Below are positions 1-64,000 of a stretch of 64,000 nt of DNA, piece by piece; the stretch's first letter is position 1, and the number at the start of each line of letters is the position of its first letter. The notes beneath the pieces were generated by a model. That model was not told where the DNA came from. It worked only from the letters and a program-made list of their open reading frames with translations, and searched no databases. The translations under genes were made by a program, and so were the position numbers. The stretch covers positions 185,293 to 249,292 of the forward strand of contig NIVC01001186.1 in assembly GCA_002269645.1 (NCBI GenBank), in the 5' to 3' direction. This DNA comes from Macrostomum lignano (Eukaryota).

Positions 1-1
1 C

Positions 2-187
2 GAGTCGATGTTGGCCCAGATGGGCGGCGGTTTCGGCGGGGCCGGCGGCGGCGCCGGCGGAATGGACTTTTTGAAAGGCGACGAAGAGGACTTTGATTTA
101 GGCGACGGCGAAGGTCTGGAGGCTGACGGACCGGATGGGAATGGAAAGAAAGACGGCGAGGATGAGGAGATTCCGCCACTGGAGTGA
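2..187 (+). CDS. Last coding exon (partial) of a Gly-rich/acidic-tailed protein, most like the p23/PTGES3 co-chaperone C-terminus
   Basis: The frame starting at 2 reads ESMLAQMGGGFGGAGGGAGGMDFLKGDEEDFDLGDGEGLEADGPDGNGKKDGEDEEIPPLE* (TGA 185-187). The MGG...acidic...PxLE ending recalls p23 (human ...DDEKMPDLE). No folded domain lies in the window, so the family call is tentative. Confidence 0.45.
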   Translation, partial: ESMLAQMGGGFGGAGGGAGGMDFLKGDEEDFDLGDGEGLEADGPDGNGKKDGEDEEIPPLE

Positions 188-303
188 ATCGCTGCCAACA
201 AGCTGTTGCTATAGCTTTGGAAACGAAAATTGCATTCGATTTAATCAGCATTCGGCATTCAATCAAAGACTGTTGTTCTACTATATATACTTGCTGGGGA
301 AAA

Positions 304-905
304 GGGGATTAATTTGGATAATCTGCTACCTGATGGGATTGATTAGGATAATCCGCTACTTGATGGGAATTAATTAGGATAATCAGCTACCTGATGGGAT
401 TAATTAGGATAATCAGCTACCTGATGGGGATTAATTAGGATAATCAGCTACCTGATTGGGATTAATTAGGATAATCAGCTACCTGATAGGATTAATTAGG
501 ATAATCAGCTACCTGATGGGGATTAATTAGGATAATCAGCTACCCGATGGGGATTAATTAGGATAATCAGCTACCTGATGGGGATTAATTAGGATAATCA
601 GCTACCTGATGGGGATTAATTAGGATAATCAGCTACCTGATAGGATTAATTAGAATAATCCGCTACCTGATGGGGATTAATTAGGATAATCAGCTACCTG
701 ATGGGATTAATTAAGATAATCCGCTACCTGATGGGATTAATTAGGATAATCCGCTACCTGATGGCGATTATTTAGGATATCCGCTACCTGACAGGATTAA
801 ATAGGATAAACTCCTACCTGATGGGGATTAATTAGGATAATCGGCTACTTGATGGGGATTAATTAGGATAATCCGCTACCTGATGGCGTTTATTTAGGAT
901 AATCT
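304..905. repeat. Minisatellite, 30-31 bp unit (gctacctgatgggattaattaggataatca), about 19 copies
   Basis: Tandem repetition read directly from the sequence. Confidence 0.95.
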
Positions 906-1404
906 AAAAATAAGTTGTCTCCTTTGACGTTCCATTGCAGTAGTGCGGAGAGATTATCTGTGTAAGTTCCTCTTGTTTAAATTTTATCAGTTTTCAACAC
1001 ACGTAGGCAACCCCCTAAGTAATTCAAACCAGTATAATTATATATTCATCAAAATTCTATATATATATAACTTAGTGTTTCCCAACTACTAAAGCCGGTT
1101 ATTTAAGTTTTCAATTTATTTCTTATAGTATAAAACTTGCAATATAAGTTTTCTACTATTTGCTACTAATTATTAGTATTGTTTTCTCTTGGTTTTGTAC
1201 CGCTTACAGCCCATCACACAGCTTTTTGTCTGCTTGATGTTCTTGTCAGTTTTAATTAAATATTATTAATATATAATTAATACATGATTTGTTCAGCTTT
1301 TTAATTTAGCCAGAGCTTCAATATGCGGTCATATTTGAGTTTCTGGCTTTTGAGCTGACTTAGTGTTGAAGTTTTTGTCTTGTATGTGTTATTTGCGCTA
1401 GATA

Positions 1405-2196
1405 GAGTGAGATACCAGCCTGTAGAATAGGTGAGATACCAGACTGCATACTATAGACTTGGTGACTATACGATTATAGTGAGTAAGATACCAGCCTGCA
1501 TAGAGTGGGCGAGATACCAGCCTGCATAGAGTGGGCGAGATACCAGCCTGCATAGAGTGGGCGAGATACCAGCCTGTAGAGTGGGTGAGATACCTGCCTG
1601 TAGAGTGGGCGAGATACCAGCCTGTAGAGTGGGCGAGATACCAGCCTGTAGAGTGAGTGGGATACCAGCCTGCATAGAGTGGGTGAGATACCAGCCTGTA
1701 GAGTGAGTGAGATACCAGCCTGTAGAGTGGGCGAGATACCAGCCTGTAGAGTAAGTGGGATACCAGCCTGCATAGAGTTGGTGAGATACCAGCATGTAGA
1801 GTGGGTGAGATACCAGCCTGCATAGAGTGGGTGAGATACCAGCATGTAGAGTGGGTTAGGTACCAGCATGTAGAGTGGGTTAGATACCAGCCTGTAGAGT
1901 GAGTGAGATACCAGTCTATATAGAGTGAGTGAGATACCAGCCTGTATAGAGTGAGTGAGATACCAGCCTGCAAAGTGGATGAGATACCAGCCTGCATAGA
2001 GTGAGTGAGATACCAGCCTGCATAGAGTGAGTGAGATACCAGCCTGCATAGAGTGAGTGAGATACCAGCCTGCATAGAGTGAGTGAGATACCAGCCTGCA
2101 TAGAGTGAGTGAGATACCAGCCTGCATAGAGTGAGTGAGATACCAGCCTGCATAGAGTGAGTGAGATACCAGCCTGCATAGAGTGAGTGAGATACC
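1405..2196. repeat. Minisatellite, 24/26 bp unit (gagataccagcctgcatagagtgagt), about 30 copies
   Basis: Direct tandem repetition; accounts for the repetitive ORFs 1398-2241 (-). Probably inside a 5'UTR intron of POLR1D (candidate donor gtaagt at 962, candidate acceptor tgcag at 2221). Confidence 0.95.
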
Positions 2197-2240
2197 ATCC
2201 CGATTAATCCTCTGCATGCAGTTCTGCATTGAAGCCAGCA

Positions 2241-3966
2241 ATGTCCACCACAGAGGAAGGAGTCAGCGCAGACATCCTGGAGTCAGAGATGGCAGCTGCT
2301 AAAGCGGCTTCATCTGCCGAAGAAACAGCCGGTGCTGCTAGCTTAGAGGATGAAGCTACGAAAGAATTAGAGGCTATACCTGTGCAGGTGAGTTTGCTTT
2401 GATTGTTTTGAAAAATGAGGTCTTTGCCGTAATAACAACGGCATTCTTTGATGGCTTTGATTTAGGTTTGTGATGACAAAATAGTGCAATAGAGACGCGA
2501 CTGTTGAGTCACTAGGCGTCACGTGACTTGCATAATCGTTAAATATAGTCGTCCAAGTGTTGGCGCTTAACTTAATACTAACTCATAGTTGCTTCATAAT
2601 AAAACAGGGGTCGGCAACCTCCGGCCCGCTGACCACATGCGGCCCGCAAAGCCTCTCTCCGGCCCTCGTGTCCTTTATAACTTCACAATAGCAATCCAGT
2701 TCGCTCAATGTTTATGCTTCTTCTTAGCTCTCTTCTCTCCTCTCCTCTCCATTCCTCTCTCCTCTACTCCTATCTCTCCATTACTCCTTTTCTCTCTTCT
2801 CATCTCTCCTCCCCGCTCCTCTCTCCTCTCTTCTCTCATTCTGTTCTCTTCTTCTCACCTCTCCTATTTGATCTCACCTCTCCTATTTGATCTCACCTCT
2901 CCTATTTGATCTCTCCTCTCCTATTTGATCTCACCTCTCCTATTTTATCTCTCCTCTCCTATTTTATCTCACCTCTCCTATTTGATCTCTCCTCCTATTT
3001 GATCTCACCTCTCCTATTTGATCTCACCTCTCCTATTTGATCTCTCCTCTCCTATTTGATCTCACCTCTCCTATTTTATCTCTCCTCTCCTATTTTATCT
3101 CACCTCTCCTATTTTATCTCTCCTCTCCTATTTTATCTCACCTCTCCTATTTGATCTCTCCTCCTATTTGATCTCACCTCTCCTATTTGATCTCACCTCT
3201 CCTATTTGATCTCTCCTCCTATTTGATCTCACCTCTCCTATTTGATCTCACCTCTCCTATTTGATCTCTCCTCTCCTATTTGATCTCACCTCTCCTATTT
3301 TATCTCTCCTCTCCTATTTTATCTCACCTCTCCTATTTGATCTCTCCTCTCCTATTTGATCTCTCCTCTCCTATTTGATCTCTCCTCTCCTATTTTATCT
3401 CTCCTCTCCTATTTGATCTCATCTCTCCTATTTGATCTCATCTCTCCTATTTGATCTCTCCTCTCCTATTTTATCTCTCCTCTCCTATTTGATCTCTCCT
3501 CTCCTATTTTATCTCTCCTCTGCTATTTGATCTCAGCTGGCCTCTGCTTTGAAACCACCAAAATACTGTATTGTAAATATATGCCAGCAAGCACATTTTT
3601 CTCTTCTAAACGGTCCAGGGTTCGAATCGCGAGTGCACATTTATACTGCGCAACGAGGATCACACGCTCGGCAACGCGCTTCGCTGCACCCTCATGCGCA
3701 ATCCGCGAGTCAGCTTCGCTGGATGCAGCGTGCCTCATCCTCTCACTAAAGAGATCCACCTGAGGATTGTTACGGTTAGCGACGATGTTGCACCTGCCGA
3801 CTGTCTGGCCGAAGGTCTCCGGGATCTGTACGCCAGCGCCGAGTCGTTGCTGCATCAATTCGATTCCGCTTACGATGAATTTGTTGCTAGCAATGAATCT
3901 GCCGCCGGGGATGGGGCCGATGTTAAAATCAATATTAAACAGGAATTTATGGGCAGTTTTAACTAA
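2241..3966 (+). CDS. POLR1D: DNA-directed RNA polymerase I/III subunit RPAC2 (AC19); exons 2241-2387 and 3619-3966, 164 aa
   Basis: Spliced phase-0 join ...ELEAIPVQ|GSNRECTFILRNEDHTLGNALRCTLMRNPRVSFAGCSVPHPLTKEIHLRI. EDHTLGN and GxxxPHP are RPB11/AC19 family motifs. Donor CAG|gtgagt at 2387/2388, acceptor ccag at 3618. Confidence 0.92.
2605..2670 (+). mobile_element. hAT-like non-autonomous transposon terminus (one end only)
   Basis: CAGGGGTCGGCAACCTCCGGCCCGCTGACCACATGCGGCCCGC resembles the CAGGGGT(C/G)GGCAA...CGGCCCG ends typical of hAT/Charlie-type MITEs. I did not find the partner TIR. Confidence 0.55.
2730..3530. repeat. CT-rich minisatellite, about 17-19 bp unit (ctctcctatttgatctcac), inside the POLR1D intron
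   Basis: Direct tandem repetition. Confidence 0.95.
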
Positions 3967-4746
3967 TTTATGCAGCGTTATCAGGTATTCTGTCAGTGGT
4001 ATAGGGGCTTACAATAGGGCCCTTGGATTGTCCTTGGACATCTCTCATAGATATCATTTTTTTGTCTGGTTCGAGTTGGCTCTGTAACACTTTGTCTCTG
4101 CACTCTCGGCCATAGACAATAATAGAGGCCAATCAAGTTGGTAAACAAGTCAATCAAAACTAGTCGCGTCACGATCATGTGAGTTGTAGAATCGTAGAGG
4201 TTAATTACTTTCAACTAACTCAAGTAAAATCAACCTTGATCTATAATTTCGGACATAATCAACACTACTTAAAGTAATACGAGTGAGTATGCATGCTTAC
4301 AAGTTAATGGCGAGGTTGTATATAAAACGTGCTGTTTTGAAACTGTTTGACAATACAAAATACAAACGAGTTTTGCATTTCTACGCGCTCTCAAGAAAAA
4401 GAGGGTCTTGAAGTTTTTTTATTGGACCAGTTTGTCTTAGTTTAAGTTATATTATATAACTGCTAAAAACTTGCAGTATCTGTTTGCATAGGCATGAGTT
4501 TATAATCTACTAAGAGTTCAGGTTTTGTATTGACTGTGACTTTACTTTGTGTGAGTGTATAGTATGGAATTTGCTGAATAGACTGCATGTGATAAATGCA
4601 AAGTATTTGGCAGGCTATATATTAAACTGGATTCTTTTCCACTATCTAGCACGGGTGTATTCTGTGACAGATTTTTTCAGCTTATTTGCAGTGCTGATTT
4701 GAAGGATTGCCTGATTTCAACTTTTTTCAGGTAAGTTTAAATAATC

Positions 4747-6260
4747 TGGAATAGAATGGATTGCTAATCTATCTCTGCTCTGTAGGAATAGAATGGATTG
4801 CTAATCTATCTCTGCTCTGTAGGAATAGAATGGATTGCTAATCTATCTGTGGTCTGTATGAATAGATTGGATTGCTAATCTATCTCTTGTCTGTATGAAT
4901 AAAATGGATTGCTAATCTATCTCTTGTCTGTATGAATAGAACGGATTGCTAATCTATCTGTGGTCTGTATGAATAGAATGGATTGCTAATCTATCTCTTG
5001 TCTGTAGGAATAGAATGGATTGCTAATCTATCTGTGGTCTGTATGAATAGAATGGATTGCTAATCTATCTGTGGTCTGTATGAATAGAATGGATTGCTAA
5101 TCTATCTCTTGTCTGTAGGAATAGAATGGATTGCTAATCTATCTCTAGTCTGTATGAATAGAATGGATTGCTAATCTATCTCTTGTCTGTAGGAATAGAA
5201 TGGATTGCTAATCTATCTCTTGTCTGTAGGAATAGAATGGATTGCTAATCTATCTATGGTCTGTAGGGATAGAATGGATTGCTAATCTATCTCTTGTCTG
5301 TAGGAATAGAATGGATTGCTAATCTATCTGTGGTCTGTAGGAATAGAATGGATTGCTAATCTATCTCTGGTCTGTAGGAATAGAATGGATTGCTAATCTA
5401 TCTCTTGTCTGTATGAATAGAATGGATTGCTAATCTATCTCTGCTCTGTAGGAATAGAATGGATTGCTAATCTATCTCTGCTCTGTAGGAATAGAATGGA
5501 TTGCTAATCTATCTCTGCTCTGTAGGAATAGAATGGATTGCTAATCTATTTGTGGTCTGTAGGGATAGAATGGATTGCTAATCTATCTGTGGTCTGTATG
5601 AATAGAATGGATTGCTAATCTATCTCTAGTCTGTAGAAATAGAATGGATTGCTAATCTATCTGTGGTCTGTAGGAATAGAATGGATTGCTAATCTATCTC
5701 TGGTCTGTAGGAATAGAATGGATTGCTAATCTATCTCTTGTCTGTATGAATAGAATGGATTGCTAATCTATCTCTGCTCTGTAGGAATAGAATGGATTGC
5801 TAATCTATCTCTGCTCTGTAGGAATAGAATGGATTGCTAATCTATCTCTGCTCTGTAGGAATAGAATGGATTGCTAATCTATTTGTGGTCTGTAGGGATA
5901 GAATGGATTGCTAATCTATATGTGGTCTGTATGAATAGAATGGATTGCTAATCTATCTCTAGTCTGTAGGAATAGAATGGATTGCTAATCTATCTCTGCT
6001 CTGTAGGAATAGAATGGATTGCTAATCTATCTGTGGTCTGTATGAATAGATTGGATTGCTAATCTATCTCTAGTCTGTATGAATAGAATGGATTGCTAAT
6101 CTATCTGTGGTCTGTATGAATAGATTGGATTGCTAATCTATCTCTTGTCTGTATGAATAGAATGGATTGCTAATCTATCTCTAGTCTGTATGAATAGAAT
6201 GGATTGCTAATCTATCTCTAGTCTGTATGAATAGAATGGATTGCTAATCTATCTCTAGTC
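4747..6260. repeat. 37-bp satellite, subfamily 1 (gaatagaatggattgctaatctatctct(t/g)gtctgtag), left block, about 41 units
   Basis: Direct tandem repetition; interrupted at 6261 by an LTR element and resumes at 13763. Confidence 0.97.
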
Positions 6261-6616
6261 TTTAGAAAAATAACTGAAGAAATAACACTGGCCAGTGAAT
6301 ACGTTGACAATAACAACTTGAAAAACAAAGTTAAGATGAAAAGGCTCCTCCAGCAGTATATTTATTTGCGTGGTTGAGAGAGGGGGGTAGAGAATAGATA
6401 AGAAGAAAATGGGTAAGAAGGGCGAGGGCTAAAACTCTAACGAGACCGAGGGGGGGGGGCTGACTGAAAACTCACCGATCGATAATCGGAAAACAAGATA
6501 AGAGTGTACAGTACATAGAGCACGGTAGATAGAAGATGGACTAGGCACACAGGGAATGGAAGAAAATGAAAAGGGAGCAAGTGAATTCTATTAGCGCAAG
6601 CTGAAATTTCGCGACA
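6261..6616 (-). repeat. 3' LTR of the BEL/Pao element
   Basis: 356 bp and identical by eye to 13407-13762 except position 6262 (T instead of G, so the minus-strand end is AA rather than CA). AATAAA on the minus strand near 6360. Confidence 0.95.
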
Positions 6617-6630
6617 CTCCCCCAAAAATG
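6617..6630 (-). other. Polypurine tract (PPT)
   Basis: The minus strand reads ...tttgggggag immediately before the TG start of the 3' LTR. Confidence 0.75.
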
Positions 6631-7026
6631 ATCACATTTTTCCCGATACCAAAAATTCCAAAAAAACGCAAAAAAAAACAAAAAAAGGAAATGACAATGA
6701 CTTCATTATAAGAAAATTTAGACCATTGAAAAGGTTGAGGATTCCTTCACCAATCATCACTAAAGATTCGACAAACAATGAAAAAAAATTGTAATAAATG
6801 ACATGAAACATACAAAAGGTTGGTGACAAAACACTTAGTGATTTAGAGAAAATAACACGATGACGCTAAGGCCAACAGGTAACTGTCACTAGGAAACAAA
6901 AAAAACTACCAAGGCTAAACGAGTGACCTCTTGCAACAAAGAAACCGAAAGCAAAATGCGCGATCATTAAATAGTAATGGCGGAAAAGTAAAGTTTTGAA
7001 ATTGAACTATCTCGACACTTTAACAT

Positions 7027-10000
7027 TCACTCAGAGACTTCGAGTGGCACCAAGGCTCGCACCGGGCGCCTAATGCGCTCCCTCCTTCTAGCTCCCACAC
7101 CGCTAACTACACGAACCAGAGCAGAGCGACTAACACCATCACGACCAACAGAAACCGACTCAACTACACCGAGCTTCCACATCAGCCTCGGCTGGTGTGA
7201 TTCACCGCACACCACCACAACATCACCAGGTTTCGGAAAGGGACCGCATCCTTGCCCATGCAACGGCTTCTCGCGGAGAGCGGTGACGTAGTCCTCTTGC
7301 CAAACCTTCCAAAAACGATTCAGAGCGTTGCGCAGAAGATCGAGTCGTCTAGGTAGTGACAGCAGCGTTGACGATTGAGTCGCACCTTGATCAGGTTCCC
7401 AAGTGAGTCGCACTCCAAGTAGAAAGTGTGAAGGAGTAATAACTTCACTCCGGTCATCGGCAGAGACGTACAACAATGGCCTACTGTTGATGATAGCTTC
7501 GATTTCGATGATTGTAGACGACAACTGATCAAAGTTTAACTGAGCACGACCGATGCTTTTCTTCAAAGAACTCTTAATGACTCCAACTAACCGCTCCCAG
7601 AATCCGCCCCACCATGGGGCCTTTTCCGGTATGAACTGCCAGGTAATTCTCCTTTCGGCACAGAACGCCTGCACCTGATCGCTAGTGCTGGCACCGAGGA
7701 TCCGAGCTGCTGAACGGAAGGTCTTTGCGTTGTCGCTGATCAACGAAGGAAGTCCTCGACGCGCCACAAAACGTCGCAAGCCGTGAAGAAACTGTTGAGT
7801 TGACATATCTGATAGCAGCTCCAAATGCACTGCTCGAGTGGTCGAGCATGTGAAGAGCAACACGTACCCTTTAGCAGGCTCACTAGTCGAGACGTCACTC
7901 TCCCCCGTCCGATAAAAAATCGGACCAAAATAGTCGAGACCAACAGTCTGAAAGGGGCGAAGATCCGCCAAACGAAAGTTCGGTAACTGGGGAACGACCG
8001 GCACGGTGTACGTACGCCCTTGAATCTTCCGACATACAACACACCGAGACAACTCCTGCTTCACTCGCTGTCTACCTTTGAGTACCCAAAACTTCTCTCG
8101 AATCTTGCAGAGCGTGGGAGCCACTCCCCCGTGCGCGACTGACTGATGAGCCCTCCTGATGAGGAGCTGTTCCAGGTGAGAATGACGAGGAATTAGAATC
8201 GGATAATTGGTCGCATAGGGAAAGGCTTCACCGATTCGTCCTTTCGATCGAAGCAAACCTTCGTCGTCGAGAACCAGATTTAGATCCCTGCACAGCGGAG
8301 TAGATGTCGAGTGTTTCGAGAGGTGATCGATTTCTTTCGAGAATCCAGAACGTTGAGCAGAACGGAGCCAGAGTGTTTCACACGCGTGCAACTCTGCTGC
8401 GGTCACAAAATTGAATTTTTGCAGCGGTGACCGCGCCAACGAGGCTTTTAAATTCAGAACGAAACGCCTGACCCAAGCTGTGACGCGAAGTAACTGGTTA
8501 AAACTAGAGAACCGCTCGACATCAATAATTGAAGACATGTCCGAAGTTGGGGAATCCGAACCAGACTCACGATCAAGGAGCGTGGTTGCAGCCACAGAGG
8601 CAAGAAGCACTGTACCAGACTGAGACGTGGACTCTTCGGCCACCGGTTGAGGAAACGGATTCAAAGATGACGGAAAGTCTCCTGATCGCAAAAAATCTGG
8701 GCCGTGCTTCCAGAGGGTATTGTATTGCAGACTCTCTGGTTGACAGCCTCTAGACGGAATGTCGGCAGGATTATTCTCTCCTGGCACATGTCGCCATTCA
8801 GAAATAGAGGTTAAGCAACGAATTTCTCGGACCCGATTCTGAACAAACACCTTGCGAAGCTTTTCTATGTTAGTGATCCAGCAGAGTGTCGTTAAACTGT
8901 CAGTCCAAAGGAAACGATCCGCACCTGGGAATTGTTGTGAGACCAGGTGCATAAGGCGCGATAGTATTAAGGCCCCTAGCAATTCCAAGCGAGCAATGGA
9001 CAGACTCAGCAGCGGCGCAACGCGAGACTTTGCCATGAGGAGCACGGTGTCGACGGCACCATCGTCAGATGCAGCACGCGCGTAGATGCAAGCAGCAAAC
9101 GCTGACTCACTAGCATCACAGAAGCCGTGCAGTTGAATGTTTGTTGGCTGGGCACCAAGCGTGCGGAAGAAATAACGAGGAAATTCGAAAATGCAACCAG
9201 CCCACGATTGCTGCCAGGAGTGCCAAGCCTGGGAGATGTCAGGTGGGAGAGGCTCATCCCAGTCAATTTTTCTGACACACAACTGTTGAAGCAATATCTT
9301 GGCAGAGATTACGGCTGGAGACACTAGTCCAAGCGGATCGTACACGGATGCCAGCTTACTTAGTACAGAACGCTTAGTTGAACAATGCTCACTGTGAACG
9401 CAAGCCAAGTCACGGAAATCCATACGAATGACGTCATTACTCGAACACCAGACGAGCCCAAGGACTTTTTTGGCGTGACCCACATCTCGCTCCGGAAGAT
9501 GTGCGTTGAAGGAGGCAGAATTCGACATCCACTGACGCATATTCATACTAGCTAGATCGAACAATTTTTTAGTGCCATGGTACAGAGCCAGAGCTTCTGT
9601 GTCCGAACTACAACTGGTCATGAGATTATCGACGTAAAGGTCTTTCCGAACGATACCGACACATTCCGGAAAAGCAGACTCAAACGTGTCCAGATGGCGC
9701 AGGATGGTAGCTCGGAGCACACCTGGCGAACAAGTCAAACCGAATGGTAGACGGCAAAATCGATAATGACATATTTGTCTTTCGTCCGACAAATCAGGCC
9801 ACAAAAAACGCAGCATATCGCGATCGCTAGCGTGAACAGAGATTTGGAGAAATGCTTTCTCAATGTCACCCAGAATAGCAATAGGGTTACGACGAAAGCG
9901 CAGGAGAATCTCGGGAATGCGAGGAAAATCCGTCGGACCGACTTGTAGATGATCGTTGATTGAATAATCTTCCCTGAAAGCTCGTGCAGAACCGTCAAAG

Positions 10001-10566
10001 ACAATACGCAGTTTTGTGTGCTCACTGTCAGCTTTCACGACACAGCTATGAGGAAGATAATGACAGTTAGTATCCTGCTGTAGGTCGGCATCCGGCACTT
10101 TCTCAATGACGCCTGTAGCTTCCTGCTCACGGATGATCGCAAATGCTTTCTCGAACGTATCCGGTTGGCGCGAGAGAGCGCGCATAGTCGTGTCCAGACG
10201 CTTGTATGCGAGATCAAAATGATTGCGTAGCACGAGTGAGCTATCTGGATGCTTCCAAGGAAGCTTGACTTCGTAGCGTCCGTTGATGAGCTGCGGGTCG
10301 CAAACGAATTCATCGATCGAGGACTGACACTGAACTTCTGAGATACCAATAGCTTCTAAGCGCCAGAATCGGGACAAGTCACAGTCAGAAGTGACAGTCA
10401 GTGGGTCTGCAACTGTACAGCAGAGAACTTGAGAAGCTTCACTTGGCCCGTCAGCTGCTGAATTGTTCGAGGGACTGCCGGAGTCCTCAGTCAACTTGAC
10501 TGGCCCGCAAAGGACGAAACCCAACTTTGACGACACAGCTGACGGTCCAGATGTTCCACGGATTAC
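7027..10566 (-). CDS. BEL/Pao pol region (C-terminal protease part, RT, RNase H, integrase), one base out of frame with gag
   Basis: ORF 7027-10536, extendable to VIRGTSGPSAVSSKLGFVLCGP. Motifs RIVFDGSA, DIEKAFLQI, RLPFGL, YVDN, DASE, H-x4-H...C-x2-C, GLDYFGP, SDNAKTF. Confidence 0.93.
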   Translation of the reverse strand, partial: VIRGTSGPSAVSSKLGFVLCGPVKLTEDSGSPSNNSAADGPSEASQVLCCTVADPLTVTSDCDLSRFWRLEAIGISEVQCQSSIDEFVCDPQLINGRYEVKLPWKHPDSSLVLRNHFDLAYKRLDTTMRALSRQPDTFEKAFAIIREQEATGVIEKVPDADLQQDTNCHYLPHSCVVKADSEHTKLRIVFDGSARAFREDYSINDHLQVGPTDFPRIPEILLRFRRNPIAILGDIEKAFLQISVHASDRDMLRFLWPDLSDERQICHYRFCRLPFGLTCSPGVLRATILRHLDTFESAFPECVGIVRKDLYVDNLMTSCSSDTEALALYHGTKKLFDLASMNMRQWMSNSASFNAHLPERDVGHAKKVLGLVWCSSNDVIRMDFRDLACVHSEHCSTKRSVLSKLASVYDPLGLVSPAVISAKILLQQLCVRKIDWDEPLPPDISQAWHSWQQSWAGCIFEFPRYFFRTLGAQPTNIQLHGFCDASESAFAACIYARAASDDGAVDTVLLMAKSRVAPLLSLSIARLELLGALILSRLMHLVSQQFPGADRFLWTDSLTTLCWITNIEKLRKVFVQNRVREIRCLTSISEWRHVPGENNPADIPSRGCQPESLQYNTLWKHGPDFLRSGDFPSSLNPFPQPVAEESTSQSGTVLLASVAATTLLDRESGSDSPTSDMSSIIDVERFSSFNQLLRVTAWVRRFVLNLKASLARSPLQKFNFVTAAELHACETLWLRSAQRSGFSKEIDHLSKHSTSTPLCRDLNLVLDDEGLLRSKGRIGEAFPYATNYPILIPRHSHLEQLLIRRAHQSVAHGGVAPTLCKIREKFWVLKGRQRVKQELSRCVVCRKIQGRTYTVPVVPQLPNFRLADLRPFQTVGLDYFGPIFYRTGESDVSTSEPAKGYVLLFTCSTTRAVHLELLSDMSTQQFLHGLRRFVARRGLPSLISDNAKTFRSAARILGASTSDQVQAFCAERRITWQFIPEKAPWWGGFWERLVGVIKSSLKKSIGRAQLNFDQLSSTIIEIEAIINSRPLLYVSADDRSEVITPSHFLLGVRLTWEPDQGATQSSTLLSLPRRLDLLRNALNRFWKVWQEDYVTALREKPLHGQGCGPFPKPGDVVVVCGESHQPRLMWKLGVVESVSVGRDGVSRSALVRVVSGVGARRRERIRRPVRALVPLEVSE

Positions 10567-12479
10567 TCTCCGCCGACGATATCATAATATTGATCGGCCC
10601 CGATCAGAACAGAAATTGGCGTGCTCTCATCGCGTGGGTCGTGCGGATCTGCTAAGTCTAAATTGCGCAGATGCGGAAACTGGTTCACTAAGACTGAGCG
10701 CTGAGGCTGACAGATATCATTGACCATATTAGCACGGATGTTCAAAACTTGACGCGAATCTATTTTCCTGATTGAGAAAGTGACAGTACCGGATTCGATT
10801 GTTGTATTGAGACCAGTGAATGTCGACACAGTCAATGGCTCACTCCTGGTTGCCGTGATGCCTAAGAGATCGCATACATTCTTTCTGATGTAGGATCTGT
10901 TGCTAGCTGTATCGAGTAACACCCTAATCAGGAGCTCTCGCTGACCATCAGCACTCAACAGTATAGCTTTGGCAACAGGAAGGGCCACTGAAGGATTGTT
11001 GCTAAGGAACATGGTCGAAGAAAAATGATCAGAGACGTGACTCGGTGAAGCGACCGGTGCCGACTCTTCATGAGTAGCACAGACGGTGACTGAGCTGCCA
11101 GCATCGGCCCGCGCGTTCGAATTATCAGACTGAGCTTGAGCCGAATGATCGAGTGGCGAGGACTCAGCGGAAACTGCAGTCGTAGGTAAGCACTGATTAT
11201 TTGACCTTGCCTGTCTTCCAAGTTGCTTTCCGGCAGGTTTATTAGACTTAGCTAGACCGGCAGGCCTAGTGATGACAGTTTTAGCTGGAGCCTTGTTGCA
11301 AATGCTCACGTGATGTGCGCCGTCACAGAATCTGCACTGCCGCGGATCATTGCACGTGCGAGCACCATGACCTGTGCGCAAGCACCGAAAGCAACGTTTT
11401 TCCTGGTGCAAAAACTCGCGACGTCTATCCGCTGTTGCAAATTGAAGACAATCTTCAGACTTGTGTCCAGCCTTGCAGTAAGTGCAGAAGACTTTGCCAT
11501 GTTCCCTTGGTGTGCTCTTCGAGCTAGATTGAACTGTCAGAGTTGAAAGTGAAGGCTTCGGCGAGCCTCCAGACCGCTCGCGATCGTGTCCAGTCTTCTT
11601 GCCAATCAAAACAGCCTTCTCACGAACCTCAATTTCCTGGCTTAAGAGATGTAAAAAGTCCTTAACTGAATCGCACTGTGATCCTGAATAAGCGGCTGAC
11701 TTGAGCATGTCCAACCTAAATTCATCTGGGCACCGCTTGAGTAGGTTCGGCAGCAACAATGTCTCATACGAGGCAGCGTGCACATTCTGAGCTTCAAGGC
11801 TGCGCACGGCAGCAGACACATCGTCATGAAAACGTTGAAGGCTTGAAAGCGAGGTGTCACTTAGCCTAAGCTCTGACAGCTGATGCATGAGGTCTCTGAC
11901 TATCAAATCTGGCTTGCCAAACCGATCTCGCAGAATTGTGATTGCAGCCGCGTAATTCGCACCAGTCACTGCCAGACCCCGAATGCCAGCCTTGGCGGAG
12001 TCAGAGAGAGAAGCGAGCAAGTAATTGAATTTGTCGATATCAGCGAGCGATGAATTTGAGTCCACAGATGACGAAAACTGATCCCAAAAGGTCTGCCAAC
12101 CCGTAACTGTCCCATCAAAGGTCGGTAGCTGACACTTAGGTAGCTTCACCTGAGGTTGAGCGGAGCCTGAAGGCTGTTGATGCGCCACGTTTGAACTTTG
12201 GGAATTTCCCAGCAATTTAATGTACTTGCGGCAGCGAAACGAGTAGTCATAGCTCTCAGCCAACTCAGATTCCATCTTATCGTCAGAGAGATCTTCCTGA
12301 ATCACCTCATCTGCACCTTTTAACGCCTCCAGCTTCTCCTTGAGAACCTCTAAGCACGCCTCAGCATCAGCAACGGCTTCGGCATTCCACCAACTAAGCG
12401 ACAAGAGTTTGTCTGCCTTCGCGATAGTCCGAGTGACAGCTGCTCTAATCAGAGCCCTCTTCTTGACCTCCGCAGACAT
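10563..12479 (-). CDS. BEL/Pao gag plus N-terminal part of the protease (first ATG 12479)
   Basis: DUF1759-type VKLPKCQLPTFDG...WQTFWDQF; knuckles CTYC..H..C, CFRC..H..C and CRFC..H..C; protease LLDTASNRSYI; ends IGADQYYDIVGGE* at TAA 10563-10565. Confidence 0.93.
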   Translation of the reverse strand: MSAEVKKRALIRAAVTRTIAKADKLLSLSWWNAEAVADAEACLEVLKEKLEALKGADEVIQEDLSDDKMESELAESYDYSFRCRKYIKLLGNSQSSNVAHQQPSGSAQPQVKLPKCQLPTFDGTVTGWQTFWDQFSSSVDSNSSLADIDKFNYLLASLSDSAKAGIRGLAVTGANYAAAITILRDRFGKPDLIVRDLMHQLSELRLSDTSLSSLQRFHDDVSAAVRSLEAQNVHAASYETLLLPNLLKRCPDEFRLDMLKSAAYSGSQCDSVKDFLHLLSQEIEVREKAVLIGKKTGHDRERSGGSPKPSLSTLTVQSSSKSTPREHGKVFCTYCKAGHKSEDCLQFATADRRREFLHQEKRCFRCLRTGHGARTCNDPRQCRFCDGAHHVSICNKAPAKTVITRPAGLAKSNKPAGKQLGRQARSNNQCLPTTAVSAESSPLDHSAQAQSDNSNARADAGSSVTVCATHEESAPVASPSHVSDHFSSTMFLSNNPSVALPVAKAILLSADGQRELLIRVLLDTASNRSYIRKNVCDLLGITATRSEPLTVSTFTGLNTTIESGTVTFSIRKIDSRQVLNIRANMVNDICQPQRSVLVNQFPHLRNLDLADPHDPRDESTPISVLIGADQYYDIVGGE

Positions 12480-13389
12480 AACGACCTCGAGCAGCAACGA
12501 GCAGCAACCAAGCAGCTAGCAGTGAGAGAGTTCAGAGAGGAGCGCAATAGGACCCACAACTAACCTCAGTGCACACCCAAATCAAGCGAAAATTTTACTG
12601 AATTAGGAAAATGTGAATAAAATTGCAAAGTGAAAATCTACGACTACGTGACTGATAGCAAAAGCAGTGAAACAAACAACACGCAATGAATAGAAAGGAG
12701 TATAAATGAGTGGAAAGTCGGACAGCTAACTGAAAACAGTCCAAATGAAAACTTAGCTGGCAGACGAGTCGACTTCTCCAGGCAGCTGTCCTGTTCGTCC
12801 CTCCTGAGTCCTGAATCCGGAGTGAGCACAGAGTCTGAAGCCTTGAGCACGATGAGAAGCAAAGACGACGACGAAGACGAGCAGAGGAACGCAGAGGTAA
12901 CGAAAGGCTTTTCCATGGTTCTCCACCGTCAAGAGGTGCCAAGCGGGCGGCCTTCCGGCCGGCAAAGAGAGAACCGGGGGGGGGGAGAGGCCCTCGAACT
13001 TAGTGTAAAAACTATGTTTCGGGGGCAAACCTTCCCCTATCAGAGTGGCTCTGGACCGACCACCCAGAGCACCTCCCTAAACAATATCAAGGTCAAAAAC
13101 CCGATGGGAACGAGAGTAACCATTCGGGTAGTCCACGCCTACCGGCGACAAAAGGATAACAAGACAAGAGGTAACGAAAGGCAGATTCGACGAAGACGAG
13201 CAGACGAACGCAGAGGTAACGAAGGCAGATTCGACTAAGACGAGCAGACGAACGCAGAGGTAACGAAAGGCAGATTCGACGAAGACGAGCAGACGAACGC
13301 AGAGGTAACGAAATCGATACGATGCGAGACGATAGAGTAAACGAGCCGAACGAAGGGTCACAAGCAGAAGCAGTGTAGTGAACGGGTTC

Positions 13390-13406
13390 AATTCAGTCGG
13401 GCGCCA
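13390..13406 (-). other. Primer-binding site
   Basis: The minus strand reads TGGCGCCCGACTGAATT directly after the 5' LTR CA end. The first 10 nt are complementary to the 3' end of tRNA-Lys(UUU) (TGGCGCCCGA). Confidence 0.75.
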
Positions 13407-13762
13407 TGTAGAAAAATAACTGAAGAAATAACACTGGCCAGTGAATACGTTGACAATAACAACTTGAAAAACAAAGTTAAGATGAAAAGGCTCCTCCAGC
13501 AGTATATTTATTTGCGTGGTTGAGAGAGGGGGGTAGAGAATAGATAAGAAGAAAATGGGTAAGAAGGGCGAGGGCTAAAACTCTAACGAGACCGAGGGGG
13601 GGGGGCTGACTGAAAACTCACCGATCGATAATCGGAAAACAAGATAAGAGTGTACAGTACATAGAGCACGGTAGATAGAAGATGGACTAGGCACACAGGG
13701 AATGGAAGAAAATGAAAAGGGAGCAAGTGAATTCTATTAGCGCAAGCTGAAATTTCGCGACA
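13407..13762 (-). repeat. 5' LTR of the BEL/Pao element
   Basis: TG...CA termini; direct repeat of 6261-6616. Confidence 0.96.
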
Positions 13763-16268
13763 GTATGAATAGAATGGATTGCTAATCTATCTCTTGTCTG
13801 TAGGAATAGATTGGATTGCTAATCTATCTCTTGTCTGTAGGAATAGAATGGATTGCTAATCTATCTGTGGTCTGTAGGAATAGAATGGATTGCTAATCTA
13901 TCTCTGCTCTGTAGGAATAGAATGGATTGCTAATCTATCTCTGCTCTGTAGGAATAGAATGGATTGCTAATCTATCTGTGGTCTGTATGAATAGAATGGA
14001 TTGCTAATCTATCTCTAGTCTGTATGAATAGAATGGATTGCTAATCTATCTGTGGTCTGTATGAATAGAATGGATTGCTAATCTATCTCTTGTCTGTAGG
14101 AATAGAATGGATTGCTAATCTATCTCTTGTCTGTAGGAATAGAATAGATTGCTAATCTATCTGTGGTCTGTAGGAATAGAATGGATTGCTAATCTATCTC
14201 TAGTCTGTATGAATAGAATGGATTGCTAATCTATCTGTGGTCTGTAGGAATAGAATGGATTGCTAATCTATCTGTGGTCTGTAGGAATAGAATGGATTGC
14301 TAATCTATCTCTTGTCTGTAGGAATAGAATGGATTGCTAATCTATCTCTGCTCTGTATGAATAGAATGGATTGCTAATCTATCTCTTGTCTGTAGGAATA
14401 GAATGGATTGCTAATCTATCTCTAGTCTGTATGAATAGAATGGATTGCTAATCTATCTCTTGTCTGTATGAATAGAATGGATTGCTAATCTATCTCTAGT
14501 CTGTATGAATAGAATGGATTGCTAATCTATCTGTGGTCTGTATGAATAGAATGGATTGCTAATCCATCTCTGGTCTGTAGGAATAGAATGGATTGCTAAT
14601 CTATCTCTGCTCTGTAGGAATAGAATGGATTGCTAATCTATCTCTTGTCTGTAGGAATAGAATGGATTGCTAATCTATCTCTAGTCTGTAGGAATAGAAT
14701 GGATTGCTAATCTATCTCTTGTCTGTAGGAATAGAATGGATTGCTAACCTATCTCTTGTCTGTATGAATAGAATGGATTGCTAATCTATCTCTTGTCTGT
14801 ATGAATAGAATGGATTGCTAATCTATCTGTGGTCTGTAGGAATAGAATGGATTGCTAATCTATCTGTGGTCTGTATGAATAGAATGGATTGCTAATCTAT
14901 CTCTTGTCTGTAGGAATAGAATGGATTGCTAATCTATCTCTTGTCTGTAGGAATAGAACGGATTGCTAATCTATCTCTTGTCTGTATGAATAGAATGGAT
15001 TGCTAATCTATCTCTTGTCTGTATGAATAGAATGGATTGCTAATCTATCTCTTGTCTGTAGGGATAGAATGGATTGCTAATCTATCTGTGGTCTGTAGGA
15101 ATAGAATGGATTGCTAATCTATCTCTAGTCTGTAGGAATAGAATGGATTGCTAATCTATCTGTGGTCTGTAGGAATAGAATGGATTGCTAATCTATCTCT
15201 TGTCTGTAGGAATAGAATGGATTGCTAATCTATCTCTTGTCTGTATGAATAGAATGGATTGCTAATCTATCTCTTGTCTGTATGAATAGAATGGATTGCT
15301 AATCTATCTCTTGTCTGTATGAATAGAATGGATTGCTAATCTATCTGTGGTCTGTAGGAATAGAATGGATTGCTAATCTATCTGTGGTCTGTAGGAATAG
15401 AATGGATTGCTAATCTATCTCTTGTCTGTAGGAATAGAATGGATTGCTAATCTATCTCTTGTCTGTATGAATAGAATGGATTGCTAATCTATCTCTTGTC
15501 TGTATGAATAGAATGGATTGCTAATCTATCTCTGGTCTGTAGGAATAGAATGGATTGCTAATCTATCTCTGGTCTGTAGGAATAGAATGGATTGCTAATC
15601 TATCTCTGCTCTGTAGGAATAGAATGGATTGCTATTCTATTTCTAGTCTGTAGGAATAGAATGGATTGCTAATCTATCTCTGGTCTGTAGGAATAGAATG
15701 GATTGCTAATCTATCTCTTGTCTGTAGGAATAGAATGGATTGCTAATCTATCTCTAGTCTGTAGGAATAGAATGGATTGCTAATCTATCTCTTGTCTGTA
15801 TGAATAGAATGGATTGCTAATCTATCTCTAGTCTGTATGAATAGAATGGATTGCTAATCTATCTGTGGTCTGTAGGAATAGAATGGATTGCTAATCTATC
15901 TCTGCTCTGTAGGAATAGAATGGATTGCTAATCTATCTCTTGTCTGTAGGAATAGAATGGATTGCTAATCTATCTCTGCTCTGTAGGAATAGAATGGATT
16001 GCTAATCTATCTCTTGTCTGTAGGAATAGAATAGATTGCTAATCTATCTGTGGTCTGTAGGAATAGAATGGATTGCTAATCTATCTCTTGTCTGTAGGAA
16101 TAGAATGGATTGCTAATCTATCTCTAGTCTGTATGAATAGAATGGATTGCTAATCTATCTGTGGTCTGTAGGAATAGAATGGATTGCTAATCTATCTCTT
16201 GTCTGTAGGAATAGAATGGATTGCTAATCTATCTGTGGTCTGTAGGAATAGAACGGATTGCTAATCTA
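13763..16268. repeat. 37-bp satellite, subfamily 1, right block, about 68 units
   Basis: Same unit and same variant set as 4747-6260. Confidence 0.97.
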
Positions 16269-16429
16269 CCGCTGTTATTTTATAAATAGATTAGATTTGC
16301 TGATCTATATTTTATTTGAAAAATCTTCAGTATTTCATGTCTACTATTCCACAATTTTGAATTTAAATGCATGCTGCACTTTCCGGTCTCCAATACATTT
16401 TAAAAATTATAAGCGCAATCAAACAGAAA

Positions 16430-17604
16430 ATGAGCAGCATGTACACCTGCCATCCTTTTGTTGACTCGGGCAAGAAAATCGCCAGTCTGCCCACCTGCAT
16501 GTACACTGCGCCTAATTTGGTGTCAGTTCAATCCGAATCAGCTGAACTCGATGCCAGCACATTTGCTGCAACCGAAATCAATATCTGCTATTTGGAACGA
16601 CTCCGTGGCGACCTGGCAACTTTGATCAGGGTTAGGAACTTCTTATCGGCTGCTACTGCAGGTGTGGCTGAGCTTGAACCTGTGCCTGTTGCGGCTGTTA
16701 AATCGACTGTAATTCAGTCCGTTTCCAGGTAACTAATTCGTTAATTTGGCTGATGTGTTCTGTTATCACGAAGTGCTTAAAAATGAGGGGTTTATTTAAA
16801 ATCTAGTTTGCCTGGGTCATGCATTCTGGAAGATATGTTTATTAAGGAGGGTTGACGTGCAGAGATTTCAATATTTTTTACAGTAAGACGCCGCCGCAGA
16901 AGCCGGAACTGTCCAAGCCAGCAGCTGCATCATCAGTTCCAGCATCCCATGCCCCATCTGCAGCGCCAGTCAGTTTGGCATTGCACTGCTCCACCAGCCG
17001 CCCGCCATTGGCTGTACTACTATTAGTAGAGCTGCTCCGGTCTCGTCAAGGTATCTCAATTTACCTGACCAGTCACGGCCGGGTTCTGAACGGTTCGGCC
17101 GCTCGGCCAGCTTCTCCGGCTGTTAATCGTTTAATCCATCGGCTCTCATTGGCTAATCCGCCTAGGCGTATGTCGGCAGACATCTGCTTGGATCTAATCT
17201 GGTCAACTAGCGATAAAACTTTCAATAACGATTGCTGTCTAATTAATAATGCTTTTTCTGGCCAGCCTCTGCTAGGAGAGTTGCTGGCTCTGCAATCTAT
17301 CAATTTGGTTGTCAAGCAGAAGCTGCCAGTTGATCAGCATCTGCTGGATCTGGCTGACCATCTGCAAACTGGTAGGCGAGTGTCCGAGCAGCTGATGGCC
17401 GAACTTTTGGCCAAGAATGAGGATTCGAAACAGTCAAGCCTTGGTCAGCTGCTTGCCTGGTCAGTGCTGCAGTGCCACTCATCAGCTGCTACTGCTAGTA
17501 GTAGCACTAACGGCAATTTAGCAGCTGCTTCAAAGAGATTTCTGGCTAAACTAAATTCTGCCGAGCCGTTTTCTAAATTTGTTGCGGATTTAACGGCTAA
17601 GTGA
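16430..17604 (+). CDS. Uncharacterised protein, two coding exons (16430-16728, 16884-17604), about 339 aa
   Basis: Two open ORFs joined in frame by a 155-bp GT-AG intron (tccag|gtaact ... ttttacag|taag) giving ...QSVSSKTPPQKPEL.... No confident family match. Confidence 0.6.
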
Positions 17605-17670
17605 CTTGCTATATATGTGGTTTGTGTGCGTAACCATGGCAACAGGCCTGTCAGTGACTTTATTGTGTTT

Positions 17671-18950
17671 GGATTGCTAATCTATTTGGTGTCTTGAGGA
17701 ATAGAATGGATTGCTAATCTATTTGGTGTCTTAAGGAATAGAATGGATTGCTAATCTATTTGGTGTCTTAAGGAATAGAATGGATTGCTAATCTATTTGG
17801 TGTCTTGAGGAATAGAATGGATTGCTAATCTATTTGGTGTCTTAAGGAATAGAATGGATTGCTAATCTATTTCGTGTCCTAAGGAATAGAATGGATTGCT
17901 AATCCATTTCGTGTCTTAAGGAATACTCGTAGAATGGACTGCTAATCTATTTGGTGTCTTAAGAAATAGATAGATTGCTAATCCATTTCGCGTCTTAAGG
18001 AATAGAATGGACTGCTAATCTATTTCGTGTCCTAAGGAACAGAATGGATTGCTAATCTATTTCGTGTCCTAAGGAACAGAATGGATTGCTAATCTATTTT
18101 GTGTCTTAAGGAACAGAATGGATTGCTAATCTATTTTGTGTCTTAGGAATAGAATGGATTGCTAATCTACTTCGTGTCTTGAGGAACAGAATGGATTGCT
18201 AATCTATTTTGTGTCTTAAGGAACAGAATGGATTGCTAATCTATTTGGTGTCTTAAGAAATAGATAGATTGCTAATCCATTTCGCGTCTTAAGGAATAGA
18301 ATGGACTGCTAATATATTTGGTGTGTCTTAAGGAACAGAATGGATTGCTAATCTATTTCGTGTCCTAAGGAACAGAATGGATTGCTAATCTATTTTGTGT
18401 CTTAAGGAACAGAATGGATTGCTAATCTATTTTGTGTCTTAAGGAACAGAATGGATTGCTAATCTATTTTGTGTCTTAGGAATAGAATGGATTGCTAATC
18501 TATTTCGTGTCCTCAGGAACAGAATGGACTGCTAATCTATTTGGTGTGTCTTAAGGAACAGAATGGATTGCTAATCTATTTCGTGTCCTAAGGAACAGAA
18601 TGGATTGCTAATCTATTTTGTGTCTTAAGGAACAGAATGGATTGCTAATCTATTTTGTGTCTTAAGGAACAGAATGGATTGCTAATCTATTTTGTGTCTT
18701 AAGGAACAGAATGGATTGCTAATCTATTTTGTGTCTTAGGAATAGAATGGATTGCTAATCTATTTCGTGTCCTCAGGAACAGAATGGACTGCTAATCTAT
18801 TTGGTGTGTCTTAAGGAACAGAATGGATTGCTAATCTATTTGGTGTGTCTTAAGGAACAGAATGGATTGCTAATCTATTTTGTGTCTTAGGAATAGAATG
18901 GATTGCTAATCTATTTCGTGTCCTCAGGAACAGAATGGATTGCTAATCTA
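17671..18950. repeat. 37-bp satellite, subfamily 2 (ggattgctaatctattt(g/c/t)gtgtcttaaggaa(t/c)agaat), about 34 units
   Basis: Shares the gaatggattgctaatcta core with subfamily 1; the rest of the unit differs. Confidence 0.95.
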
Positions 18951-19420
18951 TGCCCTGTTTTAGAAAATGACCAATGAATAGATCAGCCATTAATGGGTCA
19001 AGCCATAACTTGAATTATTTATTAATGTTTAGCAGCTTTAAAAATTGAAAATGAAAAGCAATTTTGTCAACAATTATTTATCTTGCAATCGTCTCTTCTG
19101 CATGAAATTTCAGTCGTATATTTTGAAAGTTGAAAGTTAGTTTAAAAAATTAATTTTTTCTTTTAACTTACATTTAATATAATAGCTGTTTAAAATATGA
19201 AATTTAAGTCAACGAATTTGGCATCTATAGAACTGTTGCTATATATTTATTTAAACCTTTCGTCTTCCTTATTCAACCCAGTCGAAGACCTAACTGTTCA
19301 ACTACTATGAGTAGTAAAAATATATAAAAGAATTCAATTGCTGTTTTGTGTGCTAGGAACCTTTAAATGTAACAAAGTACCGGCTTTTTGTTTTTTTATT
19401 TGTTGAGGCATTATAACTCG

Positions 19421-19941
19421 CAGGCGCGTCGCCAACGGGAGGGACAGGGGGGCATGTCCTCCCAGTAAAAGCTATGGGGGACATGCCACTGCTCTGTCCC
19501 CCTACCCCACCTTGTGACCCGTTGTGGTAATCAATAATGTTTCTTCAGGGCGCCCTAATATACTCTTAGCTCCTACGGCGCCAAAATGAGTGCCTGCGGC
19601 GCTAAAATGATTGCCTGCGGCGCCAAAATGAGTGCCTGCGGCGCTAAAATGAGTGCCTGCGGCGCCAAAATGATTGCCTGCGGCGCTAAAATGATTGCCT
19701 GCGGCGCCAAAATGAGTGCCTGCGGCGCTAAAATGAGTGCCTGCGGCGCCAAAATGAGTGCCTGCGGCGCTAAAATGAGTGCCTGCGGCGCTAAAATGAG
19801 TGCCTGCGGCGCTAAAATGAGTGCCTGCGGCGCTAAAATGAGTGCCTGCGGCGCCAAAATGAGTGCCTGCGGCGCTAAAATGAGTGCCTGCGGCGCCAAA
19901 ATGTAGGAATTTAGTCATGTACATGTTGAATTCTTGGCTTT
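19421..19941 (+). mobile_element. Minisatellite-containing TIR element (MITE-like), copy 1; left TIR CAGGCGCGTCGCCA, internal 21-bp array 19577-19903
   Basis: Both flanks of the 21-bp array (gcggcgctaaaatgagtgcct) are homologous to those of the inverted copy at 60801-61590. Confidence 0.7.
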
Positions 19942-20961
19942 GTCAATGGATTTAGTTTATGGTTGCAATACCACTGGGAATGTTGTGTGTTCAGGTCTCA
20001 GGAGTCAGCAAATGGGCAGAATTGTCTTAGCGCCATGGTTGTAGGATGATGTCGCCCAAAGGTGCCCACTGCCCTTCTGAGTTTTGCGAATAATTATGCA
20101 GGTAGCTGCTTGGTAGCCATCATCACCTTGTTACTTTGTCAGGCAGTCAAGCTTCCGGCTATTAAAGTACTTAACAGGCTCTAACCAGAGTTCATCTCAT
20201 TCAACAGGCAGGTTCCATTGTATTGTCGCCTCCTCATGTCCAGAGCAGCTTAGTCTTCCTTACAAGCAACGGAAACTGACTTTGGCCCGCCTCTGTTAGC
20301 TTGAGGGGCTATTTAACTACACGAACAGAAGAAGATGCTGGCCATTACCTTGAAGCAATTAGCTCTAACTGCTGACTGCACACACTGCATTAATGCTGGG
20401 TCCTCATTTTCTTGCCATATGCATGTAGCAGTGTGGCTTCAAGGTATTGTCCTGCCTACGCTGCGCTTGCAGAGGTGGGAGGGCGAGAGGGACAGGCCCC
20501 TCTTTCCCTGTTCAAATATTGATCCTATACACGCTTCTTCCTTACACAACAATTGCCACACACGCTAAGCCTTGCTGTTGCCAACTAAAGAAAGAAATTT
20601 TGTACAACCCACCTGGGCTATAGTCCCGCGTGCATCGCATTGTTTTGAGCTGAAAAATATTCTTAAAACTGTATAAAAAGAGGGGTAGAATTACTAGGGC
20701 CGCGCCATAGTGAGGTCTGCTCGCTTGTCTTTTGCAAGTCTTTGGGATTTTACTTTTTTCAAGCTACAACCATTGGACTCGTTTTTTAATTGTCTGTAAA
20801 GCTCACGTGAAAGCAAATTGAAATGGCAACTCATAGGCATCAGAAAGATGCAGTGCAAAATCAGCTCACTGTGCCTGGCAACTCGGCAACTTCTTCTAAT
20901 CGTTTCCGATTGCCTACAAGTCTTGCGTCACCCAGGCATCATACTGGTGAGCTGCGTGTAG

Positions 20962-23900
20962 AGATAGGCGCCAGAGTTAATTGGTGTCAGATCATTGTGT
21001 CAGATATAGGCGCCAGAGTTAATTGGTGTCAGATCATTGTGTCAGATATAGGCGCCAGAATTAATTGGTGTCAGATCATTGTGTCAGATATAGGCGCCAG
21101 AATTAATTGGTGTCAGATCATTGTGTCAGATATAGGCGCCAGAGTTAATTGGTGTCAGATCATTGTGTCAGATATAGGCGCCAGAATTAACTATTGTCAG
21201 ATCATTGTGTCAGATTGGGCGCCAGAATTAATTGGTGTCAGATCATTGTGTCAGATATAGGCGCCAGAATTAACTATTGTCAGATCATTGTGTCAGATTG
21301 GGCGCCAGAATTAACTATTGTCAGATCATTGTGTCAGATATAGGCGCCAGAGTTAATTGGTGTCAGATCATTGTGTCAGATTGCGCCAGAGTTAATTGGT
21401 GTCAGATCATTGTGTCAGATTGGGCGCCAGAATTAATTAGTGTCAGATCATTGTGTCAGATATAGGCGCCAGAATTAACTATTGTCAGATCATTGTGTCA
21501 GATATAGGCGCCAGAATTAATTGGTGTCAGATCATTGTGTCAGATATAGGCGCCAGAATTAACTATTGTCAGATCATTGTGTCAGATTGGGCGCCAGAAT
21601 TAACTGGTGTCAGATCATTGTGTCAGATATAGGCGCCAGAATTAATTGTTGTCAGATCATTGTGTCAGATATAGGCGCCAGAATTAATTGGTGTCAGATC
21701 ATTGTGTCAGATTGCGCCAGAATTAATTGGTGTCAGATCATTGTGTCAGATTGCGCCAGAGTTAATTGGTGTCAGATCATTGTGTCAGATATAGGCGCCA
21801 GAATTAATTGGTGTCAGATCATTGTGTCAGATTGCGCCAGAGTTAATTGGTGTCAGATCATTGTGTCAGATATAGGCGCCAGAATTAACTATTGTCAGAT
21901 CATTGTGTCAGATTGGGCGCCAGAATTAATTGGTGTCAGATCATTGTGTCAGATATAGGCGCCAGAGTTAATTGGTGTCAGATCATTGTGTCAGATATAG
22001 GCGCCAGACTTAATTGGTGTCAGATCATTGTGTCAGATTGGGCGCCAGAATTAACTGGTGTCAGATCATTGTGTCAGATTGGGCGCCAGAATTAATTGGT
22101 GTCAGATCATTGTGTCAGATTGGGCGCCAGAATTAACTGGTGTCAGATCATTGTGTCAGATTGGGCGCCAGAATTAATTGGTGTCAGATCATTGTGTCAG
22201 ATTGGGCGCCAGAATTAACTGGTGTCAGATCATTGTGTCAGATTGGGCGCCAGAGTTAATTGGTGTCAGATCATTGTGTCAGATTGGGCGCCAGAATTAA
22301 CTATTGTCAGATCATTGTGTCAGATTGGGCGCCAGAATTAATTGGTGTCAGATCATTGTGTCAGATTGCGCCAGAGTTAATTGGTGTCAGATCATTGTGT
22401 CAGATTGGGCGCCAGACTTAATTGGTGTCAGATCATTGTGTCAGATATAGGCGCCAGACTTAATTGGTGTCAGATCATTGTGTCAGATTGGGCGCCAGAA
22501 TTAACTGGTGTCAGATCATTGTGTCAGATTGGGCGCCAGAATTAATTGGTGTCAGATCATTGTGTCAGATTGGGCGCCAGAATTAACTGGTGTCAGATCA
22601 TTGTGTCAGATTGCGCCAGAGTTAATTGGTGTCAGATCATTGTGTCAGATTGGGCGCCAGAGTTAATTGGTGTCAGATCATTGTGTCAGATTGCGCCAGA
22701 GTTAATTGGTGTCAGATCATTGTGTCAGATTGGGCGCCAGACTTAATTGGTGTCAGATCATTGTGTCAGATATAGGCGCCAGAATTAATTGGTGTCAGAT
22801 CATTGTGTCAGATATAGGCGCCAGAGTTAATTGGTGTCAGATCATTGTGTCAGATATAGGCGCCAGAATTAATTGGTGTCAGATCATTGTGTCAGATATA
22901 GGCGCTAGAGTTAATTGGTGTCAGATCATTGTGTCAGATTGGGCGCCAGAATTAATTGGTGTCAGATCATTGTGTCAGATATAGGCGCTAGAGTTAATTG
23001 GTGTCAGATCATTGTGTCAGATTGGGCGCCAGAATTAATTGGTGTCAGATCATTGTGTCAGATATAGGCGCCAGAGTTAATTGGTGTCAGATCATTGTGT
23101 CAGATATAGGCGCCAGAATTAATTGGTGTCAGATCATTGTGTCAGATATAGGCGCCAGAATTAACTGGTGTCAGATCATTGTGTCAGATATAGGCGCCAG
23201 AGTTAATTGGTGTCAGATCATTGTGTCAGATATAGGCGCCAGAATTAACTGGTGTCAGATCATTGTGTCAGATATAGGCGCCAGAGTTAATTGGTGTCAG
23301 ATCATTGTGTCAGATATAGGCGCCAGAGTTAATTGGTGTCAGATCATTGTGTCAGATATAGGCGCCAGAATTAATTGGTGTCAGATCATTGTGTCAGATA
23401 TAGGCGCCAGAGTTAATTGGTGTCAGATCATTGTGTCAGATATAGGCGCCAGAGTTAATTGGTGTCAGATCATTGTGTCAGATATAGGCGCCAGAATTAA
23501 TTGGTGTCAGATCATTGTGTCAGATATAGGCGCCAGAGTTAATTCGTGTCAGATCATTGTGTCAGATATAGGCGCCAGAATTAACTGGTGTCAGATCATT
23601 GTGTCAGATATAGGCGCCAGAGTTAATTGGTGTCAGATAATTGTGTCAGATATAGGCGCCAGAATTAACTGGTGTCAGATCATTGTGTCAGATATAGGCG
23701 CCAGAATTAATTGGTGTCAGATCATTGTGTCAGATATAGGCGCCAGAGTTAATTGGTGTCAGATCATTGTGTCAGATATAGGCGCCAGAATTAATTGGTG
23801 TCAGATCATTGTGTCAGATATAGGCGCCAGAGTTAATTGGTGTCAGATCATTGTGTCAGATATAGGCGCCAGAGTTAATTGGTGTCAGATCATTGTGTCA

Positions 23901-26900
23901 GATATAGGCGCCAGAATTAATTGGTGTCAGATCATTGTGTCAGATATAGGCGCCAGAGTTAATTCGTGTCAGATCATTGTGTCAGATATAGGCGCCAGAG
24001 TTAATTGGTGTCAGATCATTGTGTCAGATATAGGCGCTAGAGTTAATTGGTGTCAGATCATTGTGTCAGATTGGGCGCCAGAATTAACTATTGTCAGATC
24101 ATTGTGTCAGATATAGGCGCCAGAATTAGTTGGTGTCAGATCATTGTGTCAGATATAGGCGCCAGAATTAATTGGTGTCAGATCATTGTGTCAGATATAG
24201 GCGCCAGAATTAACTGGTGTCAGATCATTGTGTCAGATATAGGCGCCAGAATTAATTGGTGTCAGATCATTGTGTCAGATATAGGCGCCAGAATTAACTA
24301 TTGTCAGATCATTGTGTCAGATTGGGCGCCAGAATTAACTGGTGTCAGATCATTGTGTCAGATTAGGCGCCAGAATTAACTGGTGTCAGATCATTGTGTC
24401 AGATTGGGCGCCAGAATTAACTGGTGTCAGATCATTGTGTCAGATATAGGCGCCAGAGTTAATTGGTGTCAGATCATTGTGTCAAATTGGGCTCCAGAAT
24501 TAACTATTGTCAGATCATTGTGTCAGATATAGGCGCCAGAATTAATTAGTGTCAGATCATTGTGTCAGATATAGGCGCCAGAATTAACTATTGTCAGATC
24601 ATTGTGTCAGATATAGGCGCCAGAATTAATTGGTGTCAGATCATTGTGTCAGATATAGGCGCCAGAATTAACTATTGTCAGATCATTGTGTCAGATTGGG
24701 CGCCAGAATTAACTGGTGTCAGATCATTGTGTCAGATATAGGCGCCAGAATTAATTGGTGTCAGATCATTGTGTCAGATATAGGCGCCAGAATTAATTGG
24801 TGTCAGATCATTGTGTCAGATTGGGCGCCAGAATTAATTGTTGTCAGATCATTGTGTCAGATTGGGCGCCAGAATTAATTGGTGTCAGATCATTGTGTCA
24901 GATATAGGCGCCAGAATTAATTGGTGTCAGATCATTGTGTCAGATTGGGCGCCAGAATTAACTGGTGTCAGATCATTGTGTCAGATTGCGCCAGAGTTAA
25001 TTGGTGTCAGATCATTGTGTCAGATTGGGCGCCAGACTTAATTGGTGTCAGATCAATGTGTCAGATATAGGCGCCAGAATTAATTGGTGTCAGATCATTG
25101 TGTCAGATATAGGCGCCAGAATTAATTAGTGTCAGATCATTGTGTCAGATATAGGCGCCAGAATTAATTGGTGTCAGATCATTGTGTCAGATTGCGCCAG
25201 AGTTAATTGGTGTCAGATCATTGTGTCAGATATAGGCGCCAGAATTAATTGGTGTCAGATCATTGTGTCAGATTGGGCGCCAGAATTAATTGTTGTCAGA
25301 TCATTGTGTCAGATTGGGCGCCAGAATTAATTGGTGTCAGATCATTGTGTCAGATATAGGCGCCAGAATTAATTGGTGTCAGATCATTGTGTCAGATATA
25401 GGCGCCAGAATTAATTGGTGTCAGATCATTGTGTCAGATTGGGCGCCAGAATTAATTGTTGTCAGATCATTGTGTCAGATTGGGCGCCAGAATTAATTGG
25501 TGTCAGATCATTGTGTCAGATATAGGCGCCAGAGTTAATTGGTGTCAGATCATTGTGTCAGATTGGGCGCCAGAATTAACTGGTGTCAGATCATTGTGTC
25601 AGATATAGGCGCCAGAGTTAATTGGTGTCAGATCATTGTGTCAGATATAGGCGCCAGAGTTAATTGGTGTCAGATCATTGTGTCAGATATAGGCGCCAGA
25701 GTTAATTGGTGTCAGATCATTGTGTCAGATATAGGCGCCAGAATTAATTGGTGTCAGATCATTGTGTCAGATTGGGCGCCAGAATTAATTGTTGTCAGAT
25801 CATTGTGTCAGATTGGGCGCCAGAATTAATTGGTGTCAGATCATTGTGTCAGATATAGGCGCCAGAATTAACTGGTGTCAGATCATTGTGTCAGATTGGG
25901 CGCCAGAATTAACTGGTGTCAGATCATTGTGTCAGATATAGGCGCCAGAGTTAATTGGTGTCAGATCATTGTGTCAGATATAGGCGCCAGAATTAATTGG
26001 TGTCAGATCATTGTGTCAGATATAGGCGCCAGAGTTAATTGGTGTCAGATCATTGTGTCAGATATAGGCGCCAGAGTTAATTGGTGTCAGATCATTGTGT
26101 CAGATTGGGCGCCAGACTTAATTGGTGTCAGATCATTGTGTCAGATTTGGCGCCAGAATTAGTTGGTGTCAATCATTTTGTCAGATATAGGCGCCAGACT
26201 TAATTGTTGTCAGATCATTGTGTCAGATATAGGCGCCAGAGTTAATTGGTGTCAGATCATTGTGTCAGATATAGGCGCCAGAGTTAATTGGTGTCAGATC
26301 ATTGTGTCAGATATAGGCGCCAGAATTAATTGGTGTCAGATCATTGTGTCAGATATAGGCGCCAGAGTTAATTCGTGTCAGATCATTGTGTCAGATATAG
26401 GCGCCAGAATTAACTGGTGTCAGATCATTGTGTCAGATATAGGCGCCAGAGTTAATTGGTGTCAGATAATTGTGTCAGATATAGGCGCCAGAATTAACTG
26501 GTGTCAGATCATTGTGTCAGATATAGGCGCCAGAGTTAATTGGTGTCAGATCATTGTGTCAGATATAGGCGCCAGAGTTAATTGGTGTCAGATCATTGTG
26601 TCAGATATAGGCGCCAGAATTAATTGGTGTCAGATCATTGTGTCAGATATAGGCGCCAGAGTTAATTGGTGTCAGATCATTGTGTCAGATATAGGCGCCA
26701 GAGTTAATTGGTGTCAGATCATTGTGTCAGATATAGGCGCCAGAATTAATTGGTGTCAGATCATTGTGTCAGATATAAGCGCCAGAGTTAATTCGTGTCA
26801 GATCATTGTGTCAGATATAGGCGCCAGAGTTAATTGGTGTCAGATCATTGTGTCAGATATAGGCGCTAGAGTTAATTGGTGTCAGATCATTGTGTCAGAT

Positions 26901-29900
26901 TGGGCGCCAGAATTAACTATTGTCAGATCATTGTGTCAGATATAAGCGCCAGAATTAGTTGGTGTCAGATCATTGTGTCAGATATAGGCGCCAGAATTAA
27001 TTGGTGTCAGATCATTGTGTCAGATATAGGCGCCAGAATTAACTATTGTCAGATCATTGTGTCAGATATAGGCGCCAGAATTAATTGGTGTCAGATCATT
27101 GTGTCAGATATAGGCGCCAGAATTAACTATTGTCAGATCATTGTGTCAGATTGGGCGCCAGAATTAACTGGTGTCAGATCATTGTGTCAGATTGGGCGCC
27201 AGAATTAACTGGTGTCAGATCATTGTGTCAGATATAGGCGCCAGAATTAATTGGTGTCAGATCATTGTGTCAAATTGGGCTCCAGAATTAACTATTGTCA
27301 GATCATTGTGTCAGATATAGGCGCCAGAATTAATTAGTGTCAGATCATTGTGTCAGATATAGGCGCCAGAATTAACTATTGTCAGATCATTGTGTCAGAT
27401 ATAGGCGCCAGAATTAATTGGTGTCAGATCATTGTGTCAGATATAGGCGCCAGAATTAACTATTGTCAGATCATTGTGTCAGATTGGGCGCCAGAATTAA
27501 CTGGTGTCAGATCATTGTGTCAGATATAGGAGCCAGAATTAATTGGTGTCAGATCATTGTGTCAGATATAGGCGCCAGAATTAATTGGTGTCAGATCATT
27601 GTGTCAGATTGGGCGCCAGAATTAATTGTTGTCAGATCATTGTGTCAGATTGGGCGCCAGAATTAATTGGTGTCAGATCATTGTGTCAGATATAGGCGCC
27701 AGAATTAATTGGTGTCAGATCATTGTGTCAGATATAGGCGCCAGAATTAATTATTGTCAGATCATTGTGTCAGATATAGGCGCCAGAATTAATTGGTGTC
27801 AGATCATTGTGTCAGATTGCGCCAGAGTTAATTGGTGTCAGATCATTGTGTCAGATATAGGCGCCAGAATTAATTGGTGTCAGATCATTGTGTCAGATTG
27901 GGCGCCAGAATTAATTGTTGTCAGATCATTGTGTCAGATTGGGCGCCAGAATTAATTGGTGTCAGATCATTGTGTCAGATATAGGCGCCAGAATTAATTG
28001 GTGTCAGATCATTGTGTCAGATATAGGCGCCAGAATTAATTGGTGTCAGATCATTGTGTCAGATTGGGCGCCAGAATTAATTGGTGTCAGATCATTGTGT
28101 CAGATTGGGCGCCAGAATTAATTGTTGTCAGATCATTGTGTCAGATATAGGCGCCAGAGTTAATTGGTGTCAGATCATTGTGTCAGATATAGGCGCCAGA
28201 GTTAATTGGTGTCAGATCATTGTGTCAGATATAGGCGCCAGAATTAATTGGTGTCAGATCATTGTGTCAGATATAGGCGCCAGAGTTAATTGGTGTTAGA
28301 TCATTGTGTCAGATATAGGCGCCAGAGTTAATTGGTGTCAGATCATTGTGTCAGATTGGGCGCCAGAATTAATTGTTGTCAGATCATTGTGTCAGATTGG
28401 GCGCCAGAATTAATTGGTGTCAGATCATTGTGTCAGATATAGGCGCCAGAATTAATTGGTGTCAGATCATTGTGTCAGATTGGGCGCCAGAATTAACTGG
28501 TGTCAGATCATTGTGTCAGATATAGGCGCCAGAGTTAATTGGTGTCAGATCATTGTGTCAGATATAGGCGCCAGAATTAATTGGTGTCAGATCATTGTGT
28601 CAGATATAGGCGCCAGAGTTAATTGGTGTCAGATCATTGTGTCAGATATAGGCGCCAGAGTTAATTGGTGTCAGATCATTGTGTCAGATTGGGCGCCAGA
28701 CTTAATTGGTGTCAGATCATTGTGTCAGATTTGGGCGCCAGAATTAGTTGGTGTCAAATCATTTTGTCAGATATAGGCGCCAGACTTAATTGTTGTCAGA
28801 TCATTGTGTCAGATTGCGCCAGAATTAATTGGTGTCAGATCATTGTGTCAGATATAGGCGCCAGAATTAATTGGTGTCAGATCATTGTGTCAGATATAGG
28901 CGCCAGAATTAACTGGTGTCAGATCATTGTGTCAGATATAGGCGCCAGAGTTAATTGGTGTCAGATCATTGTGTCAGATATAGGCGCCAGAGTTAATTGG
29001 TGTCAGATCATTGTGTCAGATATAGGCGCCAGAATTAATTGGTGTCAGATCATTGTGTCAGATATAGGCGCCAGAGTTAATTGGTGTCAGATCATTGTGT
29101 CAGATATAGGCGCCAGAATTAATTGGTGTCAGATCATTGTGTCAGATATAGGCGCCAGAATTAATTGGTGTCAGATCATTGTGTCAGATATAGGCGCCAG
29201 AGTTAATTGGTGTCAGATCATTGTGTCAGATATAGGCGCCAGAATTAATTGGTGTCAGATCATTGTGTCAGATATAGGCGCCAGAGTTAATTGGTGTCAG
29301 ATCATTGTGTCAGATATAGGCGCCAGAGTTAATTGGTGTCAGATCATTGTGTCAGATATAGGCGCCAGAGTTAATTGGTGTCAGATCATTGTGTCAGATT
29401 GGGCGCCAGAGTTAATTGGTGTCAGATCATTGTGTCAGATATAGGCGCCAGAGTTAATTGGTGTCAGATCATTGTGTCAGATATAGGCGCCAGAGTTAAT
29501 TGGTGTCAGATCATTGTGTCAGATTGGGCGCCAGACTTAATTGGTGTCAGATCATTTTGTCAGATTTGGGCGCCAGAATTAGTTGGTGTCAAATCATTGT
29601 GTCAGATATAGGCGCCAGAATTAGTTGGTGTCAAATCATTGTGTCAGATATAGGCGCCAGAGTTAATTGGTGTCAGATCATTGTGTCAGATTGGGCGCCA
29701 GACTTAATTGGTGTCAGATCATTGTGTCAGATTTGGGCGCCAGAATTAGTTGGTGTCAAATCATTTTGTCAGATATAGGCGCCAGACTTAATTGTTGTCA
29801 GATCATTGTGTCAGATTGGGCGCCAGAGTTAATTGGTGTCAGATCATTGTGTCAGATTGGGCGCCAGAATTAATTGGTGTCAGATCATTGTGTCAGATAT

Positions 29901-30505
29901 AGGCGCCAGAGTTAATTGGTGTCAGATCATTGTGTCAGATTGGGCGCCAGAATTAATTGGTGTCAGATCATTGTGTCAGATTGGGCGCCAGAATTAATTG
30001 GTGTCAGATCATTGTGTCAGATTGGGCGCCAGAATTAATTGGTGTCAGATCATTGTGTCAGATTGGGCGCCAGAATTAATTGGTGTCAGATCATTGTGTC
30101 AGATTGGGCGCCAGAATTAATTGGTGTCAGATCATTGTGTCAGATTGGGCGCCAGAATTAATTGGTGTCAGATCATTGTGTCAGATATAGGCGCCAGAGT
30201 TAATTGGTGTCAGATCATTGTGTCAGATTGGGCGCCAGAATTAATTGGTGTCAGATCATTGTGTCAGATTGGGCGCCAGAATTAATTGGTGTCAGATCAT
30301 TGTGTCAGATTGGGCGCCAGAATTAATTGGTGTCAGATCATTGTGTCAGATTGGGCGCCAGAATTAATTGGTGTCAGATCATTGTGTCAGATTGGGCGCC
30401 AGAATTAATTGGTGTCAGATCATTGTGTCAGATTGGGCGCCAGAATTAATTGGTGTCAGATCATTGTGTCAGATTGGGCGCCAGAATTAATTGGTGTCAG
30501 ATTTT
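20962..30505. repeat. 42-bp satellite (ataggcgccagagttaattggtgtcagatcattgtgtcagat; 41- and 39-bp variants), about 230 units, 9.5 kb
   Basis: Direct tandem repetition; accounts for all IGARVNWCQIIVSD ORFs. Confidence 0.98.
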
Positions 30506-30873
30506 CAGGACGTTCCTGCAGTAAGGAAGGCAGTTTTGTTACATCATTGTGGCAGATTGCTAGTACTGCAATCAAATCGGTCCCACGATGCTCTTGCGGT
30601 CATAAATTGCATGGCTTTTGAAGCAACTTCCCTCTCGCCTCATCCAGAGCTTTTATTCTCCCATTTTATGACCACATAAAATGTGCAGACTTATACTAAA
30701 AACTGGCGCAGTAACAATAGAGAAACTTGCACATTTTTAATCAGATTATTGATGCAAATTTATTATCCCTGGTCTAAATCGATTGCATATAAGCCGTGGC
30801 AACTCAATTTAGCTCTTGTACTATTCTAACAACAAATTCAACACAAATCACAGCAAGTCAGTGCAGTTTAGCA

Positions 30874-39793
<8,920 letters not shown>

Positions 39794-39899
39794 ATATTCG
39801 TCTCTGACATTCAACACAGAAGACTTTTGATTGGATGGCTCACTTACGAGCGTATTTTTCCTGAGGAATATTTTCGCGCCTGCATTAAGCTGTAACTTC

Positions 39900-40557
39900 T
39901 AGGGGGCGCCAGCTACAGAGGGGGCGCCAGCTACAGAGGGGGCGCCAGCTACAGTGTGGGCGCCAGCTACAAAGTGGGCGCCAGCTACAGAGGGGGCGCC
40001 AGCTACAGAGTGGGCGCCAGCTACAAAGTGGGCGCCAGCTACAGAGGGGGCGCCAGCTACAGAGGGGGCGCCAGCTACAGTGTGGGCGCCAGCTACAAAG
40101 TGGGCGCCAGCTACAGAGGGGGCGCCAGCTACAGAGGGGGCGCCAGCTACAGTGTGGGCGCCAGCTACAAAGTGGGCGCCAGCTACAGAGGGGGCGCCAG
40201 CTACAGAGGGGTCGCCAGCTACAGGGAGGCGCCAGCTACAGAGGGGGCGCCAGCTACAGGGGGGCGCCAGCTACAGAGAGGGCGCCAGCTACAGAGGGGG
40301 CGCCAGCTACAGGGGGGCGCCAGCTACAGAGAGGGCGCCAGCTACAGAGGGGGCGCCAGCTACAGAGTGGGCGCCAGCTACAGAGGGGGCGCCAGCTACA
40401 GGGGGGCGCCAGCTACAGAGGGGGCGCCAGCTACAAAGGGGCGCCAGCTACAGAGTGGGCGCCAGCTACAGAGGGGGCGCCAGCTACAGAGGGGGCGCCA
40501 GCTACAAAGGGGGCGCCAGCTACAAAGGGGGCGCCAGCTACAGAGGGTTCGCCAGCT
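39900..40557. repeat. 17-19 bp GC-rich minisatellite (gggggcgccagctacaga), about 36 copies
   Basis: Direct repetition between MYCBPAP and TLR-A. Confidence 0.95.
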
Positions 40558-41091
40558 AATTGCTGTTCTAAATAAGTTTTAAATGTATCACCTAGCTATT
40601 CGCTATTACACTTACTGTCCCTCTAACTTAAGTTTCTGATAAATTATGAAAAGATACTGTAAATTACATATATGAATTGAAGATTACAAAAAATATAATG
40701 AAAACCAAATGAAAGTCAGATTTGATAAAGTATAGAGATCCAGGCGATCTATGCAGTGAATATAAACATAGGGCTCGTATCTTAACATAGCAACTTGGGG
40801 GCACAATGAATTAAGCTTTTATCTTGGCTAGAAACTTCAGCGTGACAAAAAAGGTGAAGCTACACCTCTCTTCAATGCATCGCATGAGAGTGTTTAGATA
40901 TAGAAGCAGCGAACTTCCGCTGATTTACATCTGACGCATAAATAAGCTTCGCGCACCTGGAACCTGCCAGGTGCCCCAAAGTTACAGTTAGCAAGATGCA
41001 AGCAGTTGTCTCTGTTTCTGCTTGGTAGAGCATTAGTTTGTAAAACTTACCGATTTTTTAAGCAACCCTGACTTAATAAGACAATCGGACA

Positions 41092-43988
41092 ATGCGGCAA
41101 CTGATTGTGTTGCTTTCAGTTTGCTGCGCCGTTTCGAGCAGAACTTCGCCTGTGCAGTCTTGCCGCTTCCCATCAAAATGCGACTGCACAATCGAAAGGA
41201 AAGATCCCTATCTCATGTGCGTGAAGATGGAGAACTGTCTCAATCAGGCTGACATGAACGCCATCGCTGCTTCAATCAATCCGAACGTTTGTCCCGTAAC
41301 CCATTTGAAAATTTCCTGCTCAAAAGAGTCCAAAGGCAAGGAAATTGAGATCCAATCGGATCTATTCAAGCACTCGAATTGGCAACACCTGAAAGAGCTC
41401 ACTTTCGGATCTCCAGTTGATTACGTCTTCAAAGAAACAAAGGTTTTAAAACACCTGAAGAAACTGCGGTACCTGGAGATGCAGTTTATGAACATCGTCA
41501 CTGACCTCGGTACACTGTCGGAGACAATGTGCTGCTCCGTCAACTTATCGGAATTGCACTTTAGAGGTGTCACGATAAAATCACGGGCATCAACTCTTGG
41601 TCGGAATTCATTCATTGGCTTTCGGTCTCTTAAAAAGGTGACCATTAATAGCTCTCCGTCGATGCTGAAGACAATCAAATACCAGTTCAATACAACTGCT
41701 CCAAGCTTTCTGTTCGAAATTTACGGCAATCTTCCTCGTGGAAACTTCTCCAGCATCAGCTTGACAAACACTGCTAACCGATCTGGCCTTCATTTGGGCT
41801 TGCACGGTGATGATCGTTCATTCCAGCTAGATGCCCCAGCTCAAATCGAAGGGTTCACATTGTCCACATTTTCCATGACTAACTACCATCTGGTGTCTGT
41901 CGGTGAGTCACCGTTTGCCGACTTCCAGCTGCAGACGATCGAGATTTCTTCTTCGCGATTGAATGAGAAGCTGTTAAAGAGGCTGCTGCGAGCTGCAAGC
42001 CGAGTCAAGGACCCCGCGCTCTTCAATAAACTCTCCGTCCAGTTCTCCCTGAGCAAGCCGGGATTCCCGTATGACGACTTCAATCGTCTGTGCGAGTCCT
42101 TGCCTTGGATAAGGGAAATATCCATCAGCCACTCACCGATTAGCTTGTCAGACCCAAACAAGCTGCTCAACTGCTCCCAGCTGAGAACACTGTCATTAAC
42201 CAACACAAAGTTAAATCTGCTGCCACCAAATGTTTTCAGTGGTCTACCCAAACTGAAAACTTTAGTCCTTACGAACTGCCATCTGTACGAGTTTCCCAAA
42301 GAAGCTCTTCGACAAACGCCCAATCTAGAGACGCTCATCATGGAGAAGAACAACAACATGGACGTCAAGGCTACCTCACTTCGAGGCATTCTCCCCAACT
42401 TGCGCTCTCTGGATTTATCCTACGCAAGCATATCTGCTGCACTTGTTGATGCTTTCATGGATCAGAAGAATCTGACCTACTTAAAGCTAAGCAACCTGCA
42501 TAACAACGCATGGTGCACTGTCGGCAAGACTTGGTTCCGTGGATGCGACAAGCTGACGAACCTGGACCTCTCGCAAAACGACATGCTGTCGAAGGCGCTG
42601 TGCCATGCAAACGGGTTCCTCGCACCGCTCAGACATCTTCAACACCTCAACTTGAGAAAGTGTTTAGTCGGCAGACAAACCGATGGAATCATAAAGTCAA
42701 TGCTGACGAATCTCACCTCACTGAGAACTCTTGACTTGGAAGGAAACGACATCGATAAAGTGAAACACATTCTGAGTGTCCGGATGCCCAATCTAACCAC
42801 CTTGAACCTCGCGAAGAACTCCTTCTCCGAATTTTCGTCAGACCTTTTCATTACGAGGACACCGAATCTCAAAGTGCTTAAACTTGCCGCCAACCCAATC
42901 GTGAGTCTGAGGCCTGCAGCTTTCAATCGAATGCCGGATCTCAGGGTGCTCTTCGGAGGTAACCAGTTCGTCTGCTCATGCGACTTGGTGAAGTTTACTG
43001 ACTGGATGAGACAGCAGTACCCGATCTACCAGATTGAGAACAAAGGTTCGTGGCTATCCAATGCAATGTGCAACAAGATGCCTAACGGGTCCCATCCAAT
43101 CAGCAATGTCATGCTGTTGGACTTCCGACTGTCCTGGTGGGACTGCTACAGCAGACGGCTGATTGCTGTGTTGTCCTCGGCGATCGGCGGACTGATGGTT
43201 GTGTTCGCGGTGAGCAGCGCGGTTTCGAGATACCGCTGGAAGCTCCGGTATGCGCTGCTAGCGTTCTGCATTCGGCACGGACTCGTGAGAGGGCGGAAGC
43301 TGCAGAGCGAATGGACCTACGAGTGAGTTTAAATATTGTGCTAATGTCGGATTTATTGGATTTAGGCTAATGTTGAGCTGGTAGATAGTCTGTTCCAAAA
43401 ACTTTGGTACGTTATGGAACGGTATGGAACCAATGCTTAATTGGCGAGTAATTTGATTGATACTTTGATGACCGCCGCAGCGCCTGCTTCATCTACGACG
43501 AGACGGACAGCTCGGTGTCCGAGTGGGTCGGCGACCTCGTCCTCAAGCTTGAGACGGACCTGCGGCTCCGCCTGTACGAAGCCGAGAGAGACGCGCCCGT
43601 CGGGTCCAACATGCTGGACGAGGCGGCCTCGGCCATCGACAAGAGCCGACACGCCGTGCTGGTGCTGAGCCGGGGCTTCCTGGAGAACAGGCTCAACTTG
43701 TACAGCGCACAGTGGAGCAGCGAATCGCTGTTTATGCGCCGCCGCTCTCTGGCCGTTCTCGTCATGAGGGAGAAGCTGAGCGAGTCCGAGCTGCGATTTC
43801 CGGAATGCAAGGTGCTGCATCGGCTGTACCGGATGTGCAAGCGGGACCGGATTGTAGACTGCAGCGGCTGTGGAGTCGGGAGCAACTCCGCGAACCGGCT
43901 GGGACTGCTGCTGTACGACGGCGCGGCCGTGTCGGGGCGGGCGCAGGAGCGTCGGGCTCAGGAGTCCGAGACCGAGTGGCTTCTCTAG
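41092..43988 (+). CDS. Toll-like receptor A (signal peptide, LRRs, LRRCT, TM, TIR); exons 41092-43322 and 43481-43988, 912 aa
   Basis: Hydrophobic N-terminus, LRRNT CRFPSKCDC, LxxLxLxxNxL repeats, LRRCT GNQFVCSCDLVKFTDW...C...C, TM LIAVLSSAIGGLMVVFAVSSAVS then RYRWKLRY. Phase-2 intron GA|gtgagt...ccgcag|C gives EWTYDACFIY; TIR with SEWV, LRL..RD..VG and AIDKSR..VLVLS..FL. Confidence 0.93.
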
Positions 43989-45367
43989 CTCGGGTGATTG
44001 AAATCGGTTTTGCGTCAGGATGGTTGAGATAGACGTCCTGCAAGGTCTTACGGCTCAATTCTTCGACGGAAGTCGCATGACTATATGGCTACTACTCATG
44101 AGAATCTTGTTTTAAGGGCAAAACGCGTTGTCTTCTTTTTTCCTCGGACGAATTCTTTTCTAGTAATAACTTTGAATCTAAACTGAGTCTAAACTAATTC
44201 TAAAATTGGTTTTGACCCATTCGAAAATTGCAAAACTGGTGGCAGAAATATTTTTTACGAAAAATCGGCTAAGTACCTAACATTGTTCTGGGAAATTAAA
44301 AATTTTTCAAATTGTTTCAATTTTTGCATTCACTGATTAAATTTGATTTAATAGTTTTTTTAGTTTCGTTAACTAATTAGACAATCCTATCAATACGTTT
44401 TTTAATTTCATAACCTTTTTTCTACGAGATATTTTTTTAAAATCAATAAATAATTATCTGCTTTAATTTTTACTCATGCATGTAATTGGAATGTGTGTGG
44501 ATATATATCCTACCATTTTAACTGGCCAAATTTTTGTAACAGCTTTAGTTATAAACCTGTGCAAAGAAGCTAATTACAAAAATAGATAAAATTAAATTTT
44601 ACATTAGATAGCTACTGAAATGATTTGACCTAAAGATAAATTTCTTTTAAGAGACAACTTTTTATAATTATTAAAATGTACATACGAGTCAAAGCATTCA
44701 AAAACGATGTCAGCAGTAAAAAACTTTGAAATTTCAGCGATAATAGATGAAATACGCTTGTAGTGTAACGCAAAATAGCTAGTTTTAAAAAAATTGTACA
44801 ATTTTCGGTATTTGTACAATTTACTTTACTCGTAGCAAAGTAATAGCCATTTTTTATTAGTTTAATAACCAAATGAAGTACGTACGAGCGTATTAGCTAG
44901 CTACAAAGTCGCAACAATTTAAAGTAGTCAGTTTAAAAATTAAACCTTTTTGTACTACTGTAATGACATTGTACTAGCTCGTAACAATTGGTTCAATTGC
45001 TGAGATGTCAACTTTTACGGGGGAATAGACTGGGGGCAGCAATTGTCTTGAGCTCTGCCATTCTGGATTAAGTCAAGTGCTCCTAAGCTCAAACTGGCTG
45101 CAATAGCTATATTAAATTGTCACAGTGTACGACTCTGTGCATTGGGTGTAGGCTAACGTGTTGCCGCAGTCGGACTCCCAAACACTACGCAGTTGCTCGT
45201 CCAGCCACTGAGGCTTATGTCAAAAGTGATAGACCCATTGGGCAGATGTGCAGCCGACAGCTCAGCCGCAGCTATTTGCGCGGCGCATCTGAAAGCTGCT
45301 GCGTACGGCTGTTCAGTCCAAAGACTGGGGGGTCGCCACACACCCTCAATTACCCCAGCTAATGCTG

Positions 45368-45494
45368 GCACCAAATTTACAGCTGGGTGAACTGAAGCAA
45401 TGCAGAGTTAAGTGCCGTGCTCAAGGACACAAATTGTTCCGAGTCTGACCTTATTCAGTATTGAGTCTGACGCTCTAACCATTAGGCTATAACC
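45368..45494 (-). mobile_element. tRNA-headed CORE-type SINE (duplicate of 52568 copy)
   Basis: Reverse complement of the 52568 SINE, within the duplicated TLR 3' flank. Confidence 0.65.
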
Positions 45495-45584
45495 TTTAGT
45501 AGAGATGGTTTGGGATCTTCCAGAAAGTAAAGGTTAGCTCGCAATTAATTCAAAATTTTTTTTTCAAAACGATCCCATCCAGCT

Positions 45585-48500
45585 CTAGTCGTCAGACAGA
45601 AGCGACTTCGTCCCTGCGGCCTCGGCACCACGCTCCTGCGACCGTCCCGACACGTCCGCGCCGTCGTACAGCAGCAGTCCCAGCCGGTTCGCGGAGTTGC
45701 TGCCGACTCCGCAGCCGCTGCAGTCTACAATCCGGTCCCGCTTGCACATCCGGTACAGCCGATGCAGCACCTTGCATTCCGGAAATCGCAGCTCGGACTC
45801 GCTCAGCTTCTCCCTCATGACGAGAACGGCCAGAGAGCGGCGGCGCATGAACAGCGACTCGCTGCTCCACTGTGCGCTGTACAAGTTGAGCCTGTTCTCC
45901 AGGAAGCCCCGGCTCAGCACCAGCACGGCTTGTCGGCTCTTGTCGATGGCCGAGGCCGCCTCGTCCAGCATGTTGGACCCGACGGGCGCGTCTCTCTCGG
46001 CTTCGTACAGGCGGAGCCGCAGGTCCGTCTCGAGCTTGAGGACAAGGTCGCCGACCCATTCGGACACCGAGCTGTCCGTCTCGTCGTAGATGAAGCAGGC
46101 GCTGCGGCGGTCATCAAAGTATCAATCAAATTACTGGCCAATTAAGCATTGGTTCCATACCGTCCAGGAGCCTAAAAGCTTTACTTCGCACCTACCATGT
46201 TTTATCATCCAAGTTCGTAGAGCTTACCAATTCAGTTGTACCAAAGTTTTTGGAACAGACCATCTACCAGCTCAACATTAGCCTAAATCCAATAAAGTCC
46301 ATTCTAAAGGGGAATGTTTTTCCATTGAAAGCTACTTGCACAATATCGAAACTCACTCGTAGGTCCATTCGCTCTGCAGCTTCCGCCCTCTCACGAGTCC
46401 GTGCCGAATGCAGAACGCTAGCAGCGCATACCGGAGCTTCCAGCGGTATCTCGAAACCGCGCTGCTCACCGCGAACACAACCATCAGTCCGCCGATCGCC
46501 GAGGACAACACAGCAATCAGCCGTCTGCTGTAGCAGTCCCACCAGGACAGTCGGAAGTCCAACAGCATGACATTGCTGATTGGATGGGACCCGTTAGGCA
46601 TCTTGTTGCACATTGCATTGGATAGCCACGAACCTTTGTTCTCAATCTGGTAGATCGGGTACTGCTGTCTCATCCAGTCAGTAAACTTCACCAAGTCGCA
46701 TGAGCAGACGAACTGGTTACCTCCGAAGAGCACCCTGAGATCCGGCATTCGATTGAAAGCTGCAGGCCTCAGACTCACGATTGGGTTGGCGGCAAGTTTA
46801 AGCACTTTGAGATTCGGTGTCCTCGTAATGAAAAGGTCTGACGAAAATTCGGAGAAGGAGTTCTTCGCGAGGTTCAAGGTGGTTAGATTGGGCATCCGGA
46901 CACTCAGAATGTGTTTCACTTTATCGATGTCGTTTCCTTCCAAGTCAAGAGTTCTCAGTGAGGTGAGATTCGTCAGCATTGACTTTATGATTCCATCGGT
47001 TTGTCTGCCGACTAAACACTTTCTCAAGTTGAGGTGTTGAAGATGTCTGAGCGGTGCGAGGAACCCGTTTGCATGGCACAGCGCCTTCGACAGCATGTCG
47101 TTTTGCGAGAGGTCCAGGTTCGTCAGCTTGTCGCATCCACGGAACCAAGTCTTGTCGACAGTGCACCATGCGTTGTTATGCAGGTTGCTTAGCTTTAAGT
47201 AGGTCAGATTCTTCTGATCCATGAAAGCATCAACAAGTGCAGCAGATATGCTTGCGTAGGACAAATCCAGAGAGCGCAAGTTGGGGAGAATGCCTCGAAG
47301 TGAGGTAGCCTTGACGTCCATGTTGTTGTTCTTCTCCATGATTAGCGTCTCTAGATTGGGCGTTTGTCGAAGAGCTTCTTTGGGAAACTCGTACAGATGG
47401 CAGTTGGTAAGGACTAAAGTTTTCAGTTTGGGTAGACCACTGAAAACATTTGGTGGCAGCAGATTTAACTTTGTGTTGGTTAATGACAGTGTTCTCAGCT
47501 GGGAGCAGTTGAGCAGCTTGTTTGGGTATGACAAGCTAATTGGTGAGTGGCTGATGGATATTTCCCTTATCCAAGGCAAGGACTCGCACAGACGATTGAA
47601 GTCGTCATACGGGAATCCCGGCTTGCTCAGGGAGAACTGGACGGAGAGTTTATTGAAGAGCGCGGGGTCCTTGACTCGGCTTGCAGCTCGCAGCAGCCTC
47701 TTCAACAGCTTCTCATTCAATCGCGAAGAAGAAATCTCGATCGTCTGCAGCTGGAAGTCGGCAAACGGTGACTCACCGACAGACACCAGATGGTAGTTAG
47801 TCATGGAAAATGAGGACAATGTGAACCCTTCGATTTGAGCTGGGGCATCTAGCTGGAATGAACGATCATCACCGTGCAAGCCCAAATGAAGGCCAGATCG
47901 GTTAGCAGTGTTTGTCAAGCTGATGCTGGAGAAGTTTCCATGAGGGAGATTGCCGTAAATTTCGAACTGAAAGCTTGGAGCAGTTGTATTAAATTGGTAT
48001 TTGATTGTCTTCAGCATCGACGGAGAGCTATTAATGGTCACCTTTTTAAGAGACCGAAAGCCAATGAATGAATTCCGACCAAGAGTTGATGCCCGTGATT
48101 TTATCGTGACACCTCTAAAGTACAATTCGGATAAGTTGACGGAGCAGCACATTGTCTCCGACAGTCTACCAAGGTCAGTGACGATGTTCATAAACTGCAT
48201 CTCCAGGTACCGCAGTTTCTTCAGGTGTTTTAAAACCTTTGTTTCTTTGAAGACGTAATTAACCGGAGATCCGAAAGTGAGCTCTTTCAGGTGTTGCCAA
48301 TTCGAGTGCTTGAATAGATCCGCTTGGATTTCAATTTCCCTGCCTTTGGATTCTTTTGAGCAGGAAATTTTCAAATGGGTTACGGGACAAACGTTCGGAT
48401 TGATTGAAGCAGCGATGGCGTTCATGTCAGCCTGATTGAGACAGTTCTCCATCTTCACGCACATGAGATAGGGATCTTTCCTTTCGATTGTGCAGTCGCA

Positions 48501-48587
48501 TTTTGTTGGGAAGCGGCAAGACTGCACAGGCGAAGTTCTGCTCGAAGCGGCGCAGCAAACTGAAAGCAACACAATCAGTTGCCACAT
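45585..48587 (-). CDS. Toll-like receptor B; exons 48587-46357 and 46101-45585, 915 aa
   Basis: Exon 1 differs from TLR-A at only 13 of 744 aa by my alignment; same intron position and phase; TIR exon ends GAEAAGTKSLLSDD*. Confidence 0.93.
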
Positions 48588-49327
48588 TGTCCGATTGGCC
48601 TAGTAAAATTAGTGGCTTTTTAATTCACGCTTATTTCAAGGCTGTCGGAATAGAAAGTTGGCTTTTTTATAGCCATTACTTTCGCGTTATTAGCAGACAC
48701 ACGGTGGTGCTGTGCAGACATGTATATGCATACATTTACGTCTAGTTCAAGGTTAATCGAGGGAGAATGTGTATTTGCGTCTAATTTCTAGCATAATTTT
48801 AGGCCCACAGTAGCAGAATAAATTGCGCACTTCGCTACTTAACAAGCTATACGCAGCTACCTTTGCATATGGCTGGCACAGATGACTAAAAATAAGCCTT
48901 CTAGGCCAATTTAAAAGTCAGGTTTCAGCTAAGTTGACGATTTTTTATAAATCGTTTCGATTGTTTAATGATTTTCTACAAACTTCTTGCAGCACTTCCT
49001 GCCTTATTCGAAATTGGCATACGCGGTCACGTGCTGTACCAAATTGCCCACAACAACATGGCAACTTTGATAGAAATCGATATGAAACTTTAAAATGGTA
49101 GAAAACATGAACGCTTAGTTATAAACAATAATCGGTTGCATTTGAACAGTATAGTAGTTGCGCTGCCTACGCATATGTTTAGGTGAAATTAACGCAAAAC
49201 GCATGACATGAGGTAATACTCGTAAACAACTTGTTTCATCGGATCGAGCATCGCTTCGCGCATTTATAAACTGTTTCTGCCCGTAGGCTAACTCTGTGCT
49301 ACATTGTTGGCTGGACTTTAGCGACGA

Positions 49328-52300
49328 ATGAATTGGTTAACTTGTCTGCTTTTTAGTTGCTTTCTGCTTCTCGTGGCTTCGGGAGCGGACGCCAACAACG
49401 CGGTACCTTGCAGCTTTCCTGAGAAATGCTCCTGCGAGTTGAGGAATGCCGGCACAAAACTCTGGTGCAAAGGCATGCAGAACTGCTTCAGTCAGGCTGG
49501 CATGGACGCACTTGGAGCTTCAATGAATCCTGTAAGTTGTCCAGTGAAAATGGTAACACTCAGCTGCAATAGGGAATCCGTTTGGCCGATAGTTGAGATC
49601 ACATCGGAGCTGTTTCGGCACGAGCAATGGCGGAGACTGGAAGAGTTGTACATCGGCACGTCGTGCAAATTTGTGTTTAGAGAGAAACGGGTCTTGTCGA
49701 ATTTACCAAACCTAAAGTCGTTTTCGCTGCGGAACAACGACTTATCTGCGAATCTCGGCGAGTTCTCCGAAATATTCTGCTGCCCGAAGGGACTGTCTGA
49801 GATTTTAATTGACAGCCTAGGAGCAGAACAAATGGGTACACGATTCGGACAGAGATCGTTTCTAAAGTTGAATGCGTTAAAAAAGTTCACCGTGATCCGA
49901 TCGCCAAAGCTCTTCGATCGATTAGAATTTGTGCTCAACACCAGCTCGCCGGCGTTCTCGTTCCACTGGCACGGCAAGTTGCCGCACTCCAATAAGGAAT
50001 TTTCTAGTCTGTTATTCACGAATCTGGCTAGCAGGAGCAGTCTCGAACTGCTGATTTCGGATGGCGCCACCCAGTTGGAGTTGGACTCGCCTGCTCAGCT
50101 CAGTGGCTTCGATTTCACCAGGCTGGACATCCAGAACACTCGGCTGTCGCGCATCGGAGACGCGCCATTCCGAAACTTCACACTTAAAGACATTTCCATA
50201 ACTGCCGCTGGACTAAATGAAATCATGCTGCCCCAGCTGCTGCGCGCAATCGCCAAAGTCAAGAATCCGCTAGCGGTGAGAACTCTGGCTCTGGAGTTTA
50301 ACTATAAAAAGCGCGGATTTCCGTACGATGAGTTCAACGCACTGTGCAAGGCTCTGCCACTGTTGCGTCGATTGTCATTAAGTCACTCGTCGGTGAGCTT
50401 TGGTCAGTCTGAGCAGTACTTCGACTGTCCTCAGCTATTCCTGCTGTCAATTACGAACTGCAACCTGCAGGACGAGGACATTCCACCGCGAGCATTCGAC
50501 AAATTGACTCGACTAGAAAACATACGGTTAATTAATAACCAATTGAGTACGGTGCCTAAGGACCTGCTCCGTAATTTGAGTCAAATCACCTACCTTGACC
50601 TCAGTCAGAATAGACAACTGAAATTGAAAGCATCTTCGTTTCGGGGCATTTTGCCCAGCCTGCAGACCCTGCGCCTGTCGCGGACGGGCTACACGGAGCC
50701 ACTCACTGATGCATTTGTTGATCAGTCAAATCTTACCGAGCTGCACCTCAATCAACTGGTAGAACTGAGATCCACACGCTGTCCGTTTAGGAAGACTTGG
50801 TTTAAAAACTGTTCTAAACTGAAAACACTTAACCTAGCTGGTGATCACTTTCTGAATTACGGAGAGTGCCATGGCGGTGACTTCTTTGATCCGTTGACTA
50901 GCTTGGAAAGTCTCTCCATAAGCTCCTGCGACTTTGGCCATCAGTCGGATGGAACTATCAAGGCTCTGCTGTCGAAACTCTCAACACTAAAAACATTAAT
51001 GGCTTCCGGCAACAAGCTGGCAAGACTTGAATTCATTTTGAACAGAAAGTTTGAAAATTTAAACCTTCTAGACGTCTCTTGGAATTCCTTCTCAAGCATT
51101 CCAGTGGACCTGATTGCCACAACAACCCCCGCACTGCGCAACCTGGAACTAATGGAGGTCCCTCTAGCCAACATAGATCCAAAAGCATTCGACAAACTGC
51201 CGAAGCTTCGTCTCAGGCTCGGTCGCAATCAATTCAGGTGCGCGTGCAACCTGATGCCATTCGCCGATTGGCTCAGAGAGCAGTGGCCCGTCTATCAGCT
51301 GGAAAGCAAAGGCGATTGGCTGCTCAACGCCATCTGCTACACAGCCTCGAACTCTACCAAGCGAGTGATCGACTTCCGCCTGTCCTGGTGGGACTGCTAC
51401 AGCCGACGCCTGATTTTTATTCTATCCGCATCGATTGGTGGCCTGCTGATTGTGTTTGTCCTGACCGCTCTGCTGTCGCGCTACCGGTGGAAGCTGCGCT
51501 ACACAATACTTGCCTTCGGCATTCGTAACGGAATTGTGAACAGGAAGCAGCAGAACGAATGGACTTATGAGTAAGTTGTGGAGCTCAATAAATACCAATA
51601 ATTGAACGACGGGCTGTTGGCGCACCCTGTGCCTCACACTACCACCGCTGAGGCAATCTTGCCCATTCCACTGACTCCCTCAGCACATACAATCGCTCCA
51701 ATACCGTACACAGGCAAACACTCACACACGCTAACACAGGGTGTACAGCGGCGCTGACTTTCTAATCGGTCAGGCATGCACAGTCTCTGTGCCTTGGGGC
51801 TTGGCCCTCGTGGCTTTGTATACTTGAAATCTCAATTTGCTACTGAACATTTCCAAGCCATTGTTCCTGAATGAAGCCAGCCCTGAGCTCTGATCCCACA
51901 CCTGACTGAATCCACTCCCACCTCCGCAGCGCCTGCTTCATCTACGACGAGACGGACAGCACGGTTTCCGAGTGGGTCGGCGACCTCGTCCTCAAGCTCG
52001 AGACGGACCTGCGGCTCCGCCTGTACGAAGCCGAGAGAGACGCGCCCGTCGGGTCCAACATGCTGGACGAGGCGGCCTCCGCCATCGACAAGAGCCGACA
52101 CGCCGTGCTGGTGCTGAGCCGGGGCTTCCTGGAGAACAGACTCAACCTGTACAGCGCACAGTGGAGCAGCGAGTCGCTGTTCATGCGCCGCCGCTCTCTG
52201 GCCGTTCTCGTCATGAGGGAGAAGCTGAGCGAGTCCGAGCTGCGATTTCCGGAATGCAAGGTGCTACATCGGCTGTACCGGATGTGCAAGCGGGACCGGA

Positions 52301-52476
52301 TTGTAGACTGCAGCGGCTGCGGAGTCGGGAGCAACTCCGCGAACCGGCTGGGACTGCTGCTGTACGACGGCGCGGACGTGTCGGGACGGGCGCAGCAGCG
52401 TCGGGTTCAGGAGTCCGAGACCGAGTCTGATGGTGCCGAGGCCGCAGGGACGAAGTCGCTTCTGTCTGACGACTAG
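49328..52476 (+). CDS. Toll-like receptor C; exons 49328-51570 and 51930-52476, 929 aa
   Basis: Signal peptide, LRRNT CSFPEKCSC, LRRs, LRRCT GRNQFRCACNLMPFADW, TM LIFILSASIGGLLIVFVLTALLS then RYRWKLRY; same phase-2 intron before the TIR exon. Confidence 0.93.
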
Positions 52477-52567
52477 AGCTGGATGGGATCGTTTTGAAAA
52501 AATTTTTTTTGAATTAATTGCGAGCTAACCTTTACTTTCTGGAAGATCCCAAACCATCTCTACTAAA

Positions 52568-52700
52568 GGTTGTAGCCTAATGGTTAGAGCGTCAGACTCA
52601 CTACTGAATAAGGTCAGACTCGGAACCATTTGTGTCCTTGAGCAAGACACTCAACTCTGCATTGCTTCAGTTCACCCAGCTGTAAAGTGGGTGCCAGCAT
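52568..52700 (+). mobile_element. tRNA-headed CORE-type SINE (3' extent uncertain)
   Basis: A-box gtagcctaatggttagagcg, then tgtgtccttgagcaagacactcaactctgcattgcttcagttcacccagctgtaaagtggg, which aligns by eye with the MIR/CORE domain (tgtgaccttgggcaagtcacttaacctctctgtgcctcagtttcctcatctgtaaaatggg). Confidence 0.68.
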
Positions 52701-53939
52701 TAGCTGGGGTAATTGAGGGTGTGTGTGTGGCGACCCCCCAGTCCTTGGACTGAACAGCCGTACGCAGCCTTCAGATGCGCCGCGCAATAGCTGCGGCTGA
52801 GCTGTCGGTTGCACATCTGCCCAATGGGTCTATCACTTTTGACATAAGCCTCGTCAGTGGCTGGACGAGCAACTGCGTAGTGTTTGGGAGTCCGACTGCG
52901 GCAACACGTTAGCCTACACCCAATGCACAGAGTCGTACACTGTGACAATTTAATGTATAGCTATTGCAGCCAGTTTGAGCTTAGAAGCAGTTGACTTAAT
53001 CCAGAGTGGCAGAGCTCAAGACAATTGCTGCCCACAGTCTATGGCCAAAAACTGTGACAGGTGAACAAAGATCTTTGGAGCATTAACTTTGTCCTCTCGA
53101 TTCTGCTGAAGGCTTAACATCTCTCTCTAACCTACAAATCAGTAACAATATGAGCGCTTGCAAGATGAAACTAGCGACACTAGCTATGAAACGGCCCTGG
53201 CCGAGCTGGGTGACTCAAAACAAGCCTCGGTGCCCAAATAAAGACCGATGTTCGCTATTCATTTTCTTGAGCCACACTAAATTCACTTTTAATGCATTAA
53301 ATTTGATCTAATGTAATTGCATACTCCTACAAGTGACAAAGAAGACAAATAATTGAGTCACACTAACATCAATCGTGTTTTATTCACTAGAGTCCTTTGT
53401 CGCATCTGCAGGTACTCAGTTTAAACAGTTTTAATATTTATTATTTGTTAATTTCGGCTATCAATTACACGAACTCGATCGTCCTTGATCTCACTGGCCA
53501 GTCACGTGGCAAGAGGGGTTCAATAAAATTGCTACAGTACCTCCTGGCTTAGCAGTTTATAGTCAGAGAGGCAAGAGCAGCGGAGAAACCCGGAAATGAC
53601 AGGAAGACTAAAAATGATTTTGAATTATTGCGATTTGGAAATAAACAGGTTTAAACATGGTTATCAGTCAGTAGTGGGGGGAAGTTAAGTTAAATCGCTT
53701 TGAACTTTTATAATGAGCTTGATGCGGTTTTATGCTAGCAACTTCCTTTTTGTTAATATTGTTAAAATTGGACGCTTAAAATCGGCCTTCAAATAATTTC
53801 TTTCCAAGAGACATCCATATAATCTAACTTTGCCAATAGTGTTCTAATGAATGCATAGCTTTTGGTTCAATAGACCCCACCCCTGTCAAGGTAGTTCGAA
53901 ACCTCAACCCCAGAGTCGCTCTGATTGGCTGGTGAGCAA

Positions 53940-56900
53940 TTAAAGTTCGTCCTTGGCCGCAGCATCGGCGGGCAATTTTTCCATGAAAGTCTTGACGCCA
54001 GCCTCCGTGATGGGCGCCTCAGCATAGTCCTGGCTCTTCTTGCCGTCACTAAACAGCATGAAGGTTGGGAAGCCTTCGACTTTCTGGTCCTCGCACAGCT
54101 CTGCGGAATAGATGAGGTTTTTAAGGTTGAAAATCCTGCTCTACTGAGTGTCTACTCATCTACTCTAATGAGTGCTTACTCATCTACTCTAATTAGTGTC
54201 TACTCATCTACTCTAATGAGTGCCTACTCATCTACTCTAATGAGTGCCTACTCATCTACTCTAATGAGTGCCTACTCATCTACTCTAATGAGTGTCTACT
54301 CATCTACTCTAATGAGTGCCTACTCATCTACTCTAATGAGTGTCTACTCATCTACTCTACTGAGTGCCTACTCATCTACTCTAATGAGTGCCTACTCATC
54401 TACTCTAATGAGTGCCTACTCATCTACTCTACTGAGTGCCTACTCATCTACTCTAATGAGTGCCTACTCATCTACTCTACTGAGTGCCTACTCATCTACT
54501 CTAATGAGTGCCTACTCATCTACTCTACTGAGTGCCTACTCATCTACTCTACTGAGTGCCTACTCATCTACTCTAATGAGTGTCTACTCATCTACTCTAA
54601 TGAGTGTCTACTCATCTACTCTAATGAGTGTCTACTCATCTACTCTAATGAGTGTCTACTCATCTACTCTAATGAGTGTCTACTCATCTACTCTAATCAC
54701 CCACGCAATGAACCCCCAAGCTCACTCTCGTTAGCCTTGACATCGCAGTTGACTGCCGCCAAGACTTTGCCCTGCGCTCCAACCAGACCTTCGGCCGCTT
54801 TGTCGAACGCGGGCTTGGCCTGCTGGCAGTGCGGGCACCAAGGCGCGTAGAACATCACCAGGACGTACTTGTTAGACTTGATTGACTCGTCGAACTGCTC
54901 AGAGCCCTCCAAGTAGGTCACATGCTTCATCTTGTCCTCGGGCTTCTCAGCTTGCCCACCAGCGGCCGATTCTTCTTTGCCGCTGTCTCCCGGCTTCTTC
55001 TCTTCTTCCACCGGAGTGGGCGGCACCTTCTCTTTAGGCGGGTTGCTGATGAAATCCAACAGCGGTTTGGCCTCAATTTCGTCCTCGAACTCCGCCCACA
55101 TTTCGCGCTTCTTCATCAGTCGGATAGTGGGGTAGCCTTCCACTTTCTCGTCTTCGCAGAGCTCTGTAATATTATGTTATGGTAACAGTGGTGGCGACTT
55201 TAAAGACAGTGGTTGGTAAAACATCAAAGAAGCAAATACAGTGTCGGTAAACATCAAAGAGCCATCAGTGTCGGCAGAGATCAAAGAAACAAATACAGTG
55301 TCGGTAAACATCAAAGAACCACCAGTGTCGGCAGAGATCAAAGAAAAAAGCACAGTGTCGGTAAACATCAAAGAGCCATCTGTGTCGGCAGAGATCAAAG
55401 AAGCAAGCACAGTGTCGGCAGAGATCAAAGAAGCAAGCACAGTGTCGGCAGAGATCAAAGAAACAAACACAGTGTCGGCAGAGATCAAAGAACTTGTCCC
55501 AAATGTCAACAATCCACTCACTCTGGTTGTCCTTCTGGTCGCAGTTGATCGCCGCCAAGATATTTCCTGCCACCGGTTTGGCTTCCAAATCCTTGGCCGC
55601 CTTCTCGAACTTCGGTTTGCTGTCCTTGCAGTGCGGGCACCAGGGAGCATAGTAAAAGACCAGAACGAACTCATGGCTATTTAGGATCTCTGAGTAGTTG
55701 CCGGCGCCCAGGTAGGTCACGCCGGCCATGCTGCGATGGTTAAAACGGATTGAAAAAATTTAAATAATCTGACTAGCTATACTAGGTCCCGATCAAGTAC
55801 TGAAAGTAGTGCGCATTGTAAAAACTAGTATTTATTATGATTATATTAATAAACGATTACAACGTACTGTCCACCTAAGGCAATGTCGTTAACACACCGA
55901 AGACAATGTCGGTAATACACCGAAGACAATATCGGTAATACACCGAAGACAATATCGGTAATACACCGAAGACAATGTCGATAATACACTAAAGACAATG
56001 TCGGTAATACACTAAAGACAATGTCAATAACACATCGAAGACAATGTCGGTAATACACCGAAGACAATGTCGGTAATACACCGAAGACAATGTCGATAAC
56101 ACACCAACGACAATGTCGGTAACACACCGAAGACAATGTCGATAACACACCAACGACAATGTCGGTAACACACCGAAGACAATGTCGATAACACACCAAC
56201 GACAATGTCGGTAACACACCGAGGACAATGTCGATAACACACCAACGACAATGTCGGTAACACACCGAGGACAATGTCGATAACACATCGAAGACAATGT
56301 CGGTAGAACACGGAAGACAATGTCGATAACACACCAACGACAATGTAGATAACACACCAACGACAATGTCGATAACACACCAATGACAATGTCGGTAACA
56401 CACCGAGGACAATGTCGATAACACATCGAAGACAATGTCGGTAGAACACGGAAGACAATGTCGATAACACACCAACGACAATGTCGATAACACACCAACG
56501 ACAATGTCGATAACACACCAACGACAATGTCGGTAACACACCGAAGACGATGTCGGTAACACACCAAAGACAATGTCGGTAATACAGCAAAGATAGTGTC
56601 GATAACACATCGAAGACAATGTCGGTAGCACACGGAAGACACTGTCGGTAACACACCGAAGACAATGTCGGTAATACAGCAAAGATAGTGTCGGTAACAC
56701 ACCAAAGACAATGTCGGTAACACACCGAAGACACTGTCGGTAACACACCGAAGACAATGTCGGTAGCACACGGAAGACAGTGTCGGTAACACACCAAAGA
56801 CAATGTCGGTAATACAGCAAAGATAGTGTCGGTAACACACCAAAGACAATGTCGGTAACACACCGAAGACAATGTCGGTAACACACCAAAGACAATGTCG

Positions 56901-59103
56901 GTAACACACCAAAGACAATGTCGGTAACACACCGAAGACAATGTCGGTAACACACCGAAGACAATGTCGGTAACACACCAAAGACAATGTCGGTAACACA
57001 CCAAAGACAATGTCGGTAACACACCGAAGACAGTGTCGGTAACACACCAAAGACAATGTCGGTAACACACCAAAGACAATGTCGGTAATACAGCAAAGAT
57101 AGTGTCGATAACATATCGAAGACAATTTCGGTAGCACACGGAAGACAGTGTCGGTAACACACCAAAGACAATGTCGGTAACACACCAAAGACAATGTCGG
57201 TAACACACCGAAGACAGTGTCGGTAACACACCAAAGACAATGTCGGTAACACACCAAAGACAATGTCGGTAATACAGCAAAGATAGTGTCGATAACATAT
57301 CGAAGACAATTTCGGTAGCACACGGAAGACAGTGTCGGTAACACACCAAAGACAATGTCGGTAACACACCAAAGACAATGTCGGTAACACACCGAAGACA
57401 GTGTCGGTAACACACCAAAGACAATTTCGGTAGCACACGGAAGACAATGTCGGTAACACACCAAAGACAATGTCGGTAATACAGCAAAGATAGTGTCGAT
57501 AACATATCGAAGACAATTTCGGTAGCACACGGAAGACAGTGTCGGTAACACACCAAAGACAATGTCGGTAACACACCAAAGACAATGTCGGTAACACACC
57601 GAAGACAGTGTCGGTAACACACCAAAGACAATGTCGGTAATACACCGAAGACACTGTCGGTAACACACCGAAGACACTGTCGGTAACACACCGAAGACAC
57701 TGTCGGTAACACACCGAAGACACTGTCGGTAACACACCAAAGACAATGTCGGTAACACACCGAAGACAGTGTCGGTAACACACCAAAGACAATGTCGGTA
57801 ACACACCAAAGACAATGTCGGTAACACACCAAAGACAATGTCGGTAATACAGCAAAGACAATGTCGGTAATACAGCAAAGACACTGTCGGTAACACACCG
57901 AAGACAATGTCGGTAACACACCGAAGACAATGTCGATAACACACCAACGACAATGTCGATAACACACCGAAGACAATGTCGATAACACACCAACGACAAT
58001 GTCGGTAACACACCGAGGACAATGTCGATAACACACCAACGACAATGTCGGTAACACACCGAGGACAATGTCGGTAGCACACGGAAGACAATGTCGGTAA
58101 CACACCGAAGACAATGTCGATAACACACCAACGACAATGTCGGTAACACACCGAGGACAATGTCGATAACACACCAACGACAATGTCGGTAACACACCGT
58201 AAACAGCAATTAGGAGAGCAGCAACTCACAAGGTGTCGGGCTCCGAGTCTTGGTCGTCCTTCTCGCTGCCAGTCGAAGACGACGGCGGCCGTTTCTCGCC
58301 TTCCTTTGGCGGATTCTTCATGAATTCGATGAGCGCCTTCTCGCTGTTGTCATCCTCAAAGTCCTGGATGAGCTTGCCTTTGCTGTAGAACTTGATAGTC
58401 GGATAGCCCTCGATTTTCTCTTTGGCGCACAGGTCTGGCGAGGTTTTGGTGGGCAGTGAGGGTGAGAGCGTAGAGTGGATAGATAGAGACGGAAGTGTAG
58501 AGTCGTGAGATTGTTAGAGTTGGTAGATAGAGACAGTAGATAGGTAGATATTAGCTTGTAGAAGCATGAGAGAGTAGATTGGGTAGATAGAGACGGCAGA
58601 TAAGTAGATAGTAGAAGCGTGAGAGAGTAGATTGGGTAGATAGAGACGGCAGATAGGTAGATAGTAGAAGCGTGAGAGAGTAGATTGGGTAGATAGAGAC
58701 GGTAAATAGAAGAAGTGTCAGAGAATAGAGTAGGAGTGAGAGAACGCACATGTCACTGCCCGAAGTCCAATGTACGGTAACTACCGATATGTAACGAAAA
58801 GAACTTATTAGCCAAAGCATGACACGGTAAATTACCCTGATTCTTCTTTTCATCGCAGTCGACCATGCCCATAACTTTGCCAGGCTCTTTGGTCACCTCC
58901 TTGGCTGCGTTATTGAACTTCGGCTTGGCCTCGACGCAGTGCGGGCACCAGGGCGCGTAGAACATCACCAGGGAGCCATCGTTGGTGTCGATAGTCTTGT
59001 GAAAGCTGGCCGCGTCGAGTTCAAGAGCCTCGGCGCTGACGGAATGCGCCAGAATGGGCAGCAGCAGCAGGATGGCTAGCAGTGACTGATTTTCCAACAG
59101 CAT
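53940..59103 (-). CDS. Protein disulfide isomerase, PDIA5(PDIR)-like, three CPHC thioredoxin domains + KDEL; exons 59103-58836, 58434-58230, 55730-55522, 55163-54726, 54100-53940; 426 aa
   Basis: Signal peptide, three FY(Y)APWCPHC motifs, each followed by (V/I)(D/N)C...N(Q/E)xLC..EK(I/V)EG(Y/F)PT, and C-terminal AAKDEL*. All four GT-AG junctions are in phase and the total of 1281 nt is divisible by 3. Confidence 0.92.
54137..54697. repeat. 24-bp minisatellite (tactcatctactctaatgagtgcc), about 23 copies, PDI intron 4
   Basis: Direct repetition. Confidence 0.95.
55200..55495. repeat. 27/30-bp minisatellite (cagtgtcggcagagatcaaagaa.../cagtgtcggtaaacatcaaagag...), PDI intron 3
   Basis: Direct repetition. 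Confidence 0.9.
55880..58200. repeat. 23-bp minisatellite (gacaatgtcggtaacacaccgaa), about 100 copies, PDI intron 2
   Basis: Direct repetition; accounts for the three 720-790 aa minus-strand ORFs. Confidence 0.97.
58540..58705. repeat. About 51-bp purine-rich tandem repeat, about 3 copies, PDI intron 1
   Basis: gagagagtagattgggtagatagagacggcagata(a/g)gtagatagtagaagcgt repeated. Confidence 0.8.
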
Positions 59104-59554
59104 ATTTAAATTCGATTTTGTTTAACTGCGATGGAACTTTACGAATAAGCTGGACAGCCAGTTAGAAAGCAGGTAGTTTGAGCAGATATTCAGCTCAGTA
59201 AAAATATTATTAACGCTTTATAGAGTGACGCGACATTCGAGTTGTGGTGACGTGGTTTAAATGGTGCTACCCCACTCCTCGGTTTAAACTCACTGCACAG
59301 GGGGCTACCAACCCCCCCCCCCCCCTGCACATCCAGCACAATAGACACGGTCTAATTGTTCTCACTGACTATTAGCAGTAGCCACAAGATGCCAAAATCC
59401 GACGACACACTTGGCTGCAGCTGATTGGCTGAGGAGAGGGGGGTCGCCGCCAACCCCCCTCTTTTATGGCCAAGGAGATCTTGAAAAATAGGCATCTAGT
59501 CTAGAGTTACTGATTCCAGATTTACGTAAGCTTTAAAGGGTAAAGCGCGGGGGG

Positions 59555-59709
59555 CATCACAAACCCGAAAAATCACAACTCCGAAAGTTCTAGCAATGTC
59601 CAACACTATTTTGGTTTTCGGGGTTATGACATTTCGGATTTGTGATTTTTCGGGTTTATGATGGGCGTTGCTAACACTTTCGGAGTTATGATATTTCGGG
59701 TTTGTGATG
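59555..59709. mobile_element. 155-bp foldback/MITE-like element with 34-bp inverted arms
   Basis: catcacaaacccgaaaaatcacaactccgaaagt (59555-59588) versus actttcggagttatgatatttcgggtttgtgatg (59676-59709): 2 mismatches; an extra arm copy lies internally near 59632-59662. Confidence 0.6.
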
Positions 59710-59734
59710 GCGACCCGGTAAAGTATCAGACACC

Positions 59735-59860
59735 GCGATCATCTTGTAAGCGCCATCTTGTAGGTGCCATCTTTTAGGTGCTATATTGTAGGCGCCATCT
59801 TGTGAGCGCCATCTTGTGGACACCATTTTGTAGGCGCCATCTTTTAGGCGCCATCAAGAG
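59735..59860. repeat. Degenerate 14-15 bp repeat (ggcgccatcttgta), about 7 copies
   Basis: Direct repetition. Confidence 0.75.
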
Positions 59861-60800
59861 GGGGCGCTATCTTAAAGGCAACGCCAGCAGCCAAAGCAGC
59901 TGTTAAAGAACTAAAGAAAAATCTTTAAAAAGCATCGTTCTGCACAGGCAAATATAAAAACATCACCTACAGTCTGACTCAAAGTACGCAAAAGTAAATT
60001 GTAATATTTTTCGCAGATAAATGCATAGGATCTGCGAGAATAGTGAGTTGTACACCCAACCAAGTCCAGAGCCCTAGAACACTGTATAAAACTCCTTGCG
60101 ACTTTATAAAATGGACACGAATGAGTGAATAAGAGCATAGTGAGTGCATGGCCACCATGAGCATGTTGCTCAGCTCATTCAGCTCGTGCAAGCTCAGGCG
60201 TGTATTAGAATAAGAATTACTATATAAAACGCCATCTATACAGTAATACCAGGTATGTCGTAGGTTATGCAGAGCCAGGCAGTAGTTGACTTGTGCTCAA
60301 AACGAGTGAGAGAAGGAAGGGGAGAGAGAGGTTGAATGCCACGTGGCTTCATTCTAGAGCCCAGCTTACATTTTCAGCTGTTCCAAAGCCGAGTAAGGGG
60401 AAGGACTCGGCAGTCAGTTGTAAGGGTTCAACGATCGCAACCCCCACTCGACGCCGATTTCAACTGGTGCGGCAGACGCGCTATGACTAAGCAGCAAGGA
60501 GAGTCTTGATAGATAGATTTTAAAAACAGCTGGAAACAGTTCGAGGCGGCAAGGAGGGGTTGGAACGGCAGGTCCACGGCAGCCCATGTGCTCATATCGT
60601 GCTCAACCGCTAGGAGCTGACTTTGAGCTGAACAAGAACCTTAAATCATGCAACTAGGCTTAGCATTCTGACTAATAATAATTTCAGATGCCCTGCAGAC
60701 AGACGAGATTCTGCCCGTCTTTTGGAGTCTGGCTCTCATGGCTGTGACTGCACACCAGCTCCAAAGTGAGTCAGATCTCTTGCGGAATCGAGCCCGTGAC

Positions 60801-61590
60801 CAGGCGCGTCGCCATGGATTTTATGGCAGTGGGGGAAAAGCCCAGAATTCTACGTGTACATGTACATAAATATGACTAAATTCCTACATGTACATTATTC
60901 TCAGAATCGGTGTTGTTAGCGATCATTTTAGCGCCATGGGCACTCATTTTAGCGCCACAAGCACTCTGGCGCCACAGGCACTCATTTTGGCGCCGCAGGC
61001 AATCATTTTGGCGCTGCAGGCACTCATTTTAGCGCCGCAGGCACTCATTTTGGCGCCACAAGCACTTATTTTAGCGCTGTAGGCACTTTTTTGCGCCGCA
61101 GGCACTCATTTTAGCGCCGCAGGCACTCATTTTAGCGCCGCAGACACTCATTTTAGCGCCGCAGACACTCATTTTAGCGCCGCAGGCACTCATTTTAGCG
61201 CCGCAGACACTCATTTTAGCGCCGCAGACACTCATTTTAGCGCCGCAGGCACTCATTTTAGCGCCGCAGGCACTCATTTTGGAGCCGCAGGCACTCATTT
61301 TAGCGCCACAGGCAGTCATTTTGGAGCCGCAGGCACTCATTCTAGCGCCACAGGCACTTATTTTGGCGCTGTAGGCACTTTTTTGGCGCCGTAGGCACTC
61401 ATTTTAGCGCCACAAGCATTCTCATTTCGGCGCTGCAGGCACTTTTTTTGCGCCGCAGGCGATGTCTTGTCGCCCTGAAGCAAAACTATTGATTTCCATA
61501 ACGAGTCACAAGGTGGGGTAGGGGGAAGATTCATTGGCATGTCTCCCATAGCTTTTACTGGGGAGAGAGACATGTCCCTACTGTCCCCGG
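60801..61590 (-). mobile_element. Minisatellite-containing TIR element, copy 2 (inverted relative to 19421); TIR CAGGCGCGTCGCCA at 60801, 21-bp array about 60915-61460
   Basis: Flanks match the reverse complement of copy 1 (e.g. gactaaattcctacat; cacaaggtggggtaggggg; cccatagcttttactggga). Confidence 0.7.
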
Positions 61591-62549
61591 CGGAGAATAA
61601 TCGAGACATTATACCAAATTAATTATTTCGTTTAACGGACATATGAGTATGTATAAGTAATTAAATAACTATATATTTTTGATAAGCCTTTGTCATAATG
61701 GTAGTACTAATAATAATAATAATAATAAATATACTACTCACGTTAAAACTCTGCTGCAGTTGCTGACGCAAAAAAGAATGCATGCTTTTATAGTACAGGA
61801 GAATGGACTGTACAAAGATTGAATTTTGTGTCGAATAAAAAGCAATAAAAGCAGAAAAAGCAAAGCGAACTCTTTTTCTATACAAAATTTATGCAATAGA
61901 AATAAAAACAGCAGGATGCGTTGATGTGTTGCATATTATTTGCAGAATAATAGTGTTTAAATAAATACGCCTGAATCGCACTACTGATATAAGCAGAGTA
62001 GGAGCATTGTTTTATTTTAAAACTGAATGAAAAAAATTAAATCAGTTTTTCTACAAATCGTTTGATTTTATACTCATAAAATTCTATACTTGCCTACTGC
62101 TAGTAGAGTAGGTTAAGGGAGTTTTTCATTCATTATTAAATTATTTAAAATAAAAAAATTAACTAAACAAGCCAGGCCTTGCTTTGATTTAAAAAAAAAA
62201 CAACGCGCACTCAATCAATGGAAATTATACTACTGATTAACTACAAAAGATAAGTAGTTAAGTAAATATATAAAAATAAATGGCAAAAATGTTTGTTTTA
62301 ATTGAAAAGATGAAAAAAGCATCGAAGAGAGCAAAAACACGATTAAGCAGCATGATTATAAAATACAGTTCAAACGCTTAAATAGTGCTATACAAATAAG
62401 TGCCTAATCATGTAAATACACTAATAAAAAGTCGAAATTATACTTTTTTAGTAACTATAGTTTTTTAACGACGCGTTAATAAAAACCAGCAGCTGCAGTT
62501 TTTGTTCGTTTGAAAATAATTATTAATAAAAATAACAAGAGCTACACGC

Positions 62550-63229
62550 CTACATGGCATGGTAGGGATATGATGGCGGATGCTGGGCAGGATGGTAGGG
62601 CTGCTGCAGATAGTCAGGATATTGCTGAGCATAGTCCGGCGGAGCACTAGCAGATGATGCTGAAGCCATCATCACTTGACGTTGCGACATCAGGTGCTGA
62701 TGCTGGTAGTGCTGGTACTGCTGCTGCTGATAGTAAACTGGCGGCTGCTGCTGATGCTGAGGGTACATCTGCGGGTACTGCTGCTGCTGGTAGGGTGGCC
62801 CGCCGGCAGCTGAGGATGTGGCAGCGGCTGCGGCTGCCGAAGCCGCTGCGGCGGCGGCCGCTGCTGCCGCAGGCTGCGCTGTCGCAGCTGATGAAGCCGT
62901 CGGAGCGGCAGCAGAAGCAGCAGCAGAAGCGGTGGCATTGGTACCACTACTACTACTAGTAGGCATGTACTGGATTGTGTTCGCACTGCGTGCGGAGATC
63001 TGCACACCGGCAGTTGATGTCGGATGCTGCGGGGGCGGCGGCTGCTGATGCTGATGATGATGATAATGATGATGAGGCGGCGGCTGAGGAGGCTGAGTTG
63101 ACTGCTGTTGCACCTGCATATGAGCCTGTGCGCCCATACCGTTAACTGTTTGATAATTCATTTGCTGGACATTCACTTGGGCATTAACGAATGTGTTGTT
63201 AACCACCATTGGCGGCTGCTGCTGAGGTG

Positions 63230-63260
<31 letters not shown>

Positions 63261-63668
63261 CTGTTGCTGCTGCGGAGGCTGGTGCACCACAGGCGGCTGG
63301 GCCATGCTGATAGACTGGAACGGACCGCCGCCCATTGGTACATCTTTGCTCAGCTTGGCTAGGCTGGCTAAGCTAGCCGAAGTGATGTTGCCTAAAGTGG
63401 AAGATCGAGACGAACAGTTTGTAGTCTGGTGCTGCTGCTGCTGCTGCGGGGGCGGCGGGTTCGGGTGATCGAAGGGCGGCATGGACTCGGCAGGCAGTTT
63501 GCAGGGCTCAGACACCACAGATGGCGGCTGCGGTGGCGGCTGCTCAACTGACTGCGGAGGCTGCTGTGGCACCTGCGGCTCCTTTTTGCGTCGCTTTGTC
63601 GTCTTGACAGCTGGCGGCGCTGCCGGAGGCGGAGGCGGCGGCGGGACGGGAGGAGGAAGCTGGGCAGC

Positions 63669-63699
<31 letters not shown>

Positions 63700-63998
63700 G
63701 GTGGTGGTGGCGGAGGGTTGTACATCATCATCATCGGCTCAGCATCATATTGAGCAGGTTGATGACCAGGCGGAGCCAGCATCCTCTGCTGATGGTGCTG
63801 ATACGGCTGGTGATAGCCTGGGTACATCTGCTGTGCATTGCTACCGCTGTTATTAGTCATATTATTATTATTACTATTGTTATTATAGGGCCGTTTAGCT
63901 GCCGCTGGCTGTTGCTTGTTGCTACCGGAAGAAGAGTTTGCTGTCGCGGCGGCTGCAGCGGCTGCAGCGGCTGCTGCTGCTGCTGCTGAATTAGGATG
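62550..63998 (-). CDS. Terminal exon of a Q/P/H/A-rich nuclear protein, BCL9/legless-like (5' end outside window)
   Basis: The frame stays open from the window edge (HPNSAAAA...) to TAG at 62550. It contains ITSASLASLAKL, PPMVVNNTFVNAQVNVQQMNYQ and VQISARSANTIQYMP, which resemble motifs I recall from invertebrate BCL9 homologues. Needs a database check. Confidence 0.55.
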
Positions 63999-64000
63999 CT

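What the first reader, a model, noticed from the sequence alone, without database searches (positions are those of the whole stretch)
43481..53042. Sensor/signalling module swapping: divergent ectodomains share a near-identical TIR exon, and TLR-B's TIR is an A/C mosaic
Seen: the TLR-C ectodomain is far diverged from A/B at protein level and its intron is unrelated, yet all three TIR exons are nearly identical in DNA. B shares exon 1 and intron homology with A, but shares the TIR tail (GAEAAGTKSLLSDD) and about 560 bp of 3' flank, including a SINE, with C (45024-45600 versus 52476-53042, inverted). Diagnostic sites in B are mostly A-type in the 5' half (tcggtg, tcggcc, aggctcaacttg) and mostly C-type from gagtcgctgttc onward (ggctgc, gcggac, tcggga), placing a switch near 45859-45883; a few sites disagree. 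C also carries A's RRxQESETE segment, which is a 30-nt deletion in B. The intron sits exactly at the TM/TIR boundary (Y-D of TIR box 1). Inference: ectopic recombination or gene conversion between inverted copies homogenises or shuffles TIR modules while sensors diversify, a possible receptor-diversification mechanism.
Basis: partly seen in the sequence, partly recalled or inferred. Interest (0 to 1): 0.86.

Follow-up and report, generated by a model that had tools for sequence, protein, structure and literature searches.

The report
Three flatworm TLRs share TIR exon
Three clustered Toll-like-receptor-type genes of the flatworm Macrostomum lignano have very different sensor halves but an almost identical signalling (TIR) exon, the known signature of DNA copying between neighbouring gene copies; the bigger surprise is that flatworms were reported to have no such receptors.

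Summary
The window holds three intact two-exon genes with an LRR ectodomain, one TM helix and a TIR domain: A (+), B (-) and C (+). They come from Macrostomum lignano.

Confirmed:
- A/B and C ectodomain exons are 41.7% identical in protein, with saturated dS.
- The three TIR exons differ at 11-13 of 472 nt.
- The jump falls within about 10 nt of the splice acceptor (permutation p<=2e-4).
- B and C also share 560 bp of non-coding 3' flank. A and B share exon 1 and the intron.
- B lacks 30 nt that A and C have.

Selection alone therefore cannot explain the pattern. A non-reciprocal DNA transfer (ectopic gene conversion or segmental copying) must have occurred.

Not supported:
- The claim that B's TIR exon is itself an A/C mosaic.
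- The SINE call.

A simpler history fits: one TIR+flank transfer between the B ancestor and C, an inverted duplication of B giving a tail-truncated A, then a 30-nt deletion in B.

Conversion that keeps TIR regions alike while ectodomains diverge is already known for vertebrate TLR1/TLR6 and avian TLR2A/B. The less expected point is that published surveys report no TLRs in M. lignano or any other flatworm.

The parts
41092..43322 (+). TLR-A exon 1: signal peptide, LRR ectodomain, LRRCT-like Cys motif, TM helix and juxtamembrane region. It ends in TAC GA| (phase 2).
   Evidence: ORF; Pfam LRR_8 9e-30; donor GTGAGT.
43323..43480 (+). TLR-A intron (158 nt). Homologous to the B intron except for two indels.
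43481..43988 (+). TLR-A TIR exon. Homology to B and C ends at 43977-43984, and the new C-terminus is ...ESETEWLL*.
   Evidence: No significant similarity lies beyond that point.
43985..45024 (.). AT-rich unique spacer between the tail-to-tail A and B copies. It has no homology to anything else in the window.
45025..45584 (-). TLR-B 3' flank, shared with the C flank (3.2% substitutions, 6 indels). It contains a tRNA-like string that was not confirmed as a SINE.
45585..46101 (-). TLR-B TIR exon. It has the C-type tail GAEAAGTKSLLSDD* and lacks 30 nt (RxQESETESD) that A and C carry.
46102..46356 (-). TLR-B intron (255 nt).
46357..48587 (-). TLR-B exon 1. It differs from A exon 1 at 26 of 2231 nt (13 aa).
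48588..49327 (.). 740-bp head-to-head intergenic region between B and C. A/B homology stops 10-19 nt upstream of the ATG, so the A and B promoters are unrelated.
49328..51570 (+). TLR-C exon 1. Collinear with A and B but only 41.7% identical in aa, with saturated dS.
51571..51929 (+). TLR-C intron (359 nt), unrelated to the A/B intron except for the last ~10 nt. Positions 51725-51799 match 38985-39058 at 80%.
51930..52476 (+). TLR-C TIR exon, the longest version of the tail.
52477..53042 (+). TLR-C 3' flank, shared with B.

Best explanation
A, B and C are three intact TLR-type receptor genes (LRR ectodomain, one TM helix, a divergent TIR domain) of Macrostomum lignano.

The A/B-type and C-type ectodomain exons are ancient paralogs. 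A 1.1-kb block was copied non-reciprocally between the ancestor of B and C. The block runs from about 10 nt upstream of the splice acceptor, through the TIR exon, to 560 bp past the stop codon. The copying was ectopic gene conversion or a segmental replacement. Two different sensors therefore carry the same signalling module.

At about the same neutral age (2-3% divergence), B was duplicated in inverted orientation. The copy runs from just upstream of its ATG to a breakpoint in the acidic tail (43977-43984). This produced A, which has a new stop codon (WLL*). B later lost 30 nt of the tail. On this history B looks 'A-like on the left, C-like on the right' without any crossover inside the TIR exon.

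What is shown and what is inferred:
- Shown: the block structure, the divergence levels and the intactness of the genes.
- Inferred: the order and direction of the events, and the idea that a uniform TIR surface serves shared adaptor binding.
- Confidence is about 0.9 that a non-reciprocal DNA transfer explains the shared TIR exon, and about 0.55 for this particular three-step history.
For: - The identity profile steps from 0.45-0.75 in exon 1 to 0.97-0.99 in the TIR exon (p<=2e-4). Exon 1 dS is >1.2 even in the TM-coding end.
- 13 of the 18 TIR differences are synonymous, and B and C share non-coding flank. Constraint alone therefore cannot explain the identity.
- Block limits come from self-BLAST and alignments.
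- A has no significant similarity to B or C beyond 43977, and the spacer has no inverted homology.
- Neutral-type divergences are all similar: A-B four-fold sites 2.1% (7/334); B-C flank 3.2% (18/556); TIR cores 2.3-2.8%.
- The TIR cores are star-like: 7 AB|C, 6 BC|A and 5 B-private sites. No breakpoint is supported.
- The genes are intact with canonical splice sites. The same EWTY|DACF junction is used in UniProt models of M. lignano.
- The same C-B-A arrangement is traversed by an independent gene model, A0A1I8HEG2.
Against: - Both ends of the A/B block sit close to the gene ends (10-19 nt before the ATG; about 10 nt before A's own stop). That is a coincidence for a random duplication. It would fit better if A and B were older copies homogenised only where homology persists.
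- A-B divergence in the TIR core (11/472) is about twice that of exon 1 (26/2231).
- The second version of the cluster, P0144, carries a C-position TIR with A-type states at sites 253 and ~479. Sites 218 and 253 then show all four combinations. That suggests at least one further exchange or a recurrent mutation.
- No outgroup is available, so direction and timing are untested.
Confidence: 0.6

Rival explanations
1. A and B were duplicated with an A-type TIR. Later a conversion or recombination event with C replaced the 3' half of B's TIR exon plus its 3' flank. B's TIR would then be a true A/C mosaic with a switch near 45859-45883.
For: - In the 5' half B matches A at 5 of 6 informative sites. 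In the 3' half it matches C at 5 of 7.
- B-C differences are 8 in the first 230 nt against 4 in the last 242.
- B shares its tail and flank with C.
Against: - The pattern is not significant: max-chi2 p=0.28, Fisher 0.10, 3SEQ-like p=0.23.
- A's TIR is as close to C (13 differences) as B's is (12). An earlier, separate A/B-C homogenisation is therefore still required, making this history one event longer.
- The B-C flank divergence (3.2%) is not lower than A-B neutral divergence (2.1%), although a post-duplication event predicts that it should be.
Confidence: 0.25
2. Ongoing concerted evolution. The TIR exons of all copies, including homeologous clusters from the recent genome duplication, exchange short tracts repeatedly. 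Tracts are limited to the exon because the flanking introns are non-homologous. The star-like pattern is then a steady state, not one event.
For: - The three copies are equidistant.
- GC3 jumps from 0.60-0.62 in exon 1 to 0.86-0.88 in the TIR exon at the exon boundary, as expected under GC-biased conversion.
- The C-position TIR in P0144 mixes A-type and C-type states, and sites 218 and 253 show four gametes.
- The homology edge lies exactly at the acceptor.
Against: - Only one incompatible site pair exists, and it was read from an antisense protein translation.
- The GENECONV-like run tests are non-significant.
- Neighbouring thioredoxin-domain ORFs also have a fairly high GC3 of 0.72-0.77.
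- The 560-bp flank shared only by B and C looks like a single larger event.
Confidence: 0.35
3. Strong purifying selection or codon bias on the TIR domain alone keeps the exons alike, with no DNA transfer.
For: The TIR is the most constrained part of TLRs, and its GC3 is high.
Against: - Four-fold sites differ by only 5-6% in the TIR exon, whereas exon 1 is saturated.
- 560 bp of non-coding flank is 97% identical in substitutions between B and C.
- The step in identity is abrupt, within about 10 nt.
Confidence: 0.01
4. Assembly artefact: collapsed or chimeric repeats created the shared segments.
For: M. lignano is a hidden polyploid with a repeat-rich, hard-to-assemble genome (PMC10468722, PMC12869490).
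Against: - Each TIR copy has private substitutions that are mostly synonymous third-position changes, not random errors.
- The reading frames and splice sites are intact.
- A UniProt gene model built on a non-identical sequence traverses the same C-B-A order and orientation.
Confidence: 0.04

Closest known systems
Gene conversion between mammalian TLR1 and TLR6 (Kruithof et al. 2007, PMC2077338)
   Same: Tandem TLR paralogs keep a C-terminal region that includes the TIR domain nearly identical by non-allelic conversion. Meanwhile the N-terminal ligand-binding LRRs diverge.
   Different: - In mammals the genes are intronless in the coding region, and the tract also covers LRR16-19, the C-terminal cap and the TM domain. 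Here the tract starts exactly at an intron/exon junction and excludes the TM domain.
- In mammals recurrence is proven by paralog-versus-ortholog trees in nine species. Here no ortholog is available.
- Here the ectodomains are far more diverged (42% aa).
Avian TLR1A/TLR1B and TLR2A/TLR2B conversion, and the Bos taurus TLR1/6 tract that extends ~200 bp into the 3'UTR (Huang et al. 2011, PMC3125219)
   Same: The conversion covers the C-terminal TIR region, and in one case it runs into non-coding 3' sequence, like the B/C flank here.
   Different: The flank tract here is longer (560 bp) and is shared by only two of the three copies. The copies here are in inverted orientation.
Arm-to-arm gene conversion in palindromes, such as the human Y-chromosome ampliconic palindromes (from my own knowledge, not checked here)
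   Same: A and B form a 2.9-kb inverted repeat with a 1.6-kb spacer. B and C carry 1.1-kb inverted arms around a 5.8-kb spacer. Geometries like these are known to support intrachromosomal conversion and inversion.
   Different: The scale is tiny, the arms are 2-3% diverged, and no evidence of inversion polymorphism was obtainable.
Single-cysteine-cluster (V-type) TLRs, e.g. the vertebrate TLR7/8/13/22 group and invertebrate TLRs
   Same: The architecture is the same. The best full-length hits are TLR7/TLR13 at 22-28% identity. The TIR is closest to insect, fish tlr8a, oyster, echinoderm and amphioxus TLR TIRs at 25-36% identity.
   Different: The TIR is very divergent. Pfam TIR scores 20.8 bits against a cut-off of 21.3. 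Box 3 (FW) is absent, the box 2 proline is shifted, and a long acidic C-terminal tail is present.

Membership tests
Toll-like receptor (LRR-TM-TIR type I receptor) | [quoted passage not shown] | tested here: met
   Pfam LRR_8 scores 9e-30 for A and 3e-21 for C, with LRR_4 and LRR_5 hits as well. Hydrophobic N-termini MRQLIVLLSVCCAVSS and MNWLTCLLFSCFLLLVASG are read directly.
Toll-like receptor (LRR-TM-TIR type I receptor) | C-terminal LRR cap (CxC...C motif) followed by a single transmembrane helix | tested here: inconclusive
   The motif GNQFVCSCDLVKFTDWM...C...C and the hydrophobic stretch LIAVLSSAIGGLMVVFAVSSAV are visible in the sequence. No Pfam LRRCT hit was returned and no TM predictor was run.
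Toll-like receptor (LRR-TM-TIR type I receptor) | Cytoplasmic TIR domain | tested here: met
   - phmmer against PDB: TLR2 TIR 5.4e-6, then TLR7, TLR6, MAL, TLR10 and TLR1.
- Pfam TIR scores 20.8 bits, just under the 21.3 cut-off, E 3.7e-4.
- The best library hits are TLRs or TIR proteins.
- In the AF2 model the core has pLDDT 77-81. All top Foldseek PDB hits are TIR domains with probability 1.0 and TM up to 0.61.
- Caveat: the model's alignment consisted of TLRs.
Toll-like receptor (LRR-TM-TIR type I receptor) | Conserved TIR boxes 1, 2 and 3 | tested here: inconclusive
   Box 1 YDACFIY is present. Box 2 ERDAPVG is present, with the proline shifted by one position. The box 3 FW position reads LY (alignment A4).
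Toll-like receptor (LRR-TM-TIR type I receptor) | Signals through TIR adaptors (MyD88 and others) in immunity or development | not testable with these tools
   No expression or interaction data are available, and the rest of the genome could not be searched.
Non-allelic (ectopic) gene conversion between paralogs | A tract of near identity with sharp limits inside otherwise diverged paralogs, which includes synonymous and non-coding sites | tested here: met
   (p<=2e-4).
Non-allelic (ectopic) gene conversion between paralogs | Within the tract, paralogs within a species are more alike than orthologs between species | not testable with these tools
   No Macrostomum ortholog could be retrieved. 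There was no flatworm hit other than M. lignano fragments, and the contig look-ups were empty.
   Within the window, max-chi2 gives p=0.28 and the 3SEQ-like test p=0.23. One four-gamete pair (sites 218 and 253) appears only when the P0144 version of C is added.
tRNA-derived SINE in the shared 3' flank | tRNA-related head recognised by tRNA or RNA-family models, and multiple dispersed copies | tested here: not met
   ARAGORN finds 0 genes. Rfam has no tRNA or SINE hit at E<=1. The window holds no further copy. Only an A-box-like string, TAGCCTAATGGTTAGAGC, is seen by eye.

The most novel reading that the evidence does not exclude
These would be the first bona fide TLR-architecture receptors recognised in Platyhelminthes, a phylum stated to have lost TLRs. 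They would form a lineage-specific cluster whose single, highly divergent TIR module is kept uniform by continuing conversion among inverted copies, and among homeologous clusters from the recent genome duplication. The 1.1-kb inverted B/C arms could also flip the 5.8-kb segment that carries both ectodomain exons.
Probability: 0.3. Interest if true: 0.65.

Novelty: new member of a known kind. Interest (0 to 1): 0.48.

Why it matters
The evolutionary mechanism is the textbook one for clustered immune receptors, so on its own it adds a new phylum to a known pattern.

It is a clean example. The tract edge coincides with an intron, so the exon behaves as a portable signalling cassette.

The more consequential point is taxonomic. 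Comparative surveys list M. lignano and all other flatworms as lacking TLRs (PMC8609888, PMC7958881). Here there are three intact LRR-TM-TIR genes under purifying selection. Their TIR falls just below the Pfam threshold, and their public gene models are fragmented or chimeric, which probably explains why they were missed.

If they are expressed and they signal, the 'TLR loss in Platyhelminthes' scenario needs revision. M. lignano is transgenic-tractable, so it would become a place to test what a minimal, divergent Toll pathway does in a regenerating animal.

Tried and rejected
- Intra-exon mosaic of B. I tested it with max-chi2, Fisher, Mann-Whitney, a GENECONV-like run test and a 3SEQ-like exact test. 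All were non-significant.
- Extension of A's homology past 43977. The apparent match 'GGCTTCT..CTAG' versus 'CGCTTCT..GACTAG' scores no better than shuffles, so I rejected it.
- An older conversion reaching into the TM-coding end of exon 1. That part has higher aa identity (60%), but its dS is still >1.2, so I rejected it.
- SINE identification. ARAGORN, Rfam and a window self-search found nothing.
- Other genomic copies or assemblies. Exact-protein contig look-ups for P0001, the C exon 1 ORF and P0144 all came back empty.
- Homology searches. The word-indexed search with the TIR found only the M. lignano fragment.
- Structure prediction. The single-sequence AlphaFold model of the TIR was useless (pLDDT 41.7). 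I replaced it with an alignment-based model.
- Polarity of TIR substitutions. S>W changes number 11 of 18. That is uninformative, because 88% of third positions are already G/C.

Full report
WHAT IS THERE

The region holds three two-exon genes.
- A is on the + strand: exon 1 41092-43322, TIR exon 43481-43988.
- B is on the - strand: exon 1 48587-46357, TIR exon 46101-45585.
- C is on the + strand: exon 1 49328-51570, TIR exon 51930-52476.

A and B lie tail-to-tail. B and C lie head-to-head, 740 bp apart. Each gene has a GT-AG, phase-2 intron inside the Asp codon of TIR box 1 (EWTY|DACFIY). The predicted proteins are 912, 915 and 929 aa. tblastn finds no fourth copy in the window.

A 190-aa UniProt fragment of Macrostomum lignano (A0A1I8HD87) matches A, including the splice junction. 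The window is therefore from that flatworm.

ARE THEY TLRs?

- The ectodomains hit LRR families strongly (LRR_8 at 9e-30).
- The best full-length relatives are vertebrate TLR7/13 and arthropod LRR proteins, at 22-28% identity.
- The cytoplasmic domain is a divergent TIR:
  - Pfam TIR scores 20.8 bits against a cut-off of 21.3.
  - phmmer against PDB gives TLR2 TIR at 5e-6, then TLR7, TLR6, MAL, TLR10 and TLR1.
  - An exhaustive phmmer over 1.84 billion representatives gives only 23 hits at E<=1e-3. The ten best non-self hits I looked up were TLRs or TIR proteins of insect, fish, oyster, echinoderm and amphioxus, at 25-36% identity.
  - An AlphaFold model built on a TLR alignment has pLDDT 77-81 in the core. 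It retrieves only TIR domains at the top of a PDB fold search.
- Box 1 is intact, box 2 is partly intact, and box 3 is not conserved.

CHECK OF THE OBSERVATION

Exon 1:
- A-B differ at 26 of 2231 nt, with dS 0.02-0.026.
- A or B versus C is 41.7% identical in aa and 51% in nt. dS is saturated along the whole exon, including the more conserved TM-coding end (dS >1.2).

TIR exon:
- The 472-nt ungapped cores differ at 11 (A-B), 13 (A-C) and 12 (B-C) sites. Of the 18 variable sites, 13 are synonymous.
- Identity steps from 0.45-0.75 to 0.97-0.99 at the exon boundary.
- A Sawyer-type fragment score is 3.5 times the maximum of 5000 site permutations.
- Homology between the A/B-type and C-type genes begins about 10 nt upstream of the acceptor. 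The rest of the C intron is unrelated.

Flanks and tail:
- B and C share the tail GAEAAGTKSLLSDD* and a further 560 bp of flank (18 substitutions in 556 nt, plus 6 indels).
- A's similarity to both ends at 43977-43984 and does not resume.
- B lacks 30 nt (RxQESETESD) that A and C have.

The 'SINE' could not be confirmed.

THE MOSAIC CLAIM

- B groups with A at sites 32, 37, 151, 211, 218, 337 and 467.
- B groups with C at sites 70, 244, 253, 391, 447 and 457.
- B has 5 private sites.

With 13 informative sites the pattern is not beyond chance. Max-chi2 permutation gives p=0.28, Fisher at the chosen break 0.10, Mann-Whitney 0.23, GENECONV-like runs are non-significant, and the 3SEQ-like exact test gives p=0.23. 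The three cores are simply equidistant.

The structural chimerism of B is real: its intron is like A's and its flank is like C's. It does not require a switch inside the exon.

MOST LIKELY HISTORY

1. The A/B-type and C-type genes are old paralogs.
2. A 1.1-kb block (acceptor, TIR exon, 3' flank) was copied non-reciprocally between the B ancestor and C.
3. B was duplicated in inverted orientation, from 10-19 nt upstream of its ATG to a point in the tail. This gave A, which has an unrelated 3' flank and a new stop codon.
4. B lost 30 nt.

Neutral-type divergences are all about 2-3%: A-B four-fold sites 2.1%, B-C flank 3.2%, TIR cores 2.3-2.8%. Steps 2 and 3 are therefore of similar age.

A reciprocal crossover between the inverted B and C TIR exons would swap flanks rather than duplicate them. 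The shared flank therefore needs conversion or duplication.

It needs one more event, but it is not excluded.

HINTS OF CONTINUING EXCHANGE

- GC3 rises from 0.60-0.62 in exon 1 to 0.86-0.88 in the TIR exon, exactly at the exon boundary. This is what GC-biased conversion would produce. The evidence is weak, because neighbouring ORFs reach 0.72-0.77.
- A second UniProt entry, A0A1I8HEG2 (P0144, 1670 aa), is a chimeric gene model. It runs on the window's minus strand from 54059 to 39075. It reads the C TIR exon and C exon 1 antisense, B in sense (correctly spliced), then the A TIR exon and A exon 1 antisense.
- That model shows the same C-B-A arrangement on a non-identical sequence. Its B and its A TIR match the window. 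Its C-position TIR carries A/B-type states at sites 32 and 37, the C-type state at 218, and A-type states at 253 and ~479.
- Sites 218 and 253 then show all four combinations among A, B, C and C'. This requires one recurrent mutation or one more conversion.
- M. lignano is a hidden polyploid with a recent genome duplication (PMC10468722, PMC12869490). C' may therefore be a homeolog or a haplotype.

COMPARISON WITH WHAT IS KNOWN

Gene conversion that keeps the TM/TIR part of tandem TLR paralogs alike while ectodomains diverge is documented for three cases:
- mammalian TLR1/TLR6 (PMC2077338);
- avian TLR1A/B and TLR2A/B;
- one tract that runs ~200 bp into a 3'UTR (PMC3125219).

This locus is a further example. 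It has a tract edge at an intron and far more diverged sensors. It conserves a signalling module; it is not a demonstrated diversification mechanism.

What is less expected is the host. The metazoan TLR survey lists 0 TLRs for M. lignano and concludes that TLRs are absent from Platyhelminthes (PMC8609888). A planarian immunity review says the same (PMC7958881). The sub-threshold TIR score and the fragmented or chimeric public gene models are a plausible reason these genes were missed.

VERDICT

- The core inference, non-reciprocal sharing of the TIR exon, is sound.
- The specific 'B is an A/C mosaic' claim and the SINE call are unsupported.
- The mechanism is of a known kind, so interest is moderate. 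It is raised by the apparent contradiction with the reported absence of TLRs in flatworms.

Noticed in passing
window 41092-52476: Published surveys report no TLRs in M. lignano or any other flatworm (PMC8609888, PMC7958881). These three genes nevertheless have the full LRR-TM-TIR architecture, and their pattern of differences (13 of 18 TIR differences synonymous; A-B exon 1 dN/dS about 0.3-0.4) fits purifying selection. The TIR scores 20.8 bits against the Pfam cut-off of 21.3, which may be why they were missed.
   Followed up: partly
window 39075-54059, minus strand: UniProt A0A1I8HEG2 (1670 aa, 'TIR domain-containing protein') is a chimeric gene model. It reads TLR-C and TLR-A antisense and TLR-B in sense. 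Its C-position TIR differs from the window's C at sites 32, 37, 253 and ~479, always towards the A-type state.
   Followed up: yes
window 43481-43988, 45585-46101, 51930-52476: Third-position GC jumps from 0.60-0.62 in exon 1 to 0.86-0.88 in the TIR exon of all three genes, exactly at the exon boundary.
   Followed up: partly
window 41073-41091 and 48588-48606: A/B homology begins only 10-19 nt upstream of the ATG, next to an AG (TAATAAG|ACAATCGGACAATG and TTTTACTAG|GCCAATCGGACAATG). The two promoters are therefore unrelated. The AG could be an SL trans-splice acceptor, since trans-splicing is common in this species (PMC8629364).
   Followed up: no
window 51725-51799 and 38985-39058: A 75-bp stretch of the TLR-C intron matches a sequence 12.7 kb upstream, in inverted orientation, at 80%. 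It is probably a fragment of a dispersed repeat.
   Followed up: no
window 7027-12497, minus strand: Two long ORFs carry Pao/BEL retrotransposon domains: DUF1759 gag-like, Peptidase_A17, RVT_1, integrase and DUF5641. This looks like a largely intact LTR retrotransposon.
   Followed up: partly
window 54697-55729, minus strand: Two thioredoxin-domain ORFs (CPHC active site), probably exons of a PDI-like gene. A 30/57-nt tandem repeat at 55223-55492 overlaps the second ORF.
   Followed up: no
window 38437-38742; 39901-40558; 54139-54697; 55872-58199: Large tandem arrays surround the TLR cluster: (TAC)x102, an 18-mer x37, a 24-mer x23 and a 23-mer x101. They produce long spurious ORFs in all frames.
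   Followed up: no

Follow-up and report, generated by a model that had tools for sequence, protein, structure and literature searches.

Three receptor genes on a Macrostomum lignano contig

The window analysed here, a stretch of 64,000 nt, contains at positions 41092-52476 three two-exon genes, A (+ strand, 912 aa), B (- strand, 915 aa) and C (+ strand, 929 aa), each of which encodes a protein combining LRRs, a transmembrane (TM) segment and a TIR domain (Table 1). All three reading frames are intact in the window, in agreement with the preliminary description, which reported three LRR-TM-TIR receptor genes at these positions. The first exons are uninterrupted over 744-748 codons in all three genes and are therefore not chance ORFs. 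All three introns are of the GT...AG type and in phase 2, and interrupt the coding sequence at box 1 of the TIR domain, yielding the junction ...EWTY/D-ACFIYDE. The short spacer separating the head-to-head genes B and C might possibly function as a shared or bidirectional promoter.

Table 1. Coordinates of the receptor genes and adjacent features in the window
Feature	Position	Strand	Description
Gene A exon 1	41092..43322	+	744-codon ORF; signal peptide (heuristic call), N-terminal Cys cluster, LRRs, Cys cluster, TM, basic stretch
Gene A intron	43323..43480	+	158 nt, GTGAGT...CGCAG, phase 2; read directly from the sequence
Gene A exon 2	43481..43988	+	TIR domain and short acidic tail; 3' end (…ESETEWLL, then stop) unlike those of B and C
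B 3' flank	45025..45584	-	Homologous to the C 3' flank (52477-53042)
Gene B exon 2	45585..46101	-	TIR domain and tail common to C (…GAEAAGTKSLLSDD, then stop)
Gene B intron	46102..46356	-	255 nt, GT...AG, phase 2
Gene B exon 1	46357..48587	-	Duplicate of A exon 1 in inverted orientation; nt identity 98.8%, 13 aa differences
B-C head-to-head spacer	48588..49327		740 bp; from the gene coordinates
Gene C exon 1	49328..51570	+	Architecture of A/B, only 41% aa identity
Gene C intron	51571..51929	+	359 nt, GTAAGT...CGCAG, phase 2
Gene C exon 2	51930..52476	+	TIR domain and tail
PDIA5-like gene	53943..59101	-	Three thioredoxin domains, KDEL; neighbour, outside the receptor cluster

Positions 43940-64000 of the window are 100% identical over 20,061 nt to contig NIVC01001186.1 of GCA_002269645.1 (assembly Mlig_3_7, Macrostomum lignano), and the neighbouring PDIA5-like gene shows 98% identity to M. 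lignano BOX15_Mlig025167g1. The host, suspected from the letters of the sequence to be a Macrostomum-like flatworm, is thus M. lignano, rather than a mollusc, annelid or echinoderm. The gene order A (forward), B (reverse), C (forward), PDI (reverse) recurs on two further contigs of the M. lignano assembly, and on all three separate contigs the receptor cluster is flanked by the M. lignano MYCBPAP and PDIA5-like genes. Gene A carries a frameshift or a deletion in both other copies of the locus in the assembly; B and C have intact frames on each of the three contigs, exon 1 of B being identical in the two other copies.

The model of gene C coincides exactly with GenBank PAA71095.1 (UniProt A0A267FBF5), a protein named 'TIR domain-containing protein' in UniProt. 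Assembled transcripts were the sole source of the GenBank annotation of Mlig_3_7 (PMC5730564), and the identity of our model with this transcript-derived one indicates that gene C is expressed and spliced. A single mature transcript carrying LRR, TM and TIR is thereby supported for C, and the predicted splicing of exon 1 to exon 2 is borne out by the junction in PAA71095.1. For A and B, by contrast, the exon junction is present only in UniProt/ML2 predictions (P0364 and P0387); both genes are absent from the GenBank annotation, in which C is the only one deposited. In the older ML2 annotation, these genes are fragmentary or chimeric.

Ectodomain and membrane segment

The ectodomains match the Pfam LRR_8 profile with E-values of 9e-30 in A and 3e-21 in C, and LRR_4 and LRR_1 also score above the cut-off for A. 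Approximately 12 clear LRRs occupy aa ~336-625 of A, and the PDB sequence matches over aa ~335-645 include TLR7, TLR8, TLR3, TLR9 and TLR13, as well as LGR4 and other LRR proteins. Across aa ~50-335, which make up the N-terminal ectodomain half, the LRR signal is exclusively sub-threshold: a PDB profile search with this half yielded nothing better than an LRR protein at E 0.26, and the profile comparison between the N- and C-terminal halves was weak (probability 16%). The LRR nature of these N-terminal 280 aa is not demonstrable from the sequence.

Two cysteine clusters are kept between A/B and C, one at the N-terminus (C24/30/32/43/49) and a juxtamembrane CxC...C...C cluster (C628, C630, C660 and C685). 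The latter is the sole cluster of this type (aa 628-685 in A/B and 638-690 in C), and no internal CxC cluster is present. The Pfam LRRNT and LRRCT models have no match in the ectodomain, so the LRRNT and single LRRCT modules of the preliminary description are identified by their Cys pattern, the single juxtamembrane cluster holding up and the profile matches failing. Given exactly one LRRCT-type Cys cluster adjoining the membrane, the receptors would belong to the scc, or V, type. A single Kyte-Doolittle peak (2.3-2.6) marks the TM segment at aa 690-712 and is followed by the basic stretch SRYRWKLRY, and the N-termini, MRQLIVLLSVCCAVSS and MNWLTCLLFSCFLLLVASG, are hydrophobic, in line with a heuristic signal-peptide call. 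A predicted signal peptide and one TM segment between ectodomain and TIR suggest, at the level of such heuristics, a type-I topology.

A divergent TIR domain

The TIR domain scores below the standard profile thresholds, with 17.5 bits against a gathering cut-off of 21.3 for Pfam TIR and 18.6 against 28 for TIR_2. Nevertheless, all phmmer matches in the PDB are TIR domains, with TLR2 first (E 5.5e-5), followed by TLR6, TLR7, TLR1 and TLR10, and then TIRAP. A phmmer search against 1.84 billion representative sequences returned 23 matches at E<=1e-3 (best E 6.4e-12). Source names were checked for 20 of these 23; two are M. lignano, five are nameless, and the named rest are TLRs or animal proteins designated 'TIR domain-containing' or 'uncharacterized'. 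Pfam TIR was strong in each of the nine scanned matches from outside M. lignano.

The domain aligns over its full length with other TIRs, and box 1 (YDACFIYDE) and the R-D of box 2 are kept. The BB-loop reads RDAPVG instead of RDxxPG, so that the proline comes one residue early, FW of box 3 is replaced by LG, and the alpha-C region is devoid of the conserved W-C and Glu. Given the loss of box 3 and the displaced BB-loop proline, canonical coupling to MyD88 is not assured, and NADase-type activity appears unlikely because the conserved alpha-C glutamate column is occupied by Ser. An AlphaFold2 model built from an alignment attained pLDDT 85.3 and pTM 0.84, values that depend on the TIR-domain alignment, the single-sequence model having a pLDDT of 42. 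The 50 PDB matches listed by Foldseek are all TIR domains, with TM-scores of about 0.66-0.75 for the best-superposed ones. In a quick neighbour-joining tree of 37 TIRs without outgroup, the M. lignano TIR is an unplaced long branch. Sequence and model together show a real but divergent TIR. The designation of these receptors as 'canonical' TLRs is too strong in view of the divergent, sub-threshold TIR and the atypical N-terminal part of the ectodomain.

Duplication, selection and gene conversion

Genes A and B are inverted duplicates (dS about 0.026), and the A/B repeat stops 10 nt upstream of the ATG. The pair originated by a recent tail-to-tail inverted duplication, whereas C represents an old paralogue type; hence, the cluster can be described as locally expanding with respect to one event, but not with respect to C. 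The three genes share ~97% identity in exon 2, compared to 55% in exon 1 and 41% of residues in the ectodomains. The high-identity tract begins ~10 nt before the acceptor site, and B and C, but not A, share a 1.1-kb tract of 93.6% identity that covers exon 2 and the 3' flank. The two exons also differ in composition (GC 65% in exon 2 versus 49% in exon 1, and GC3 0.86-0.875 versus 0.60). Some variants are common to paralogues within a locus, for example, sites 210/217 in copies A and C of one assembly locus (L3) and sites 243/252 in copies A and C of another (L2).

Across the nine copies of the TIR exon, 12 variable sites are synonymous and 4 are non-synonymous, and exon 1 shows a dN/dS of 0.3-0.4. 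This pattern of sequence variation is that of purifying selection, with the TIR under strong constraint. The ~97% identity of the TIR exons against 41% for the ectodomains, the mosaic variants and the GC3 of 0.87 point to homogenization of the TIR exon by gene conversion, as judged from nine gene copies in a single assembly. We know of no report of such exon-restricted TIR homogenization in TLR clusters. Concerted evolution of one domain in multigene immune-receptor clusters is a general phenomenon, and the M. lignano cluster resembles such clusters in its diverse recognition domains, homogenized signalling exon and tandem or inverted local duplication.

Comparison with known receptors and with surveys of flatworms

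The closest counterparts are the scc/V-type TLRs (vertebrate TLR7/8/9 and TLR13/22, and invertebrate sccTLRs), which share with the M. lignano proteins the type-I topology, the LRRs, one membrane-proximal CxC...C...C cap, the TM segment and the C-terminal TIR. The best named full-length matches are TLR7, TLR13 and TLR22, whose C-termini align with the M. lignano TIR, and the TLR7/8/9-type TIRs have in common with the M. lignano TIR a 3-residue insertion before 'EWV' of helix alpha-A. However, the LRRs are only ~25% identical and the TIRs 20-30%, and, unlike scc TLRs, the M. lignano proteins display a sub-threshold Pfam TIR, no box 3, a shifted BB-loop Pro, 280 N-terminal residues not recognizable as LRRs, and a TIR on a separate exon.

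Within the same phylum, the only TLR-related proteins reported so far, from planarians and other flatworms, are 'TIR-only' and 'LRR-only' proteins (PMC7958881, PMC8609888); in Schmidtea mediterranea, LRRs are found in none of the 20 TIR proteins (PMC7958881). By contrast, the transcript-derived model of M. lignano joins LRR, TM and TIR in one polypeptide. The split receptor HyLRR/HyTRR of Hydra, which PMC8609888 takes as a model for animals 'lacking' TLRs, is likewise an early-branching or atypical form of Toll-type recognition, and the TIR of Hydra TRR-2 is among the structural matches of the M. lignano TIR. In Hydra, LRR and TIR reside on two proteins, whereas in M. lignano they are joined and the boundary is marked only by the intron.

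The assertion that surveys report TLRs as absent from flatworms is accurate. Orús-Alcalde et al. (2021) listed 0 TLRs for M. lignano and inferred an early loss in platyhelminths (PMC8609888), Saco et al. (2023) recorded no TLRs in Platyhelminthes, the absence has been tied to parasitism (PMC10279657), and a review from 2021 likewise describes flatworms as being without TLRs (PMC7958881). Literature searches using the gene identifiers, Macrostomum TIR/LRR/MyD88 and early-branching flatworm TLRs retrieved no report of these genes and no paper on MyD88 in Macrostomum. The genes were probably missed because their TIR falls below standard profile thresholds and their ML2 models are fragmentary or chimeric. 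A full-length search with A recovered only distant LRR/TLR matches of ~25% identity and omitted M. lignano paralogues present in the collection; hence, it provides no evidence that other flatworms lack orthologues. The exon 1 ORF, used as a query for encoding contigs, retrieved none.

Origin and putative function of the receptors

Taken together, these observations make it very probable that A, B and C are genuine, selectively maintained TLR-type genes of M. lignano, and the preliminary description is supported and largely right. A further-reaching scenario, with a probability of roughly 0.55, is that TLRs were kept past the origin of flatworms, that the early-branching Macrostomorpha retain a small, putatively functional family with a highly derived TIR, that planarians and parasitic flatworms lost theirs later, and that the receptor is modular, with a TIR exon kept uniform by gene conversion under diverging ectodomains. 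The proteins would be type-I membrane proteins in which the ectodomain, with its atypical N-terminal half, ~12 LRRs and one Cys cap, binds a ligand. By analogy with other sccTLRs, ligand-induced dimerization would enable the cytoplasmic TIRs to nucleate a TIR-TIR signalling complex, presumably with an adaptor and possibly in immunity. The cluster comprises two types of paralogue of old divergence, A/B on one side and C on the other, among which recurrent gene conversion would keep the separate TIR exon near-identical, the outcome being one common signalling module on diversified recognition modules.

A more radical variant of this history, which we consider unlikely, is that a TIR exon was added by exon shuffling to an LRR-TM gene family within the Macrostomum lineage, in which case the receptors would be products of convergent TLR evolution, look-alikes that do not go back to the TLR of the bilaterian ancestor. 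The location of the TIR on its own exon, with the intron exactly at the domain start, favours such a re-assembly, as do the N-terminal ectodomain half unlike known TLRs and a TIR without clear clade affiliation. The unit shared by the otherwise dissimilar B and C shows that movement or conversion of the module between genes is possible, but GC-biased gene conversion accounts just as well for this common tract and for the gap in composition between the exons. Furthermore, the nearest TIRs by sequence are those of TLR receptors, not of adaptors or the IL-1R family, the best named matches of the full protein contain the two domains in the same order, and the succession of Cys cap, TM, basic stretch and TIR is the standard TLR order, all of which argues against re-assembly.

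It is considerably less probable still that the proteins derive from TLRs but no longer signal as such, acting in adhesion, guidance or development, like several Drosophila Tolls, or as decoy or inhibitory receptors without MyD88 recruitment. The altered box 3, BB-loop and alpha-C motifs of the TIR would fit this possibility, our literature search found no immune data for these genes, and triclads and neodermatans live without TLRs (PMC7958881, PMC8609888). However, strong constraint on a homogenized TIR suggests that a specific surface for interaction has been kept, and diversified ectodomains combined with a constant signalling domain follow the pattern of pattern-recognition families. Both features are also compatible with a developmental role. 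As for contamination, misassembly or pseudogenes, the DV1 assembly of M. lignano is redundant and repeat-rich (PMC5730564), and copy A bears lesions in two of its three assembly copies, yet an artefact is hardly credible given the flanking M. lignano genes on three contigs, the intact frames, the purifying selection and the transcript-derived model of C; for B and C, all three kinds of artefact are effectively refuted.

A complete, constrained LRR-TM-TIR family, transcript-supported in C, contradicts the '0 TLRs' entry for M. lignano, and would push any loss of TLRs to a later branching point within the flatworms. More generally, surveys based on domain thresholds overlook divergent TIRs, and other groups considered devoid of TLRs, such as gastrotrichs, rotifers and xenacoelomorphs, may be affected likewise. 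With RNAi, transgenesis and a transparent body, M. lignano makes the role of flatworm TLRs in immunity, regeneration or development directly testable. The exon-restricted homogenization of the TIR would, in addition, offer a natural example of a common signalling module on diverging receptors.

Other features of the window

Neither Rfam nor a tRNA scan gave a match in the window, and a tRNA-like stretch in the 3' flank of B and C is not a tRNA gene. A direct-repeat scan for LTRs was dominated by a minisatellite, and local BLAST was used instead. The window also encodes a BEL/Pao polyprotein, the best match of which shows 49% identity.

Gene models and transcript support

Three genes of two exons each occupy positions 41092-52476 of the window (genes A, B and C; see table). 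Gene models and domain evidence bear out the preliminary description of three receptors with a signal peptide (here seen as a hydrophobic N-terminus), leucine-rich repeats (LRR), a transmembrane (TM) segment and a TIR domain. All three introns are GT...AG and in phase 2, and interrupt the Asp codon of '...EWTY|D-ACFIYDE' within the first conserved TIR box. A 740-bp spacer separates B and C, which are arranged head-to-head.

The host had been correctly guessed to be Macrostomum: the product of the neighbouring PDIA5-like gene is 98% identical over its full length to BOX15_Mlig025167g1 of Macrostomum lignano, and contig NIVC01001186.1 (GCA_002269645.1) is 100% identical to window positions 43940-64000 over 20,061 nt. 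On this contig, a gene has been called at exactly the gene C interval, and an exact-sequence look-up showed our 929-residue model to be identical to PAA71095.1 (BOX15_Mlig011375g1; UniProt A0A267FBF5, 'TIR domain-containing protein'). The GenBank annotation of Mlig_3_7 was made from nothing but assembled transcripts and their TransDecoder ORFs (PMC5730564), so the joining of exons 1 and 2 is transcript-supported for C. The A and B models had no exact match in the protein collection, and no gene is called at the A or B positions on the sister contigs. Among UniProt proteins based on the older ML2 annotation, A0A1I8HD87 is a 190-aa fragment crossing an A-type junction, and A0A1I8HEG2 (1670 aa, window ~45000-53000) is a chimera that includes gene B in full, with antisense translations of GC-rich TIR exons and a PDIA5-like gene fragment on its flanks. 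Such chimeric models would defeat domain-architecture surveys.

Features of the window and sister copies of gene A
Feature	Position	Strand	Details
POLR1D/RPAC2-like exon	3610-3963	+	RNA_pol_L_2, E 4e-23
BEL/Pao LTR retrotransposon, complete	6263-13762	-	
BEL/Pao pol ORF, intact	10536-7027	-	Peptidase_A17, RT, integrase, DUF5641
BEL/Pao gag-like ORF, intact	12497-10563	-	DUF1759
MYCBPAP-family gene	30800-39793	+	PF14646, E 2e-11, on 35496-35993
Gene A	exon 1 41092-43322, intron 43323-43480, exon 2 43481-43988	+	912 aa
Gene B	exon 1 48587-46357, intron 46356-46102, exon 2 46101-45585	-	915 aa
Gene C	exon 1 49328-51570, intron 51571-51929, exon 2 51930-52476	+	929 aa
PDIA5-like ER protein	53943-59101	-	three thioredoxin CPHC domains, KDEL signal
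3' exon of 1249-aa Gln/Ala-rich protein	62550-64000	-	no Pfam domain
Gene A sister copies	L002 465-955; L003 2284-4653		contigs NIVC01000026.1, NIVC01001426.1

Domain architecture

The exon 1 product starts with the hydrophobic N-terminus and an N-terminal cysteine cluster, followed by a region of ~280 residues with sub-threshold LRR signal only and by clear LRRs at ~aa 336-625 (Pfam LRR_8, E 9e-30 in A and 3e-21 in C), which in a PDB sequence search match TLR7/8/3/9/13, LGR4 and others. The only CxC...C...C cluster is membrane-adjacent and none is internal to the exon 1 product, which makes this the single-cysteine-cluster ('V-type') architecture, as first described. A single TM helix (aa 690-712) and a basic stretch follow.

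The C-terminal domain falls below the Pfam cut-offs (TIR, 17.5 bits versus 21.3; TIR_2, 18.6 versus 28), and the precomputed Pfam record of the deposited protein lists LRR families only. All other tests, however, agree that it is a TIR domain. Its phmmer matches in PDB are exclusively TIR domains, with TLR2 first (E 5.5e-5), then TLR6, TLR7, TLR1 and TLR10, and the adaptor TIRAP ranking below the receptor TIRs. An exhaustive phmmer search of 1.84 billion cluster representatives yielded 23 matches at E<=1e-3 (best non-self match, E 6.4e-12). Source names were looked up for 20 of these; five had no name, and the named ones are TLRs or 'TIR domain-containing'/'uncharacterized' animal proteins from a stick insect, fish, oyster, brittle star, crinoids, hemichordate, crustaceans and snail. 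Ten matches were scanned with Pfam, and all nine from outside M. lignano contain a strong TIR. In a 26-sequence alignment covering the whole domain, box 1 is conserved and the invariant Arg-Asp and Gly of box 2 are kept; the BB-loop sequence is RDAPVG, its proline one position earlier than usual, 'LG' stands in place of the box 3 'FW', and the alpha-C region lacks Trp-Cys and Glu. AlphaFold2 gave no usable model from the single sequence (pLDDT 42); with the alignment, strands and helices alternate as in TIR (pLDDT 85.3, pTM 0.84). Because it is built on a TIR alignment, this model is a consistency check and not independent proof. All 50 listed Foldseek matches in PDB are TIR domains (TM ~0.66-0.75 for the best-superposed), including IL-18R-beta, MyD88, MAL, TLR15, TLR10, TLR2, TLR6, TLR1 and plant and bacterial TIRs. 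The term 'canonical' used in the preliminary description overstates the case, given the sub-cut-off Pfam score, the shifted BB-loop proline, the lost box 3 and the atypical N-terminal half of the ectodomain.

Retained or rebuilt receptors

Descent of A, B and C from an ancestral TLR is favoured by the nearest TIRs being those of receptors, by the standard module order and by TLR7, 13 and 22 as the top named proteins that match over the full length with the two domains arranged alike. A minority hypothesis, that the LRR-TM-TIR architecture was rebuilt through exon shuffling, draws support from the intron at the TIR domain boundary, the TIR exon's unusual composition and an ectodomain whose N-terminal half is unrecognisable, but sits poorly with those same receptor-like TIRs, module order and two-domain matches.

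In a quick unrooted neighbour-joining tree, the M. lignano TIR is an unplaced long branch. A word-indexed homology search with gene A missed the M. lignano proteins of the collection (P0361-P0364 and P0387, with segments 90-100% identical), so its negative results for this family are unreliable, and its failure to show orthologues from other flatworms is uninformative. Contig ctg5874_26x_l of a eukaryotic assembly (ENA ERZ26052378) carries tandem intronless multiple-cysteine-cluster TLRs at 8868-12619 and 21428-22619 (proteins P0378, P0379 and P0389). Their TIR start, 'IIYDETDERVRQWV', resembles 'FIYDETDSSVSEWV' of M. lignano, with which it shares an unusual box 1 and the pattern of insertion. 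The grouping of these TIRs with that of M. lignano in the tree may reflect long-branch attraction.

Evolution of the cluster

A and B are inverted duplicates lying tail to tail (41082-43341 versus 48597-46338, 98.8%), and the repeat starts just 10 nt upstream of the ATG, implying that the promoters were not duplicated. Their first exons differ by 13 synonymous and 13 non-synonymous changes (dS 0.026, dN/dS 0.30). C shares with A/B only 41% amino-acid and 55% nucleotide identity in exon 1 and, by this divergence, is an old paralogue. The cluster recurs on NIVC01000026.1 and NIVC01001426.1, in the same order beside PDIA5-like and MYCBPAP genes, in keeping with the redundancy reported for the DV1 assembly (PMC5730564).

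The TIR exon is ~97% identical across A, B and C, the high-identity tract starting ~10 nt before the splice acceptor. B and C share at least 560 nt of 3' flank, with a 1.1 kb tract at 93.6%, and A departs from B/C after '...ESETE'. The nine TIR exons differ by 1-12 positions per 447 nt, and their variants are mosaic across paralogue identity, often tracking the locus instead: the A and C copies on contig L3 agree at sites 210/217, and those on contig L2 agree with the window copy of A at sites 243/252. Ahead of a frameshift in one copy, 12 of the 16 variable sites are synonymous and four non-synonymous. The TIR exon has a GC3 of 0.86-0.875, compared with 0.60 for exon 1 and 0.58-0.71 for genes nearby. 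Collectively, these sequence patterns indicate that, under strong purifying selection, the TIR exon alone undergoes recurrent and probably GC-biased gene conversion.

Gene A is intact in the window and damaged in both other assembly copies: one sister contig lacks 1 nt of exon 2 (near nt 399) and the other lacks 521 nt of exon 1; these lesions could be real (pseudogenised A homeologues) or assembly errors. Exon 1 of B is identical on all three contigs, which could reflect interlocus homogenisation or an assembly artefact, and C varies by ~1%.

The 3' flanks of B (45025-45584, minus strand) and C (52477-53042, plus strand) match over about 560 nt at roughly 93% and hold a tRNA-like stretch (…TAGCCTAATGGTTAGAGCGTCAGACTC…), in which ARAGORN called no tRNA. 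This flank may be SINE-like in nature, or may belong to the conversion/duplication unit.

Putative signalling and published surveys

On the pattern of known TLRs, the ectodomain would bind a ligand, two receptor chains would pair and their juxtaposed TIR domains would then bring in an adaptor that itself contains a TIR. What these putative steps require structurally is present: the topology, LRRs, cysteine cap and TM helix, and a TIR that is intact and constrained. Given the altered BB loop and missing box 3, the partner may be other than conventional MyD88. In the alignment, Ser occupies the conserved glutamate column of enzymatic TIRs, and NADase activity hence seems unlikely.

Published surveys do state the absence given in the preliminary description. 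Orús-Alcalde et al. 2021, using hmmsearch with TIR and LRR profiles and SMART validation on the 2015 genome, reported zero TLRs in M. lignano and inferred an early loss in the phylum (PMC8609888). Saco et al. 2023 likewise reported none from Platyhelminthes, and a 2021 review described Platyhelminthes as being without TLR orthologues, with LRRs in none of 20 TIR proteins of S. mediterranea (PMC7958881). The sub-threshold TIR and the fragmentary or chimeric ML2 models would suffice to explain why the genes were missed. Literature searches on the gene identifiers, on Macrostomum TLR/TIR/LRR/MyD88 and on TLRs in flatworm orders that branch early did not turn up any mention of them. The sequences are public and machine-labelled as TIR-domain proteins but, to judge from the searchable literature, have not been recognised as TLRs. 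They contradict explicit published statements, and the finding corrects the record, with consequences for phylogeny and in an animal amenable to experiment, rather than revealing a new mechanism. The initial observation is thus confirmed and its interpretation supported.

Other features of the window

The BEL/Pao element has 354-nt LTRs (6263-6616 and 13409-13762) that are 100% identical, and looks like a very recent insertion, within a 37-bp minisatellite array (4748-6265 and 13763-16268); its nearest database protein is just 49% identical. The minisatellite load is extraordinary (20956-30502, 55872-58199, 13763-16268, 4748-6265 and ~20 more arrays), with a 42-bp unit repeated 230 times (9.5 kb), a 23-bp unit 101 times, 37-bp units 68 and 41 times, and others. 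The arrays occupy introns and intergenic DNA and yield long spurious ORFs, e.g. 55846-58209. The MYCBPAP-family gene ends just upstream of gene A. In the PDIA5-like gene, two introns are mostly minisatellite, and each thioredoxin domain is interrupted by an intron at an equivalent point, following '...C[DN]xxxNQ/ES'.
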